Source of the DNA: Candidatus Omnitrophota bacterium
GTDB lineage: Bacteria; Omnitrophota; Omnitrophia; Omnitrophales; Aquincolibacteriaceae
Direction of reading: 5' to 3'
DNA length: 47,502 nucleotides
Assembly: GCA_903819565.1 (NCBI GenBank)
Contig: CAIJDY010000097.1
Span: 1 to 47,502, forward strand
A program made the position numbers and the translations under genes. How positions within the stretch are numbered: the stretch's first letter is position 1; each line of letters opens with the position of its first letter. Below the pieces are notes generated by a model, which saw only the letters and a program-made list of their open reading frames with translations, was not told the origin of the DNA and ran no database searches. This document shows positions 1-47,502 of the stretch, piece by piece.

Positions 1-1
1 A

Positions 2-394
2 ATCCCTCCCTCGAAGGAACAGGGGAAGCGGTCCTTTGATAAAGCTCAGCGCTGGCTGGATGAAGCCAATGTCATATGGGGAAGTAAGGCGTTTAATTCC
101 GCGGTCTCGGCAGCGTATCTGGCCATGTTCCATTCTGCAAGAGCCATTCTTTTCGCGGATGGGTTCAGGGAAAAAAGCCACGCTTGTGTTGCCCGATATC
201 TGGCTCAATATGTTCAAAAAGGGAACCTTGAACAGGAATGGGTTGATCTTTTGGACCATCATCGGGAAATCAGGCATGAGGATCAGTACGATCTCGGTTT
301 TTTTGCTACAGAAGAAAATGCTGAAAAAGCGCTGGGGTCAGCAACAAAATTCATGCGGCGAATGAAGCAGCTCTTCAATGAAATAACACGTTAA
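2..394 (+). CDS. HEPN domain protein, 5-prime end cut by window edge
   Basis: Frame 2 is open from base 2. It translates to ...KAQRWLDEANVIWGSKAFNSAVSAAYLAMFHSARAILFADG...HHREIRHEDQYD..., a HEPN-like helical pattern with an R-x-x-x-H type motif. The listed 89-aa ORF at 125 is only its internal Met. Confidence 0.6.
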   Translation: MPPSKEQGKRSFDKAQRWLDEANVIWGSKAFNSAVSAAYLAMFHSARAILFADGFREKSHACVARYLAQYVQKGNLEQEWVDLLDHHREIRHEDQYDLGFFATEENAEKALGSATKFMRRMKQLFNEITR

Positions 395-405
395 AAAAGA
401 AAAAA

Positions 406-1347
406 ATGACTACTCCCTTTTTGATAAAGCAAAGGCTGAGTGAAATGATGCGGCAGTGGATGAGCTCGCGTGTCGTGGGGCTTGATATTGAGGCCTCGCG
501 CGTGAACTACGCGGAAGTGTCGCAGCATGGCGGAGCGCTGACCCTAAAACAGGGGGGGACTCTTCCTGTCGGACCGGGCGGAAACGCGGAGGTCCTGAAA
601 GCACTGGCTCCCCGGATCAGTGAAGGCGGCATCGATATCGTGTGCGCGATCTCTTCCCCGGAATTGGTCGTACGCCCTTTCCGTTTTCCCCGCGTCGCGC
701 AGAAAGAGTTTCAAAAGGCCATCCGGATGGAAGCGGAAGCGGCGATCCTGGACGGACACACCCTGGAAGAAATGGTGATCGATTGGCACAGGACGGGTTC
801 TGTTCCCCGGGAAGGCATGGAGGGGGTTCTGGCCGTGGCGCCTCGGGCCATGGTCTCCGGGCAGATGGAGATGTTCCATAAGGCGGGTCTTCATCCGGCG
901 GTCATGGACGTTAGGGCCCTGGCATTATGGAACGGTTTCTGGCGGCTGACGCCGGGGACCAAAACGGGGTCCGGACCGACGCTTCTGGTCAATATCACGG
1001 GCGAGGCGACGAACCTGATCGTTGCCCAAGGGAAGCAGGGACTTTTTTTGGTGCGTGATCTTGAAATAGAAGCTCACGCGGCGACGGGGGACTGGCTTTC
1101 GGAGATCAAGGATTCTCTGGCTTATGCCCGCTCCAAAAGCGGACTGAAGAAACTGGACGCGGCTTACATCACCGGGTCGGGAGCTCAAGAGTCTCTTGCC
1201 GCAAAACTGGCGTCGGCGATCGGTTTGCCGGTCCCGGTCTGGGATCCCCTTCGTTATCTGCCGCCGGAACAAAATGGATCCGGTCCCCGCATCACTGATG
1301 GCCGCGCGCTGAGCGTCGCCATAGGCCTGGCTTTGAGAAAACTATGA
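406..1347 (+). CDS. pilM: type IV pilus assembly protein PilM-like (actin-like ATPase fold)
   Basis: 313 aa with an N-terminal VVGLDIEASRV motif typical of PilM/FtsA-like proteins. First of four translationally coupled genes; its stop overlaps the next start (ATGA at 1344). Confidence 0.7.
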   Translation: MTTPFLIKQRLSEMMRQWMSSRVVGLDIEASRVNYAEVSQHGGALTLKQGGTLPVGPGGNAEVLKALAPRISEGGIDIVCAISSPELVVRPFRFPRVAQKEFQKAIRMEAEAAILDGHTLEEMVIDWHRTGSVPREGMEGVLAVAPRAMVSGQMEMFHKAGLHPAVMDVRALALWNGFWRLTPGTKTGSGPTLLVNITGEATNLIVAQGKQGLFLVRDLEIEAHAATGDWLSEIKDSLAYARSKSGLKKLDAAYITGSGAQESLAAKLASAIGLPVPVWDPLRYLPPEQNGSGPRITDGRALSVAIGLALRKL

Positions 1348-2006
1348 AATCGCCCCCCAAGACCAATATTCGCCGGATCACTTCTTCGCTAGCCTCTTTC
1401 CGTTTTGGAGCGGGCGGGAAGTCATCCGACGTTTTTGCCATCAACCTTATACGCTCCCGGTCGTTTTTTCATCTTAACCGGCGCGTGCTATCTTTCCTGA
1501 CGCTCGGTTATTTTATCGCGCAGGGCCTGCTCTTTCTTGGACTGGTTTTTTGGGGACTGGGTCTCGGGGTTAAGACCTTCCAGCTGGATCAAAGTTTCCG
1601 CCGGGCTTTTCCCCTGAGTGTTTCCGGCACGGAATTTCAAACGCAGCTGAATCAATTATCCCAGCGGGCGCGGGCGAGTCTTGCTGAATTGAAGACGGCC
1701 GTCGCGATCGAGAAAGATAAATTCCGGATCGCCGGGAAACTGGCGGGGATCGCGCGCACCATTCCGGTCCGGACCTGGGTCTCTTCGATCCGGCTGGACG
1801 CCTCGGAGCGCAGCATGAACATCGAAGCCGGTTTTTTGGTGGATCCTGCGGATCCCGACCGGCTGCCGGTGAAAGGCTGGATCGATGCCTTGGCGAAAGA
1901 TCCGGGGTTTGGTCCCTGGCTGAAGAAGATCGAACAGATTCATTCTTCCGAAAACCAAAAAGGGCAGGCGGAAATTTGCCTTTTTGAGATCCAGGCGGGG
2001 TGGTAG
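1344..2006 (+). CDS. pilN: PilN-like fimbrial assembly protein
   Basis: 220 aa with an INLI(R) motif matching the conserved PilN INLLP box, followed by a single TM segment (FLTLGYFIAQGLLFLGLVFWGLGL). Lies between the pilM-like and pilO-like genes. Confidence 0.6.
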   Translation: MKSPPKTNIRRITSSLASFRFGAGGKSSDVFAINLIRSRSFFHLNRRVLSFLTLGYFIAQGLLFLGLVFWGLGLGVKTFQLDQSFRRAFPLSVSGTEFQTQLNQLSQRARASLAELKTAVAIEKDKFRIAGKLAGIARTIPVRTWVSSIRLDASERSMNIEAGFLVDPADPDRLPVKGWIDALAKDPGFGPWLKKIEQIHSSENQKGQAEICLFEIQAGW

Positions 2007-2008
2007 CC

Positions 2009-2584
2009 ATGAAAACCCGGGGACTTCGCAGCCGTAAGATCGCATGGCCCGCGTGGCATTTTTCCCGCGTGCGTCTTTTTTTTCTTTTGGGTTTTTTACT
2101 CCCGATCGTCATAAACTTATTGACGGTCCATTTTTTTGTGGAGCCTCTTAAAAAAAAGGTTGCCGGCCTTAGCGAGCTCGCGGCGCTCGTGGAATTAAAA
2201 CCCCGCATGGAAACGTTGATCGCCGGAAGTAATGAATTGATGGCCCAGAAAGTCGCGAAGGGCCAGCCGCCCACGGACGCGGGGTCGGTCCTGAAGGAGA
2301 TCCGGGGATTGGCCAGGAGCCACAAGGTTGAGATCAAAGAACTTCGCGTCCAGAATACGGAGAACGCCAAAGGGGTTGCTCCTGACAAGGCCCTTGAAGC
2401 CGCGGGGCTCAAAAAAGTCGCGCTTTCCATGGACATCACGGGAAGTTATTCCAAGGTCGCCCGCTGGCTGGCATCGCTGGACCAGAAAATGGAGATCCGG
2501 GTGGATGATCTTACGCTGACCCCTTCTTCTGCCGGGGGCTGCCAGCTCCGTCTTGAACTAAAGCTCCTTTTGAGGAAATCATGA
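2009..2584 (+). CDS. pilO: PilO-like pilus assembly protein
   Basis: One TM (FFLLGFLLPIVINLLTVHFFV), a coiled-coil stretch, then ITGSYSKVARWLASLD, which resembles the PilO core. ATG at 2009 preferred over the in-frame GTG at 2000. Confidence 0.55.
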   Translation: MKTRGLRSRKIAWPAWHFSRVRLFFLLGFLLPIVINLLTVHFFVEPLKKKVAGLSELAALVELKPRMETLIAGSNELMAQKVAKGQPPTDAGSVLKEIRGLARSHKVEIKELRVQNTENAKGVAPDKALEAAGLKKVALSMDITGSYSKVARWLASLDQKMEIRVDDLTLTPSSAGGCQLRLELKLLLRKS

Positions 2585-2650
2585 AAAGACTTTTTCTAGA
2601 GGGGGTTTCGCAAGTCGTTGCAAGGGGTTGTGAGACTGGGCTTTTTGCTT

Positions 2651-2731
2651 TGTCATCCCCGGATGTTTTTATCGGGGATCCAGAATACAAACACATCCCT
2701 GGATTCCCGCTCAAAGCGTGCGGGAATGACA
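2651..2731 (-). repeat. double-hairpin miniature palindromic repeat, copy 1 (TGTCAT...ATGACA termini)
   Basis: tgtcATCCCCGgatgtttttatCGGGGATccagaatacaaacacatccctggATTCCCGCtcaaagcgtGCGGGAATgaca. Its reverse complement aligns with the copies at 8829 and 40270. Confidence 0.8.
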
Positions 2732-2751
2732 AATTGTATAGCAAGTTACGA

Positions 2752-3198
2752 ATGCTTATGAAATTGCTTCTCGTCCTGTTTTGTTTGCTTGCGCCGTGCC
2801 CCGCTTGGGCGGCCCCGGCTCAGGAAGGCGAACTTTTGGTCAAGGACCTTTCGTCGGCGATCGAAGAATACAAGGCAATCGATCACGGGCTGAGCAACTA
2901 TGACGTTGTCTTGCGACGGGACCCCATGCAGGCCCTGGTCGATGAGAGCGGGAATATCGTGAGTCCCGCGGGACTTCATGACGGGCTTACGGTCCAGGGC
3001 GTCATCCGTTCCAAGGATTTTAAAAGCGTCCTGGTCGACGACGAGTTTTATGCGGAAGGGGACATGATCGGGCCGTTCCGGGTCGTCGAGATCAAGGAGA
3101 ACGGTTTTGTAGCCGAGGAAGAAGGCAAAAAGATATTCGTGCCCCTTTATTCCGAAAATTCCGCGCCCGCAAACCCCAAGAGCATTGTTTCCCAATAG
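2752..3198 (+). CDS. secreted PilP-like protein
   Basis: Signal peptide MLMKLLLVLFCLLAPCPAWA. The C-terminal LTVQGVIRSKDFKSVLVDDEFYAEGDMIGPFRVVEIKENGFV fits the PilP beta-domain pattern. The upstream part of ORF 2581..3198 is read through the repeat element, so the start was moved to 2752. Confidence 0.5.
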   Translation: MLMKLLLVLFCLLAPCPAWAAPAQEGELLVKDLSSAIEEYKAIDHGLSNYDVVLRRDPMQALVDESGNIVSPAGLHDGLTVQGVIRSKDFKSVLVDDEFYAEGDMIGPFRVVEIKENGFVAEEEGKKIFVPLYSENSAPANPKSIVSQ

Positions 3199-3459
3199 GA
3201 ACAGGTTTTCCGAAGGGAATCTTCCGGTACCCCGCTCAACCCTCGGGGTTGAACTCTCATCCAACCCCCGAGGTTGAACGGGTTACTCAACGGTACCGGG
3301 TGCCGCCCAACACGGCGCGTCCGTGAAAGATACCTTTTAACCTCCATTCCACACTTGCCCTCTCTAAATTTTTGTGTAATGCTACCCACGAGATTCGGGC
3401 GTCATGCTTCCATCGGTTTCATAGGAAGATCGACCGTTTTTGACAATCGGGAGGATCGT

Positions 3460-3960
3460 ATGGCAGGCACAAGATACGCTTTCTTTTTGCTGGCGGCATT
3501 TTTGTTCGTGAGCGGCTGCGGCCCGAGGCCCGGTGTCGGAGCGGGCCGCGACGTGGTCGTCCGGATCAACGATTACACGGTCCCGCGTGACGAGTTCGAA
3601 AGCGAATTCAGGGATTCCGCTTACGGCGCGGTCGATACCCCCGAGTCCCGCCGGAATTTTCTGAGCACTCTGATCGACCGGAAGCTGATCGTGCAGTACG
3701 CCCAAAAAGAGGGCCTCGACAAGGAGCCGCATTTCCTGAGGGCCGTCGAAAAATTCTGGGAACAGTCGCTCGTCAAGGTCGTGATGGACCGGAAGACGAT
3801 CGAGATCGCGGCCAAGACCTCCGGGGCCGACTGGGAGGCCCAGCGGGCCGAGGAGACGAAGAAAATGAACGACTGGATGAGCGGGCTCCGGAGGGGAGCG
3901 ACCATCACTGTCGACGGCAGCGCGATGATCAAGTCCGCCGGCAAAGAGGGGGGGCGCTGA
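3460..3960 (+). CDS. lipoprotein with SurA N-terminal-like chaperone domain
   Basis: RBS gggagg lies upstream of the ATG at 3460. Lipobox LFVSGC. NFLSTLIDRKLIVQYAQKEGLDKEPHFLRAVEKFWEQSLV resembles the SurA/PpiD N-terminal domain. Confidence 0.5.
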   Translation: MAGTRYAFFLLAAFLFVSGCGPRPGVGAGRDVVVRINDYTVPRDEFESEFRDSAYGAVDTPESRRNFLSTLIDRKLIVQYAQKEGLDKEPHFLRAVEKFWEQSLVKVVMDRKTIEIAAKTSGADWEAQRAEETKKMNDWMSGLRRGATITVDGSAMIKSAGKEGGR

Positions 3961-3961
3961 C

Positions 3962-4501
3962 ATGGAAAAACGGAAAAATTATTTTATCGATAAGGATTTC
4001 CAGGCCGGTTTTATCCTGAAGTTCTGCTCGCTGGTCGTCGTGACCGGCGGTTTCGTCATCGCCGTGCTCTACCTGCTGACCGGGAAGGCGACGACGGTCT
4101 CGATCGTGAATTCGCGCGTGGTTGTGCAGACGACGGCCGATTTTATTTTCCCGCTGCTGATCCAGACCCTGGTCGTCTCTACGATCGTGGTGGGGCTCGC
4201 GACCGTGATCGCCACGCTGTTCATCTCCCACCGGATCGCCGGGCCCGTCTACCGCTTCAAGAAGGTGCTGGCGTCGCTAGGCGAAGGCGATTTTTCGCTC
4301 GGTTGCAAGATCCGGCCCACGGATTCCCTGCAGGACGTGGCCGCGGCGTTCACTGCCATGATCGAGAAAGTCCGGAAGAATTTCGAACTCGTGGACAGGG
4401 ACCTCGCAGAGTTGAAGAAAAAAGCGGACGTGGGAGACCTGAACGAGATCAAAAAGTCCGTTTCCGAAGTGGACAAGGCGTTACGCCGTTTTAAATTTTA
4501 A
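3962..4501 (+). CDS. membrane protein with two TM segments and a HAMP-like linker
   Basis: TM1 FILKFCSLVVVTGGFVIAVLYLL and TM2 LVVSTIVVGLATVIATLFI, followed by SHRIAGPVYRFKKVLASLGEGDFS, a HAMP-like amphipathic segment. Confidence 0.5.
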   Translation: MEKRKNYFIDKDFQAGFILKFCSLVVVTGGFVIAVLYLLTGKATTVSIVNSRVVVQTTADFIFPLLIQTLVVSTIVVGLATVIATLFISHRIAGPVYRFKKVLASLGEGDFSLGCKIRPTDSLQDVAAAFTAMIEKVRKNFELVDRDLAELKKKADVGDLNEIKKSVSEVDKALRRFKF

Positions 4502-5085
4502 TGAAAGCCTCTAAAAAGCGTTCTTACCTCCTTCTCGTAGCGTGCGCGGCCCTGTTTTTGGGAGCGTCCTCCCTGCGCGCCTTTGACGACGGCTTCAGCT
4601 ATGACCGGAAATTCGAAGGCAAATACGTCACCGTCTACTGCGCGCCCGGACTGGACCTCCCGCGTCTCGCGCCGCAGCTGAATATCCTCCCGACCGACGC
4701 GATTCTCGCGGGACGGCCCTGGAAGGCCGGAGACCCCACCGACGGGGAGCTCGCGCCGATGCTCGATACGCTTTTCGTTCAGGTCTCCGATATCCTGGAC
4801 ATGCATCTCGAAAGCTTCAAAACGGATATCAAAATATGCGGCACGGACAAGGAACTCGCGGGGATTTATAAATTACTTTTTGGTAAGGATCTCGAGGGGC
4901 ATCGCGCCTTTTATATTTATGACCTGAATACAATCTATGTTGCGCCGGACGCTTTCCGGCAGGGAGCGGTTGGTCATGAGATGAGTCATGCGATCATCAG
5001 CCATTACTTTGACGTTTCCGCGCCTTCCAGGGTCCAGGAAGTTCTGTCTTTGTATGTGGAAGACAGTTTGAAAAAAAAGACGTAA
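4501..5085 (+). CDS. secreted protein with HExxH zinc-metallopeptidase motif
   Basis: Signal peptide LLLVACAALFLGASSLRA. GAVGHEMSHAI contains HEMSH. The start overlaps the previous stop (TAATG). Confidence 0.45.
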   Translation: MKASKKRSYLLLVACAALFLGASSLRAFDDGFSYDRKFEGKYVTVYCAPGLDLPRLAPQLNILPTDAILAGRPWKAGDPTDGELAPMLDTLFVQVSDILDMHLESFKTDIKICGTDKELAGIYKLLFGKDLEGHRAFYIYDLNTIYVAPDAFRQGAVGHEMSHAIISHYFDVSAPSRVQEVLSLYVEDSLKKKT

Positions 5086-5130
5086 CTCATAACCCGTTTT
5101 TCGCGTTGGGCATTTTGATCGGAGCCGTCC

Positions 5131-6180
5131 ATGTCATCTAAAAAAATACTCGTCACCGGAGGCGCGGGATACATCGGGTCGCACACCGCGGTCGAACTGG
5201 TCCGTGCCGGCTACGAGCCCGTACTCTTGGACAATTTCTCGAATTCCGAGCGCTTCATCGTCGCGAGAGTCCGCAAGATCACGGGGCGGAACATACGTCT
5301 CCATACGGCGGATTGTTCGGTTCCCGCCGCCGTGGACAAGGTCTTTAAGAAAGAAGGGCGTTTTCACGGCATCATCCACTTCGCGGCTCTCAAGGCCGTG
5401 GAAGAATCGGTCGCCCAGCCGCTCCGCTATTACCGCAACAATCTTGGCGGCTTGCTGACGATGCTGGAGGCCGTCGCGCGGTACCAAGTGCCGCATTTTG
5501 TTTTTTCCTCGTCCTGCACGGTTTACGGGGAGCCGGACAAGCTGCCGGTCCGCGAGGACGCACCGGTCAAGAACACTTCGTCCCCGTACGGGGAGACGAA
5601 AAAGATCGCGGAACGGATCCTCGAGACGTTCCTTCAAAGCGGCGTGCCCTTCAAGGCCGTTTCGCTGCGCTATTTTAATCCGATCGGTGCCCACCCTTCG
5701 GCCCTGATCGGCGAGCTTCCGCTCGGGACGCCGAAGAACCTCGTGCCGTTCGTGGCGCAGACGGCGGCGGGCATCCGGAAGATCCTACAAGTCTACGGGG
5801 ACGATTACGGGACGCCCGACGGGACGTGTATCCGCGACTACATTCACGTGATTGATCTCGCCGCGGCCCATGTCCGCGCGCTAGGCTACCTGGAGAAAAA
5901 ACGCGGGCCCTTCTATGACGTTTTCAATATCGGGACGGGCAGCGGCCAAAGCGTTCTCGGGATCGTCCGGACATTCGAGAAAGTGACTGGCGTGAAAGTT
6001 CCGTACAGAATCGCCCCGCGCCGCGCCGGCGATATTGCGGCGATCTATGCGGCCGCCGGTAAAGCGAAGAAAGTATTGGGCTGGAGCGCGAAACTCTCCC
6101 TGGAAGACGCCCTCCGCAGCAGTTGGGAGTGGCAGAAGGGACTTTGCCCCTCGCGCGGACGGACCCGCCGCAGCGCGTAG
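5131..6180 (+). CDS. galE: UDP-glucose 4-epimerase
   Basis: N-terminal KILVTGGAGYIGSH Rossmann motif, SSSCTVYG, catalytic YGETK (YxxxK), LRYFNPIGAH and DGTCIRDYIHVIDLA. Full-length GalE pattern. Confidence 0.9.
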   Translation: MSSKKILVTGGAGYIGSHTAVELVRAGYEPVLLDNFSNSERFIVARVRKITGRNIRLHTADCSVPAAVDKVFKKEGRFHGIIHFAALKAVEESVAQPLRYYRNNLGGLLTMLEAVARYQVPHFVFSSSCTVYGEPDKLPVREDAPVKNTSSPYGETKKIAERILETFLQSGVPFKAVSLRYFNPIGAHPSALIGELPLGTPKNLVPFVAQTAAGIRKILQVYGDDYGTPDGTCIRDYIHVIDLAAAHVRALGYLEKKRGPFYDVFNIGTGSGQSVLGIVRTFEKVTGVKVPYRIAPRRAGDIAAIYAAAGKAKKVLGWSAKLSLEDALRSSWEWQKGLCPSRGRTRRSA

Positions 6181-6238
6181 TGTCGAAGTCGCAGGACAGG
6201 ACAGCGTGCTCCGCGAGGACGGTTCGAAGGATCACACT

Positions 6239-7570
6239 ATGATGCGGCTTCTGAAAGAATGGTTCAAGGTCGCGGAAGTCCTGCTTGTTCTCCTGGCCGT
6301 CCCGGCGGCATTTATTTATCACATTTCCTTCCGGTGGCCGGGGCTTTTGGATGTCAGCTATGTTGCCATCGTCGGCATGTTCATCCTTCAGGCGGCGCTG
6401 AGCTACGGGTACACGACAAGCGTTCTTAAACGCAAGCCGTCCGGTCCTTTTTCTCCTGCGGAGACCCAACCGCTGCCGAAAACCACGTTCATCGTCACCG
6501 CCTACCTGCCGAACGAAGTGCCGGTGATTGAAGCGACGCTGGTCAATATCCTTCAAAATGTTCTGAGGCCTCCGGCGGGGATCGAGGTCATCCTCGTTTA
6601 CAACACGCCGCACGCGGAGCCGCTGGAAGGGAAGCTCCGTGAAATGACGCGCCAATGGCCGGAGCTTATTCTGACGAATGCCGATGGTTCCCGGAGTAAA
6701 AGCGAGAACCTGAACCACGCTCTCGAACTGGCGCACGGGGACATGATCGTGCTGCTGGATGCCGACCATCTTGTTTCGAGCGATTGCATCGCGCCGGCCT
6801 GGCGATGGATGGAGGCGGGGTATGACGTCGTCCAGGGGGGCTGCAAGATCCGCAATACTTCCGGAGGGATCGTTCCCGGCATCGTCGGGATCGAATTCGA
6901 GGTCATGTACGGCGTCCATCATCCGGCGAGGTCCGTTCTTTTCGACACGGGACTTTTCGGGGGTTCCAACGGTTATTGGCGGGCGGCGGCGATCAAAAAA
7001 ATAAGGTTCGACGCGAACATGCTGACCGAGGACATCGACACGACGCTTCGCGGGATCCTGGCGGGGCTCCGGTTCGTCCACGACGAGGCCATCGTTTCCA
7101 CGGAGCTGGCACCCGTGACGCTGGGGGGTCTTTGGTTCCAGAGGAAACGCTGGCTTCAGGGATGGCTCCAGTGTGCTTTGAAATACCAGCGGGCGATCTG
7201 GAAAACGGGACACTTAAATCTCACTCAAAAATTTTCGTGGACGACGCAGCTGGCATGCGGGGTCGTTTACGATCTCGTCGCGTTCCTTTTCTTCCCGGTG
7301 GTCCTTGCGATCTGGTTTCATTCGGGGAGGGTGGCGTTACCGGCCCCGGCTTATAGCGTTTTCGCTTTCTTTTTCATCCTGCTGACCGGGCCGTACCAGG
7401 CGGCCGTGATGTATCGGAACGCGGTTCCGCCCCGGGACTCCGCGTGGCGCTACGCCTTATATATCGTTGTGTCCTGGCCTTACACGCTGTTCAAGACCGT
7501 CCTGCACATGGTTGCCATCAGGGACGAATTGGCCGGCGAGCGTGCGTGGACCGTTTCGAAACGGGGATAG
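6239..7570 (+). CDS. processive family-2 glycosyltransferase (synthase type, multi-TM)
   Basis: ATG at 6239 with RBS gaagga. N-terminal TM segment, VLLDADH (DxD), TEDID (TED) and FQRKRW (QxxRW) motifs, and C-terminal TM helices. Same architecture as cellulose/PNAG/chitin-oligosaccharide synthases. Confidence 0.75.
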   Translation: MMRLLKEWFKVAEVLLVLLAVPAAFIYHISFRWPGLLDVSYVAIVGMFILQAALSYGYTTSVLKRKPSGPFSPAETQPLPKTTFIVTAYLPNEVPVIEATLVNILQNVLRPPAGIEVILVYNTPHAEPLEGKLREMTRQWPELILTNADGSRSKSENLNHALELAHGDMIVLLDADHLVSSDCIAPAWRWMEAGYDVVQGGCKIRNTSGGIVPGIVGIEFEVMYGVHHPARSVLFDTGLFGGSNGYWRAAAIKKIRFDANMLTEDIDTTLRGILAGLRFVHDEAIVSTELAPVTLGGLWFQRKRWLQGWLQCALKYQRAIWKTGHLNLTQKFSWTTQLACGVVYDLVAFLFFPVVLAIWFHSGRVALPAPAYSVFAFFFILLTGPYQAAVMYRNAVPPRDSAWRYALYIVVSWPYTLFKTVLHMVAIRDELAGERAWTVSKRG

Positions 7571-7654
7571 GCAGTTCTGGTTCTTGTTAATTTAAAAGAC
7601 GGAAACCAGGGCAGCACGGTCGTCTCTGTCGTGAGGAATGAGAACATGAATTAA

Positions 7655-7685
7655 GGGGACAGACAATCACTCAATGTCTGTCCCC
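7655..7685. terminator. perfect 10-bp hairpin between convergent genes
   Basis: GGGGACAGACaatcactcaatGTCTGTCCCC lies between the GT2 stop (7570) and the stop of the minus-strand gene (7693). Confidence 0.6.
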
Positions 7686-7692
7686 CGGGTTT

Positions 7693-8040
7693 CTAAGTTA
7701 TGCGGACGGAGCCGGGAAGGGACTGGAGGTTGTGCGCGGAACCGTCCGGCATCGTGATCTCGACGGTCGTGGTTTCGTCTTCATAAAGATCATCCATCAG
7801 TTCGGCTTTGACCTCGACCGTGTCCGCCGGCACCTGGGCGGATTGGTTCGGCATCAGGGTTTTTGAATAATCTTCGCCCGTGCGGCTGATGAAAGTCACG
7901 TTGATCTCGCCGTTACAGCTGTTGGTCACGGAACCCGTCTGGTAGTTTGAGTTGTCTTCCGCGACTGCGAACGAAAGGCCGAACACGGTCCCGGATAAGA
8001 AAATGAGCAGGCAGATACAAGCGCGTAATTTCATGGTCAT
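7693..8040 (-). CDS. secreted protein, one copy of an uncharacterised ~80-aa beta-rich domain
   Basis: Signal peptide MKLRACICLLIFLSGTVFGLSFAVA. Its domain aligns with the C-terminus of the upstream gene (INVTFIS...VPADTVEV...VEITMPDGS...LQSLPGSV). Confidence 0.6.
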   Translation of the reverse strand: MTMKLRACICLLIFLSGTVFGLSFAVAEDNSNYQTGSVTNSCNGEINVTFISRTGEDYSKTLMPNQSAQVPADTVEVKAELMDDLYEDETTTVEITMPDGSAHNLQSLPGSVRIT

Positions 8041-8663
8041 TTCGCTTTCCGGCCCAGATAAACCGAGCCTTGAGGGGATTGGATGCTTTGACGCGTGCCG
8101 TCCGGCATGAGGACTTCCACGAGGACGGTCACGTCGGTAAAAGAGGTGTTCAGAGGCTGGGTCCTGACCTCGACGGTATTCCTCGGGACAGTGATCGTCT
8201 GACTCGGCAGGAGGACCTGCGTTCGCTGGGAACCGAGGCGGCTGCTGATGAAAGTAACATAAAGCTGGATGTTGCTACGATTGATCACGTGGCCCGGCTG
8301 GAGAGGCTGGACGGGAATTGCGGCGGGCGGCGCTTTTACCGGGAGTGTTTTCTCTGGGGAAGCGGCGAAGGTGTAGCGTCCGCCACTCGTGGTGATATAG
8401 CCGATCGTTCCGTTGTCTTCCACGATCTTGATACGAATCTCGGTCGCCGTGCCTTCGGGGACATGATCCAGCCACAGGAAAGGCTGCCGCATCGGAGTGG
8501 TTTGTCCGGGCTGGAGGGTGCCGCCCCCCGAAATGCCTTTGGCCGTTCTTCCGGAGATCTTGACCGGCGCCGGGCCTTCGTTGGTGATGCTGCCCGCGAA
8601 AAGCGGGGAAGCGGCCAGACAGAAGAACGCGCCGAGGGCCGCGCATTTCCAGACTCTCATCAA
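8037..8663 (-). CDS. secreted protein with repeats of the same uncharacterised domain
   Basis: Signal peptide CAALGAFFCLAASPLFAG. The C-terminal LYVTFISS...VPRNTVEV...VEVLMPDGT...IQSPQGSV is paralogous to 7693..8040. RBS ggaaggagg; 4-nt overlap with the downstream gene. Confidence 0.6.
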   Translation of the reverse strand: MMRVWKCAALGAFFCLAASPLFAGSITNEGPAPVKISGRTAKGISGGGTLQPGQTTPMRQPFLWLDHVPEGTATEIRIKIVEDNGTIGYITTSGGRYTFAASPEKTLPVKAPPAAIPVQPLQPGHVINRSNIQLYVTFISSRLGSQRTQVLLPSQTITVPRNTVEVRTQPLNTSFTDVTVLVEVLMPDGTRQSIQSPQGSVYLGRKAK

Positions 8664-8696
8664 ACGGACCTCCTTCCGGTTTGGGACATGTTTGGG

Positions 8697-8726
8697 ATTC
8701 TAGCACAAGCCGCGAAACAATGTCAC
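8697..8726 (-). promoter_or_regulatory. candidate sigma70 promoter for the secreted-protein operon
   Basis: On the minus strand: TGACAT, a 17-nt spacer, then TAGAAT (with TG two bases upstream), about 35 nt before the RBS of 8663. Confidence 0.4.
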
Positions 8727-8828
8727 TTCGTGAAAAACGTCCGCGGGATGCCGGGATCTTTCCGTCAACTTTACGCGGCGGCCTGTCGATATTGAAATAG
8801 TGCTGTGTCACAGTTTCTTTGCAGGGGC

Positions 8829-8885
8829 TGTCATTCCCGCGAAAGCGGGAATCTATGGATCCTCCGGTCAAGCCGGAGGATGACA
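8829..8885 (+). repeat. double-hairpin miniature palindromic repeat, copy 2 (short form)
   Basis: tgtcATTCCCGCgaaaGCGGGAATctatggATCCTCCGGtcaaGCCGGAGGATgaca. Same termini and hairpin order as 40270. Confidence 0.8.
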
Positions 8886-8961
8886 ACCCGCTGAAGTGAA
8901 TGCGCCTGAGGGGCGCATTTCTCTGACGGCGGAGTTTTATTTTTAAATAACGGGAGGCGGT

Positions 8962-9756
8962 ATGGGAGGAAAGGTTCTGCTTGTTGATGATGAGCCGGCG
9001 ATCCTTAAGATTTTGAAGGACCGGATTGAGGCGGAGCAGCACACGGTGGTGGTGGCCCAGAGCGGTAAAGAGGCTCTTGAAAAATTCAAGGACGAACAAC
9101 CGGACCTTATTATCACGGATGTCATGATGCCCGAAATGTCGGGCTATGAGTTTTTCGAGGCTCTCCGCGGTATGGGGGGCGAGGCCGCGGCGGTCCCGAT
9201 GATCGTGATTTCGGCGAGAGGGAGCGTGGGGCAACTCTTTGAAAAGTGGGCGATCCGGCGTTTTATGCCCAAGCCCCTCCACATGCCCGATTTTCTCCGG
9301 GAGATCGAAGAGGCGATCGCATCCCGTGCTGATAAAAAAAAGGAAGGACGTTCCTCAGAACAAGGAGAGGCGGGCAAGGTGTTGTTGGCGGGGGTCAGCG
9401 AGTATGAACTGCGCAGACTGGGCCAATTCCTGGAATCCCAGGGCTATAGCGTGTTGCGGGCCTTGGATGAAAAGGATGCAGCGAAGACCGCTCAAGCAGA
9501 ACCGCCTGATTTTATTCTTTTTGAGTATTGGGAAGATGAGGTCCGGTTCGATGCTGTGATGCTTTTAAAACTTCTTGCGGAATCTCCCGAAACACAAAAG
9601 ATTCCTTACGCGATCTTTTGCAACGCCTCCCTTCAGGTCAGCGCCGCTCAAAATTTTTCGACAGCAAGCATTCTCGGTTTTGTGAACGCGAAGGACCTTC
9701 TTCAAAAATTGGAAGTTCTCTTGCAACTTCCGGAATTCAAGCGGAGCGGGTCCTGA
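8962..9756 (+). CDS. response regulator, REC plus C-terminal pseudo-receiver, no output domain (paralog 1)
   Basis: LLVDDEP, IITDVMMPEMSG (phospho-Asp), ISARG and PKP mark a canonical receiver. The second half (KVLLAGVSE...FILFEYWED) has the REC layout but lacks the acidic pocket. Confidence 0.8.
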   Translation: MGGKVLLVDDEPAILKILKDRIEAEQHTVVVAQSGKEALEKFKDEQPDLIITDVMMPEMSGYEFFEALRGMGGEAAAVPMIVISARGSVGQLFEKWAIRRFMPKPLHMPDFLREIEEAIASRADKKKEGRSSEQGEAGKVLLAGVSEYELRRLGQFLESQGYSVLRALDEKDAAKTAQAEPPDFILFEYWEDEVRFDAVMLLKLLAESPETQKIPYAIFCNASLQVSAAQNFSTASILGFVNAKDLLQKLEVLLQLPEFKRSGS

Positions 9757-9765
9757 CCCAGACGG

Positions 9766-9799
9766 AGCACCGGCAGTTCATGAAAGAGGCCTGGAGGGG
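9766..9799 (+). pseudogene. fossil of the cytosine-deaminase 5-prime end left by the tandem duplication
   Basis: agcaccggcagttcatgaaagaggcctggagggg matches 10661..10706 of the intact gene, apart from a 12-nt segment absent here. Confidence 0.7.
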
Positions 9800-9858
9800 T
9801 TCGTACCGAGTTAGGGGTACACAGTACCAGTTTTTTTATTCTCAAAAGGAAGTGTGCT

Positions 9859-10650
9859 ATGGCGGGGAAGGTCCTTATTATTGACGATGAGCCGGATATC
9901 CTTTTGGTCCTGAAGGCCCGGCTTGAAGCGGCACAGTATCAGGTTGTGACGACCCAGAACGGTTATGAGGCCCTTGAAAAATTCAAGGCCGAGAAACCGG
10001 ACCTCATTGTTACGGACGTCATGATGCCCGGGATGACGGGCTACGAGTTTTTTGAGGCCCTCCGGGGGTTGGGGGGCGAAGCTTCCCTGGTCCCGGTGAT
10101 CGTGATGTCGGCACGGGGGAGCATGGGGCAACTCTTTGACAAATGGGCGATCCGCTGTTTCATGCCCAAGCCTCTGGACATGCCGGCGTTCCTCCGGGAG
10201 GTCGAAGCCGCGATCGCGTCCCGCGCGGTCCAGGAAAAGGGACTTCACCGGAAACCGGGAGAGACGGGCAAGGTCCTGATGGCGGGGGTCAGCGAGTACG
10301 AGATGCGCAACATGAGCCAGTTCCTGGAATCCCGGGGCTTTATCGTGCTGCAGGCCCTGGATGAAAGGGACGCGGCGAAGGCGGCGCGGAAAGAATGGCC
10401 GAACTTTATTCTTTTTGAGTACTGGGAGGACGATGCCCGGTTCGATTCCCTGGCGCTTTTCAGATTTCTCACGGCTTCTCCCGACACGAAAAATATCCCC
10501 TGCGCGGTTTTTTGCAACGCCGCGCTTCGGCTTGATGCCGCCAGGCATTTTACGAACAAGAACATTCTCGGTTTTACGAGCGTGAAGGACCTTCTTCAAA
10601 AATTGGAAGTTCTCTTGCGGCTTCCGGAATTCAAAAGGAGCGGCCCATGA
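9859..10650 (+). CDS. response regulator, REC plus pseudo-receiver (paralog 2)
   Basis: Collinear with 8962..9756 over its full length (MAGKVLIIDDEP..., IVTDVMMPGMTG..., LPEFKRSG at the end). Start codons are 897 bp apart. Confidence 0.8.
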   Translation: MAGKVLIIDDEPDILLVLKARLEAAQYQVVTTQNGYEALEKFKAEKPDLIVTDVMMPGMTGYEFFEALRGLGGEASLVPVIVMSARGSMGQLFDKWAIRCFMPKPLDMPAFLREVEAAIASRAVQEKGLHRKPGETGKVLMAGVSEYEMRNMSQFLESRGFIVLQALDERDAAKAARKEWPNFILFEYWEDDARFDSLALFRFLTASPDTKNIPCAVFCNAALRLDAARHFTNKNILGFTSVKDLLQKLEVLLRLPEFKRSGP

Positions 10651-11099
10651 CCTCATCCCAGCACCGGCAGTTCATGAAAGAGGCGATGAAGGAGGCCTGG
10701 AGGGGCCTGCGCGAAGGCGGCATCCCCATCGGATCGGTCCTCGTGAAGGACGGGAAGATCCTCGGCTGGGGGCATAATCGCCGGGTGCAGAGGGGCTCCG
10801 CGGTCCTGCACGCGGAAATGGACTGTCTCGAGAACGCCGGCCGGCTCACGGCCCGGGATTACAAAAAATGCGTGATCTATTCTACGCTTTCGCCCTGTGA
10901 TATGTGCACGGGTGCCATCCTTCTTTACAAGATCCCAGTCGTGGTGATCGGGGAGAACAAGACCTTCAAAGGACCCGAGGCCTATTCCAAAAGGCGCGGC
11001 GTCAAGATCGTCAATCTCGACCTTGACGAGTGCAGGCAAATGATGCGGGATTTCATTACGGCGAAACCCGAACTCTGGAATGAGGATATCGGAAAATAA
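10647..11099 (+). CDS. FCY1-type cytosine deaminase (CMP/dCMP deaminase zinc-binding fold)
   Basis: HAEMDCLENAGRL (H-x-E) and TLSPCDMCTGAI (PC-x-x-C) zinc motifs. The C-terminal KPELWNEDIGK closely parallels the yeast Fcy1 tail. 150 aa. Confidence 0.8.
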   Translation: MTSSQHRQFMKEAMKEAWRGLREGGIPIGSVLVKDGKILGWGHNRRVQRGSAVLHAEMDCLENAGRLTARDYKKCVIYSTLSPCDMCTGAILLYKIPVVVIGENKTFKGPEAYSKRRGVKIVNLDLDECRQMMRDFITAKPELWNEDIGK

Positions 11100-11101
11100 A
11101 A

Positions 11102-11485
11102 ATGCTTATACGGCGTTTGAAAGATTGCAAAGAGATTATTGCCGGAGACGCCTGTCATCTTCGCGAACTCCTGAGCGCGAAACAGGATTGTTTTTCTTTC
11201 CGGTACAGCTTGGCGCACGCCGTGGTGAAGGCGGGCCAAAAGACGAAGCCGCACGCACTGAAAACTTCCGAGGTCTATTACATCCTGGAGGGGAGGGCCC
11301 GGATGCATATCGGTCCGGAGTCCGCGGAGATCGAAGCCGGCTGCGCGATCGATATCCCCCCGAACGCGGTCCAGTGGATCGAGAACACCGGCGCGCGGGA
11401 CCTCCTGTTCCTTTGCATTGTGGACCCGGCCTGGTGTCCCGAAGATGAGGTCGTCCTCTTTGAAATGTCCCTGCCCCGGATCTAA
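11102..11485 (+). CDS. cupin domain protein
   Basis: 127 aa. YYILEGRARMHIG...AGCAIDIPPNAVQWIENTG fits the two-motif cupin_2 pattern. Confidence 0.65.
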   Translation: MLIRRLKDCKEIIAGDACHLRELLSAKQDCFSFRYSLAHAVVKAGQKTKPHALKTSEVYYILEGRARMHIGPESAEIEAGCAIDIPPNAVQWIENTGARDLLFLCIVDPAWCPEDEVVLFEMSLPRI

Positions 11486-11554
11486 CCCCCCGGGGTTGGA
11501 CGGGGACTTTGTCGCTACGGAAGCCTTGTCCGTCGCGCCGTTCCTCGAAAAAAA

Positions 11555-11582
11555 TTCACAAACAAAGAAATTCGGCTATAAT
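11555..11582 (+). promoter_or_regulatory. candidate sigma70 promoter of nfnAB
   Basis: TTCACA, a 16-nt spacer, then TATAAT, 22 nt upstream of the nfnA start. Confidence 0.5.
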
Positions 11583-11604
11583 CGCCCCGATCACGGGGGC
11601 GCGC

Positions 11605-12432
11605 ATGTATCCGATCCTTACGAAGACGAAGCTGAATAACAACGTGGAAGAAATGGTGATCCGCGCGCCGTATGTCGCGCGGCATTGCGAGCCGGGCCAG
11701 TTCATCATCCTCCGCGTGGATGACGAGGGCGAGCGCGTTCCTCTTACGATCGCCGAATACAACCGTGAGCAAGGCTCCGTTTCTATCATCTATCAAGTCG
11801 CCGGCTACACGACCCGGAAGCTCAGTGAAAAAAACGCCGGCGAAGCGATCGCTGATTTCGTGGGCCCCCTGGGACAACCCACGGAACTTCATCCTCTCGA
11901 GCGTGTGATCGGGATCGGCGGCGGGGTCGGTGCCGCGCCTCTTTATCCCCAGCTCAGGAAACTCAGCGAGATGGGGACCTCGGTGGACCTCATCCTCGGC
12001 GCGCGCAACAAAGATCTTATCATCCTCGAGGAAAAATTCTCCAAATTCTGCAAAAATATCTATGTCACGACCGATGACGGGAGTTACGGGACCAAGGGCC
12101 TTGTGACGGAAAAACTTAAGGCGCTTGTCGAAGCGGGCGAGAAGTATGACGAGGTCATCGCCATCGGACCGGTGATCATGATGAAGTTCGTCAGCCTTCT
12201 TACGAAGACGTGGAATCTCAAGACCAATGTTTCTTTAAATCCCATCATGGTGGACGGGACCGGCATGTGCGGCGGCTGTCGCGTGACGGTCGGCGGCCAA
12301 ACCAAATTCGCCTGCGTGGACGGTCCCGACTTTGACGGCCATCAGGTGGATTATGACGAGCTGATGCGACGGCAGGGGATGTATAAATCCGAAGAAGCCC
12401 ATTCCTGCAAAGTCGGACTTAAGAGCGCCTAA
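11605..12432 (+). CDS. nfnA: NfnA / sulfide dehydrogenase beta-like ferredoxin-NADP reductase subunit (PyrK-like)
   Basis: Start at MYPILTKTKL. RVPLTIAEY FAD-binding barrel, GIGGGVGAAPLYPQ NAD(P) site, and a C-terminal GTGMCGGCRV...FACVDGPDF [2Fe-2S] motif. Confidence 0.8.
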   Translation: MYPILTKTKLNNNVEEMVIRAPYVARHCEPGQFIILRVDDEGERVPLTIAEYNREQGSVSIIYQVAGYTTRKLSEKNAGEAIADFVGPLGQPTELHPLERVIGIGGGVGAAPLYPQLRKLSEMGTSVDLILGARNKDLIILEEKFSKFCKNIYVTTDDGSYGTKGLVTEKLKALVEAGEKYDEVIAIGPVIMMKFVSLLTKTWNLKTNVSLNPIMVDGTGMCGGCRVTVGGQTKFACVDGPDFDGHQVDYDELMRRQGMYKSEEAHSCKVGLKSA

Positions 12433-12433
12433 A

Positions 12434-13840
12434 ATGCCTCCCAACATGAGTCCCAAGAAAGTTCCCATCCCGGAGCAGGCCCCCGAAGAGAGGATCAAGA
12501 ATTTCAAGGAGGTCGCGCTCGGCTATACGCCGGAACAGGCTAAGGAAGAGGCCACGCGCTGCCTGCAGTGCAAAACGCGTCCTTGTGTCGCCGGCTGTCC
12601 GGTCAACGTGGGAATACCCGAATTCATTAAAAAAGTCGGGGAAGGGGATTTTGAAGGGGCCTCCCGGATCCTCTCCAGTGAGAATTGTCTTCCCGCGGTC
12701 TGCGGCCGCGTCTGCCCGCAGGAAACCCAGTGCGAAGTCCTTTGCGTGCGCGGTAAAAAGGGGGAACCGGTCGCGATCGGTCGCCTGGAACGTTTTGTGG
12801 CGGATTACGCCATGGAAAATATGCCGCAGGTGATCCCCGAGATCAAAAAGAACGGCATCAAGGTCGCGATCGCGGGAGGCGGGCCGGCGGGGCTGACTTG
12901 CGCCGGAGAGCTCGCGCGGCTGGGTTACGACGTGACGATCTTTGAGGCGCTTCACGCCCTCGGCGGTGTCCTGATGTACGGGATCCCGGAGTTCCGCCTG
13001 CCGAAACGGCTTGTCGCAAAAGAAATTGCGACCGCTCTCAATCTCGGTGTCAAGATCGAGAAGAATGTGATCATCGGGAAATCGATCAAGGTGGACGAAC
13101 TTTTCGCGGAAGGTTTTCAAGCGGTTTTCATCGGATGCGGCGCCGGGCTTCCGTCCTTTATGAAGATTGAAGGCGAGAACTTGAACGGCGTTTATTCCGC
13201 GAATGAATTTCTGACCCGGACCAATCTGATGAAGGCCTATGATTTTCCGAACGTCCCCACGCCGGTCAAGATTGGCAAGCGCGTGGCGGTCGTCGGCGGC
13301 GGTAATGTGGCGATGGACGCGGCCCGGACCGCCAGGCGGCTCGGCGCCGAGGAGGTCTATATCGTTTACCGCCGGAGCGAGACAGAGCTTCCGGCCCGCG
13401 TGGAAGAGATCCATCACGCGAAGGAAGAGGGGGTCATTTTTCAGCTTTTACGCAATCCCGTAAAGATCCTCGGCAAGGACGGCTGGGTTGCGGCGATGGA
13501 GTGCGTGGAGATGGAACTGGGCGAGCCCGATGAATCCGGACGCCGGCGTCCTGTCGTCAGAAAAGGGAGCAATTTTACTTTTCCGGTCGAGACGGTCATT
13601 ATCGCCATCGGCGGAACGCCGAACCCTTTGATCCGTCAGACCACGCCGGGACTCGAGACCCAGAAGTGGGGCGGCATCATCGTGGACGAAGCGACCATGA
13701 AGACCTCCAAGGAAGGCGTTTACGCGGGCGGCGATATCGTGACCGGCGCCGCGACTGTCATTCTGGCGATGGGCGCGGGGAAGACCGCGGCGCGCGCGAT
13801 CCACGAAGCGCTGCAGAAAAAAATGAACGTCATTTCGTAA
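12434..13840 (+). CDS. nfnB: NfnB / GltD-like NADPH-dependent oxidoreductase subunit
   Basis: CLQCKTRPCVAGCPV...AVCGRVCPQETQCEVLC Fe-S motifs. VAIAGGGPAGLTCA and VAVVGGGNVAMDAART dinucleotide folds. 468 aa, directly after nfnA. Confidence 0.85.
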   Translation: MPPNMSPKKVPIPEQAPEERIKNFKEVALGYTPEQAKEEATRCLQCKTRPCVAGCPVNVGIPEFIKKVGEGDFEGASRILSSENCLPAVCGRVCPQETQCEVLCVRGKKGEPVAIGRLERFVADYAMENMPQVIPEIKKNGIKVAIAGGGPAGLTCAGELARLGYDVTIFEALHALGGVLMYGIPEFRLPKRLVAKEIATALNLGVKIEKNVIIGKSIKVDELFAEGFQAVFIGCGAGLPSFMKIEGENLNGVYSANEFLTRTNLMKAYDFPNVPTPVKIGKRVAVVGGGNVAMDAARTARRLGAEEVYIVYRRSETELPARVEEIHHAKEEGVIFQLLRNPVKILGKDGWVAAMECVEMELGEPDESGRRRPVVRKGSNFTFPVETVIIAIGGTPNPLIRQTTPGLETQKWGGIIVDEATMKTSKEGVYAGGDIVTGAATVILAMGAGKTAARAIHEALQKKMNVIS

Positions 13841-13950
13841 AGTTCCGGATATTCCCTCGCGCGGGATTTTGAAACGTTGCTTCAGCTTTTCGAGAGTGCC
13901 ATAATATTTCAATTCCAACGAGTGGTTCTTTAGCGAAACGGGAGGCGGAA

Positions 13951-14343
13951 ATGCCCAGGATACTGATCATTGATGATGACGCGGATATTGTCGAAGCCAT
14001 GCGGGTGGTGCTGGAAAAACGCGGGTACCAGGTAATCATCGCGGTCGACGGCAACGAGGGCCTGGACAAGGCCCGCGCGGAAAAACCCGACGCGATCATC
14101 TTGGACGTGATGATGCCCGGGCTGGACGGTTTTGAAGTGGCGCGGGAACTCAAAGGGGACCCCCAGACGAAGCATATTTCCATCCTCATGCTGACCGCGA
14201 TCAAGGACAAGACGGGTTTTGATTTCCAGAAAGAGACGAGCGACCCTGACTGGCTCCCGGTCGATGATTACTGCAACAAGCCGCTGGACTACGAGATCCT
14301 TCTGGAAAAGATCGATCATTTCGTGCGCAATAAAAAACGCTGA
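13951..14343 (+). CDS. single-domain response regulator (CheY-like)
   Basis: ILIIDDDADI, IILDVMMPGLDG, LTAIKD and a conserved K (CNKPLD). 130 aa. Confidence 0.85.
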   Translation: MPRILIIDDDADIVEAMRVVLEKRGYQVIIAVDGNEGLDKARAEKPDAIILDVMMPGLDGFEVARELKGDPQTKHISILMLTAIKDKTGFDFQKETSDPDWLPVDDYCNKPLDYEILLEKIDHFVRNKKR

Positions 14344-14378
14344 GGTTCCCGCCGGGGATAACAGAGGTCTCGCGGTCA

Positions 14379-15713
14379 ATGAAGAGCCTACCCAGAGATA
14401 ACGCGATCGAAACGAAACAGGTGGAGCAAGTTTTTTGGCTCACCCGCCTGCGATGGGTCGCGGTCCTCGGTGTTTTCGCTACCATCTTCACCGTTTCCCG
14501 GTTTTTTCAGGTCTCTCTGGAGGTCCGGCCGCTTTATACCGTGGCGGTCTTTCTAGCGGTCTACAACGGGCTGTTCGCGTGGCTGGTCGCGGTCCTGCAG
14601 GGACGCCGGTTCTACAAGACGATGAAGCTCATCGCGAACCTGCAGATCTTGCTGGACCTGACCTGCCTGGCTTTTCTGATCCATTTTTCTGGCGGCGTGG
14701 AAAATCCCTTCTATTTTTATTTCATTTTCCACATCATCATCGCCGGGATCCTGCTGTCCCGTCGCGAAACCTTTATCCTGGCGACCTATGCTGTCCTTAT
14801 TTTTCTCGTGATCATCCTGGCGGAGCAGCGCGGTCTTCTGCGGCATTATTGCCTCCCTGGGGTCTTCAAGGTTTCCCTGCACGAGAATTTCATTTATGTC
14901 CTGGGAGTTTCGTTCGTCTTTGTCAGCACGATGTACATCGCCACATACCTGACCACTTCGATCTCGAACCGGCTTCGGGAACGGGAACGCAGTTTGACGG
15001 ACGCCAATGAACTGCTGGCCGAAAAGGACCGGATCAAGAGTGAATACGTTCTGCGCGTTACCCATGACCTGAAAGAGGACCTCGCGGCCATCCATACCTG
15101 CATCGAGCCCGTCCGGAAAGGGCTTACGGGGCCGTTGAACGACGAGCAGACCAACCTTTTGGGGCGGGCCAAGGAACGAAGCAAACAGCTCATCGTTTAT
15201 GTCGACGCGCTTCTCGAGATCACGCGGCTGAAACTGACCGAAAAACTGGAAATGGTCGAATTTTCAGTGGCCGAACTGATCCGCGAGATCGCGGACTCGA
15301 TCGCTCCCGTGGCGTCGCAAAAGAGTTTGACCTTTGAAGTCCGGATATCTCCCGGGATCCCGCTTCTCAAAGGGGTGCGCGTTTACGTTCAGGAAGCCCT
15401 GCTGAACATCCTGAAGAATTCCCTGAAATACACGCTCGAAGGAGGACAGGTCACGTTGCAGGTCCAGAGCGACGGACAGCGGTTGCAGGTCAAGGTCACG
15501 GACACCGGGATCGGGGTCCCGCCCGAGGACCTGCCGAAGATCTTCACGGAATTTTACCGCGCCAGGAACGCGAAGGCCTTGTACAAAAAAGGAACAGGGC
15601 TGGGACTCTCCATCGCCAAGAAGATCGTGGAGATGCACCGGGGCGAGATCGGGATAGAATCCCGGCTCGGCAAAGGGACCTGCGTGAGTTTCGCGATCCC
15701 TCTGATCTCCTGA
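14379..15713 (+). CDS. membrane sensor histidine kinase (about 6 TM, HisKA + HATPase_c)
   Basis: Multiple N-terminal TM helices, H-box RVTHDLKEDL, N-box LLNILKNSLKY, G1 VTDTGIGV and G2 GTGLGLSIA. Confidence 0.85.
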   Translation: MKSLPRDNAIETKQVEQVFWLTRLRWVAVLGVFATIFTVSRFFQVSLEVRPLYTVAVFLAVYNGLFAWLVAVLQGRRFYKTMKLIANLQILLDLTCLAFLIHFSGGVENPFYFYFIFHIIIAGILLSRRETFILATYAVLIFLVIILAEQRGLLRHYCLPGVFKVSLHENFIYVLGVSFVFVSTMYIATYLTTSISNRLRERERSLTDANELLAEKDRIKSEYVLRVTHDLKEDLAAIHTCIEPVRKGLTGPLNDEQTNLLGRAKERSKQLIVYVDALLEITRLKLTEKLEMVEFSVAELIREIADSIAPVASQKSLTFEVRISPGIPLLKGVRVYVQEALLNILKNSLKYTLEGGQVTLQVQSDGQRLQVKVTDTGIGVPPEDLPKIFTEFYRARNAKALYKKGTGLGLSIAKKIVEMHRGEIGIESRLGKGTCVSFAIPLIS

Positions 15714-15757
15714 TCCCCGCGCGTTTTTTTACGCGGACGGTCCTCCGGCCGAAAAAA

Positions 15758-15785
15758 TTGACATTTTGATAAAAAAGATTAGGAT
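15758..15785 (+). promoter_or_regulatory. candidate sigma70 promoter of hydrogenase operon 1
   Basis: TTGACA, a 16-nt spacer, then TAGGAT in the AT-rich spacer after the kinase gene. Confidence 0.45.
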
Positions 15786-15792
15786 AGTCCCA

Positions 15793-15816
15793 TCAATCGT
15801 TCCTTATTTCACAATT
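15793..15816 (+). promoter_or_regulatory. conserved 24-nt operator-like motif, copy 1 (possible Rex site)
   Basis: TCAATCGTTCCTTATTTCACAATT is 22/24 identical to 21349..21372. On the reverse strand it carries a perfect Rex half-site, TTGTGAA. Confidence 0.45.
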
Positions 15817-15838
15817 CTGCGTTCAGGCGGGTAAGGCG

Positions 15839-16396
15839 TTGAATACTCCGGAAGCGAAAACTCAGGACCCGAAAAATCCTTCCAAGAATTGCGGCTGTCA
15901 GGCCACCGAAGAGGACATGATCCGAAGCCTCGACGCGGTGATCGACGGTTTCGCCAAGACCGACGGCGCCCTGATCCCGATCCTCCAAACGGCCCAGAAC
16001 CTTCTGGGATATCTTCCCGCCAGCGTTCTCAAACATATCAGCGTGCGCCTGAAGCTCCCTTACAGCGAAGTGACGGGCGTCGTCAGCTTTTATTCTTTTT
16101 TCTCCACCGTTCCCCGCGGCAAGCACGTTATCCGGGTTTGTCTCGGGACTGCCTGCTACGTCCGCGGCGGCAAGGAAGTCCTGGAAGCGTTCAAGAAGAA
16201 CCTCAAGATCAACGTTGGCGAAACGACGGCGGACCGGATGTTCTCCCTGGAGGTCGGACGCTGCTTTGGCGCCTGCGGCCTGGCGCCGGTGGCGATGGTC
16301 AATGACGACGTTCACCAGCGGGTGAAGTCGGCCAAGATCCGGGACCTGATCAGCCAGTACCAGCACGAAGGCGAAGACGTGAAGGAGGCCCGGTAA
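15839..16396 (+). CDS. nuoE: NuoE-like [2Fe-2S] subunit of hydrogenase 1 (HydC/HndA type)
   Basis: LIPILQTAQ...GYLP, CLGTACYVRG and GRCFGACGLAPV cysteine motifs of the NuoE thioredoxin-like [2Fe-2S] fold. The start is a TTG and therefore uncertain. Confidence 0.8.
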   Translation: MNTPEAKTQDPKNPSKNCGCQATEEDMIRSLDAVIDGFAKTDGALIPILQTAQNLLGYLPASVLKHISVRLKLPYSEVTGVVSFYSFFSTVPRGKHVIRVCLGTACYVRGGKEVLEAFKKNLKINVGETTADRMFSLEVGRCFGACGLAPVAMVNDDVHQRVKSAKIRDLISQYQHEGEDVKEAR

Positions 16397-16397
16397 A

Positions 16398-19300
16398 ATG
16401 TCCCTTCCAAGGATCGCGTCGGCGCAGGACCTGAACAAAATCCAAAAAACGGTGCTGGACGAACAGAAGCGGAACGCCTCTAAAAAGCAGATCCTCCTCT
16501 GTTCGGGCGCCGGGTGTATCGCTTCCGGATCCCTCCTGCTCAAAAACGCCCTCGAGAAAAAGATCAAAGAGGAGAACCTTGATGTCGAGGTCGTGGAGAC
16601 CGGCTGTCTCGGGCCTTGCGCGCAGGGCCCCGTGATCGTGGTCAATCCCGATCAGACCTTCTACGAGAACCTCAAGCCGGAGGACGCCCGCGATATTGTG
16701 GACGAACACCTGCGGAAGGGAAAACCGGTCGAAAGGCTTTGCCCGCGGGATGTGAAGGACGAGAAACCGGTGCTGAAGCAAAACGACATGGATTTTTTCC
16801 AGAAGCAGATCAAGATCGTTCTCCGGAACTGCGGCAGGATCGATCCGCTGAAGATCGGGGACTACATCGCGCAGGACGGCTACCAGGCGCTCGCGAAGGC
16901 GCTCACTTCGATGAAGCCGGACGAAGTGATCAAGCAGATCAAAAAGTCCGGACTTCGCGGCCGCGGAGGCGCGGGATTCTCTACGGGACTGAAATGGGAA
17001 TTGACCCGGGTCGCTCCGGGCGACGTGAAATACGCGATCTGCAACGCGGACGAAGGAGACCCGGGAGCATTCATGGACCGCAGCGTTCTCGAGGGGGATC
17101 CTCACAGCGTGATCGAAGGCATGGTCATCGCCGCTTACGCGATCGGGGCCTCGCGCGGTTTCGTTTATGTCCGTGCCGAATATCCTCTCGCGGTTTCGCG
17201 CCTGACCAAGGCGATCGAGCATGCCAAGGAATCGGGACTTCTCGGCGACAACATTCTCGGGACCGGATTCAATTTCGATCTGGAGATCCGGATGGGTTCC
17301 GGGGCTTTTGTCTGCGGAGAGGAAACAGCGCTGATGCGTTCCATAGAAGGAAAGCGCGGCGAACCCCGACCCCGTCCGCCCTTTCCGGCCCAAAAAGGCC
17401 TCTGGGACAAACCAAGCCTCCTGAATAACGTCGAAACCTACGCCAATGTTCCCGTCATCCTTCTCAAGGGCGCGGATTGGTACGCTTCGTACGGGACCGC
17501 GGCAAGCAAGGGGACCAAGGTTTTTGCGCTGGCCGGCGCAGTGAAGAACACCGGGCTTGTGGAAGTGCCGATCGGAACTCCGTTGGGGGAGCTGATCTAC
17601 GAGATCGGCGGCGGGATCAAAGGCGGCAAGAAATATAAGGCCGCCCAGATCGGCGGTCCTTCGGGCGGATGCATTCCCAAAGAATTCCTGAACGTCCCGC
17701 TGGACTATAAAAATCTCGAAGAGCTCGGCGCCATCATGGGTTCGGGCGGCCTTATCGTGATGGATGAGGATTCCTGCATGGTGGACGTCGCCAGGTTCTT
17801 CCTGGATTTCGTCCAGGACGAATCCTGCGGCAAGTGTGTGCCGTGCCGCGTCGGGACCAAGCGCATGCTGGAGATCCTGGAGCGCATTTGCTCGGGGCAG
17901 GGCGAGGAAGGCGATGTCGAAAAATTGATCCGGCTGGGCGGTCAGATCAAAGAGACGTCGCTTTGCGGGCTTGGGCAGACGGCGCCGAACCCCGTTCTTT
18001 CCACGATCCGCCATTTCCGCAAGGAATACGACCAGCATATCCGTGAAAAACACTGTGAGGCCGGAGTTTGTCCTTCGCTGGTGCGCGCGCCGTGCCAGAG
18101 CGCGTGCCCGGCCGGAGTGGACGTTCCGGGTTTTGTGTCGCTCGTGGGGGAGAAGCGTTATGCCGAGGCCCTGCGGCTTCATCGCGAGCGGAATCCTTTC
18201 GCGGCGGTCTGCGCCCGTGTGTGTTTTCATACCTGTGAAGAAAAATGTCGGCGCGCGAGTTTGGATGATTCCGTTTCCATTCGCGGGATCAAGCGGTTCA
18301 TGGTGGACCAGGAAGTCATTATCCAGATTCCCGAAGTGCACCATAACGAGCAGAACGCCGGCCGGAAGATCGCGATCATCGGGGCCGGTCCCGCGGGGCT
18401 TTCCTGCGGCTACTTTTTGGCCCGTCTGGGCTACCGTCCGACGATTTTTGAATCCGAGCCGCGGCCTGGCGGGATGCTCGTTCAGACGATCCCGGCTTAC
18501 CGGTTGCCGCGGGAGACTTTGGCCCGCGAGATCCGCATGATCGAACAATTGGGCGTTACGATCGAGACGGGCAAACATCTCGGAAAGGATTTCACCCTTC
18601 AGGAACTTCGCGACAAAAAATATGACGCGATCTTTATCGGGATCGGGGCGCCGGGCTCTTACGGCCTGGGAGTCGCCGGGGAAGACGCCGACGGCGTGGT
18701 GATGGCGGTCCCGTTCCTCAAGCAGTACAACATCCGGGGTTCGGTCCCGATCGGGAAAACAGTGATCGTGGTCGGAGGCGGTAACGCGGCCATCGACGCG
18801 GCCCGCACGGCGCTTCGCCTCGGGGCCGAGGCCGTGACGGTCCTGTACCGCCGCAGCCAGGAAGAGATGCCGGCTTATGCCGAAGAGGTCCGTGAGGCCC
18901 TTTACGAAGGGGTCGTTCTCCTGCAGTTGACGCACCCGATGGAGATCCTGAAGACCGCGGACAACAAGATCTCCGGGGTGAAGTGCATGACCATGAAGCT
19001 CGGGGATTATGACCGGAGCGGACGGCGGCGGCCGACCGCCGACGGGGCGGACCAGTTCGTTCTGGACGCGGATCAGGTGATCGTGGCGATCGGTCAAACG
19101 CTGAGCCCGGGGAAAATTTTTGATCTCAAGGATGCCGAACTGAAAATGACCTCCACCGGATTTATTTACGCGGATTCCGTGACCGGACAGACCTCCGTCC
19201 CGGGGATCTTCGCGGGCGGCGACGCGACGACGGGTCCGTGGTCGGTGGTTTCCGCGATCGGAGCGGGAGAGATCGCGGCCGTGGGGATCGACCAGTTCCT

Positions 19301-19538
19301 CACGGGCGAGAACCACGCTTTTTGGCGTGAGGAAAAGACCGTGGACACGGATTTTGATCCGGACGTGGATCCTGTCCCATATCCTCGCGAACCGGTCCGT
19401 TCGATCTCCGTCGAAAAGCGAAAATACAATTTTGATGAAGTGGAACTTTCCTGGAACGAGAACGTGGCGCAACGCCAGGCCAAGCGGTGCCTTCGCTGCG
19501 ATTACGGTAAGTCGGTGACGCACCGGGGGCACAAATAA
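16398..19538 (+). CDS. fusion protein: thioredoxin-like [2Fe-2S] + NuoF-like FMN/NAD(H)/[4Fe-4S] module + C-terminal GltD/NfnB-like FAD/NAD(P)H module
   Basis: N-terminal part: CSGAGCIASG...GCLGPCAQGP, GLRGRGGAGFSTGLKW, CNADEGDPGAF and ESCGKCVPCRVG (NuoF signatures). From about aa 545: CQSACPAG...AVCARVCFHTCEEKC, IAIIGAGPAGLSCG and VIVVGGGNAAIDAART (GltD/NfnB signatures). One uninterrupted 1046-aa frame. Confidence 0.85.
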   Translation: MSLPRIASAQDLNKIQKTVLDEQKRNASKKQILLCSGAGCIASGSLLLKNALEKKIKEENLDVEVVETGCLGPCAQGPVIVVNPDQTFYENLKPEDARDIVDEHLRKGKPVERLCPRDVKDEKPVLKQNDMDFFQKQIKIVLRNCGRIDPLKIGDYIAQDGYQALAKALTSMKPDEVIKQIKKSGLRGRGGAGFSTGLKWELTRVAPGDVKYAICNADEGDPGAFMDRSVLEGDPHSVIEGMVIAAYAIGASRGFVYVRAEYPLAVSRLTKAIEHAKESGLLGDNILGTGFNFDLEIRMGSGAFVCGEETALMRSIEGKRGEPRPRPPFPAQKGLWDKPSLLNNVETYANVPVILLKGADWYASYGTAASKGTKVFALAGAVKNTGLVEVPIGTPLGELIYEIGGGIKGGKKYKAAQIGGPSGGCIPKEFLNVPLDYKNLEELGAIMGSGGLIVMDEDSCMVDVARFFLDFVQDESCGKCVPCRVGTKRMLEILERICSGQGEEGDVEKLIRLGGQIKETSLCGLGQTAPNPVLSTIRHFRKEYDQHIREKHCEAGVCPSLVRAPCQSACPAGVDVPGFVSLVGEKRYAEALRLHRERNPFAAVCARVCFHTCEEKCRRASLDDSVSIRGIKRFMVDQEVIIQIPEVHHNEQNAGRKIAIIGAGPAGLSCGYFLARLGYRPTIFESEPRPGGMLVQTIPAYRLPRETLAREIRMIEQLGVTIETGKHLGKDFTLQELRDKKYDAIFIGIGAPGSYGLGVAGEDADGVVMAVPFLKQYNIRGSVPIGKTVIVVGGGNAAIDAARTALRLGAEAVTVLYRRSQEEMPAYAEEVREALYEGVVLLQLTHPMEILKTADNKISGVKCMTMKLGDYDRSGRRRPTADGADQFVLDADQVIVAIGQTLSPGKIFDLKDAELKMTSTGFIYADSVTGQTSVPGIFAGGDATTGPWSVVSAIGAGEIAAVGIDQFLTGENHAFWREEKTVDTDFDPDVDPVPYPREPVRSISVEKRKYNFDEVELSWNENVAQRQAKRCLRCDYGKSVTHRGHK

Positions 19539-21310
19539 TGCCGAAGATCTTCATGAACAATAAAGAGATCACGGTCGACACGAACGCCACCATTCTGGAC
19601 GCCGCGCGCTCCACGGGCATCCATATCCCGACACTTTGTTATTACGAAGGCAAGGCCCCGATCGGCGCCTGCCGTGTCTGTCTCGTCGAACTGGAAGGCG
19701 CGCGGACGCTGGTCGCTGCCTGCTCAACACCCGTCGCCGAAGGCATGAAGGTCCATACGAACAACAAGCGGGTCCGCGAAGCGCGCCGGACCGTGGTCGA
19801 GCTCCTTTTAAGCGAGCACGAGGGCAGCTGTCAGTATTGCACGCGCAGCAACGACTGCGAGCTTAAGGCGATCGCGTCCCATCTGGGGATCGAGGACATT
19901 CATTACAAGGGGGAAAAACCGGAGAAGAGGATCGATGAAAGTACGCCCGCTCTGGTCCGGGATTCCGGAAAGTGCATCAAATGCCGCCGTTGCGTGACGG
20001 TTTGCCGCGAAGTCCAGGGCGTCGGCGCGCTCTTTCCGCAAAAGCGCGGGTATAAGACGATGATCGGCCCGGCGTTCGCGATGGACCTTGATTCCGTGGC
20101 CTGCGTCCAGTGTGGCCAATGCGCCGCCATCTGTCCCGTGGGCGCGATCCAGGAAAAGAACGATATTGATAAAGTCTGGGCGGCGCTCGAAGACAAAACA
20201 AAGCATGTGGTCGTTCAGACGGCGCCGGCGATCCGGGCCGCGCTCGGGGAATGCTTCGGCTATCCGCCCGGCACGCTTGTGACGGGGAAAATGGTGACGG
20301 CGTTACGCAGGCTCGGTTTTCACGCGGTCTTTGACACGAATTTTGCGGCGGACCTCACGATCATGGAAGAAGGCACGGAACTCCTGATGCGTCTCAAAAA
20401 GGCGCTTGTGGAGAAAGCGCCGGTCGCACTGCCGATGTTCACGAGCTGCTCGCCGGGTTGGATCAAGTTCGCGGAATATTATTATCCGGAATTCCTGCCG
20501 AATCTTTCCACGTGCAAATCGCCCCAGCAGATGTTCGGGGCGGTCGCCAAGACTTTCTACGCTTCCAAGAAGGGCCTCAAGGCCGAAGACATGATCGTGG
20601 TTTCGGTCATGCCGTGCACGGCCAAAAAATTCGAGGCGCAGCGGCCCGAGATGAATTCCAGCGGCGTGCAGGACGTGGATTATGTGCTGACGACCCGGGA
20701 GCTCGGGTTCATGATCCAGTCCGCGGGGATCGATTTCAAGAGCCTGGAAGACGGTGAGATGGATTCTCCGCTCGGGTTATCGACCGGTGCGGCGGACATT
20801 TTCGCGAACACCGGCGGCGTGATGGTCGCCGCCCTGAGAACGGTTTACGAGATCGTGACCGGAAAGGAATTCCCCGCCGAGGACCTACGCTTGGCTCCGG
20901 TGGAAGGCCTGAAGGGGATCAAGGAAGCTTCTCTGAAGATCACGGGAACGGCTCCGGAATGGAATTTTCTGGAGAACGTGGAGGTTCGGATCGCCGTGGC
21001 GCACGGTCTTGAAAACGCGGGAAAACTGCTGGAGAGCCTTAAAGAAGGAAAGGTCCTGTATCATTTCGTCGAAATCATGACCTGTCCGGGCGGCTGTATC
21101 GGCGGTGGCGGGCAGCCGCGCCACACGGACGACTCCGTGCGCCTGGCGCGCAGCAAGGCGATCTATCAGGAGGACGCCGGCAAAAAGCTCCGGAAATCCC
21201 ACAAGAATCCGCAGGTCCAGGCGCTCTACGACGAATTCCTCAAGGCGCCTCTCGGTGAAAAATCCCACCATCTCCTGCATACGCGGTATCGCGAGCGCTC
21301 AAAAATTTAA
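19538..21310 (+). CDS. hydA: [FeFe]-hydrogenase catalytic subunit 1, atypical L1 motif
   Basis: N-terminal [2Fe-2S] and 2x[4Fe-4S] domains. L2 VMPCTAKKFE and L3 EIMTCPGGCIGGGGQP are canonical, but L1 reads FTSCSPGW. 1-nt overlap with the previous gene (TAATG). Confidence 0.85.
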   Translation: MPKIFMNNKEITVDTNATILDAARSTGIHIPTLCYYEGKAPIGACRVCLVELEGARTLVAACSTPVAEGMKVHTNNKRVREARRTVVELLLSEHEGSCQYCTRSNDCELKAIASHLGIEDIHYKGEKPEKRIDESTPALVRDSGKCIKCRRCVTVCREVQGVGALFPQKRGYKTMIGPAFAMDLDSVACVQCGQCAAICPVGAIQEKNDIDKVWAALEDKTKHVVVQTAPAIRAALGECFGYPPGTLVTGKMVTALRRLGFHAVFDTNFAADLTIMEEGTELLMRLKKALVEKAPVALPMFTSCSPGWIKFAEYYYPEFLPNLSTCKSPQQMFGAVAKTFYASKKGLKAEDMIVVSVMPCTAKKFEAQRPEMNSSGVQDVDYVLTTRELGFMIQSAGIDFKSLEDGEMDSPLGLSTGAADIFANTGGVMVAALRTVYEIVTGKEFPAEDLRLAPVEGLKGIKEASLKITGTAPEWNFLENVEVRIAVAHGLENAGKLLESLKEGKVLYHFVEIMTCPGGCIGGGGQPRHTDDSVRLARSKAIYQEDAGKKLRKSHKNPQVQALYDEFLKAPLGEKSHHLLHTRYRERSKI

Positions 21311-21318
21311 TTTTTTTA

Positions 21319-21347
21319 TTGATGGAAAGCGGGCGGCGTGATATTAT
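21319..21347 (+). promoter_or_regulatory. candidate sigma70 promoter of rex
   Basis: TTGATG, a 17-nt spacer, then TATTAT, immediately upstream of the conserved 24-mer. Confidence 0.45.
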
Positions 21348-21348
21348 T

Positions 21349-21372
21349 TCAATCGTTCCAAATTTCACAATT
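21349..21372 (+). promoter_or_regulatory. conserved 24-nt operator-like motif, copy 2 (possible Rex site)
   Basis: TCAATCGTTCCAAATTTCACAATT lies directly after the -10 and 12 nt before the rex start. Confidence 0.45.
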
Positions 21373-21383
21373 GAAAATTTGAT

Positions 21384-22001
21384 ATGAAAAAACTCCCCCG
21401 TAAGATCATCACCAGGGTCCTTCTTTACATCCGGACCCTCGAGGGTCTGCTGAAAGAGAAGCGCTACCTCGTTTCCTCGAAACAGCTGGCGGATATCACC
21501 GGGCTTTCGGACGTGAAGATCCGGAAGGACATTTCAAATTTCAAGAAGGTCGGAAGGCCGCGGATCGGCTACAAGACCGTGGACCTGAAGAGGACGTTGG
21601 AGAATTACCTTCTTCAGAACAACAAGCTGCATCTGGTGATCTTCGGGGCGGGGAACTTGGGGTCCGCTATTTTGAAGTACCCGGGGTTCCACCGGAGCAA
21701 AGTGAAGCTCGTCGCGGCCTTTGATGCGTCGAAAGCCAAGATCGGAAAAATGATCAACGGCGTGCGGATCTATCCGGTTGAGCGGGCGCCCGAGATCATC
21801 AAACGGCGCCACGCGGACATCGGGATCATCGCGGTACCGAAGGAACGTTGCCAGGAAGTTGCGGATTACATGGTGCTCTCGGGACTTCACGGGATCGTGA
21901 ATTTTGCGCCGTGTTCGATCAGCGTTCCGGCGAAGGTTCAGGTCCGCAATATGGATTTTACGATCGAATTTTTATCGCTTTTTTGTGACATACAGAAATG
22001 A
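21384..22001 (+). CDS. rex: redox-sensing transcriptional repressor Rex
   Basis: N-terminal winged helix (RVLLYIRTLEGL...VSSKQLADITGLSDVKIRKDISNF) and a Rossmann VIFGAGNLGSAI. 205 aa, typical Rex length. Confidence 0.9.
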   Translation: MKKLPRKIITRVLLYIRTLEGLLKEKRYLVSSKQLADITGLSDVKIRKDISNFKKVGRPRIGYKTVDLKRTLENYLLQNNKLHLVIFGAGNLGSAILKYPGFHRSKVKLVAAFDASKAKIGKMINGVRIYPVERAPEIIKRRHADIGIIAVPKERCQEVADYMVLSGLHGIVNFAPCSISVPAKVQVRNMDFTIEFLSLFCDIQK

Positions 22002-22064
22002 AGGGACGGGGAGAGGTTCTCCGGCCCGCTTCCGTAAACCTTGGGGAGTGCTAAGGAGGCTACT

Positions 22065-22406
22065 GTGGAATACAACGCCAAAGAGCTTTTGAAGCAGTTC
22101 AACGAATCGATGGTGAATATCCGCAAGACGGTTCCCGCGGAGTACGAAGCCTTCATGAAGGAAAAAGAAACGGTCCTTAAGTCGGGCAAGATCCCGGAGA
22201 AGACCAAATGGCTTTTGCTTCTGGTGGCGAGCACGACCCAGAAATGCCCGGTTTGCATCCCGCGCGCCGTCCAGCACTGCCTGGATGCCGGTTGGACCAA
22301 AGAAGAGATGCTCGAAGCGTGCATGGTCGCGGTACTGGTGGGCGGCTCGAGCGCGATGACGTATGTCACGCTGGTGGAAAAAGCGATCGAACAGCTGAAA
22401 AAATAA
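22065..22406 (+). CDS. carboxymuconolactone decarboxylase (AhpD-like) family protein with CxxC
   Basis: KTKWLLLLVASTTQKCPVCIPRAVQHCLDAGWTKEEMLEA fits the CMD/AhpD core. GTG at 22065 lies 6 nt after RBS aaggagg; the listed ORF start at 22041 is a TTG. Confidence 0.65.
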   Translation: MEYNAKELLKQFNESMVNIRKTVPAEYEAFMKEKETVLKSGKIPEKTKWLLLLVASTTQKCPVCIPRAVQHCLDAGWTKEEMLEACMVAVLVGGSSAMTYVTLVEKAIEQLKK

Positions 22407-22441
22407 AGAACGACAGCAAGATCCCAAAGGAGCTTTTTTGA

Positions 22442-22933
22442 ATGAATAAAAAAATGATCGAAGAAGAGATCCGGGAGATCGCGGATTCCTGGAAGGATAA
22501 AGAAGGAAATCTGATCATGGTGCTCCATGAGATCCAGAACCGCTATGGGTACGTGCCGCGCGAAGTTTCGCTAGTCCTTTCCGAGATCCTGGATGTACCG
22601 CTTGCGCGCATTTATGAAGTCATTACCTTTTACCACTTTTTCCGCCTGACACCTCCCGGCAAGATGAAGATCGCGGTGTGCATGGGAACGGCCTGTTACC
22701 TGAAGGGCGGGGCGGAACTCCTGGCGGAACTGGAGCACCTTCTCTGCGTAAAGCCCGGCGAAACGACCAAAGACGGGCAGTTCCAGCTGGAGGTGGTCCG
22801 CTGCCTGGGCTGCTGCGGTCTGGCGCCGGTATTGAAGATCAAGGAAAAGATCTACGGCGGCGTGAAGAAAAAAGACATCGGCGATATTATTGCCCAATAT
22901 TCGGATGAAACCGAGGCGAAAGCGGCCGCCTGA
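22442..22933 (+). CDS. nuoE: NuoE-like [2Fe-2S] subunit of hydrogenase 2 (HndA/HydC type)
   Basis: LIMVLHEIQNRYGYVP, CMGTACYLKG and VRCLGCCGLAPV. Confidence 0.85.
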   Translation: MNKKMIEEEIREIADSWKDKEGNLIMVLHEIQNRYGYVPREVSLVLSEILDVPLARIYEVITFYHFFRLTPPGKMKIAVCMGTACYLKGGAELLAELEHLLCVKPGETTKDGQFQLEVVRCLGCCGLAPVLKIKEKIYGGVKKKDIGDIIAQYSDETEAKAAA

Positions 22934-22952
22934 GGGCGACGCGAGAGGACTT

Positions 22953-23303
22953 ATGGAAAAACTGACGAAAGAAGGGCTGGAGAAACTCCGGCAGCAAGGC
23001 GCGGCGACGGAGAAGAATTACATCAAGGTGGGATTCAGCAGTTGCGGGATCGCCGCTGGGGCGCAGGAGGTCTATGACGTGCTTTGTGAGGAGGCCCGAA
23101 AGCACAACGCGGACGTGGAGATTAAAAAATGCGGTTGCGTCGGGATCTGCTCCGCCGAACCGCTTGTGGAAGTCCGGGTGAAAAATATGCCCCGCGTTTT
23201 TTACGGGAAGGTCGACAAAGACACGGCCATCAAGATCATGGAAAAACATGTGTGCGGGAAGATGCTTGTGAACGATCGGATTTATGATTTGAAGGTTAAT
23301 TGA
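22953..23303 (+). CDS. small thioredoxin-like (2Fe-2S) ferredoxin (HndB-like)
   Basis: 116 aa from MEKLTKEGL, with RBS gagagga. VGFSSCGIAAGAQEVY...IKKCGCVGICSAEPLVEV resembles the N-terminal domain of HydB expressed as a separate protein. Confidence 0.65.
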   Translation: MEKLTKEGLEKLRQQGAATEKNYIKVGFSSCGIAAGAQEVYDVLCEEARKHNADVEIKKCGCVGICSAEPLVEVRVKNMPRVFYGKVDKDTAIKIMEKHVCGKMLVNDRIYDLKVN

Positions 23304-23450
23304 CCTTCTGAATTTTAGAAGGTCATCCTCAGCGAAGCGCTAGATGTGCGGAGCCGAAGGATTTTATTAAGGAAACCCCGCGATTCGTTCCCGCGAAACA
23401 GGGACGAATCGCGGGGTAAGTGGGTCGGGAAATCCCGACCCCTTAATTAA
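23301..23450. repeat. cluster of palindromic repeat units inside the hydrogenase 2 operon
   Basis: Three hairpins: TGACCTTCTgaattttAGAAGGTCA (includes the stop codon), a perfect 16-bp stem CCCCGCGATTCGTTCCCgcgaaacaGGGACGAATCGCGGGG, and GGGTCGGGaaatCCCGACCC. Also contains a gtcatcctcagcgaagcg unit, and ttattaagga / ttaattaagga flank the block. Confidence 0.75.
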
Positions 23451-23463
23451 GGACAGGGAGACC

Positions 23464-25200
23464 ATGGGAAAGACTGTATTCATCAAAGATACGACGATCG
23501 GCGGAAAAGACAAGACGCGGGACATTTACGGGATCTTGCTGGGCATTTTGAGGGAAAGAGGCTTGGAGAACGAGGTTCAGGTGGTCCGCGTCGTGGACAT
23601 TGGGGTGTACGGCCAAGGGGTGGCGATGCGGGTGCTGCCCGAAAATTTTCTTTATTCGCATGTCGAGGAAACAGATATTGCGGGGATCGTGGAGCAAAGT
23701 CTTCTCGCTGGCAAACCGCTGGCGGCCAAGCTCGTTGCGGAAGATTCCAAGCAATTGCGTATCGTGTTACGTAACTGCGGGGTGATCGATCCGGAAAAGA
23801 TTGAGGAATATATCGCGCGGGACGGTTATCAGGCGCTCGCGAAGGTCTTGGGCGACGCGCCGGAAAAGGTCATTCAGGAAATGAAAGCCAGCGGGCTGCG
23901 CGGCCGCGGCGGCGCTGGATTTCCCACCGGATTGAAGTGGGAGTTCACCCGCAAGAGTCCGGGGGACCAGAAGTACATCATTTGCAACGGCGATGAAGGC
24001 GACCCGGGAGCTTACATGGACCGCAGCGTTCTGGAGGGGGACCCTCACTCGGTGATCGAAGGGATGATCATCGGGGGTTACGCGATCGGCGCCTCCAAGG
24101 GCTATTTCTACATCCGGGCGGAATACCCGCTCGCGATCGAAAGGATTGAAAAGGCCATCAAGCAGTGCCATGAGAGCGGTCTGTTGGGAAAGAATATCCT
24201 CGGTTCTTCGTTCAATTTCGACGTGGAGATCCGTTTGGGGGCCGGCGCGTTTGTCTGCGGCGAAGAAACGGCATTGATCGCTTCGATCGAAGGCAAGCGC
24301 GGTTATCCGAGCCCGCGCCCTCCGTTCCCGTCGGTCAAGGGACTGTGGGGAAAACCGACCTGCATCAATAACGTGGAGACGCTGGCGAACATCCCGGTGA
24401 TCCTGTTCAAGGGAGGCGCTTGGTTCGCGGGGATCGGGACCGCGTCCTCCAAAGGCACGAAAGTTTTTGCGGTGACCGGTAAGGTCAAGAATTCCGGGCT
24501 GGTGGAAGTCCCGATGGGAACGACGATCGAGGACATTGTTTACGGGATCGGCGGCGGCGCGATGCCCGGGAAGTCGGTCAAGGCGATCCAGACCGGCGGG
24601 CCGTCGGGCGGGGTGATCCCGAAGGAATATTTCAGGACCAAGGTGGATTACGAGAGCCTTCAGCAGATGGGCTCCATCATGGGGTCCGGCGGCATGATCG
24701 TGATGGACGAGGATGATTGCATGGCGGACATCGCGAAATTTTATCTCGGGTTTTGCGTGGACGAATCCTGCGGGAAATGTGCTCCCTGCCGTATCGGGGG
24801 AACGCAGATGTTGCGACTTCTCAAAAAGGTGACGGAGGGGGAAGGGACGCCCAAGGATCTCGACCAGCTCGAGCAGATCTCTCACGCCATGCAAAAAGCC
24901 TCGCTTTGCGGCCTTGGGCAGACGGCGGCTAATCCCGTACTTTCGACGCTGCATTATTACCGCGCCGAATATGACGCGCACGTGAACAATAAAAAATGCC
25001 CGGCCTGCAAGTGCGCCAAACTGGTCCGGTTCCTGATCCTGAGCGAAAAATGCGTGAAGTGCGGCATGTGTTTCAAGGCGTGCCCGGTCAACGCGATTTC
25101 CGGGAACCGCGAGAGCGGCTATCTGATCGATCAAACGAAATGTATCCGCTGCGGTCAATGTTTCGAGGTCTGTAAACCTCGCGCCATTAATCGCAGTTAA
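23464..25200 (+). CDS. nuoF: NuoF-like subunit of hydrogenase 2 (HndC/HydB type) with C-terminal 2x[4Fe-4S] ferredoxin domain
   Basis: GLRGRGGAGFPTGLKW, CNGDEGDPGAY, ESCGKCAPCRIG, then CVKCGMCFKACP and CIRCGQCFEVC. The first ~95 aa have the thioredoxin-like layout but no cysteines. Confidence 0.9.
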   Translation: MGKTVFIKDTTIGGKDKTRDIYGILLGILRERGLENEVQVVRVVDIGVYGQGVAMRVLPENFLYSHVEETDIAGIVEQSLLAGKPLAAKLVAEDSKQLRIVLRNCGVIDPEKIEEYIARDGYQALAKVLGDAPEKVIQEMKASGLRGRGGAGFPTGLKWEFTRKSPGDQKYIICNGDEGDPGAYMDRSVLEGDPHSVIEGMIIGGYAIGASKGYFYIRAEYPLAIERIEKAIKQCHESGLLGKNILGSSFNFDVEIRLGAGAFVCGEETALIASIEGKRGYPSPRPPFPSVKGLWGKPTCINNVETLANIPVILFKGGAWFAGIGTASSKGTKVFAVTGKVKNSGLVEVPMGTTIEDIVYGIGGGAMPGKSVKAIQTGGPSGGVIPKEYFRTKVDYESLQQMGSIMGSGGMIVMDEDDCMADIAKFYLGFCVDESCGKCAPCRIGGTQMLRLLKKVTEGEGTPKDLDQLEQISHAMQKASLCGLGQTAANPVLSTLHYYRAEYDAHVNNKKCPACKCAKLVRFLILSEKCVKCGMCFKACPVNAISGNRESGYLIDQTKCIRCGQCFEVCKPRAINRS

Positions 25201-25243
25201 TCCAAGACGGGTTCTTATAATTCATTAGAGAGGGAGAAGTCTC

Positions 25244-26995
25244 ATGGTTAAGGCAGTGATCAACGGTTTAAAGGTCGAAGTCCTGGAAGGGACCACGATC
25301 CTCGACGCGGCGAAAAAAGTCCAGACGAAGATTCCGACCCTTTGCAAACATCCCGACGCCTACCTGCACGCTTCCGCGGCCTGCGGGATCTGCATCGTGA
25401 GGGTCAAAGGCACGAAGAAGATGCTGCGGGCCTGCTGCACGCCCTTGGAAGAAGGCATGGATATCGTGACCCACGATCCCGAGATCGTTTCGATCCGTAG
25501 GACGGTGCTCGAGCTGATCCTTTCCAATCATCCCAATGAATGCCTGACCTGCGGCCGCAGCAACAATTGCGAACTCCAGTCCGCGGTGGCGGATTTCGGG
25601 ATCCGGGAGGAATATTTCGAAAAGATCGTCAAGGATATTCCCAAGGACGATTCGACGGGGAATATCGTGCTGGAGCCGCGCAAGTGTATTAATTGCGGCC
25701 GCTGCGTCGACGTCTGCCAGAACGTTCAGGACGTTTGGGCCCTGACTTTTTTACACCGCGGGATCAACACGCGGATGGCGCCGGCGGGGGACATCAGCCT
25801 CGCGGAGTCACCGTGCGTGCGCTGCGGCCAGTGCTCCGCACACTGCCCGACGGGCGCTATCGTCGAAAAAGACGATACCCGACTCGCATGGAAAGCCCTT
25901 CGCGACCCCGAACAATATTGCGTGGTCCAGATCGCCCCGGCGGTCCGCGTTGCCCTCGGCGAGGCTTTTGGTTTCCCGATCGGGACGAACGTCACGAAAA
26001 AGATGTACGCGGCATTGCGGCGCATGGGTTTTAAAGGGGTCTTTGACACGAACTTTGCCGCGGACGTGACGATCATGGAAGAGGCGAGCGAATTCATCGA
26101 GCGGTTCGTCCATAAGAAGAACGTGCTGCCGCTCATCACAACCTGCTGCCCGTCCTGGGTGGATTTTATGGAGAAGTTCCACGGGGACATGATCCCGCAC
26201 TTCTCCTCCGCGAAATCCCCGCACGAGATGATGGGCGTGCTGATCAAGACCTATTACGCGGAAAAAAACAAACTGGATCCGGCGAAGATTAAGGTCATTT
26301 CCATCATGCCGTGCACGGCCAAAAAATTCGAGATCTCGCGGAGCCGCGAGATGTCCGCGTCGGGCTTTCAGGACGTGGACGTGGTGCTGACGACCCGGGA
26401 ACTGGCGCGCATGATCAAGCAGTCGTGCATCGATTTTCCGAGCCTGCCGGACGAGGATTGCGACCATATCCTGGGAGAGTACAGCGGCGCGGGAACGATC
26501 TTCGGGGCCACCGGCGGGGTGATGGAAGCTGCGCTCCGTACGGCCTATTCTTTTGTGACCGGAGAGAAGCTTCCCAAGGTCGAGTTCGGGAACGTCCGCG
26601 GACTGAAGGGGGTCAAAGAAACCTCGGTGGAGATCGAAGGCAAACAAGTGAGGATCGCGGTGGCGCACGGCTTGGCGAACGTGGAGTACGTGCTGAACCT
26701 GGTGCGGATAGCGCAAAAAGCAGGGATGCCGCCGCCGTTCCATTTTATCGAAGTGATGGCGTGTCCGGGCGGTTGCGTGGGCGGCGGCGGACAGCCTTAT
26801 GGCGTTACCAATGAATTGCGCATCGCGAGGGCTAAGGGCCTTTATTCGGATGATGAAGCTCAGACTATTCGATGTTCGCATGAGAATCCTTACGTGCTGC
26901 AACTTTACAAAGAGTTCCTCGACAAGCCTCTCAGCGAGAAGGCGGAAAAGTTGCTTCACACGCATTATCAGAAGATGCCGGTTTACCGGCGGTAG
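25244..26995 (+). CDS. hydA: [FeFe]-hydrogenase catalytic subunit 2 (HndD/HydA type), canonical H-cluster motifs
   Basis: L1 TTCCPSW, L2 IMPCTAKKFE and L3 EVMACPGGCVGGGGQP, plus N-terminal [2Fe-2S] and two [4Fe-4S] motifs (CINCGRCVDVC, CVRCGQCSAHCP). Confidence 0.92.
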   Translation: MVKAVINGLKVEVLEGTTILDAAKKVQTKIPTLCKHPDAYLHASAACGICIVRVKGTKKMLRACCTPLEEGMDIVTHDPEIVSIRRTVLELILSNHPNECLTCGRSNNCELQSAVADFGIREEYFEKIVKDIPKDDSTGNIVLEPRKCINCGRCVDVCQNVQDVWALTFLHRGINTRMAPAGDISLAESPCVRCGQCSAHCPTGAIVEKDDTRLAWKALRDPEQYCVVQIAPAVRVALGEAFGFPIGTNVTKKMYAALRRMGFKGVFDTNFAADVTIMEEASEFIERFVHKKNVLPLITTCCPSWVDFMEKFHGDMIPHFSSAKSPHEMMGVLIKTYYAEKNKLDPAKIKVISIMPCTAKKFEISRSREMSASGFQDVDVVLTTRELARMIKQSCIDFPSLPDEDCDHILGEYSGAGTIFGATGGVMEAALRTAYSFVTGEKLPKVEFGNVRGLKGVKETSVEIEGKQVRIAVAHGLANVEYVLNLVRIAQKAGMPPPFHFIEVMACPGGCVGGGGQPYGVTNELRIARAKGLYSDDEAQTIRCSHENPYVLQLYKEFLDKPLSEKAEKLLHTHYQKMPVYRR

Positions 26996-27075
26996 CATTT
27001 AGAAGTCAGGCTTCCTGAGGCAAAGGCCGCGAAAGCGGTTCGGAGACTAAGGGAAAAAAGAAAAAACTTCTTTTG

Positions 27076-27117
27076 AACCCCGTAATTGTCTCAGGAGAGA
27101 TGGTTGCGGGGTTTTTT
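27076..27117 (+). terminator. rho-independent terminator after hydrogenase operon 2
   Basis: AACCCCGTAA, an 18-nt loop, then TTGCGGGGTT followed by a T-run (gggg-tttttt). Confidence 0.6.
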
Positions 27118-27158
27118 GTTTATAGACAAAAGTAAAATCGGAAATAAAGGGAAAACTT

Positions 27159-27407
27159 ATGGAAAAAAGAGTGGGATTCGTGGGAATCATTATCGAAGAC
27201 CGGAAGAAAGCGGCGCATGTGGTCAATGAACTGCTTTCGGAGTTCGGGGACATCATTGTCGCGCGCGTCGGGCTGCCTTACCGGGAAAGGCACTGCTCCG
27301 TGATCACGTTGATCGTGGACGCGACGACCGATGAACTGGGGGCGCTTACCGGAAAATTGGGAGCCCTTGACGGCATTTCGGTGAAGTCCGCGCTCACCAA
27401 AAAGTGA
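27159..27407 (+). CDS. TM1266-family iron-only hydrogenase system regulator (ACT-like)
   Basis: 82 aa. VGFVGIIIEDRKKAAHVVNELLSEFGDIIVARVGLPYRERHCSVITLIVDATTDELGALTGKLGALDGISVKS matches the small ACT-like protein found next to hydEFG. Confidence 0.75.
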   Translation: MEKRVGFVGIIIEDRKKAAHVVNELLSEFGDIIVARVGLPYRERHCSVITLIVDATTDELGALTGKLGALDGISVKSALTKK

Positions 27408-27518
27408 CAGGGGAGTTTTCCCCGCCCCACTCACCCAGCGATGAGCCCTGTTGCAGGGAGCGACATCGTGGGGTTTCCTTAAGAGAATCTGTAATCCGCT
27501 TTTGAAAGGAAAAGAACG

Positions 27519-28907
27519 ATGGAATACCACACAGAAAAAGACGGGCTCGGAGAAAAACAGGTCCCGAACGAAGTTTATTGGGGGATCCATACCCAGCGGG
27601 CGCTCGAGAATTTCCGCTTGAGCTCGCTGAAAGTCCCTTTCGATTTGATCCTTGGGATCGTTCAGGTTAAAAAAGCCGCGTGCCTCGCGAACGCCGCGCT
27701 CGGTTATTTGCCATCCGGAAAAGCGGAGAAGATCCTGGCGGCCTGCGAGGAAGTTCTGGACGGGAAATTCCCGGATGCCTGGCCGCTTGACGCCCTCCAG
27801 GGCGGGGCCGGCACTTCCACGAACATGAACGTCAATGAAGTGATCGCGAACCGCGCGAACGAACTTCTGGGTGGGACCCGGGGACAAAAGACACCGGTCC
27901 ATCCCATCGAAGACGTGAACATGCATCAATCGACCAACGACGTTTATCCCACAGCGCTCAGGATCGCGGCGATCCGCGGCCTGCAGGCGTTAAGCCAGGC
28001 GGCGGCGCGGCTCCAGGGCGCGTTTCAATCCAAGGAAAAGGAATTCGCGCACGTCGTGAAGATAGGCCGTACGGAGATGCAGGCGGCCGTTCCGATGACG
28101 CTGGGGGCCGAGTTCGCCGCGTTCGCCGAAGCGGCGGGCCGCGACCGCTGGCGTACTTTCAAAAGCGAAGAACGGCTCCGGATGGTGAATCTGGGCGGCA
28201 CCGCGATCGGGACCGGACTCGGCGCGCCGCAAAGCTACATTTTCCTTGTGATCGAAAAACTGCGGGAGGTCACGGGGCTTGGCCTCGGACGCGGCGAAAA
28301 CACGGTCGACCTCACGGCCAATCTCGACCCGTTCGTGGAAGTGTCGGGCATTCTCAAGGCGCAGGCCGTGAACCTGATCAAGATCGCCGGGGACCTCCGG
28401 CTGCTCGCGCTTCTGGGGGAGATCCGGCTTCCCGCGGTCCAGGCGGGCTCTTCCATTATGCCGGGGAAGGTCAATCCGGTCATTCCCGAAGCGGTGATCC
28501 AGGCGGGGATCCGGGTCCTTGCCAACGATCTGATCGTGACGGAAACGGCGGCCCGAGGTAGTTTGCAGATCAATGAATTCTTGCCGCTGCTGGCGTATGC
28601 CTTTTTGGAATCGCTCGAGCTTTTGACCCGCGCGAGCGATATGTTGGCGGAGCATAGCGCCGGCATTCGGGCGGATGCGGCGAAGTGCCGGGAACATTTG
28701 GACGGTTCCGAAACACTCGTGACCGCTTTTCTGCCCGAACTCGGGTATGACCGGTGCGGGGAGCTCTTAAAGGAATACCGGGCGACCGGAGGGAACAACC
28801 TGAGGAAATTCCTTGAGGAAAAGCTCGGCGAATCGCTTGTTTTAAAAATTCTTTCCCCTCAAAATCTGACCTCCCTGGGATACAAGGACCGTGGAAAAAA
28901 CGCCTAA
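27519..28907 (+). CDS. aspA: aspartate ammonia-lyase family protein (fumarate lyase superfamily)
   Basis: GTSTNMNVNEV, MHQSTNDVYPTA and the signature GSSIMPGKVNPVIPEA. 462 aa. Confidence 0.85.
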   Translation: MEYHTEKDGLGEKQVPNEVYWGIHTQRALENFRLSSLKVPFDLILGIVQVKKAACLANAALGYLPSGKAEKILAACEEVLDGKFPDAWPLDALQGGAGTSTNMNVNEVIANRANELLGGTRGQKTPVHPIEDVNMHQSTNDVYPTALRIAAIRGLQALSQAAARLQGAFQSKEKEFAHVVKIGRTEMQAAVPMTLGAEFAAFAEAAGRDRWRTFKSEERLRMVNLGGTAIGTGLGAPQSYIFLVIEKLREVTGLGLGRGENTVDLTANLDPFVEVSGILKAQAVNLIKIAGDLRLLALLGEIRLPAVQAGSSIMPGKVNPVIPEAVIQAGIRVLANDLIVTETAARGSLQINEFLPLLAYAFLESLELLTRASDMLAEHSAGIRADAAKCREHLDGSETLVTAFLPELGYDRCGELLKEYRATGGNNLRKFLEEKLGESLVLKILSPQNLTSLGYKDRGKNA

Positions 28908-30156
28908 ATCGCTCAGACTTCAGATAGGGATCTTCGGCCGGACCAACGTGGGGAAATCCAGTTTCCTCAACATGATCGCGGGTCAGGACGTGGCCATCAC
29001 CTCGCCCGAACCGGGAACCACGACCGATGTCGTGGAGAAGACCATGGAGCTTTTGCCGGTTGGACCGGTGGTGTTCCTGGACACCGGAGGTCTGGACGAC
29101 AGTTCGGTGCTTGCCGCGAAGCGGATCCAGCGGACGCAAAAGGCCTTTGATCGCGCGGACGTGATCGTGCTGGTCATGGAGCCCGGTCAGTGGACCCCGT
29201 TCGAGGAAACGGTCTGTGAAGAGGCGAAGAAGCGCAAGACACCGCTTCTTGGGATCATCAATAAGACCGACCTTCATGTTCCGGGAGCGGAGTTTTTATC
29301 CAGGGTCAAAGGTTATACGGAGCGGATCGTGCTTTGTTCCAGCATCGATCCTTCAAAAAGGGACGCATGCGTGGACGCGCTGAAGACGCACCTTCTGGCG
29401 GTCTGTCCCGATGATTTCCTGAAGCCGCCGGCGTTGATCGGGGACCTTTTACCGGCGGGCGGGATGGCGGTCCTGATCGTTCCGATCGATCTTGAGGCGC
29501 CGAAAGGACGGCTGATCCTGCCGCAGGTGCAGACGATCCGCGATGTTCTGGATAATGACGCGGCGGTCACTGTGGTGAAAGAACGCGAATATGCGCATTT
29601 GCTGACGAAGCTCAAGGATCCTCCGGACATTGTGGTCTGCGATTCCCAGGTCGTACTGAAGATGGTCGCGGACACGCCGGTAGGAATCAAGTGCACCACA
29701 TTTTCGATCCTGTTTTCGCGACTCAAGGGTGATCTCCCGGAAATGGCGCGTGGAGTGACGGCCATCGACGGACTCAAAGCGGGAGAGAAGGTCCTGATCG
29801 CCGAAGCCTGCAGTCATCACGCGGTGGAGGACGATATCGGACGCGTTAAGATCCCTCGCTGGCTCCGGCAATACGTGGGAGTGGACCTTGATATTACGAC
29901 TTGCGCCGGCCGGGATTATCCGGACGACCTCGAAAAATACAAACTGATCATTCATTGCGGTTCCTGCATGCTCACCCGGAGGGAGACCCTTTTCCGGATC
30001 CAGCAGGCGAAACAAAAAGGCGTGCCAATCACCAATTACGGGGTCGCGATCTCTTTCGTTCAGGGCGTGCTGGAGCGGACACTGGCTCCTTTTCCCGCCG
30101 CGCTGGATGCTTATCAAAGACAATTACTTATTGTAAGAAAAGGAAAGAAGACATGA
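28891..30156 (+). CDS. hydF: [FeFe]-hydrogenase H-cluster maturation GTPase HydF
   Basis: P-loop GRTNVGKSSFLN, DTGG and NKTD GTPase motifs. C-terminal EACSHH...IHCGSCM cluster-binding motif. The GTG start overlaps the aspA end by 17 nt. Confidence 0.88.
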   Translation: MEKTPKSLRLQIGIFGRTNVGKSSFLNMIAGQDVAITSPEPGTTTDVVEKTMELLPVGPVVFLDTGGLDDSSVLAAKRIQRTQKAFDRADVIVLVMEPGQWTPFEETVCEEAKKRKTPLLGIINKTDLHVPGAEFLSRVKGYTERIVLCSSIDPSKRDACVDALKTHLLAVCPDDFLKPPALIGDLLPAGGMAVLIVPIDLEAPKGRLILPQVQTIRDVLDNDAAVTVVKEREYAHLLTKLKDPPDIVVCDSQVVLKMVADTPVGIKCTTFSILFSRLKGDLPEMARGVTAIDGLKAGEKVLIAEACSHHAVEDDIGRVKIPRWLRQYVGVDLDITTCAGRDYPDDLEKYKLIIHCGSCMLTRRETLFRIQQAKQKGVPITNYGVAISFVQGVLERTLAPFPAALDAYQRQLLIVRKGKKT

Positions 30157-31637
30157 CCACCACCGTGGATTGGATCGCTCAAAGGATCAAAAAGGACCAG
30201 ATCGAACGTTACCTGGATCACGGCCGGGATTTTATTCCGGATGACGCCATCTGGCAAAAGATCAACGACGCGCGCGAGCCGGCGCCGGAGGCCGTGCGGG
30301 AGATCCTGTCGCGGTCGCTAGCCGTTCAGACGCTGACGCCGGACGATCTCGCGATGCTGATCCGGGTCCAGGACCCCGGCATGCTTCGCGAAATGCAGGA
30401 GGCCGCGCTCGCGGTCAAAAAAAAGGTCTACGACAACCGGATCGTGACGTTCGCGCCGCTTTATATGGGCAATTATTGCGTGAATAATTGCGCCTATTGC
30501 GGGTTCCGTCACGACAACGCGGAAGCCAAGAGGCGTGTTCTCAGCATGGACGAAGTCCGCAAGGAGACCGAGAACCTCGCCGGAAAGATCGGGCACAAGC
30601 GCATCATCGCGGTCTACGGCGAGCATCCCATGACCGGGATCGATTATATCCTTGAGAGCATGAAGACGATCTATGACGTTCGGGTTCCGACGAAGCACGG
30701 GTACGGGAATATCCGCCGCATCAACGTGAACGCGGCCCCTATGTCGGTCGAAGAGCTGACGCAGCTCAGGGACGGCGGTCTCGGGACCTACCAGGTGTTC
30801 CAGGAGACGTACCATCATGAAACTTACGCGAAGCTCCACCCGCACGGAACGCTCAAGTCCGATTACCGGTGGCGGCTTTACGCCATGCATCGTGCCATGG
30901 AAGCGGGAGTCGATGACGTGGGGATCGGCGTGCTCTTCGGTCTTTATGACTGGCGCTTTGAGGTGATGGCCCTGCTTTATCACGCAATCGCCCTGGAGTC
31001 CCGGATGGGGATCGGCCCGCACACCGTGTCGTTCCCGCGGCTCGAGCCGGCCCTGAACGCGGCGTACGCGACGCAGTCGCCTTACCGGGTGACGGACGAG
31101 GATTTCAAAAAGATCATCCTGCTCGTCCGACTGGCCATTCCGTATACCGGCATGATCATTACCGCGCGCGAAACGGCGCAAGTGCGGCGCGATGCCCTTT
31201 TGCTCGGCATCACGCAGACCGACGCCTCGACGAAGATCGGCATCGGCGGTTACAGTGAGGCGCGGCAGGACCAGCAGGCGGAACGCCAGCAATTCATGCT
31301 CGGCGATACACGGAGCCTGGATGAACTGGTGCGCGATTTCGCGGACCTGGGACATATCACGTCTTTTTGCACCGCGGGATACCGCTGTGGCCGCACGGGC
31401 AAATGCATCATGGAGCTTCTCCGGAGCGGAAAAGAAGGGAAGTTCTGCAAGCTGAACGCCGTGCTGACGTTCCAGGAATGGCTGGATGATTTCGCGACGC
31501 CCGGAACGCGCGAAGCGGGTCTCAAGGTCATGGAAAAAGAGCTCGAAGAGATCAAAAAAAACAATCCTCAGGGATTTCCCGCCTTTTATCAATTCCTCGA
31601 ACGCGTGCGCAAAGGGGAGAGGGACCTTTTTCTTTAA
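30153..31637 (+). CDS. hydG: [FeFe]-hydrogenase maturase HydG (radical SAM tyrosine lyase)
   Basis: Start at MTTTVDW, overlapping the hydF stop (ATGA). CVNNCAYCGF radical SAM motif. The C-terminal FCTAGYRCGRTGKC...FCKLN cysteines are typical of HydG. Confidence 0.9.
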   Translation: MTTTVDWIAQRIKKDQIERYLDHGRDFIPDDAIWQKINDAREPAPEAVREILSRSLAVQTLTPDDLAMLIRVQDPGMLREMQEAALAVKKKVYDNRIVTFAPLYMGNYCVNNCAYCGFRHDNAEAKRRVLSMDEVRKETENLAGKIGHKRIIAVYGEHPMTGIDYILESMKTIYDVRVPTKHGYGNIRRINVNAAPMSVEELTQLRDGGLGTYQVFQETYHHETYAKLHPHGTLKSDYRWRLYAMHRAMEAGVDDVGIGVLFGLYDWRFEVMALLYHAIALESRMGIGPHTVSFPRLEPALNAAYATQSPYRVTDEDFKKIILLVRLAIPYTGMIITARETAQVRRDALLLGITQTDASTKIGIGGYSEARQDQQAERQQFMLGDTRSLDELVRDFADLGHITSFCTAGYRCGRTGKCIMELLRSGKEGKFCKLNAVLTFQEWLDDFATPGTREAGLKVMEKELEEIKKNNPQGFPAFYQFLERVRKGERDLFL

Positions 31638-31642
31638 TAATT

Positions 31643-32731
31643 ATGGAGCACGAAATAACGCGCAAGGACATGTTGAAGTGGCTGGACGAGAAAGACCCCG
31701 AAAAGCTTTCCGGGCTTTACCGGGAAGCGTATGCCTGCAAGCTGCGGTATGCGGGGCCGAAGGTTTATTTCCGTGGGCTCATCGAGATCAGCAATGTTTG
31801 CGCGAAGAATTGTTATTATTGCGGGATCCGTCGGGACAACCGGGACCTTTCGCGGTTCTCGATGACCGAAGAAGAGATCCTGGAGGCCACAAAAACCGTT
31901 TATGACCTCGGGTACGGCTCGATCGTCCTGCAGTCCGGAGAGTGCCAGGACGACGCCTACACGGCGTTCATCGAACAAACGATCCGTAAGATCAAGAGCC
32001 GCACTTCTCAAAAAATCGGGATTACGTTGTCGCTCGGAGAACAGACCGCGGAAACCTACGAGCGATGGTTCCGCGCCGGCGCACACCGCTATCTTTTGAG
32101 GATCGAGACGAGCGACCCGAGTCTTTACGAAAAACTTCATCCCGGGGACCATTCCTTTGAGGTCCGGCGGGATTGTCTCCGGGCGCTACGCCGGACCGGG
32201 TATCAGGTGGGGACGGGCGTCATGATCGGCCTGCCCTTTCAAACCCATGAGAACCTCGTGTCGGACCTTCTTTTTTTTCAGGAAGAAGACGTGGACATGA
32301 TCGGGATGGGACCGTACCTCCCGCATGCCGGAACGCCGCTGAGCTGGCCGGACGGGAATTACGATCCTGCTGATCATTTCCGGCTGGGCCTCGTGATGAT
32401 CTCTCTGGCGCGGCTATTGCTTCGGGACGTGAACATTGCGGCCGCGACGGCGCTCCAGACCTTGGACGCGACCGGGCGGGAAAAAGGGATCGCGGCAGGG
32501 GCCAATATCATCATGCCGAACAGCACGCCGACGGCCTACCGGAAGCTCTACCAGCTTTACGACAACAAGCCCTGCCGGGAGGAGAATGCCCGGCAGTGCC
32601 GGAGCTGTCTGGAGAAACGGATCTGCGGCGCCGGGGACGAGGTCGGTTACGGGGAGTGGGGGGATTCCCCGCATTTTCTGAAACGGCACGGGGATCTCCG
32701 TGGCGCTTTTCCGAAAAACCGTCAACCGTAG
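31643..32731 (+). CDS. hydE: [FeFe]-hydrogenase maturase HydE (radical SAM)
   Basis: SNVCAKNCYYCGIRRDN radical SAM motif. BioB-like length and layout; immediately follows hydG. Confidence 0.88.
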   Translation: MEHEITRKDMLKWLDEKDPEKLSGLYREAYACKLRYAGPKVYFRGLIEISNVCAKNCYYCGIRRDNRDLSRFSMTEEEILEATKTVYDLGYGSIVLQSGECQDDAYTAFIEQTIRKIKSRTSQKIGITLSLGEQTAETYERWFRAGAHRYLLRIETSDPSLYEKLHPGDHSFEVRRDCLRALRRTGYQVGTGVMIGLPFQTHENLVSDLLFFQEEDVDMIGMGPYLPHAGTPLSWPDGNYDPADHFRLGLVMISLARLLLRDVNIAAATALQTLDATGREKGIAAGANIIMPNSTPTAYRKLYQLYDNKPCREENARQCRSCLEKRICGAGDEVGYGEWGDSPHFLKRHGDLRGAFPKNRQP

Positions 32732-32760
32732 CGGGGAGCTCCTTTTTCCGTATTCTGCCC

Positions 32761-32788
32761 TTGATATCTTCACAAAATGTGATAAAAC
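32761..32788 (+). promoter_or_regulatory. candidate promoter with a palindrome in the spacer
   Basis: TTGATA, a 16-nt spacer, then TAAAAC. The spacer contains TCACAaaaTGTGA. Confidence 0.3.
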
Positions 32789-32857
32789 ATAACGTCGTTT
32801 CGGGCGGCTGGCCCGTCGACGGCGCAATGTACCTTTGCCAACCCCATGGGGTAATTT

Positions 32858-33229
32858 ATGGATAAAAAAGAATTCTATAAGAAGTCCGAGAAGATCATCA
32901 ATGAGACCTTCGTGAAGGTGAAGTGGTACGCCAAGGTGGCGGCTGAAAAAGCGGGGGAAGCGGCGCATATCACCAAGCTGCTGCTCCAGAAGCTGACTTT
33001 GGAACACCAGTTGGCCAAACGCCTGTCTCAACTTGGCAGCAAGGTCTACCAAGAAGCGGTCCGCCAGGGGAAGGTGATCTCCCTCGAAGACGCCGAGATC
33101 AAAAAGATCGTGGAAGAGACCAAACAGCTGGACGCGCAGTTGGCGCAGGTCGAAGCGGCGCTTGAAGCCGAACAAAAGGGGCAGGCCCCGAAGGTTTCTC
33201 CGAGACGGAAGACGAAAGCGGCCTCGTAA
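32858..33229 (+). CDS. hypothetical coiled-coil protein
   Basis: 123 aa with heptad-rich, Lys/Glu/Ala-rich sequence (LLLQKLTLEHQLAKRLSQLGSKVYQEAV...QLDAQLAQVEAALEAEQ). No recognisable family. Confidence 0.5.
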   Translation: MDKKEFYKKSEKIINETFVKVKWYAKVAAEKAGEAAHITKLLLQKLTLEHQLAKRLSQLGSKVYQEAVRQGKVISLEDAEIKKIVEETKQLDAQLAQVEAALEAEQKGQAPKVSPRRKTKAAS

Positions 33230-33246
33230 TTTTGAAATAATTTCAC

Positions 33247-33327
33247 GCGAGCGTGGTGAAATGGCAGACACACCAGCTTGAGGGGCTGGCGCCGCAAGGC
33301 ATGGAGGTTCAAGTCCTCTCGCTCGCA
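33247..33327 (+). tRNA. tRNA-Leu (anticodon GAG), type II with long variable arm
   Basis: Hand-folded cloverleaf: acceptor GCGAGCG/CGCTCGC, 3-bp D stem GTG/CAC, anticodon stem CCAGC/GCTGG with loop TTGAGGG, variable arm GCCgcaaGGC, T arm GGAGG-TTCAAGT-CCTCT, discriminator A. CCA is not encoded. Confidence 0.9.
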
Positions 33328-33403
33328 TTACTTCTAAAATGGATTATGGATGGCGCCTGAATCCCGCCAGCATCCCTGATTCTTTACCTCGTGTGGAGAA
33401 AGA

Positions 33404-34774
33404 ATGATCCCAGCCCATATTTTCAGAGAGTACGATATTCGCGGCATCGCAGGCAAGGAACTGACGGAAGAAGTCGCTCTTGCCATCGGCAAGGCGTTCG
33501 GCACGGTTCTGGTCCGTGAGGGCAGAAAGGCTATCGCGATCGGGCATGATCACCGCTGGAGCGCGGAATTTCTTTACCGCGGCCTCTCAGACGGTCTTCA
33601 GAGCTGCGGTCTTACGGTCCTTCAGATCGGGCTCGTCACCACCCCGCTCGTCTATTTTTACGTGACCCACAACAAGCTGGACGCCGGTATTTCGCTGACC
33701 GGTTCCCACAACCCCGCAGACGAGAACGGGTTCAAATTCCACCACTCCGGGCATTCCTTTTACGGGAAAGATATCCAGGGGCTGCGCGAGATCATCGAGA
33801 AGAACGATTTTGTGACCGGCCAGGGGAAGGTGGAGCGCCCGGACCATGACGCTCTCGTGAAAGCCTACCAGGACTACATTTTTAACGGCTTCAAATTCAA
33901 GAAAAAGCTCAAGGTCATTTTGGACACCGGCCACGGCATGGCGACAGTGACGGCGCCCGCGCTGATCCGCCGCTTCGGGCATGACGTTACGGTCCTTTAC
34001 GAGAACTTGGACCCCATGATGCCGGACCATTTGGCCGACCCTTCCGTACCCGCCAATCTGAAGGACCTCCAGAAGAAGGTCGTCGCAACAAAAGCGGATA
34101 TCGGGATCGCTTTCGACGGGGACGCCGACAGGATCGGGGTGGTGGATGAAAAAGGGCAGATCATTTTCGGCGACAAGCTCCTTTTGCTCTATGCCCGTGA
34201 GATCCTGACGCGGAAGCCGGGCGCGATCATTATCGGGGACGTGAAAAGCTCCAAACAGATTTATGACGACATCGCCAAGCGCGGCGGTAAACCGCTCATG
34301 TGGAAGACCGGCCATTCGCTCATCAAGGCGAAGATGAAGGAAACACACGCGGAAATGGCGGGGGAGATGAGCGGGCACATGTTCTTCAACGACCGGTGGC
34401 TCGGTTTCGACGACGCGGTCTACGCGGCCTGCCGTATCCTCGAGATCCTGGACAAGGCGACCGCTCCGTTCTCGTCACTTCTGGCGGACGTTCCCCAACT
34501 GATCTCGACGCCCGAGATACGCTTTGACTGTCCGGAAGAGATCAAATTCAAAGTGGTGGCGCGGGCGGTCGCGGACCTGAAGAAAAAATACGATGTTGTG
34601 GACATCGACGGCGCGCGGGTCCAGTTCCCGGACGGGTGGGGTCTGGTGCGGGCGTCGAACACGCAACCCGTGCTCGTGATGCGCTTCGAGGCCCAGACCC
34701 AAAAGCGGCTCGATGAGATCCGGTCTATCATTGAGACCGAGATCAAGACCGTGATGAGTGAGATGCACGGATGA
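33404..34774 (+). CDS. manB: phosphomannomutase/phosphoglucomutase
   Basis: Active-site loop SLTGSHNPADENGFK, metal loop AFDGDADRIGV and GEMSGHMFF. 456 aa. Confidence 0.88.
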   Translation: MIPAHIFREYDIRGIAGKELTEEVALAIGKAFGTVLVREGRKAIAIGHDHRWSAEFLYRGLSDGLQSCGLTVLQIGLVTTPLVYFYVTHNKLDAGISLTGSHNPADENGFKFHHSGHSFYGKDIQGLREIIEKNDFVTGQGKVERPDHDALVKAYQDYIFNGFKFKKKLKVILDTGHGMATVTAPALIRRFGHDVTVLYENLDPMMPDHLADPSVPANLKDLQKKVVATKADIGIAFDGDADRIGVVDEKGQIIFGDKLLLLYAREILTRKPGAIIIGDVKSSKQIYDDIAKRGGKPLMWKTGHSLIKAKMKETHAEMAGEMSGHMFFNDRWLGFDDAVYAACRILEILDKATAPFSSLLADVPQLISTPEIRFDCPEEIKFKVVARAVADLKKKYDVVDIDGARVQFPDGWGLVRASNTQPVLVMRFEAQTQKRLDEIRSIIETEIKTVMSEMHG

Positions 34775-35889
34775 AGTGGGCGGTCCCAAGACCCATCGAT
34801 GCAACCCTCCGGGGAAAAAAATCAAATGCCTGGGCAGTGATCATGGCCGGCGGGAGCGGAACCCGCTTCTGGCCGGAAAGCCGGAAACATCTTCCCAAGC
34901 AATTCCTCAATCTCCTCGGCCCCCAAACCCTTCTCGAACAAACGTTCCGGCGCCTCCTGAAGGTCGTTCCTGCCTCGCGCATCCTCGTTTTTACCGCCCG
35001 GGAAAAAGCCCGCGCGACGGCGAAATTGCTCGGGATCCCGGGAACGCAGGTGATCGGCGAACCCGTCGGGCGGAATACCGCTCCTTGCGCGGCGTGGGCC
35101 GCTTCGTATGTCCTCAAAAAAGATCCTTCCGCGGTCCTCGGCATTTTTCCGGCGGACCACTACATCGGGGACACCAAGACTTTTGCCCGTGTTGTGCGCG
35201 TGGCCTTTGAACAGGCGGAAGAAAAGGGCGTGCCTGTGACGCTCGGCATCCAACCGGTCGGGGCGCATACGGGATACGGTTATCTGGAAAGAGGCGACTC
35301 GGCAGGGACGGTCCGAGGGACCCGGGTTTTTTCGCTCAAGCGGTTCTGTGAAAAACCCGAACGCGCCGTGGCCGAGAGGTATTTCCGGTCGGGGAAATTT
35401 ATGTGGAACGCCGGGATCTTTGTGTGGCGGGCTGATTGCCTTTTGGAGACCACGCGGCGTTATCTTCCGGCTGTTTTCAAGGCGGTCGTGAAGATCACGA
35501 TGGACGGGCTTTCTCCCGTGGCGATCGGGCGGCTTTTTAAAAAAGTGCCGCACATCTCGATCGATTACGGATTGATGGAAAAGCTCCGGGGAACGATCTT
35601 GATGATCCCGGTCTCCATGGGCTGGAACGATGTCGGGAACTGGGCGACGCTCAGGGATCTGCTCCCGCGCGACGGAAAGGGGAATGTCGCGCTCGGAAAA
35701 ACGCTTTTGGTCGAAAGTTCCGGGAATGTCGTGAAAGGCAGGGACCGGTTGATCGCTACGGTGGGTCTGAAGGACCATGTGGTCGTGGACTCGGGCGACG
35801 CGATCTTGGTTTGCCCGATGCACGCGACGGAATCCATCCGCAAGATCGTGGCCGTGCTGAACCAAAAAAAGCTGGACCGCTTTCTCTAG
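34771..35889 (+). CDS. manC: mannose-1-phosphate guanylyltransferase
   Basis: IMAGGSGTRFWPESRKHLPKQF nucleotidyltransferase motif, PADHYI and GYGYLE. Its ATG overlaps the manB stop (ATGA). An in-frame GTG at 34837 is an alternative start. Confidence 0.8.
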   Translation: MKWAVPRPIDATLRGKKSNAWAVIMAGGSGTRFWPESRKHLPKQFLNLLGPQTLLEQTFRRLLKVVPASRILVFTAREKARATAKLLGIPGTQVIGEPVGRNTAPCAAWAASYVLKKDPSAVLGIFPADHYIGDTKTFARVVRVAFEQAEEKGVPVTLGIQPVGAHTGYGYLERGDSAGTVRGTRVFSLKRFCEKPERAVAERYFRSGKFMWNAGIFVWRADCLLETTRRYLPAVFKAVVKITMDGLSPVAIGRLFKKVPHISIDYGLMEKLRGTILMIPVSMGWNDVGNWATLRDLLPRDGKGNVALGKTLLVESSGNVVKGRDRLIATVGLKDHVVVDSGDAILVCPMHATESIRKIVAVLNQKKLDRFL

Positions 35890-35936
35890 TACGGTACCCG
35901 CGTATCTCATCATTAAATCATGAAAAGGAAACGATC

Positions 35937-36770
35937 ATGAGCATTTATCAAGCCGCTGTGTTAGGCATCGTCCAGGGTTTTACGGAATTTCTACCGATCT
36001 CCAGCTCCGGACATTTGGTCCTGTTCCAGACCCTTTTCAACATGAAAGAGCCCATGATGGCGTTCGACGTCGCTTTGCATGGCGCGACGCTGCTCGTCGT
36101 GGGGGTTTATTTCTGGAAGGACATCGCGGATGTTTTGGCGGATTTCTGGAGCAGTGTCACGGGCCGGGTCTCGAAAAAGGATGTTCTTTCCTCCGCGATC
36201 CAGGCGCCGCATTCGGGACTTTGGGTTTGTATCCTGATCACGATGATCCCGACGGGGATCATCGCGGTTGTTTTTAAGAAGTTCTTCGAGGCCCATTTCT
36301 CTCAATTGATCTTTGTGGCGGTCCGATGGCTGATCATGGGGACCCTGTTCATCCAGAGCCAGCGTTTTCAAAAAGGAAAAAAAGACCTGTCGGTGATCAG
36401 CTACGGCGACGCCTTCTGGATCGGGCTGGTGCAGGGCATCGCGCTCATGCCGGGCGTTTCAAGGTCCGGAAGCACCATCCTGATCGCGTTGTGGCTCGGC
36501 TACCAGAAAGAAACCGCCGCGAAATTCTCCTTTTTGATCTCCATTCCGGCCATTTTGGCGGCGATGGCGATGGAACTGCGCCATGGCCGCCATTTCTTTT
36601 CGGCGCATACGGCCCCGACCATGGTGGGATTTTTAGCCGCGGCCGTGACGGGATATATCGCCATCCGGTGGCTTATGAACCTGGTCCAGAAAGGCCGTTT
36701 TTATCTTTTTGGCTACTACTGCATCGCGATCAGCCTTTTCACGTTCACGTTTTTGCTCCTTTCGAAATAG
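35937..36770 (+). CDS. uppP: undecaprenyl-diphosphate phosphatase
   Basis: MSIYQAAVLGIVQGFTEFLPISSSGHL and PGVSRSGSTI signature motifs. 277 aa, polytopic. Confidence 0.9.
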   Translation: MSIYQAAVLGIVQGFTEFLPISSSGHLVLFQTLFNMKEPMMAFDVALHGATLLVVGVYFWKDIADVLADFWSSVTGRVSKKDVLSSAIQAPHSGLWVCILITMIPTGIIAVVFKKFFEAHFSQLIFVAVRWLIMGTLFIQSQRFQKGKKDLSVISYGDAFWIGLVQGIALMPGVSRSGSTILIALWLGYQKETAAKFSFLISIPAILAAMAMELRHGRHFFSAHTAPTMVGFLAAAVTGYIAIRWLMNLVQKGRFYLFGYYCIAISLFTFTFLLLSK

Positions 36771-36771
36771 C

Positions 36772-37950
36772 ATGAAGACCGTACGCTGTCTTCTGGCCCC
36801 CGGCAAGGAAAAACCTGTCCTCCACCGTCATCCCTGGATCTTTTCCGGCGCGGTCGATCAGATCGAAGAAGGCTACGCCGCCGGCGATCTGGTGCGCGTG
36901 CTTTCCTCCAGGGAAGAATTCCTCGGGATCGGTTATCTGAATCCCGAGTCCCAGATCGTGGTGCGGATGCTGGCGTTCGAAGACGTCGCGATCGACGAGG
37001 CTTTTTTCGACCATAAGATCGCCCAGGCGGCCGCCCTACGCCAGAAATTCCTGCCGCCGGCGACGAACGCTTACCGTCTGGTCCACTCGGAAGGGGATTT
37101 TTTGCCGGGCTTGATCGTGGATGTGTACGGGGATTTTCTGGTCGCCCAATTTCTGACGGCCGGAATCGAAGCCTGGAGAGGGGCGATCGTGCAGAGCCTC
37201 CGGAAACAATTTCCTGCCTGCGGGATCTTCGAGAAAAGCGATTCGGACCTCCGGAAATGGGAAGGGCTGCAGCGTTCCGTGGGTGTGCTCGCGGGCGATG
37301 AACCGCCGGAAACGGTGGAGATCCTGGAGAACGGGATCTCGTTCGGCGTGGACCTCCGGGGCGGGCAAAAGACGGGATTTTTCCTGGACCAGCGCGAAAG
37401 CCGCGCGGCCGTCCGGGATCTGAGCGCAGGGAAGCGGGTTCTCAATTGTTTCGCCTACACGGGCGGCTTTTCTATTTACGCCGCTAAAGGCGGGGCCCAG
37501 GAAGTGGTCTCCGTGGAATCCTCGGAATCAGCAGTCGAACTGGGTCGGAAGAATTGCCTGAGGAACCAGGTGGAGGACAAGCGATCGGTTTGGGCCCAGC
37601 AGGATGTTTTTGATTATCTTCGCGCGACGAACCGTGAATTCGACCTGATCATTCTCGACCCGCCGGCATTTTGCAAAAATAAACAGCAGATCCAGCAGGC
37701 GGCGCGCGGATACAAGGACATCAACCTGCAGGCCTTGAAACTGGTCTCCAAAGGCGGGTTGCTTTTTACGTTTTCCTGCTCTTCCTATATCTCTCCTGAC
37801 CTTTTCCAGAAGATCCTTTTCGGGGCGGCGGCGGATGCCAGGCGCGACGTGCGGATCCTCCGGAAGACGTCCCACGCATTCGATCATCCGATCAACGTCT
37901 ACCATCCCGAGGGCGAATATTTGAAGGGATTTCTCTGCGAGGTGAGTTGA
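36772..37950 (+). CDS. rlmI: class I SAM-dependent 23S rRNA (cytosine-C5) methyltransferase, RlmI-like
   Basis: PUA-like N-terminus (HPWIFSGAVD), YRLVHSEGDFLPGLIVDVYGDFLV, QKTGFFLDQRE, LNCFAYTGGFS and ILDPPAF. Confidence 0.8.
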   Translation: MKTVRCLLAPGKEKPVLHRHPWIFSGAVDQIEEGYAAGDLVRVLSSREEFLGIGYLNPESQIVVRMLAFEDVAIDEAFFDHKIAQAAALRQKFLPPATNAYRLVHSEGDFLPGLIVDVYGDFLVAQFLTAGIEAWRGAIVQSLRKQFPACGIFEKSDSDLRKWEGLQRSVGVLAGDEPPETVEILENGISFGVDLRGGQKTGFFLDQRESRAAVRDLSAGKRVLNCFAYTGGFSIYAAKGGAQEVVSVESSESAVELGRKNCLRNQVEDKRSVWAQQDVFDYLRATNREFDLIILDPPAFCKNKQQIQQAARGYKDINLQALKLVSKGGLLFTFSCSSYISPDLFQKILFGAAADARRDVRILRKTSHAFDHPINVYHPEGEYLKGFLCEVS

Positions 37951-38086
37951 CGGGATTTATCGTAGATTTTGAGTGATTTTTTGGGGGGGAATATGGTAAA
38001 GTCTTCCTAAGCGAGTATGAAATTTCTTAAGCCATAGCTAAGCGGTTGGCCTTTTTTAGTTCGAAGGCGCGATCGGAGGGGAGTTC

Positions 38087-39106
38087 ATGAGCCTTATTTC
38101 GCAGTGGATGATCAAAGAAGTTCGGACGGTTTCCCCCGACCAGACCGTGCTTGACGCCTGTCTTGTGATGAAACAATACAAGATCGGCTGCGTGGTTGTG
38201 ACCGAGGATAAGAAGCCCGTCGGGATGTTCACGGAACGGGATATGGTCACGCGCGTGGGCGCCGGGGGGATGGACGTGAAAAAGACCCTGGTCAAGGATG
38301 TCATGAGCTCCCAGTTGATCACCGCGACGACGGCGACACAGGCCGATCAGCTCTACAGCATGATGCGCGCCCGCGAGATCCGGCACCTGCCGATCGTGGA
38401 AAAGGACGTCCTCCTGGGGATCATTTCGATTCGTGACCTCGTGAGGTTCCACATGCAAACGGTGGACAAGACCATCCTCGATCTCAGCAACGAGCTGAGC
38501 TTTATCCGCGGGGTTCTGGACGAATCGGGAGAAGAGCGCGTGAAGTCGCTTTATTTCGAGACCAAAAAGCTGGAAGCCCTGGTGGTCAAAGACAGTCTGA
38601 CGGGGCTTTACAATTACCGCTTCTTCCAGGAAACCATTGTTGACGAGATCGCCCGCGCCAAAAAATTCGGTTATCCCTTGAGCCTGCTGTTCATCGATAT
38701 CGACGATTTCAAATTCTACAACGACAAGAACGGCCACGAGGCTGGCAACACCCTCCTGAAACAGCTAGCGGACCTTTTGCGCCGGACTTCTCGCACGACG
38801 CGTCTTTCGAACCCTTCGCAGATGGCCGCGGGCAACGACACGGTTGCGCGGTACGGGGGCGAAGAATTCGTCATCATTCTTCCCGAGACCGACAAAAAGG
38901 GCGCCTTCATCAAAGCCAACCGTATCATGAACGACGTCCGGAATTATTCTTTCGCTAACAAAGAGAAACAGCCCAGCGGCAACCTGACCGTGTCGATCGG
39001 CATCGCGGAATTTCCCTCGGAAGGGGCCAACTGGGACGAGATCGTGCGGAAGGCCGACGAATCTTTGTACAAGGCCAAATACGCCGGCAAAGATCAGTGC
39101 CTGTAG
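38087..39106 (+). CDS. diguanylate cyclase with tandem CBS domains (CBS-CBS-GGDEF)
   Basis: CBS pair (VSPDQTVLDACLVMKQYKIGCVVV..., HLPIVEKDVLLGIISIRDL). GGDEF domain with DSLTGLYNYRFF, FIDIDDFKFYND and an active-site RYGGEEF. Confidence 0.85.
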   Translation: MSLISQWMIKEVRTVSPDQTVLDACLVMKQYKIGCVVVTEDKKPVGMFTERDMVTRVGAGGMDVKKTLVKDVMSSQLITATTATQADQLYSMMRAREIRHLPIVEKDVLLGIISIRDLVRFHMQTVDKTILDLSNELSFIRGVLDESGEERVKSLYFETKKLEALVVKDSLTGLYNYRFFQETIVDEIARAKKFGYPLSLLFIDIDDFKFYNDKNGHEAGNTLLKQLADLLRRTSRTTRLSNPSQMAAGNDTVARYGGEEFVIILPETDKKGAFIKANRIMNDVRNYSFANKEKQPSGNLTVSIGIAEFPSEGANWDEIVRKADESLYKAKYAGKDQCL

Positions 39107-39267
39107 TGATGGATAGCCGGTTTTAAATTTTCTTTCCTGAAGTTCTACTCGGATCGCCCCTTCGAAGTTTGCCCCCTCGTTTTCCAGAAACAATGATCCT
39201 CCGGCAGGATCCGTAAAAAATCCGATTCGCCACGGCGGTGTCCTACGCAAAAATTGCGCGAAGATCT

Positions 39268-40245
39268 TTAGGGAAGCAGGACGACTTTGAGGGAATTTTT
39301 GGCTTCGGCGACGAGCCGGAAGCCTTCCTGGACTTTTTCGAGCGGAAGTTTGTGGGTGATGAGATCTTTCATGTCGACCTTGCCCGAGGAGATCAGCGTG
39401 ATCGCCTTTGCGAGATCTTCCGGGGCGGCGCCGTAAGATGAGGTGACCGTCATTTCGTTCCGCCAGAAATCGACGGTCGGAAGCTGGATGTCGGTTTCCG
39501 GGATCGCGAAAAGAAGGAGCGTCCCTTTCCGGTCGAGCGACTGGAAGGCTTGCCCGAGAGCCGGGAGCGCGCCGGTGCAAAGAATAACCTTCTCCGCTTT
39601 CAGGGAAGGAAGGTCCTTGGGGTGGTAGATCTCGTCCGCTCCGTATTGCTTGGCTTTTTTGAGGCGGGACTCGTCCATGTCGGTCGCGATGATCCTGGCG
39701 CCCGTCAACCGGGCGACCTGGATGTTCATCAATCCGGAGACGCCGCTGCCGAGGATCAGGACGGTCTGTCCCTTTTTTACCTGGATGACCTGTTGCCCCC
39801 GGAGGACGCAGGCGAGCGGCTCGATCATCGTCCCTTCCTCGTAGGACATGTTTTCGGGCAGGACGTAAGTTCCGTGAACGACATTGATCTTCGGGACGCG
39901 GATGAATTCGCTGTAGCCGCCCGGATCGTAATTCCCGGTGTGCAGGGTCTCGCAGGCCGTGTGGTGGCCGTTAGCGCAGAACTTGCACTGGAAGCAGGGG
40001 ACGTGGTGACTGACAAAAACGCGCTGGCCGGGCTTGTACTGCGGGGCATTCGACTTGACGATCTCGCCGCTGATCTCGTGGCCCAGGATCCGCGGGGCTT
40101 TCTTGATCCGGTACCATTCCATGACGTCTGTCCCGCAGATCCCGCTGGCTTTGACTTTGACGAGGATCTCGCCATCGCCGATCTCGGGGATGGGCCGGTC
40201 TTCGAGCCTGACATCGTTATTGCGGTAATAGACGGCGACGCGCAT
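39268..40245 (-). CDS. zinc-dependent medium-chain alcohol/polyol dehydrogenase
   Basis: GICGTDVMEW, GHEISGEIV, the structural-zinc cysteine cluster CFQCKFCANGHHTAC, and the GSGVSG Rossmann motif. Confidence 0.8.
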   Translation of the reverse strand: MRVAVYYRNNDVRLEDRPIPEIGDGEILVKVKASGICGTDVMEWYRIKKAPRILGHEISGEIVKSNAPQYKPGQRVFVSHHVPCFQCKFCANGHHTACETLHTGNYDPGGYSEFIRVPKINVVHGTYVLPENMSYEEGTMIEPLACVLRGQQVIQVKKGQTVLILGSGVSGLMNIQVARLTGARIIATDMDESRLKKAKQYGADEIYHPKDLPSLKAEKVILCTGALPALGQAFQSLDRKGTLLLFAIPETDIQLPTVDFWRNEMTVTSSYGAAPEDLAKAITLISSGKVDMKDLITHKLPLEKVQEGFRLVAEAKNSLKVVLLP

Positions 40246-40269
40246 GGTTTTTTACGACCTAAGCAACAA

Positions 40270-40347
40270 TGTCATTCCCGCATGCAGTAAACGGGAATCC
40301 ATGTTTGGGTTATGTTGGATCCCCGATAAAAGCACTCGGGGATGACA
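40270..40347 (+). repeat. double-hairpin miniature palindromic repeat, copy 3
   Basis: tgtcATTCCCGcatgcagtaaaCGGGAATccatgtttgggttatgttggATCCCCGataaaagcactCGGGGATgaca, in the spacer between two co-oriented minus-strand genes. Confidence 0.8.
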
Positions 40348-40358
40348 AAAAGACGTTA

Positions 40359-41165
40359 TCACTTTTTACGGGGTTTGGCGCTGTGTTTGGCGTCAGAAAA
40401 AATGGCAAAGGCTTCTTTGGCCGTGGCGTTCTTGTGGACGATCGCGTTCAGGGCTTGAGCCATGGGCACCGGGTTCGGGTTCTGCCAGACGTTCCGGCCG
40501 AGGTTAATCCCGACGGCGCCCTTTTGCATACCGTCCGCGACGAATTCCAGGACTTCCAGGTCGGTCTCGCACTTCGGGCCGCCGGCCATGACGACCGGGA
40601 CCGGGCAGCCTTTGACCACTTTGTCAAAATCCTTTTCGCACCAGTACGTTTTCACGACGCGCGCGCCGAGTTCCGCGGCGATGCGGCAGCAAAGCCCGAG
40701 GTACCGGGCTTCGCGTTTTTCCATTTCTTTTCCCACGGCGGTAACCGCCATCACCGGGACACCGAAATCCTCGCACTGATTGACGAGTTCCGTGAGATTA
40801 TTGAGCGTCTCTTTTTCATAATCGCTTCCGATGAAAACAGACACGCCGACCGCCGCGACGTTCAGGCGGAGGATCTCTTCGATCGAGGTCGTGACGATCT
40901 CGTCGGCAAGGTCATGACCGACCATGCTGGTACCGCCGGAAACCCTCAGGATGATCGGTTTTTCGAGATCCGCGGGGATCGCCGCGCGCAACGTGCCGCG
41001 GGTGCAGAAGAGCGCGTCAAAATAGGGGACAAGCGGTTTGACCGTTTCCCACGGTTTTTCAAGCCCGGTGGTCGGTCCCTGGAAATAGCCGTGATCGATC
41101 GGCATGAAAAAACATCGGCCGTTCGGCATGAGTCGGTTCAAGCGGTTCTTCATTCCCCAGTCCAT
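40359..41165 (-). CDS. DhnA/LsrF-family class I aldolase (3-hydroxy-5-phosphonooxypentane-2,4-dione thiolase-like)
   Basis: MDWGMKNRLNRL...MPIDHGYFQGPTTGLE, AVTAVGKEM, AAELGARVVKTY and GINLGRNVWQ run collinear with E. coli LsrF as I remember it. Confidence 0.75.
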   Translation of the reverse strand: MDWGMKNRLNRLMPNGRCFFMPIDHGYFQGPTTGLEKPWETVKPLVPYFDALFCTRGTLRAAIPADLEKPIILRVSGGTSMVGHDLADEIVTTSIEEILRLNVAAVGVSVFIGSDYEKETLNNLTELVNQCEDFGVPVMAVTAVGKEMEKREARYLGLCCRIAAELGARVVKTYWCEKDFDKVVKGCPVPVVMAGGPKCETDLEVLEFVADGMQKGAVGINLGRNVWQNPNPVPMAQALNAIVHKNATAKEAFAIFSDAKHSAKPRKK

Positions 41166-41245
41166 GAGCGCTCTCCTTTTTTTAAAATGATGTCCGTGAG
41201 GGGAGAATTATACCGATAAAGCCCCGCAAGGTCATGTCCTCTTTT

Positions 41246-41767
41246 TCACGGATGGAAACCAATTCGGCGGGCTGGTTTTGACGGGGGGGACATCATCTGG
41301 CGGATGGCCGTGACGATATCCCGGATCGCCTCATCATGAGAGTCTATTTTCCGTTCCAATGCGGCGAGTTTGTGCATCAAGGCCTTGTTTGTGGAAAGGA
41401 TCTCCCGTAAGCGGATGAATGTCCGGACGATCGAAAGGCTCACCTCGACCGCTTCGGTGCTATGGAGTACGTTCGCCAGCATCAAGGCGCCGTGTTCCGT
41501 AAAGGCGTAAGGCAGAACGGGTGAGAATTTCAGGAGTTTGAGGTGGTCACAGTTTGTGACCACCTCGTTTTTTTCACGAAGGGTCAGGCGGAAGACAAAA
41601 TCTTGCGGGAAACGTCTCTCGTTGCGCCTGACCGCTTGATTAAGGGCCTTGGTCGGCACTTTATAAAGGCGTGCCAGATCATGATCGATCATGATCCTTT
41701 GCCCCCTGAGCATCAGGATTTGAGCGGCGATCTGTTCCGGAGGTATAAGGGCGGTTTCTTTTTTCAC
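41246..41767 (-). CDS. ORF6N-domain (KilA-N-like DNA-binding) protein, paralog A
   Basis: IMIDHDLARLYKVPTKALNQAVRRNERRFPQDFVFRLT, YAFTEHGALMLANVL, a C-terminal coiled coil and the tail RRIGFHP. Confidence 0.7.
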   Translation of the reverse strand: MKKETALIPPEQIAAQILMLRGQRIMIDHDLARLYKVPTKALNQAVRRNERRFPQDFVFRLTLREKNEVVTNCDHLKLLKFSPVLPYAFTEHGALMLANVLHSTEAVEVSLSIVRTFIRLREILSTNKALMHKLAALERKIDSHDEAIRDIVTAIRQMMSPPSKPARRIGFHP

Positions 41768-42279
41768 GGATGGAATCCGATCCGGCGCTTGGGTTTCGCG
41801 GGAGGGGCCAGGAGATCGCGCAAAGCGTCAAAAACGACCCTGAATTGGCCGTCATATTTCTGTTCCATGGCCTCGATCTTTTTCTTGAGTCCCTTGTGGG
41901 TCTCCAGCATGTGACGTAGTCTTGAAAAAGTCCGCATAATTTGGATATTGACTTGGATGGCCCGCTCGCTATTCAGAACGCTTGAAAGCATTAGAATCCC
42001 GTGTTCTGTGAAGGCGTAAGGTCTTTGCCGGATTCCCATTTTCTCTCGATTGGATATCACAATTTGTGATATCCAAATTTTCATCTCCTGCTCGTTCAAT
42101 TGAAACATAAAATCTATCGGAAAGCGCCGCGGGTTCCTTTTGACAGCCTGATTCAAAGCTCTCGTTTCAACTTCGTAAAGGGAGGCCAAATTACGATCCA
42201 GCATGACCTTTTGGCCACGAATAAATAAGATATTCTTTTCGATCTTTTCATTTAGAACCATGGTTTGTTTGGTTTCCAT
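41764..42279 (-). CDS. ORF6N-domain protein, paralog B (lower GC)
   Basis: VMLDRNLASLYEVETRALNQAVKRNPRRFPIDFMFQLN, YAFTEHGILMLSSVL and the tail RRIGFHP. 4-nt overlap with paralog A. An AT-rich promoter region lies upstream at 42280..42345. Confidence 0.7.
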   Translation of the reverse strand: METKQTMVLNEKIEKNILFIRGQKVMLDRNLASLYEVETRALNQAVKRNPRRFPIDFMFQLNEQEMKIWISQIVISNREKMGIRQRPYAFTEHGILMLSSVLNSERAIQVNIQIMRTFSRLRHMLETHKGLKKKIEAMEQKYDGQFRVVFDALRDLLAPPAKPKRRIGFHP

Positions 42280-42486
42280 AACAGAAAGATATCATTAAAT
42301 TTCTATAAAATCAATATAAATATGATTTATAAGAATATTTCAACAATGTCATTTTGCGATGAGGAACGGGCGAATGCGGGAAGTTCGAGGCATCCGAGGT
42401 GAGGCCTGAAAATGTGATCCGCCGAAGCCGGCAAGCAAAGCGGGGCGAACGTTTTCTTCGGATAAAGTCCGGTATAACACAGCACT

Positions 42487-42532
42487 CGCTGTCAGCAATC
42501 AGCTTTCAGCTGACAGCGGGGACTGATTGCTG
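42487..42532 (+). other. interleaved inverted repeats / four tandem heptads (possible pseudoknot or alternative hairpins)
   Basis: CGCTGTCAGC (42487-96) pairs with GCTGACAGCG (42509-18). CAGCAATCAG (42493-502) pairs with CTGATTGCTG (42523-32). The first three arms are built from GTCAGC-AATCAGC-TTTCAGC-TGACAGC. Confidence 0.5.
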
Positions 42533-42610
42533 AATGCCGCTAGCTGGGGGCAGGGATTGAGAGCTTATCTTTTTTGCAACCAGACAAATTGTTGTTCGTG
42601 GCGGGCCAAA

Positions 42611-43890
42611 GGTACAAACCGGTAACATAGTTTACAAAGCAGACCGGGTACATGGTTTACACTTTACGGCATGGAGGGCAGCCTATGCCGTGGAAAGTGA
42701 TAGACCCAATGGACCTGAAGCTTCAATTCATCAACAGCTGGAAGCAGGGATGTTTCAGTAAAACAGATCTTTCTCAGAAATACGGAATCAGTCGTCCAAC
42801 CGTCTACAAATGGCTTGCGCGGCACGAGCAGTCGGGCGTTTATGGGCTGAAGGAGCAAAGCCGTTCGCCGAGGAGCTGCCCGCATCGAACACCCCAAGCG
42901 ATCCTGAATCTTGTGATTGGGGAAAAGCTCAAGAATCGCAAGCGTGGCCCCCGGAAAGTGCGGGCGCAATTAAAGCGCCAGTACCCGGGACTTGAGCTTC
43001 CGGCGATCAGTACGATAGCCTACTGGCTCAAGAAAGAGGGCCTGGTTGAGCCACGCAAGAAACGATTACACGTTGCACCGTACACAGAGCCTTTTGCGGA
43101 GTGCCGCGCCCCCAACGATGTTTGGAGCATGGATTACAAAGGGCAATTTCACTTAAAGAACAGCCTGGTATGCTATCCGCTGACGCTGAGTGATAATTTC
43201 AGCCGGTTCCTTTTGCGATGCACGGCGTTGCGAGGGCCCCGGTATCTGGCGACGAAGAGGTCACTCGCGGCTGTCTTTCGCGAATATGGGCTACCGAACG
43301 CCATCCGTAGCGACAATGGAACGCCTTTTGCTGGCAGATGCATTGGGGGACTCAGTCGCTTATCGATCTGGTTGATCCAGTTGGGAATTATTCCGGAACG
43401 GATCGAAAAGGGCTGTCCGCAAGAGAACGGCCGGCATGAACGCATGCACCGGACATTAAAAAGCGAAGCGTTGGATCCGATCGGCAGGAACTTTAGGGAC
43501 CAGCAAAACAAATTCGATGTGTTTCAGTATGATTACAACAATAACCGGCCGCATGAATCGTTGGAGGATAAAACCCCCGGCGATTATTATCAAAGTTCCA
43601 ACCGGCCTTATGTGGAAGAGCCGCATACACCGGAATATGGCTACGAATATGCCGTTCGCAGCGTGCGCAACAAGGGCGAGATAAAATTCATGGGACAAGA
43701 GTATTTTATTTCAGAGTTACTCATCGGCCAGTCTGTTGGCCTTAAAGAAACCGGCGATGGCCTCTGGAAGCTTCAGTACGGTTTCTATGTGCTTGGTTCC
43801 GTGGATCTCCGCAAGAACAGGGTGATTAGCAACTAAAAACTGTAAACGATGTACCCAGTCTCAAATGTAAACGAAGTTTCGGTTGAACAC
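42611..43890 (+). mobile_element. IS481-family-like insertion sequence (about 1.28 kb)
   Basis: Single DDE transposase gene flanked by imperfect ~60-bp inverted repeats. Left: ...GTTTACAaagcAGACcGGGTACATgGTTTACAcTTT. Reverse complement of right: ...GTTTACAtttgAGACtGGGTACATcGTTTACAgTTT. Outer ends are approximate. Confidence 0.75.
42685..43836 (+). CDS. IS481-family transposase (HTH + rve integrase core, DDE)
   Basis: Starts MPWKVIDPMDLKLQFI, with RBS ggaggg. HTH GISRPTVYKWL. Catalytic core WSMDYKG...IRSDNGTPF...PQENGRHERMHRTLK. Confidence 0.85.
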   Translation: MPWKVIDPMDLKLQFINSWKQGCFSKTDLSQKYGISRPTVYKWLARHEQSGVYGLKEQSRSPRSCPHRTPQAILNLVIGEKLKNRKRGPRKVRAQLKRQYPGLELPAISTIAYWLKKEGLVEPRKKRLHVAPYTEPFAECRAPNDVWSMDYKGQFHLKNSLVCYPLTLSDNFSRFLLRCTALRGPRYLATKRSLAAVFREYGLPNAIRSDNGTPFAGRCIGGLSRLSIWLIQLGIIPERIEKGCPQENGRHERMHRTLKSEALDPIGRNFRDQQNKFDVFQYDYNNNRPHESLEDKTPGDYYQSSNRPYVEEPHTPEYGYEYAVRSVRNKGEIKFMGQEYFISELLIGQSVGLKETGDGLWKLQYGFYVLGSVDLRKNRVISN

Positions 43891-44100
43891 ACTACGATGT
43901 GGCCGGCGAGGGGGGGGGCGATGCTGAGACCTGCGCGAAGCGCCCGCGGGGAGAAGACTCCACGGGAGTCCCCGGGCCTTCGTTTTCGATGATTTTTTGT
44001 TCGCCATGCTCGATGACTGTGCGAAACAAAAGGCTTTAACAAGGAAAAAGAACTGTGGGACGGTCCTCCCGGATCCTGTTTTTCCGCCAAGGAGGGATGT

Positions 44101-44129
44101 TTGACAGAGGGCGTTTTACAGCGTACAAT
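44101..44129 (+). promoter_or_regulatory. consensus sigma70 promoter
   Basis: TTGACA, exactly 17 nt, then TACAAT. Confidence 0.65.
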
Positions 44130-44135
44130 TGCGAC

Positions 44136-44311
44136 AGTGGTTTTTTAAAAATGTGAGGTGAAACCCGAAAGAACCCCTTGGTTTTTGAGAGGGTAGCATG
44201 GGAGAGCCCGAAGCCCTTCCCGTGACGTGGAGAAGAACGTAAAGCGCCTTTGGTTTTAAGTGATAGCTCGCCTCTGGCGGGATGTCGCTTGGAACGCAAA
44301 GGTTTTTTTTT
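44136..44311 (+). ncRNA. unclassified structured leader or small RNA ending in a U9 intrinsic terminator
   Basis: About 175 nt downstream of the consensus promoter. Contains a 14-codon mini-ORF (44198..44242, MGEPEALPVTWRRT). Terminator: CCTTTG (44247-52) pairs with CAAAGG (44297-302) around an inner CGCCtctgGCGG hairpin, followed by nine T. Confidence 0.45.
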
Positions 44312-44426
44312 ACCTCTTCGGATCCCAATGGTCAGGTTTGATCGTGTGACGGTACAGAAGCGCCTCACGCAGGAGCCAAAATTGTTTTGGCTGTGCCGTA
44401 CGTAAGAAAATCAGAAAAGGAGAGTT

Positions 44427-44717
44427 ATGAATATGAAGAACAAATTAATGGCCGGGATTTTTGTGCTGGCGCTCCTGTTATGTCAGGGGATCGCGTTCGC
44501 CGAATCGACGGAAGCCGTTGACACGGCAAAAGCCACGGCGGAGGATGCCGTTGCCGGGAGCGGGGATTCCCTGGATATGATGACTCAGGAAGAGACTGCT
44601 GCTCCGGCGGATGAGCTTTACACTCCCGCGGCGGAACCCGTGAAAACGGAAGCTGCGGTAGCCGCACCGGAAGAAAATAAACCGGAAGGGAATAAACCGG
44701 AAGAGAATAAGATGTAA
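44427..44717 (+). CDS. small acidic secreted protein with C-terminal NKPE repeats
   Basis: RBS aaaggagag. Signal peptide MNMKNKLMAGIFVLALLLCQGIAFA. The mature part is low-complexity and Ala/Glu/Thr-rich, ending PEENKPEGNKPEENKM. Confidence 0.6.
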   Translation: MNMKNKLMAGIFVLALLLCQGIAFAESTEAVDTAKATAEDAVAGSGDSLDMMTQEETAAPADELYTPAAEPVKTEAAVAAPEENKPEGNKPEENKM

Positions 44718-45035
44718 TCAAGACTCCTTTCGCCGCATGGCGGGGGGGCGTGATCGCCTAATTTTCCGGAACACCGGGGGAACGGGAGAAAAGAAGGTTA
44801 ACGTCGCTTTTTCGGAAGCGAGCGGGCTAGTCTGCGGTCCGAACCAAGAAACTAATCCCGTCGGCGTTGCAGATTGTTCTTATCATGAAGATACTCTGAG
44901 ATCAAGCGGACCGGTTCCGGGCGTCGCAAAAGGCGACGGAGACCGGGACTGGCCGCTTGGTTAAAGAGCAGGAATAGAGCACAATCCCCGCGTTTACTGC
45001 AAACTCGGTTCTTCGCACTAGCACGTGGAGTGTTC

Positions 45036-45974
45036 ATGGCCAGCGTTTTATCCTGGGTTGCTTTTGCCGTTGTTATCCTTTTCATGCTTGCGCTGGACTT
45101 GGGCGTTTTTCACCGCCGCGTCCATGAGGTCAGAATGAAAGAGGCGCTTGTCTGGAGCGGCGTCTGGATCGTTGTCGCCCTGCTTTTCAACGCGGCCGTT
45201 TACTACGTGAAGGGCAAAGAAGCGGCGCTCCAGTTCCTGGCCGGCTATGTCCTCGAGCGGTCTCTGAGTTTTGACAACCTGTTCATTTTTCTCTTGGTCT
45301 TCAACTATTTTCACCTGCCAAGCCGCTTCCACCACAGGGTCCTCTTCTGGGGCATTTTTGGCGCCCTGATCATGCGCGCGATTTTTATTGGGCTCGGGAT
45401 CGAGGCGATCCGCCATTTCAGCTGGATGATCTACCTTTTTGGGGTGGTCCTGATATGGACGGGGATCAAATTGGCGGTCGAAAAGGAGCAAAAGGTTGAG
45501 CCCGAGAAGAACATTTTCGTCAAGGCGTTTCGGCGTTTTTTTCCCGTGACGGAGTCTTACGAGGAGGGGAAGTTCTTTACCCGCAAGAACGGGGTCCTTC
45601 TGGCGACCCCGCTCATGGTGATCCTGCTTGTGATCGAAACCACCGACGTAGTCTTTGCCGTCGATTCGATCCCGGCGATCCTGGCGATCTCAAGAGACCC
45701 GTTCATCGTCTATACGTCCAACGTCTTCGCGATCCTGGGGCTTCGAGCGCTCTATTTCGCCTTGGCGGAACTGATGAGGCTTTTTCACCACCTGCATTAC
45801 GGCCTTGCGTTGATCCTATTCCTGATCGGCGTCAAGATGCTTATCTCTCATTACATCCACGTTCCGACCACGGTCGCTCTGGGGGCCATTTTATTTATCT
45901 TGGCGGCGTCCGTCATTGCGTCTATAATTTGGCCACAGAAGTTGGAGGGATCCTACGGCGCCACAGCGTCCTGA
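45036..45974 (+). CDS. TerC/Alx-family integral membrane protein
   Basis: ERSLSFDNLFIFLLVF and ETTDVVFAVDSIPAILAIS paired motifs typical of TerC. ATG at 45036 (RBS gtggag) preferred over the GTG at 45030. Confidence 0.85.
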   Translation: MASVLSWVAFAVVILFMLALDLGVFHRRVHEVRMKEALVWSGVWIVVALLFNAAVYYVKGKEAALQFLAGYVLERSLSFDNLFIFLLVFNYFHLPSRFHHRVLFWGIFGALIMRAIFIGLGIEAIRHFSWMIYLFGVVLIWTGIKLAVEKEQKVEPEKNIFVKAFRRFFPVTESYEEGKFFTRKNGVLLATPLMVILLVIETTDVVFAVDSIPAILAISRDPFIVYTSNVFAILGLRALYFALAELMRLFHHLHYGLALILFLIGVKMLISHYIHVPTTVALGAILFILAASVIASIIWPQKLEGSYGATAS

Positions 45975-46031
45975 GAGGGCCTGCTTTCCTAATCCTGAAA
46001 ATCATTCAAACCTAGTTTAAGGAGGAATAAG

Positions 46032-47502
46032 ATGTTAGAAATCTTTTCAGCTTTCAAAGCCCTGTCCGGCGGGGAAGCTATCGCGTTATGGGTTGTTTTC
46101 GGTACGGCGATCGCCGGGTTGTTCTACGCGGGATTTTTGATGATGCAGGTCCTGCGGGAGGACCAGGGAACGGCTGAAATGCAGAAGATCAGCGGGGCGA
46201 TTCGGGAGGGAGCCAACGCCTACCTCAACCGGCAGTTCAAGACCATCGCCTTCCTTATTTTTCTCTTGTTCGCGATGCTTTATTTCACGGCCGGCGAAAA
46301 ATACATCGGCGTCGGGCGGGCTTGCGCCTTTCTCATGGGATCGATCTTTTCTGCTTTTGTGGGCTGGGCGGGCATGAATCTGGCCGTTCGCGGCAACGTG
46401 CGCGTGGCGGCGGCGGCGAACCGGGGAAGCTTTGGAGACGCCCTGAAGATCGCTTATCGCACGGGGACGATCACCGGGATGCTGACGGACGGCCTTGGTC
46501 TCTTGGGTGGAACGGTTATTTTTATGATCTACGGCATGCGTGCTTATGAGGTTCTTTTGGGCTTCGGGTTCGGCGGCACGCTGCTCGCGCTTTTCATGCG
46601 TGTCGGCGGCGGTATCTTCACGAAGGCCGCGGACGTGGGCGCGGACCTGGTCGGCAAGATCGAGAAGAACATTCCGGAAGACGATCCGCGCAATGCCGCG
46701 ACGATCGCTGATAACGTGGGCGATAACGTCGGTGACTGCGCCGGGATGGCGGCGGATATTTTTGAATCCTATGAAGTCACGATCGTCTCGGCCATGATCT
46801 TGGGCTGGGCGTCATTCGGGCACAAAGGCGTGATCTTCCCGCTGCTCGTGCGCGCGATCGGCGTTTTCAGTTCGATCATCGGCACGTATGCGGTCCGCAC
46901 CAAAGAAGCCGTGCGCGACGCGATGCAGGCCATCAACGTCGGTTTCATCCTTTCGGCGATCATTTCCGTTGTTGGATTCGCGATCATCGGGTTTTTCTAC
47001 CTCCGGTTCGATAATGTGTTTCACCCCGCCTGGATTAGCCTCGGTATCGACGGTCTTGATATGCGGCCGGTGTGGACGACACTGATCGGTATCCTTTTGG
47101 CGATCACGGTGAACCGCGTGACGGAACATTTCACGGATACGAAGAATAAACCTGTCCAGCAGGTCGCGGAGGCTTGTCAGACGGGTCATGCGACGAATAT
47201 TCTTGCCGGCTTCGCGGTCGGTCTGGAAAGTTCGGTCTGGGCGATCATCGTCATTTCGATGGCGATCCTTTTTTCCGCGCTCATTTATCAGGGAACCAAC
47301 CCGACTTTCGTCGCGTACGGCGTCGCGATGTGCGGTATCGGGATGCTGACGCTGACGGGAAATAACATCTCCATGGACGTGTTCGGCCCCGTTGCGGACA
47401 ACGCCAACGGGATCGGGGAAATGGCCCATTTGGGCAAAGGCGCCCGCCAGATCCTTTCGGACCTGGATGCCGTTGGCAATACGACAAAGGCCATTACCAA
47501 AG
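46032..47502 (+). CDS. hppA: membrane-bound H+-translocating pyrophosphatase, 3-prime end cut by window edge
   Basis: Not in the ORF track because no stop is reached. RBS ggagg. Translation MLEIFSAFKAL...ISGAIREGANAYLNRQFKTI...GGGIFTKAADVGADLVGK...DNVGDNVGDCAGMAADIFESYEV...DAVGNTTKAITK carries the V-PPase signatures. Confidence 0.9.
   Translation, partial: MLEIFSAFKALSGGEAIALWVVFGTAIAGLFYAGFLMMQVLREDQGTAEMQKISGAIREGANAYLNRQFKTIAFLIFLLFAMLYFTAGEKYIGVGRACAFLMGSIFSAFVGWAGMNLAVRGNVRVAAAANRGSFGDALKIAYRTGTITGMLTDGLGLLGGTVIFMIYGMRAYEVLLGFGFGGTLLALFMRVGGGIFTKAADVGADLVGKIEKNIPEDDPRNAATIADNVGDNVGDCAGMAADIFESYEVTIVSAMILGWASFGHKGVIFPLLVRAIGVFSSIIGTYAVRTKEAVRDAMQAINVGFILSAIISVVGFAIIGFFYLRFDNVFHPAWISLGIDGLDMRPVWTTLIGILLAITVNRVTEHFTDTKNKPVQQVAEACQTGHATNILAGFAVGLESSVWAIIVISMAILFSALIYQGTNPTFVAYGVAMCGIGMLTLTGNNISMDVFGPVADNANGIGEMAHLGKGARQILSDLDAVGNTTKAITK

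Follow-up and report, generated by a model that had tools for sequence, protein, structure and literature searches.

A HydB subunit of an [FeFe] hydrogenase with a predicted NADP(H) module apparently in place of its B3/B4 domain in a Candidatus Omnitrophota bacterium

The middle gene of a hydrogenase operon in a 47,502 nt stretch of Candidatus Omnitrophota DNA (contig CAIJDY010000097.1; the whole stretch is referred to below as the window) would specify a BfuB/HydB variant belonging to a trimeric HydC–HydB–HydA [FeFe] hydrogenase. In this variant a NuoF-like core that appears intact (B5 [2Fe-2S], FMN/NAD(H) site and B1 [4Fe-4S]) is followed by a permuted GltD-type module predicted to carry two [4Fe-4S] clusters, FAD and an NADP(H) site. 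Sequence comparison indicates that this module replaces the C-terminal 2x[4Fe-4S] B3/B4 domain on the same hinge loop; in canonical HydB it is B3/B4 that hands low-potential electrons to ferredoxin. Our preferred reading, to which we assign a probability of roughly one half, is that an NADP(H) port has been wired into ferredoxin's usual position, which would yield a hydrogenase coupled to NAD(H) and NADP(H) alike. The layout itself is already known and is widespread in anaerobes: in the part of their article available to us, Zheng & Huang (2024; mSystems, PMC11406978) describe it from genomes, with no biochemistry, as the sub-type I BfuB of group A3 [FeFe] hydrogenases and likewise state that B3/B4 is replaced; the window is thus one more instance.

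The operon comprises the following features:
15758..15785, + strand: promoter-like site, TTGACA-16-TAGGAT (consensus scan, 10/12 matches; a pattern match only)
15839..16396, + strand: HydC1 / BfuC, a NuoE-like, thioredoxin-like [2Fe-2S] subunit with the C1 cluster (2Fe-2S_thioredx 5.7e-49, full profile)
16398..19538, + strand: fused HydB/BfuB::GltD-type gene (1046 aa, six Pfam domains, 119 full-length homologues)
19538..21310, + strand: HydA1 / BfuA, M3-type [FeFe] hydrogenase catalytic subunit (Fe_hyd_lg_C 6.2e-97, Fe_hyd_SSU, Fer2_4, NADH-G_4Fe-4S_3)

The promoter-like site sits upstream of the operon, in a 125-nt gap after a histidine kinase gene. HydC1, a member of the HoxE/NuoE family (NCBIfam) of uncertain start (185 aa from the TTG at 15839, 159 aa in another gene call), stops one base before the fusion begins, and the stop of the fusion overlaps the start of HydA1. 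The latter scored 883 bits against NCBIfam NF040763 (cutoff 765), and possesses H-cluster motifs P1–P3 (TSCSP, as in A. woodii HydA1, 7q4v_A; MPCTAK; EIMTCPGGCIGG) together with the M3 N-terminal cluster domains. It has no NADPH-module insert, the module being fused instead to the BfuB C-terminus (Pfam). A canonical HydC2–HydB2–HydA2 operon, with B3/B4, directly adjoins the fusion operon, which suggests that the two have different jobs. The gene downstream of hydA is Rex; no match to the Rex operator (TTGTGAA-N6-TTCACAA, ≤ 3 mismatches) was found in the window, and no conserved Rex linkage was seen among 60 related loci, where Rex lay within 5 kb of one fusion (L050), with a further match at a locus not scored as an intact fusion (L060). 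As an alternative classification we considered HydDB [FeFe] group A2 (putative, glutamate-synthase-linked), in which a GltD-type protein is likewise linked to an [FeFe] hydrogenase. This was rejected, as the HydDB rule excludes NuoF-containing proteins and reads the gene downstream of hydA; the fusion therefore falls in A3.

A reading made from the sequence alone had proposed a single 1046-aa, in-frame NuoF::GltD-type fusion within a HydC–HydB–HydA operon, and the ORF list and Pfam agree on this. The frame has an ATG start and zero internal stops in translation, and the domain search returned NuoF-type and then GltD-type modules in one chain, namely 2Fe-2S_thioredx (aa 26–103, 3.8e-9), the Complex1_51K FMN domain (aa 181–352, 2.1e-45), SLBB (aa 376–424), NADH_4Fe-4S (aa 463–547, 9.7e-35), Fer4_20, or DPD domain II (aa 550–639, 1.1e-20), and Pyr_redox_2 (aa 657–957, 2.7e-30). 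Among the best 120 relatives listed, 119 were at least 1000 aa long, with 68–93 % identity to the fusion (85–88 % for the best-named relatives). Such a chain might also arise if a missed stop or frameshift near 18000–18100 had merged a hydB and a gltD-like gene. Against this, junction residues C553, C558, C566 and C570 are kept in all 119 full-length homologues and the same junction occurs in 60 independent species genomes, the identical protein is encoded on independent contigs, and the GltD module has no N-terminal segment and start of its own, because it is permuted. As the junction is conserved across phyla, we therefore do not regard the fusion as an assembly artefact, the chance of which is negligible. 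A 1060-aa antisense ORF was also rejected as a gene, being accounted for by codon usage.

Our survey of its spread found the continuous fusion frame in 60 loci, each from a different species genome, with record titles spanning about 15 phylum-level lineages. NuoE lies upstream in nearly all of these loci, whilst the partners of the fused BfuB are hydrogenase or formate-dehydrogenase-like. In a neighbour-joining tree of the NuoF core, built without bootstrap and from biased sampling, fused and unfused HydBs interleave. Each of the remaining cluster cysteines is kept in at least 118 of the 119 full-length homologues and, as judged from these alignments, selection maintains all cofactor ligands of the fusion across many phyla. 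Within the fusion, these regions were delineated:
16473..16706, + strand: N-terminal thioredoxin-like [2Fe-2S] domain, the B5 site (Pfam aa 26–103; C35, C40, C70, C74)
16938..17453, + strand: NuoF-type FMN/NAD(H) domain (Complex1_51K 2.1e-45; GRGGAGF and CGEE motifs)
17784..18038, + strand: four-helix bundle with B1 [4Fe-4S] (NADH_4Fe-4S 9.7e-35; C477, C480, C483, C523)
18036..18092, + strand: hinge, or former Zn (B2) site, and junction (H547, C553, C558; Gly556)
18093..18314, + strand: DPD-II-type dicluster region (C566, C570, C605, C609, C613, C617; Lys632; Fer4_20 1.1e-20)
18366..19268, + strand: FAD fold (IIGAGPAGL...E685) and NADP(H) fold (GGGNAAID...YRRS) (Pyr_redox_2 2.7e-30)
19386..19505, + strand: permuted C-terminal tail (NFDEV...AKRC1031LRC1034), giving the first CxxC of the dicluster motif

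The NuoF-type module had been described as complete, and as a NuoF it is: the B5 ligands are kept in 118–119 of the 119 homologues, the B1 ligands are invariant among them, and alignments A1 and A2 show no variation in the residues of GRGGAGF and CGEE. As a HydB it is not, for the B3/B4 ferredoxin domain is missing; neither a Fer4 match (Pfam) nor a CxxCxxCxxxC motif was found after B1, whereas in HydB2, the paralogue from the adjoining operon, Pfam places a Fer4 dicluster at aa 527–571. The Pfam and HydB2 comparisons thus overturn the view that the module was added to a full HydB, as it stands in place of B3/B4. Of the features that mark a Bfu-family BfuB/HydB, FMN/B1, B5 and an operon with BfuC and BfuA are present and B3/B4 is absent. 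When compared with HydABC of A. woodii and T. kivui (7q4v, 8a6t) and of T. maritima (7p5h), which has the same NuoE-like and M3 HydA partners, the N-terminal half aligned with E-values of 5e-234 to 1e-192 and gave target-normalised Foldseek TM values of 0.81–0.92. The fusion differs from HydABC in lacking B3/B4, in having Gly at one of three hinge cysteines, and in bearing a ∼480-residue FAD/NADP(H) module instead. By eye, C512-P-A-C515-K-C517 of HydB2 corresponds to C553-E-A-G-V-C558 of the fusion, so that, of the three Cys and one His that make up a Zn/B2 site, H547, C553 and C558 are retained and Gly556 occupies the position of HydB2 C515; because one Zn-hinge cysteine is lost, the fusion hinge may work differently. 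Alignments to HydB structures in the PDB end at fusion residue 564–566, that to A. woodii HydB stopping at chain residue 544, just past the 530–542 loop. In T. kivui HydABC, truncation of the HydB C-terminus lowers bifurcation (PMC10021017), and that position therefore serves the ferredoxin branch.

The separate NfnAB pair noted earlier upstream of the operon is present (NfnA 11509..12432, NfnB 12434..13840; about 2.5 kb away). The module shares with this NfnB, and with NfnAB of T. maritima (4ylf) and P. furiosus (5jca), its fold, two [4Fe-4S] clusters, FAD and NADPH, and yet the N-terminal CxxC, the Glu ligand and the NfnA partner of NfnAB are all lacking in the fusion. The suggestion that it is a copy of the neighbouring NfnB consequently failed, and a recent duplication was rejected, given a core identity of 41 %, a different topology and Lys, not Glu, as ligand. 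The difference in topology is a circular permutation that locates the first ∼45 residues of NfnB at the C-terminus of the fusion: positions 3–49 of its last 61 residues match residues 3–46 of the window's NfnB at 34 % identity (pairwise E 1e-8). The same tail is present in 9bov_A and 8oh5_C, and its C1031 and C1034 are invariant among the 119 homologues. In place of the canonical N-terminal CxxCx4CxxxCP order, the module starts with C566xxxC570P and has its CxxC at 1031/1034, and the Fer4_20 profile is matched only from position 16 onward. Lys632 takes the place of the fourth ligand to the proximal cluster; it is invariant in 119/119 homologues and lies opposite K170 in the region that aligns with StnC 101–170. 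The window's own NfnB has Glu here, and Glu or His replaces the Lys in some distant fusion clusters.

These traits identify the module, from its sequence, as one of the Stn/NfnABC kind (S. ovata 8oh5, C. saccharolyticus 9bov, T. sibiricus 9n5u), whose NfnL-like insert (101–567) matches it end to end (Csac NfnA, E 1.4e-112; Tsib NfnA; StnC 101–566). Canonical NfnB (4ylf_B) gave 6.3e-91, covering only positions 21–429 of the 502-residue fragment queried, and Foldseek ranks the relatives of the module in the same order. Besides the permutation and the Lys ligand, the fusion and Stn/NfnABC share an NADPH motif and a HydBC-type core. The systems differ in that the Stn/NfnABC module is inserted in a NuoG-like BfuA with no H-cluster in the complex, whilst in the fusion it sits on BfuB in the place of B3/B4 and BfuA is the hydrogenase. 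Within Stn/NfnABC, electrons from this module go to the mid-potential entry (along the BfuA chain to B1) rather than to the low-potential exit, and the potentials of its clusters may be ill-matched to a branch like that of ferredoxin. A second pyridine-nucleotide site, as had been predicted, is supported by the motifs: in addition to the FMN/NADH domain, the chain has FAD and NADPH folds (GxGxxG...E and GGGNxAxD...YRR) that resemble those of NADPH-using Csac NfnA and StnC, with a GGGN...YRR stretch common to all three in residue-level alignment and Y817, R818 and R819 invariant in alignments A1 and A2.

Given a module of this kind, its FAD would be an ordinary two-electron/one-electron converter between NADP(H) and the two clusters, with no second bifurcation site. 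An Nfn-like bifurcating FAD had also been suggested, and would make the enzyme a Hyd–Nfn hybrid with two bifurcation centres, with ferredoxin docking at the distal cluster of the module and with four substrates (H2, NAD, NADP and ferredoxin). Such a hybrid is proposed in the accessible part of Zheng & Huang (2024; PMC11406978) and agrees with the homology to NfnB and with the ability of NfnAB to reduce ferredoxin through the pair of [4Fe-4S] clusters in NfnB, the subunit bearing the ferredoxin site (PMC10482914); Greening et al. (2024; PMC11216029), who report archaeal hybrid hydrogenases whose HydB includes a glutamate-synthase domain, guess at ferredoxin binding at the GltA domain of that related HydB. 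R702, the equivalent of NfnB R201 and StnC R239, is conserved too, but it is kept in bifurcating and non-bifurcating modules alike, such that a bifurcating FAD would still fit the sequence. What makes the hybrid improbable is that the proximal cluster has Lys rather than the Glu thought to hold the NfnB cluster at low potential, that the permuted topology is that of StnC, whose FAD was shown experimentally not to bifurcate and whose K170 is needed for activity (PMC10482914), and that the operon has no NfnA-like partner: the upstream NfnA has its own NfnB, and NfnA lies within 5 kb in only 1/60 related fusion loci.

From these features we infer nucleotide specificities, electron path, energetic coupling and physiological direction as follows. 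The main path would run from the H-cluster through the HydA clusters and B1 to FMN (NAD+/NADH), in either direction, and the usual branch from the mobile C1 of HydC via B3/B4 to ferredoxin would be redirected to the dicluster–FAD module and on to NADP+/NADPH. A connection between the dicluster and C1/B1 is assumed on the basis of chain position; in the AF2 model (pTM 0.55) the linker (aa 559–565) has pLDDT below 50 and the packing of the module on the core is not defined. The reaction would be 2 H2 + NAD+ + NADP+ <-> NADH + NADPH + 2 H+, with NADP(H) in ferredoxin's place, for which we found no literature report in any hydrogenase. A ferredoxin-independent bifurcating/confurcating [FeFe] hydrogenase, with NADP(H) on the low-potential branch and H2 obligatorily coupled to both nucleotide pools, is a tentative extension that we consider possible but doubtful. 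Rather unlikely, in turn, is a non-bifurcating enzyme in which FMN (NADH) and the FAD module (NADPH) are independent ports on one cluster chain, using either nucleotide with no energetic coupling and no ferredoxin. This would be akin to HydABC of Syntrophomonas wolfei, which, according to the portion of the source available, is NADH-dependent, lacks B3/B4 and, like other enzymes without B3/B4, does not bifurcate. The NCBIfam name of HydA1 ('NADH-dependent [FeFe] hydrogenase, group A6') points the same way, as does the Stn-type module, which in the setting where it is known acts simply as an NADPH input (PMC10482914). However, B5 and most of the hinge, features that accompany bifurcating Bfu cores, are strictly conserved, H2 formation with NADH as the sole donor is possible only when H2 is very low, and the module is placed exactly at the exit of the low-potential branch and not on the BfuA chain.

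As far as the available part of PMC11406978 goes, the fusion shows no architectural difference from sub-type I BfuB: the Pfam architecture and an M3-type HydA1 neighbour were both found, the domain order is the same, with DPD_II and a C-terminal FAD/NAD(P) domain for B3/B4, and the gene order is C-B-A. A difference is that the fusion's own operon has no BfuD gene. Relatives at ∼70 % identity come from Hydrogenedens, Spirochaetes, Planctomycetota and Phycisphaerae, largely phyla named there, whilst the permutation and the Lys ligand are not mentioned in that part. In a Foldseek search of the PDB no chain covered both halves of the fusion. The earlier statement that no hydrogenase of this layout has been characterized still holds for the literature we found, where no biochemically characterized enzyme with a NuoF::GltD layout appears and all mentions are in silico.

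Bfu-type enzymes are central to the turnover of H2 where oxygen is absent, and the way in which they split electron pairs remains a matter of debate. A natural variant in which an NADPH-flavin module stands in for the ferredoxin branch would be useful in experiments on which parts of the Bfu core determine the low-potential branch. If NADP(H) does replace ferredoxin, the H2 metabolism of Omnitrophota, Spirochaetota, Planctomycetota, Hydrogenedentota and others would be tied directly to the NADPH pool, and reconstructions that label these genes as 'bifurcating A3, NADH + ferredoxin' would be wrong. Furthermore, if the coupled reading is true, the formate-dehydrogenase-like partners found in other lineages would gain this coupling through the same fused BfuB.

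Translation of the forward strand gave a single ORF, 1046 codons long, opening with ATG and free of internal stops, along which six Pfam domains follow one another in order. The features of this fusion gene and of its operon (operon 1) are given below.

Features of the fusion and its surroundings
16398..19538 (+), fusion gene
aa 26-103 of the fusion, thioredoxin-like [2Fe-2S] domain (Pfam)
aa 181-352, NuoF FMN domain (Pfam, 2.1e-45)
aa 376-424, SLBB (Pfam)
aa 463-547, NuoF [4Fe-4S] helical bundle (Pfam, 9.7e-35)
aa 550-639, dicluster domain II of dihydropyrimidine dehydrogenase/GltD (Pfam, 1.1e-20)
aa 657-957, Pyr_redox_2, two dinucleotide folds (Pfam, 2.7e-30)
15839..16396, NuoE-like gene upstream, ending one base before the fusion start
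19538..21310, M3-type [FeFe] hydrogenase gene (NCBIfam NF040763, 883 bits, cutoff 765), its start overlapping the fusion stop
11509..13840, NfnA and NfnB, upstream of the fusion
Downstream of operon 1, Rex-like regulator gene, then the second Hyd operon

The sequence-only reading had described a single 1046-aa NuoF::GltD-type frame within a hydrogenase operon, flanked by NuoE-like and hydA genes, with a separate NfnAB pair upstream, and both descriptions are borne out; we put the probability that the domain layout is as identified at about 0.95. On the reverse strand, a 1060-aa ORF (16350..19532) spans the entire fusion gene in antisense orientation, its codons in register with those of the sense frame. 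The sense gene contains zero TTA, CTA or TCA codons, whereas its neighbours would predict about 6.7 (P about 0.001). As lower-GC homologues contain 13-54 such codons, the antisense frame is not conserved, and we rejected it as a gene in favour of a codon-usage effect. Several response-regulator genes, together with one for a PilS-like 6TM histidine kinase (8962..10650 and 13951..15713, forward strand), surround NfnAB and extend to just before operon 1. The interval from the kinase gene to hydC1 contains a GC-rich stretch with a T-run after it (about 15718-15745), and a promoter-like site was found by pattern at 15758-15785, upstream of operon 1.

A homologue search covered 5.8 billion proteins, with figures drawn from the best 120 of at least 8000 candidates. 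Among these best matches 119 of 120 were at least 1000 aa long, with identities of 68-93%, and those named came from Omnitrophota, Spirochaetes, Planctomycetota, Hydrogenedens and Chitinispirillaceae. The junction cysteines C553, C558, C566 and C570 were invariant in all 119 long homologues listed, each remaining cluster cysteine was retained in at least 118 of them, and the identical fusion protein was encoded on independent contigs. Moreover, in a survey of at least 80 loci (one genome per GTDB species, the sample being biased toward relatives of the query) the fusion was continuous in at least 60, among them, by record title, Spirochaetota, Planctomycetota, Verrucomicrobiota, Bacteroidota, Bacillota, Chloroflexota, Thermodesulfobacteriota, Acidobacteriota, Armatimonadota, Gemmatimonadota and Omnitrophota, as well as a Lokiarchaeon and another archaeon. 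The fusion is real and well conserved, and an assembly artefact is ruled against.

Clustered at 50%, the full-length fusion family comprised more than a dozen clusters, with identity down to 35%. In several distant clusters (35-42% identity; proteins P0128, P0131, P0134, P0137, P0146, P0148, P0162, P0194 and P0255) the GRGGAGF FMN motif is gone, often together with the B1 CxxCxxC motif, and some of these proteins carry an extra C-terminal ferredoxin-like extension; by their motifs they look like pseudo-NuoF scaffolds joined to a live GltD module. Four further proteins (P0224, P0226, P0181 and P0230) hold the module outside the full fusion, including proteins of ~650 aa in which it is joined to the B1 helical bundle alone. 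The module may also exist by itself (~490 aa), and such stand-alone cases may reflect gene calls cut short. A rough neighbour-joining tree of NuoF cores (no bootstrap, biased sampling) placed unfused Firmicute HydBs among fused ones, a hint that B3/B4 and the GltD module have repeatedly been exchanged for one another.

When compared with the PDB, the C-terminal half of the fusion aligned along its whole length with the NfnL-like insert of Bfu-type transhydrogenases: C. saccharolyticus NfnA residues 101-567 (E 1.4e-112), T. sibiricus NfnA (E 5.9e-105) and S. ovata StnC residues 101-566 (E 9.9e-97). Canonical NfnB (T. maritima 4ylf_B, E 6.3e-91) matched the 502-residue query at residues 21-429 only. 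The extra stretch aligned in the Bfu-type inserts is the fusion tail, ...NFDEVELSWNENVAQRQAKRC1031LRC1034, the equivalent of which is N-terminal in the NfnB of the window (...NFKEVALGYTPEQAKEEATRC43LQC46KTRPC51VAGC55P; 34% identity, pairwise E 1e-8). Of the four cysteines of the first motif, numbers 3 and 4 (C566xxxC570P) open the module, and numbers 1 and 2 close it; by this alignment of tail to N-terminus, it is circularly permuted relative to NfnB/GltD, the topology also seen in StnC and Bfu-type NfnA. NfnB has Glu as the fourth ligand to its FAD-proximal cluster; in StnC this role falls to Lys170, whose replacement (K170A, K170C) causes a severe loss of activity (PMC10482914). Lys632 of the fusion aligns with this residue and is invariant in 119/119 long homologues listed, whereas the window NfnB has Glu there. 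Identity over the shared core is 45% to C. saccharolyticus NfnA, 41% to StnC and 41% to the window NfnB, and the neighbouring NfnB was therefore rejected as a recent source. As such, the earlier suggestion that the module is a paralogous copy of the adjacent NfnB module does not agree with its permutation, its Lys in place of Glu or its core identity. The second pyridine-nucleotide site suggested in the same reading fares better, as in its NADPH-fold motif, GGGNAAIDAARTALRLGA..VTVLYRRS, the fusion essentially matches the NADPH-using C. saccharolyticus NfnA and StnC. Foldseek ranked 9bov_A, 8oh5_C and 9n5u_A above P. furiosus NfnL for the C-terminal half, and found no solved chain spanning both halves of the fusion (query-normalised TM at most 0.50).

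In canonical bifurcating HydB the C-terminal domain is B3/B4, a 2x[4Fe-4S] unit resembling bacterial ferredoxin. HydB2 of operon 2 (23464..25200) has this domain (Fer4 matches at aa 527-571), whilst no B3/B4-type motif was found in the fusion by Pfam or by reading of the sequence; after the B1 bundle the latter runs H547-IREKH-C553-EAGV-C558-PSLVRAP-C566-QSA-C570-P directly into the GltD-type dicluster region. Thus, the GltD module had been correctly recognized, but it substitutes for B3/B4 rather than being added to a complete HydB. Alignments to solved HydB chains stop at fusion residues 564-566, equivalent to A. woodii HydB residue 544, just past the extended loop 530-542 that, with a Zn site, joins the four-helix bundle to B3/B4 (PMC10021017; PMC9499530). 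The hinge of HydB2 has a His followed by C512-x2-C515-x-C517; the fusion retains H547, C553 and C558, with Gly556 at the middle-cysteine position. An AlphaFold2 model (mean pLDDT 80) had a pTM of 0.55 and pLDDT below 50 at aa 559-565, on which basis the module is predicted to hang on a flexible hinge, its placement relative to the core being undefined in the model.

The gene context was surveyed in at least 60 fusion loci, one genome per GTDB species, nearly all with a NuoE-like gene upstream. An H-cluster-bearing hydA adjoins or lies near the fusion in 21/60, including every close-clade locus (C-terminal half at least 60% identical) with enough downstream DNA. In 18/60 a NuoG-like gene without H-cluster stands directly downstream in its place. 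A NuoG-like gene is found elsewhere in the locus in 6/60, and the partner was unclassified in 15/60: five where the downstream NuoG-like gene is on a contig too short to show an H-cluster, and ten where no partner gene was seen, mostly with a contig end near the fusion. Some of the 18 H-cluster-less partners are formate-dehydrogenase-like.

Formate-dehydrogenase/NuoG-like or conduit-like partners in surveyed loci
L022, 8503-9648, ORF stopping at ...VDHCARL
L037, 8046-9122, ORF stopping at ...VDHCARL
L040 (Lokiarchaeon), 8117-8833, 239-aa conduit-like protein
L024, 1808-4483

The stop in L022 and L037 may be an in-frame selenocysteine codon. Given hydA, NuoG-like, formate-dehydrogenase-like and conduit-like partners, the fused BfuB (the HydB-type subunit of the Bfu family) is, by gene context, a general module for several BfuA (HydA-type) partners.

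Five BfuABC sub-types were described in Hydrogenedentota by Zheng & Huang (2024), and the fusion has the layout of their sub-type I BfuB; they name Spirochaetota, Pseudomonadota, Planctomycetota, Verrucomicrobiota, Kiritimatiellota and Thermodesulfobacteriota as further phyla with homologues and stress the absence of biochemistry (PMC11406978). For an archaeal hybrid hydrogenase, Greening et al. (2024) noted that HydB bears a glutamate-synthase domain (PMC11216029), and the HydDB rule 'GltD ... but not NuoF' places a sequence with both domains in A3, not A2. The fusion is thus a further case of an architecture described from genomes in 2024; its layout had been correctly spotted but its novelty over-rated. 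A term search of a large Bfu survey (PMC9304861) found no mention of such a fusion or of GltD, nor did the parts of the literature searched mention the permutation, the Lys ligand tying the module to the Stn/NfnABC lineage, or fused BfuB with non-hydrogenase BfuA partners. Full-text searches found no assay or structure of an enzyme with this layout, in keeping with the earlier statement that no such hydrogenase is known to be biochemically characterized. The fusion is a good candidate for biochemical work, although no surprise to specialists who know the 2024 papers.

Operon 2 (22442..26995, forward strand) encodes HydC2, a small protein, HydB2 and HydA2. HydB2 has B3/B4 and lacks the N-terminal B5 cysteines, and the small protein (within ORF 22890..23303) has a thioredoxin-like [2Fe-2S] cysteine pattern with no Pfam match; by these patterns, B5 looks to be split into a separate HydD/BfuD-like gene, and comparable small ORFs lie upstream of HydB in many related loci. 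HydA2 (25244..26995, forward strand), 46% identical to HydA1, has the P1 H-cluster motif TTCCP versus TSCSP in HydA1 and in A. woodii HydA1. An H-cluster maturase cluster (27519..32731, forward strand) directly follows both hydrogenase operons, in the order Lyase_1 (aspartase-like), HydF, then HydG-like and HydE-like radical-SAM genes. As listed, the HydG ORF (TTG start, 29901) shares about 250 nt with HydF, and the real start therefore probably lies farther downstream.

In Bfu enzymes, electrons of the mid-potential substrate pass via the BfuA clusters to B1, NAD(H) reacts at the FMN, and low-potential electrons are carried off by the mobile C1 domain of BfuC, to B3/B4 and on to ferredoxin; truncation of the HydB C-terminus leaves bifurcating activity low (PMC10021017). 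At the end of its hinge the fusion holds a dicluster-FAD-NADP(H) module as the sole element, and in Stn a module of the same type is a plain NADPH-to-cluster converter with a non-bifurcating FAD (PMC10482914). By analogy with Stn, we rather favour a non-bifurcating NADPH port for the module FAD over a four-substrate Hyd-Nfn hybrid in which this FAD would be a second bifurcating flavin, an idea proposed by Zheng & Huang and raised as one option in the sequence-only reading. From the position of the module and the Stn-type FAD, we propose that NADP(H) would take the position of ferredoxin, with the net reaction 2 H2 + NAD+ + NADP+ <-> NADH + NADPH + 2 H+. That this replacement also involves energetic coupling is a tentative suggestion, somewhat on the doubtful side; its rival is an uncoupled NADH/NADPH hydrogenase, like the S. 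wolfei enzyme, with which the fusion shares the lack of B3/B4. Coupled replacement of ferredoxin by NADP(H) can be set against physiological potentials of about -280 mV for NAD, about -380 mV for NADP and -414 mV for H2 at 1 atm (PMC9304861), from which we calculate a mean of about -330 mV for the NADH/NADPH pair. At this potential, by our own arithmetic, H2 could be evolved up to roughly 100-150 Pa, versus a few Pa with NADH alone. The canonical B3/B4-containing operon lies immediately downstream, as would suit two operons with divided tasks, and, given the higher H2 pressure permitted, such coupling would make physiological sense in a fermenter.

Follow-up and report, generated by a model that had tools for sequence, protein, structure and literature searches.

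Does a serine in the place of a cysteine ligand of the H-cluster make an [FeFe]-hydrogenase "unusual", or even a sensor? The question is raised by HydA1, encoded in a 47,502-nucleotide stretch of the Candidatus Omnitrophota contig CAIJDY010000097.1 (the whole of which is hereafter called the window), whose L1 motif reads TSCSPGW. There is a puzzle of long standing here: the Cys-to-Ser exchange at this position destroys the HydA1 of C. reinhardtii, although Ser occurs naturally in between a fifth and a quarter of the enzymes. Judging by its sequence, the HydA1 of the window is most likely a catalytic HydABC-type hydrogenase and not a sensor, and our analysis indicates that Ser305 is probably a natural ligand-position variant in a normal, active group A HydABC-type hydrogenase, that is, a lineage trait which would be nearly neutral or would tune the enzyme subtly. 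What was established here is how the sequence reads, how far it is conserved, in which register it aligns and which genes surround it, while the Ser ligand going along with normal FTIR signatures and activity is taken from the literature on the A. woodii enzyme.

The L1 motif and the H-cluster site of HydA1

HydA1 (590 aa; 19538..21310; this and all further features lie on the + strand) is encoded by an intact ORF whose start codon overlaps the stop codon of HydB1 (ATAATG), and is recognizable from its Pfam, NCBIfam and PDB matches as the catalytic subunit of an M3-type group A [FeFe]-hydrogenase. Its Pfam domains are Fer2_4, NADH-G_4Fe-4S_3, two copies of Fer4, Fe_hyd_lg_C (the H-domain; PF02906, E 6.2e-97) and Fe_hyd_SSU (a small-subunit-like C-terminus; PF02256, E 4e-24), it scores 522 bits against TIGR02512 (cut-off 406) and 883 bits against NF040763 ("NADH-dependent [FeFe] hydrogenase, group A6"; cut-off 765), and its top solved structure is PDB 7q4v_A (E 2.7e-188, 51% identity over the full length).

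The L1 motif (aa 302-308; 20441..20461) was re-read as acgagctgctcgccgggttgg, i.e., the codons ACG AGC TGC TCG CCG GGT TGG in frame within the ORF 19538-21310, and both the codons and the TSCSPGW translation are just as the original prediction gave them. In phmmer alignments against CpI, T. kivui HydA and A. woodii HydA no gaps run through the motif, and Ser305 (TCG; 20450..20452) stands opposite the second Cys of the CC doublet, at the [4Fe-4S]H ligand position taken by C300 in CpI, Ser301 in A. woodii and Cys299 in T. kivui, with Pro306 and Trp308 fixed directly after it, while Cys304 (TGC; 20447..20449) is the counterpart of the proton-relay Cys, CpI C299. The departure from the strict L1 consensus TSCCPxW consists of Ser305 at the ligand position, the relay Cys304 being kept. 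No alignment had a shifted register that would move Ser305 from the ligand position, and the residue assignment proposed originally (relay Cys kept, Ser at the ligand position) agrees with these ungapped alignments as well as with two published assignments: Katsyv et al. (2023, PMC10021017) describe Ser301 of A. woodii as standing in for the Cys ligand, which is Cys299 in T. kivui, and Kertess et al. (PMC5855289) take C115 of C. reinhardtii HydA1 as the ligand and C114 as its neighbour.

The L2, L3 and IMEEGTELLMR residues, which had been called intact, were all found in the translation. L2 (MPCTAKKFE, aa 358-366; 20609..20635) matches the MPCxxKxxE consensus and holds the ligand Cys360 (CpI C355) and Lys363 (CpI K358), and L3 (EIMTCPGGCIGGGGQP, aa 512-527; 21071..21118), whose aa 512-524 (EIMTCPGGCIGGG) match ExMxCxxGCxxG, holds Cys516 (CpI C499) and the bridging Cys520 (CpI C503). 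The proton path of CpI (C299, E279, S319, E282, R286) aligns with Cys304, Glu278, Ser324, Glu281 and Arg285, with both Glu residues and the Arg lying in IMEEGTELLMR (aa 275-285; 20360..20392), and Ser324 in NLSTCKSPQQ (aa 322-331; 20501..20530), which also includes the conserved SPQQ. HydA1 would, then, activate H2 within a HydABC-type [FeFe]-hydrogenase of group A and M3 architecture, its H-cluster site being canonical bar one position: [4Fe-4S]H would be held by Cys360, Cys516, the bridging Cys520 and, in the first Cys ligand's place, Ser305, which, by homology with A. woodii HydA, probably provides O-ligation, whereas Cys304 would still relay protons to the azadithiolate bridge, receiving them by way of Glu278, Ser324, Glu281 and Arg285.

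Retention and prevalence of the Ser variant

A sequencing error, considered unlikely in the original prediction, can be dismissed, and so can a pseudogene. Logan contigs from four independent metagenome runs (three studies) cover 20441-20461 and contain no variant at 20450-20452, and Ser is found at this position in 80 of 80 orthologous genome loci from more than ten phyla (motif [T/S]SCSPGW), being spelled by five codons (TCG 38, TCT 17, TCC 13, TCA 10, AGC 2). As the four runs agree and all of the 80 loci have retained Ser by way of five codons, Ser305 is real and selected, neither chance nor an error, and the ORF, as noted above, is intact. The question of whether TSCSP defines a clade can be answered affirmatively around HydA1, where, besides these 80 loci, 118 of the 120 nearest 90%-clusters have Ser; members of the HydA1 clade are 68-100% identical, and two homologues at 77-81% identity to HydA1 (P0031 and P0033) carry TSCCPGW.

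Beyond the clade, Ser is by no means rare. Among the 50%-identity representatives (n=123), 30 are Ser-type (24%) and 93 CC-type, with Cys and Ser having been switched at least about 13 times, a count that, stemming from NJ/Fitch, is a rough estimate, and Ser at this position in about 20% of the analysed [FeFe]-hydrogenase sequences is the figure that Kertess et al. 2017 (PMC5855289) give, as cited there from Winkler et al. 2013. A literature search for "serine ligand" together with the H-cluster returned only Katsyv 2023, and the sole match of a literature text search for TSCSP was a 2013 Melainabacteria genome paper noting the motif. Since about one in five of these enzymes has the variant, and the active, structurally solved one of A. 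woodii is among them, Ser305 of HydA1 is an ordinary, long-recognised natural variant, and the Ser is not new; the original view of a Ser-ligand HydA1 as something unusual does not hold when some 20-24% of [FeFe]-hydrogenases share it, and with them A. woodii HydABC, which bifurcates electrons and is active. For the same reason, TSCSPGW is no bar to group A membership. Degenerate H-domains do occur in the sample, and they display many L1 changes (e.g., SSSSPAW, VSNSEGI) rather than one clean Ser.

The closest experimentally studied counterpart is HydA of the electron-bifurcating HydABC(D) of A. woodii (PDB 7Q4V, 7Q4W, 8A5E; PMC10021017), whose L1, TSCSPGW, is identical to that of HydA1 and has Ser301 at the ligand position of [4Fe-4S]H (A1), and which has the M3 architecture, the L2/L3 motifs and the proton path in common with HydA1. 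Despite Ser301, A. woodii HydABC has typical FTIR signatures and normal, high activity (PMC10021017), and it is from this homology that HydA1 would be expected to be a normal, active hydrogenase. The two differ in that Ala precedes the third ligand Cys in A. woodii and Thr515 in HydA1, and they come from organisms of different phyla. Identity between the two is no higher than 51%, and the partner of A. woodii HydA is, in contrast to HydB1, a canonical HydB. An Fe-O(Ser) bond cannot be proved from the cryo-EM maps of the A. woodii enzyme, one structure of which is quoted at about 3.5 Å in PMC10021017.

The opposite outcome is known from an engineered protein, and the tolerance of Ser is thus context-dependent. 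C115S of C. reinhardtii HydA1 (expressed-protein numbering; we take C115 to be C170 in the usual mature numbering) puts Ser in the place of the same ligand Cys, beside the proton-relay Cys, and, unlike the active natural Ser-type enzyme of A. woodii, it is wholly inactive and has lost most of its [4Fe-4S] cluster. In the measurements of Kertess et al. 2017 (PMC5855289), [4Fe-4S] occupancy was low, [2Fe] was not inserted and activity stayed below 1 U/mg, and the authors called this surprising, given the about 20% of natural sequences with Ser. Cys residues enriched in the 30 Ser-type versus the 93 CC-type representatives were sought as possible compensation, and none had been gained: Cys239 is present in 53% of the Ser-type and 5% of the CC-type sequences, but is Glu in A. 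woodii, and Cys326 is common in both groups. Thr515 of L3 (17/30 Ser-type vs. 2/93 CC-type) was rejected as a second-shell rule, as it is limited to the HydA1 clade and one other lineage, is replaced by Ala, Gly or Cys in other Ser lineages and is retained in the CC-type P0125. No compensating residue explaining Ser tolerance was, therefore, found in this comparison of 30 and 93 representatives.

The remaining ligands and the relay, by contrast with position 305, hardly vary: Cys304, Cys360, Cys516 and Cys520 are 97-100% conserved in the Ser-type group. Every one of the representatives (30/30 Ser-type, 93/93 CC-type) has Cys304, as would be expected if its role were unchanged, and this speaks against an exchange of roles in which Cys304 would ligate [4Fe-4S]H, and Ser 303 or 305, or water, would relay protons to the azadithiolate bridge. 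Replacement of the relay Cys, furthermore, severely impairs catalysis in CpI and CrHydA1, and A. woodii HydABC is highly active. Such an exchange would be compatible with the A. woodii map resolution, and the neighbouring C114 was put forward by Kertess et al. (PMC5855289) as a possible alternative ligand in C115A; it is nevertheless very unlikely, given that the A. woodii model puts Ser301 at the ligand site, that the ungapped alignments leave Ser305 tied to Pro306 and Trp308, and that CrHydA1 C115S and C115D still had C114, yet did not retain the cluster. The Ser would seem to be a lineage trait of long standing that selection has maintained, belonging to a natural variant of wide distribution. 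It would have an almost neutral effect or, at the most, tune the enzyme subtly, and would be no mark of a sensory or defective protein.

Two hyd operons and a GltD-fused HydB1

HydA1 is the last member of a translationally coupled operon of contiguous or overlapping genes, HydC1-HydB1-HydA1, preceded by HydC1 (15839..16396; a NuoE-like thioredoxin-like [2Fe-2S] subunit, Pfam 2Fe-2S_thioredx, E 5.7e-49) and HydB1 (1046 aa; 16398..19538). A histidine kinase and a response regulator are encoded just upstream of HydC1, which, along with the deviation from TSCCPxW, is what could be cited for a sensory, HydS-like hydrogenase. The putative sensory HydS proteins (groups C and D), which likewise have a non-canonical L1, possess a PAS domain and have lost the relay Cys along with further residues of the proton pathway, whereas HydA1 keeps Cys304 and the full pathway, has M3 catalytic architecture and HydB and HydC partners, and no PAS or other signalling domain was found in it with Pfam. 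As the same motif is, moreover, found in the active A. woodii HydABC, the sensory role suggested originally is not supported; such a role, just as the sequencing error or pseudogene for which nothing speaks, is scarcely credible.

A second operon follows past a Rex-type redox-sensing repressor (21384..22001; Pfam Put_DNA-bind_N and CoA_binding), a gene that is also found upstream of the operon of P0124, a further Ser-type HydA. It comprises HydC2 (22442..22933; Pfam 2Fe-2S_thioredx, 6e-47), a canonical HydB2 (578 aa; 23464..25200) with a C-terminal 2x[4Fe-4S] ferredoxin-like domain, and HydA2 (583 aa; 25244..26995), which is 46% identical to HydA1 and does have the normal CC motif ascribed to it (TTCCPSW at 26138-26158). 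Between HydC2 and HydB2 lies a small ORF (22890..23303) with a weak Pfam match (E 0.0011, below the cut-off). With 67-87% conservation among Omnitrophota loci and a weak similarity to the N-terminus of HydB1, it is probably a split-off thioredoxin-like [2Fe-2S] domain. HydA2 scores 793 bits against NF040763, also above the cut-off of 765, so this model cannot separate Ser-type from CC-type proteins. Maturase genes are located 6-11 kb downstream of HydC1-HydB1-HydA1, adjoined by an aspartase/fumarase-type lyase (27519..28907; Pfam Lyase_1, 1e-76): the H-cluster maturation GTPase HydF (28891..30156; Pfam HydF_tetramer, HydF_dimer, MMR_HSR1), a HydG-like radical SAM maturase (29901..31637, as given from the first TTG, the true start probably being later; Pfam Radical_SAM and BATS) and another radical SAM maturase (31643..32731; Pfam Radical_SAM), the position and size of which suggest HydE.

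An adjacent NuoF-like HydB and NuoE-like HydC give HydA1 the HydABC/Bfu gene set, and T. kivui and Thermotoga maritima HydABC as well as HydA2 (canonical bifurcating group A3) have the same subunit set and HydA architecture (HydA1 is 50% identical to T. kivui HydA), although, unlike HydA1/HydB1, these combine an L1 of T[ST]CCPSW, in which Cys is the ligand (Cys299 in T. kivui), with a canonical HydB. According to Pfam and NCBIfam, HydB1 is composed of an N-terminal [2Fe-2S] domain, a NuoF FMN/NADH module, an NADH_4Fe-4S domain and a GltD/NfnB-like module (Fer4_20 and FAD/NADPH Pyr_redox_2, aa ~550-1040; a GxGxxA...YRR motif at aa 797) in place of the canonical C-terminal 2x[4Fe-4S] domain. It aligns with A. 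woodii HydB (599 aa, with the C-terminal ferredoxin-binding 2x[4Fe-4S] domain where HydB1 has the GltD/NADPH module) over aa 29-564 only, and its aa 563-1035 match residues 101-567 of StnC (StnC/NfnA-Bfu; E ~1e-112). The ferredoxin-interacting 2x[4Fe-4S] (B3/B4) domain of BfuB, the double CxxCxxCxxxCP of which is present in HydB2, is absent from HydB1, and because Fer4_20 and Pyr_redox_2 take its place, the HydA1 complex is not filed here as a canonical Bfu bifurcating hydrogenase.

A similar arrangement, known from genome annotation only, is found in the trimeric [FeFe]-hydrogenase of Vallitalea guaymasensis L81 (peg.3894-3896), in which GltD replaces the two-[4Fe-4S] domain of HydB after the FMN/NADH domain and was read as a second NAD(P)H site (PMC6163223). 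The Bfu family survey (PMC9304861) yielded no match when searched for a HydB-GltD fusion. The StnABC/Nfn-Bfu transhydrogenases (S. ovata StnC, PDB 8OH5, 9BOV; NfnABC, 9N5U) likewise join a GltD-like FAD/NADPH module to a HydBC-type bifurcating core; there, however, GltD is fused to a NuoG/HydA-like subunit without an H-cluster, whereas here it is fused to HydB, and HydA1 has a complete H-domain. As the Stn papers put GltD on the NuoG-like subunit and not on HydB, a Stn-like reading of HydC1-HydB1-HydA1 was rejected. A related one, in which HydA1 would be an H-cluster-less scaffold that only wires electrons (cf. Nar1 and the NuoG-like part of StnC), the GltD module would be the real input and the complex a transhydrogenase, could draw on the similarity of that module to the StnC/NfnA-Bfu NADPH module, which is its closest, on the low [4Fe-4S] occupancy of CrHydA1 C115S and on the fact that the maturases could serve HydA2 alone. 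It is highly improbable: conservation across phyla extends to all of the remaining H-cluster ligands, to the proton path and to Lys363, Met359 and Met514, a typical H-cluster is bound by the homologous enzyme of A. woodii, and the degenerate H-domains described above look different.

What, then, of the fused partner that the original prediction saw co-occurring with the Ser? Within the HydA1 clade the co-occurrence stands: fused HydB was found in 50 of the 53 loci with upstream DNA, and plain HydB in none. Fusion of HydB recurs in two more lineages of the Ser type (P0124 and a spirochaete paralogue), three Ser-type lineages are paired with minimal HydBs (413-442 aa, without the ferredoxin-like domain), and in the window itself canonical HydB2 pairs with CC-type HydA2. 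All of this, together with the general ability of O-ligation to alter Fe-S cluster potentials and the changed bias of CrHydA1 variants engineered with O-ligands at another [4Fe-4S]H ligand position, could be taken to mean that Ser305 adaptively shifts the [4Fe-4S]H potential or catalytic bias to suit HydB1, and is a signature of a pyridine-nucleotide-only hydrogenase. We consider this unlikely. In a survey of 12 contig look-ups and the 80 loci, the rule failed both ways outside the clade: Ser-type HydAs are found with canonical HydB (A. woodii, 599 aa; P0148, 597 aa), next to a formate dehydrogenase (P0129) or alone (P0180), and CC-type P0125 and P0132 stand beside GltD-type partners. The CC motif of P0031 and P0033 so close to HydA1, the A. 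woodii enzyme without any spectroscopic or activity difference, and the lack of phylogenetic independence in the within-clade association argue likewise. The presence of Ser was thus rejected as a general indicator of a HydB that is fused or independent of ferredoxin, and the co-occurrence is a lineage trait.

Significance of the variant and of its partner

The window adds an Omnitrophota member to a variant that, going by the citation in Kertess et al., has been known from alignments since 2013, with the A. woodii structure following in 2023. One genome with Ser-type and CC-type HydA side by side near maturase genes would be useful for reciprocal swaps, and P0031 and P0033 are natural Ser/Cys swaps at 77-81% identity. 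The Ser state having been switched about a dozen times, without tracking the partner type, argues against using L1 deviations alone for "sensory" or "inactive" calls in metagenome annotation. Ser305 itself matters little, and the uncharacterised fused HydB1 is the more interesting feature. The module of Ser-type HydA and GltD-fused HydB has been conserved in ten or more phyla, most of them uncultured, and, to our knowledge, has never been purified. That Ser305 is co-adapted with this HydB, with an NADP(H) site standing in for the ferredoxin site and H2 being coupled to both NAD(H) and NADP(H), is quite doubtful; if true, it might allow, e.g., NADPH-driven H2 evolution pulled by NAD+ reduction, with Ser305 setting the [4Fe-4S]H potential.

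The H-cluster motifs of HydA1

The catalytic subunit HydA1 is encoded by a 590-codon ORF (19538-21310, forward strand, as are all window genes below), in whose frame the codons ACG AGC TGC TCG CCG GGT TGG at 20441-20461 read TSCSPGW (L1, aa 302-308), just as the original prediction had it. The remaining motifs that it took to be intact are indeed so: L2 (MPCTAKKFE, aa 358-366), L3 (EIMTCPGGCIGGGGQP, aa 512-527) and the proton-path segment (IMEEGTELLMR, aa 275-285), as is the normal CC doublet of the second catalytic subunit, HydA2 (25244-26995; TTCCPSW at 26138-26158). A domain search returned the complete M3 architecture of a group A [FeFe]-hydrogenase (N-terminal [2Fe-2S], His-ligated [4Fe-4S], two ferredoxin-type [4Fe-4S] sites, Fe_hyd_lg_C with E 6e-97, and Fe_hyd_SSU), and the NCBIfam model NF040763 was passed with 883 bits (cut-off 765).

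In the C. pasteurianum enzyme CpI, C299, the first Cys of the doublet, relays protons, whereas C300, the second, is a [4Fe-4S]H ligand. Phmmer alignments of HydA1 with solved structures, ungapped from about 10 residues ahead of L1 through L2 and thus showing no shift in register, place Ser305 opposite that second Cys in both CpI and T. kivui HydA. The T. kivui Cys299 named as an A1 cluster ligand (Katsyv et al. 2023, PMC10021017) is, by alignment coordinates, the second Cys of its doublet, and in the Kertess et al. numbering of C. reinhardtii CrHydA1 (PMC5855289) C115 is the ligand and C114 its neighbour (C170 of these authors being, judging by the spacing 115/170/362/366, the L2 ligand and not the L1 one). 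The alignment and both published assignments therefore bear out that Ser occupies the ligand position with the relay Cys kept.

A sequencing error had been deemed unlikely, and Logan contigs of four metagenome runs from three studies (lake water, freshwater, freshwater sediment) span 20441-20461, with no sequence variants listed in them for 20441-20466. The motif [T/S]SCSPGW also marks the clade around HydA1: among the 120 90%-identity clusters closest to HydA1 (71% identity or more) 118 carry it, and so do all of the 80 loci related to HydA1 in genomes of GTDB species (68-94% identity, the best match to this Candidatus Omnitrophota genome being 94% identical), which span Omnitrophota, Spirochaetota, Desulfatiglans, Kiritimatiellia, Victivallales/Lentisphaerae, Fibrobacterota, Planctomycetota, Hydrogenedentota, Myxococcota and others. 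The Ser codons of these 80 loci vary (TCG 38, TCT 17, TCC 13, TCA 10, AGC 2), making Ser a state under selection.

A known natural variant

The closest PDB match to HydA1 is A. woodii HydA (7q4v_A, also 7q4w and 8a5e; E 2.7e-188, 51% identical), which shares the same TSCSPGW with Ser at chain position 301, and it has been reported that in A. woodii HydABC this Ser301 replaces one A1-cluster Cys ligand (Katsyv et al. 2023, JACS, PMC10021017); TSCSPGW was also mentioned in passing by a 2013 Melainabacteria genome paper. Ser305 is a known natural variant, of which HydA1 is another member. Unlike these natural Ser-type proteins, CrHydA1 does not tolerate Ser at the ligand position: C115S, C115A and C115D lost most of the [4Fe-4S], took up no [2Fe] and had unmeasurable activity (Kertess et al. 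2017, PMC5855289), to the surprise of the authors, as alignment suggests Ser there in ~20% of analysed sequences (a figure taken by them from Winkler, Esselborn and Happe 2013).

When 1.84 billion 50%-identity representatives were searched exhaustively with HMMER, the best 150, together with reference sequences and 14 added close relatives, gave 123 sequences with an unambiguous doublet, 30 CSP vs 93 CCP (24%, a rough figure because of these additions). In a neighbour-joining tree of the H-domain, Ser dominates the clade holding HydA1 and A. woodii and recurs in scattered lineages, with CC-type sequences nested within the Ser clade; Fitch parsimony requires at least ~13 Ser/Cys changes from a Cys root, which is rough because the tree topology is unsupported. 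The ligand position has evidently toggled between Ser and Cys repeatedly. Two homologues, P0031 (81% identical to HydA1) and P0033 (77%), each from a single short Logan contig, have TSCCPGW; as natural swaps of Ser and Cys in an almost unaltered background, they would make useful comparators. The same representative search also returned a 4122 aa protein matched by HydA1 in seven separate stretches (P0121; 2105 bits), resembling concatenated H-domains; it may be either a genuine giant protein of many domains or an artefact of gene calling or assembly.

Comparison of the Ser-type and CC-type representatives (30 vs 93) revealed no extra Cys specific to the Ser group. The strongest co-varying position, Thr515, immediately ahead of ligand Cys516, was rejected as a correlate of Ser: it is a HydA1-clade trait; A. 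woodii has Ala there, further Ser lineages have Ala, Gly or Cys, and the CC-type P0125 has Thr. Neither Cys gain nor co-varying positions thus provided a compensating feature that would set the tolerant natural proteins apart from CrHydA1.

HydA1 most likely binds a standard H-cluster, and any effect of Ser305 on it would be small or subtle. Four residues would hold the cubane, namely Ser305 (through its O) along with Cys360, Cys516 and Cys520, the last of them bridging; protons would reach the adt amine via Arg285/Glu281-Ser324-Glu278-Cys304, and HydB1/HydC1 would receive the electrons via the F-domain clusters. Of this, the sequence, its conservation and the gene context are observed here; Ser at the ligand site with normal spectroscopy comes from A. 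woodii, from which we infer the same for HydA1. Cys304, Cys360, Cys516 and Cys520 are kept at 97-100% in the Ser group. That Cys304 itself ligates the cluster seems quite improbable, as it aligns with the relay. Even less credible is a HydA1 that serves as a scaffold devoid of an H-cluster, as the CrHydA1 variants might suggest, given the A. woodii enzyme.

Gene neighbourhood

Upstream lie an NfnA-like FAD/NAD-binding protein gene (PRK06222, 11509-12432) and an NfnB/GltD-like one (TIGR01316, 12434-13840), so that the genome has a stand-alone NfnAB-type candidate plus the GltD module fused to HydB1. A stand-alone receiver-domain response regulator (13951-14343) and a PilS-like histidine kinase with 6TM (14379-15713, directly upstream of HydC1), along with two more response regulators further upstream (8962-10650), could be regulators of the hydrogenase locus. 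There follow HydC1, HydB1, HydA1, Rex, HydC2, a small ORF, HydB2 and HydA2, and then the maturase cluster of aspartase-like lyase, HydF, HydG-like and HydE-like genes (27519-32731), an order that puts HydA1 within ~11 kb of the maturase genes; the real start of HydG is probably later, because the ORF, if begun at its first TTG, shares ~255 nt with the 3' end of HydF. HydA1 is translationally coupled to HydB1 (ATAATG overlap). The sensory enzyme contemplated originally is not supported, the domain search having found no PAS or other sensor domain in HydA1, and that this Ser reflects either a sensor or a sequence error has next to no probability.

The Rex-type redox-sensing repressor gene (21384-22001) sits between the two hyd operons, and the operon with fused HydB in the distant P0124 locus likewise has a Rex gene ahead of it (L081 1194-1856), an arrangement that hints at regulation of these hydrogenases in response to NADH/NAD+. 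The small ORF between HydC2 and HydB2 (22890-23303; sub-threshold thioredoxin-like [2Fe-2S] ferredoxin match, E 0.0011) shows 67-87% conservation among Omnitrophota loci and a weak resemblance to the HydB1 N-terminal domain. It probably represents a [2Fe-2S] domain that was split off, or else a fourth, HydD-like subunit in the complex of HydA2; in locus L091 an unrelated small gene takes its position. An IS481-type transposase gene (rve integrase core plus HTH, 42652-43836) lies near the window 3' end.

The HydB1-GltD fusion

HydB1 (16398-19538, 1046 aa) is a NuoF-type HydB fused to a GltD/NfnB-like FAD/NADPH module: it matches A. woodii HydB at aa 29-564 only, whereas aa 563 to 1035 match the GltD-like NADPH module of StnC/NfnA-Bfu, and its GxGxxA...YRR motif suggests NADP(H). 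In HydB2 and the canonical HydBs generally, the place of this module is taken by the C-terminal 2x[4Fe-4S] domain, to which ferredoxin reduction has been assigned (Katsyv et al. 2023, PMC10021017); HydB1 hence falls outside the definition of the bifurcating-enzyme family (Bfu) by an absolutely conserved BfuBC cofactor core, and we do not call the HydA1 complex a canonical bifurcating hydrogenase.

The proposed co-occurrence of Ser with fused HydB stands inside the HydA1 clade, where the 53 loci with 3.3 kb or more of upstream sequence comprise 50 with fused HydB, 2 with GltD in a separate adjacent ORF, 1 unresolved and none with plain HydB, but outside it the link breaks down both ways. Ser-type HydA accompanies fused HydB there in P0124 and a spirochaete paralogue, a minimal 413-442 aa HydB in P0126, P0127 and P0134, and canonical HydB in A. 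woodii (599 aa), P0148 (597 aa) and probably P0128; P0129 adjoins formate dehydrogenase and P0180 is alone. Conversely, the neighbour of CC-type P0125 is a GltD-type HydB-like protein, represented by its C-terminal end (55% identical to HydB1 aa 914-1040), and that of CC-type P0132 an NADH_4Fe-4S plus GltD protein. Common descent in a single successful clade explains the co-occurrence best, and adaptive tuning of Ser305 to the fused HydB, which the counts within the clade might favour, appears unlikely in view of those outside it. Beside P0129 there is also a 653 aa protein (L089 6687-8648, forward strand) that joins an [FeFe]-hydrogenase H-domain to a methyl-accepting chemotaxis signalling domain (MCPsignal), its gene adjoining formate dehydrogenase and an Mrp/Mbh-like antiporter cluster.

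The HydB-GltD fusion was noted in the V. guaymasensis genome paper (PMC6163223), and no biochemical characterisation of it emerged from the literature searched. The fused subunit might link H2 to NAD(H) as well as NADP(H) and, conserved beside HydA1 orthologues across more than 10 phyla, many of them uncultured, is a more promising lead than Ser.
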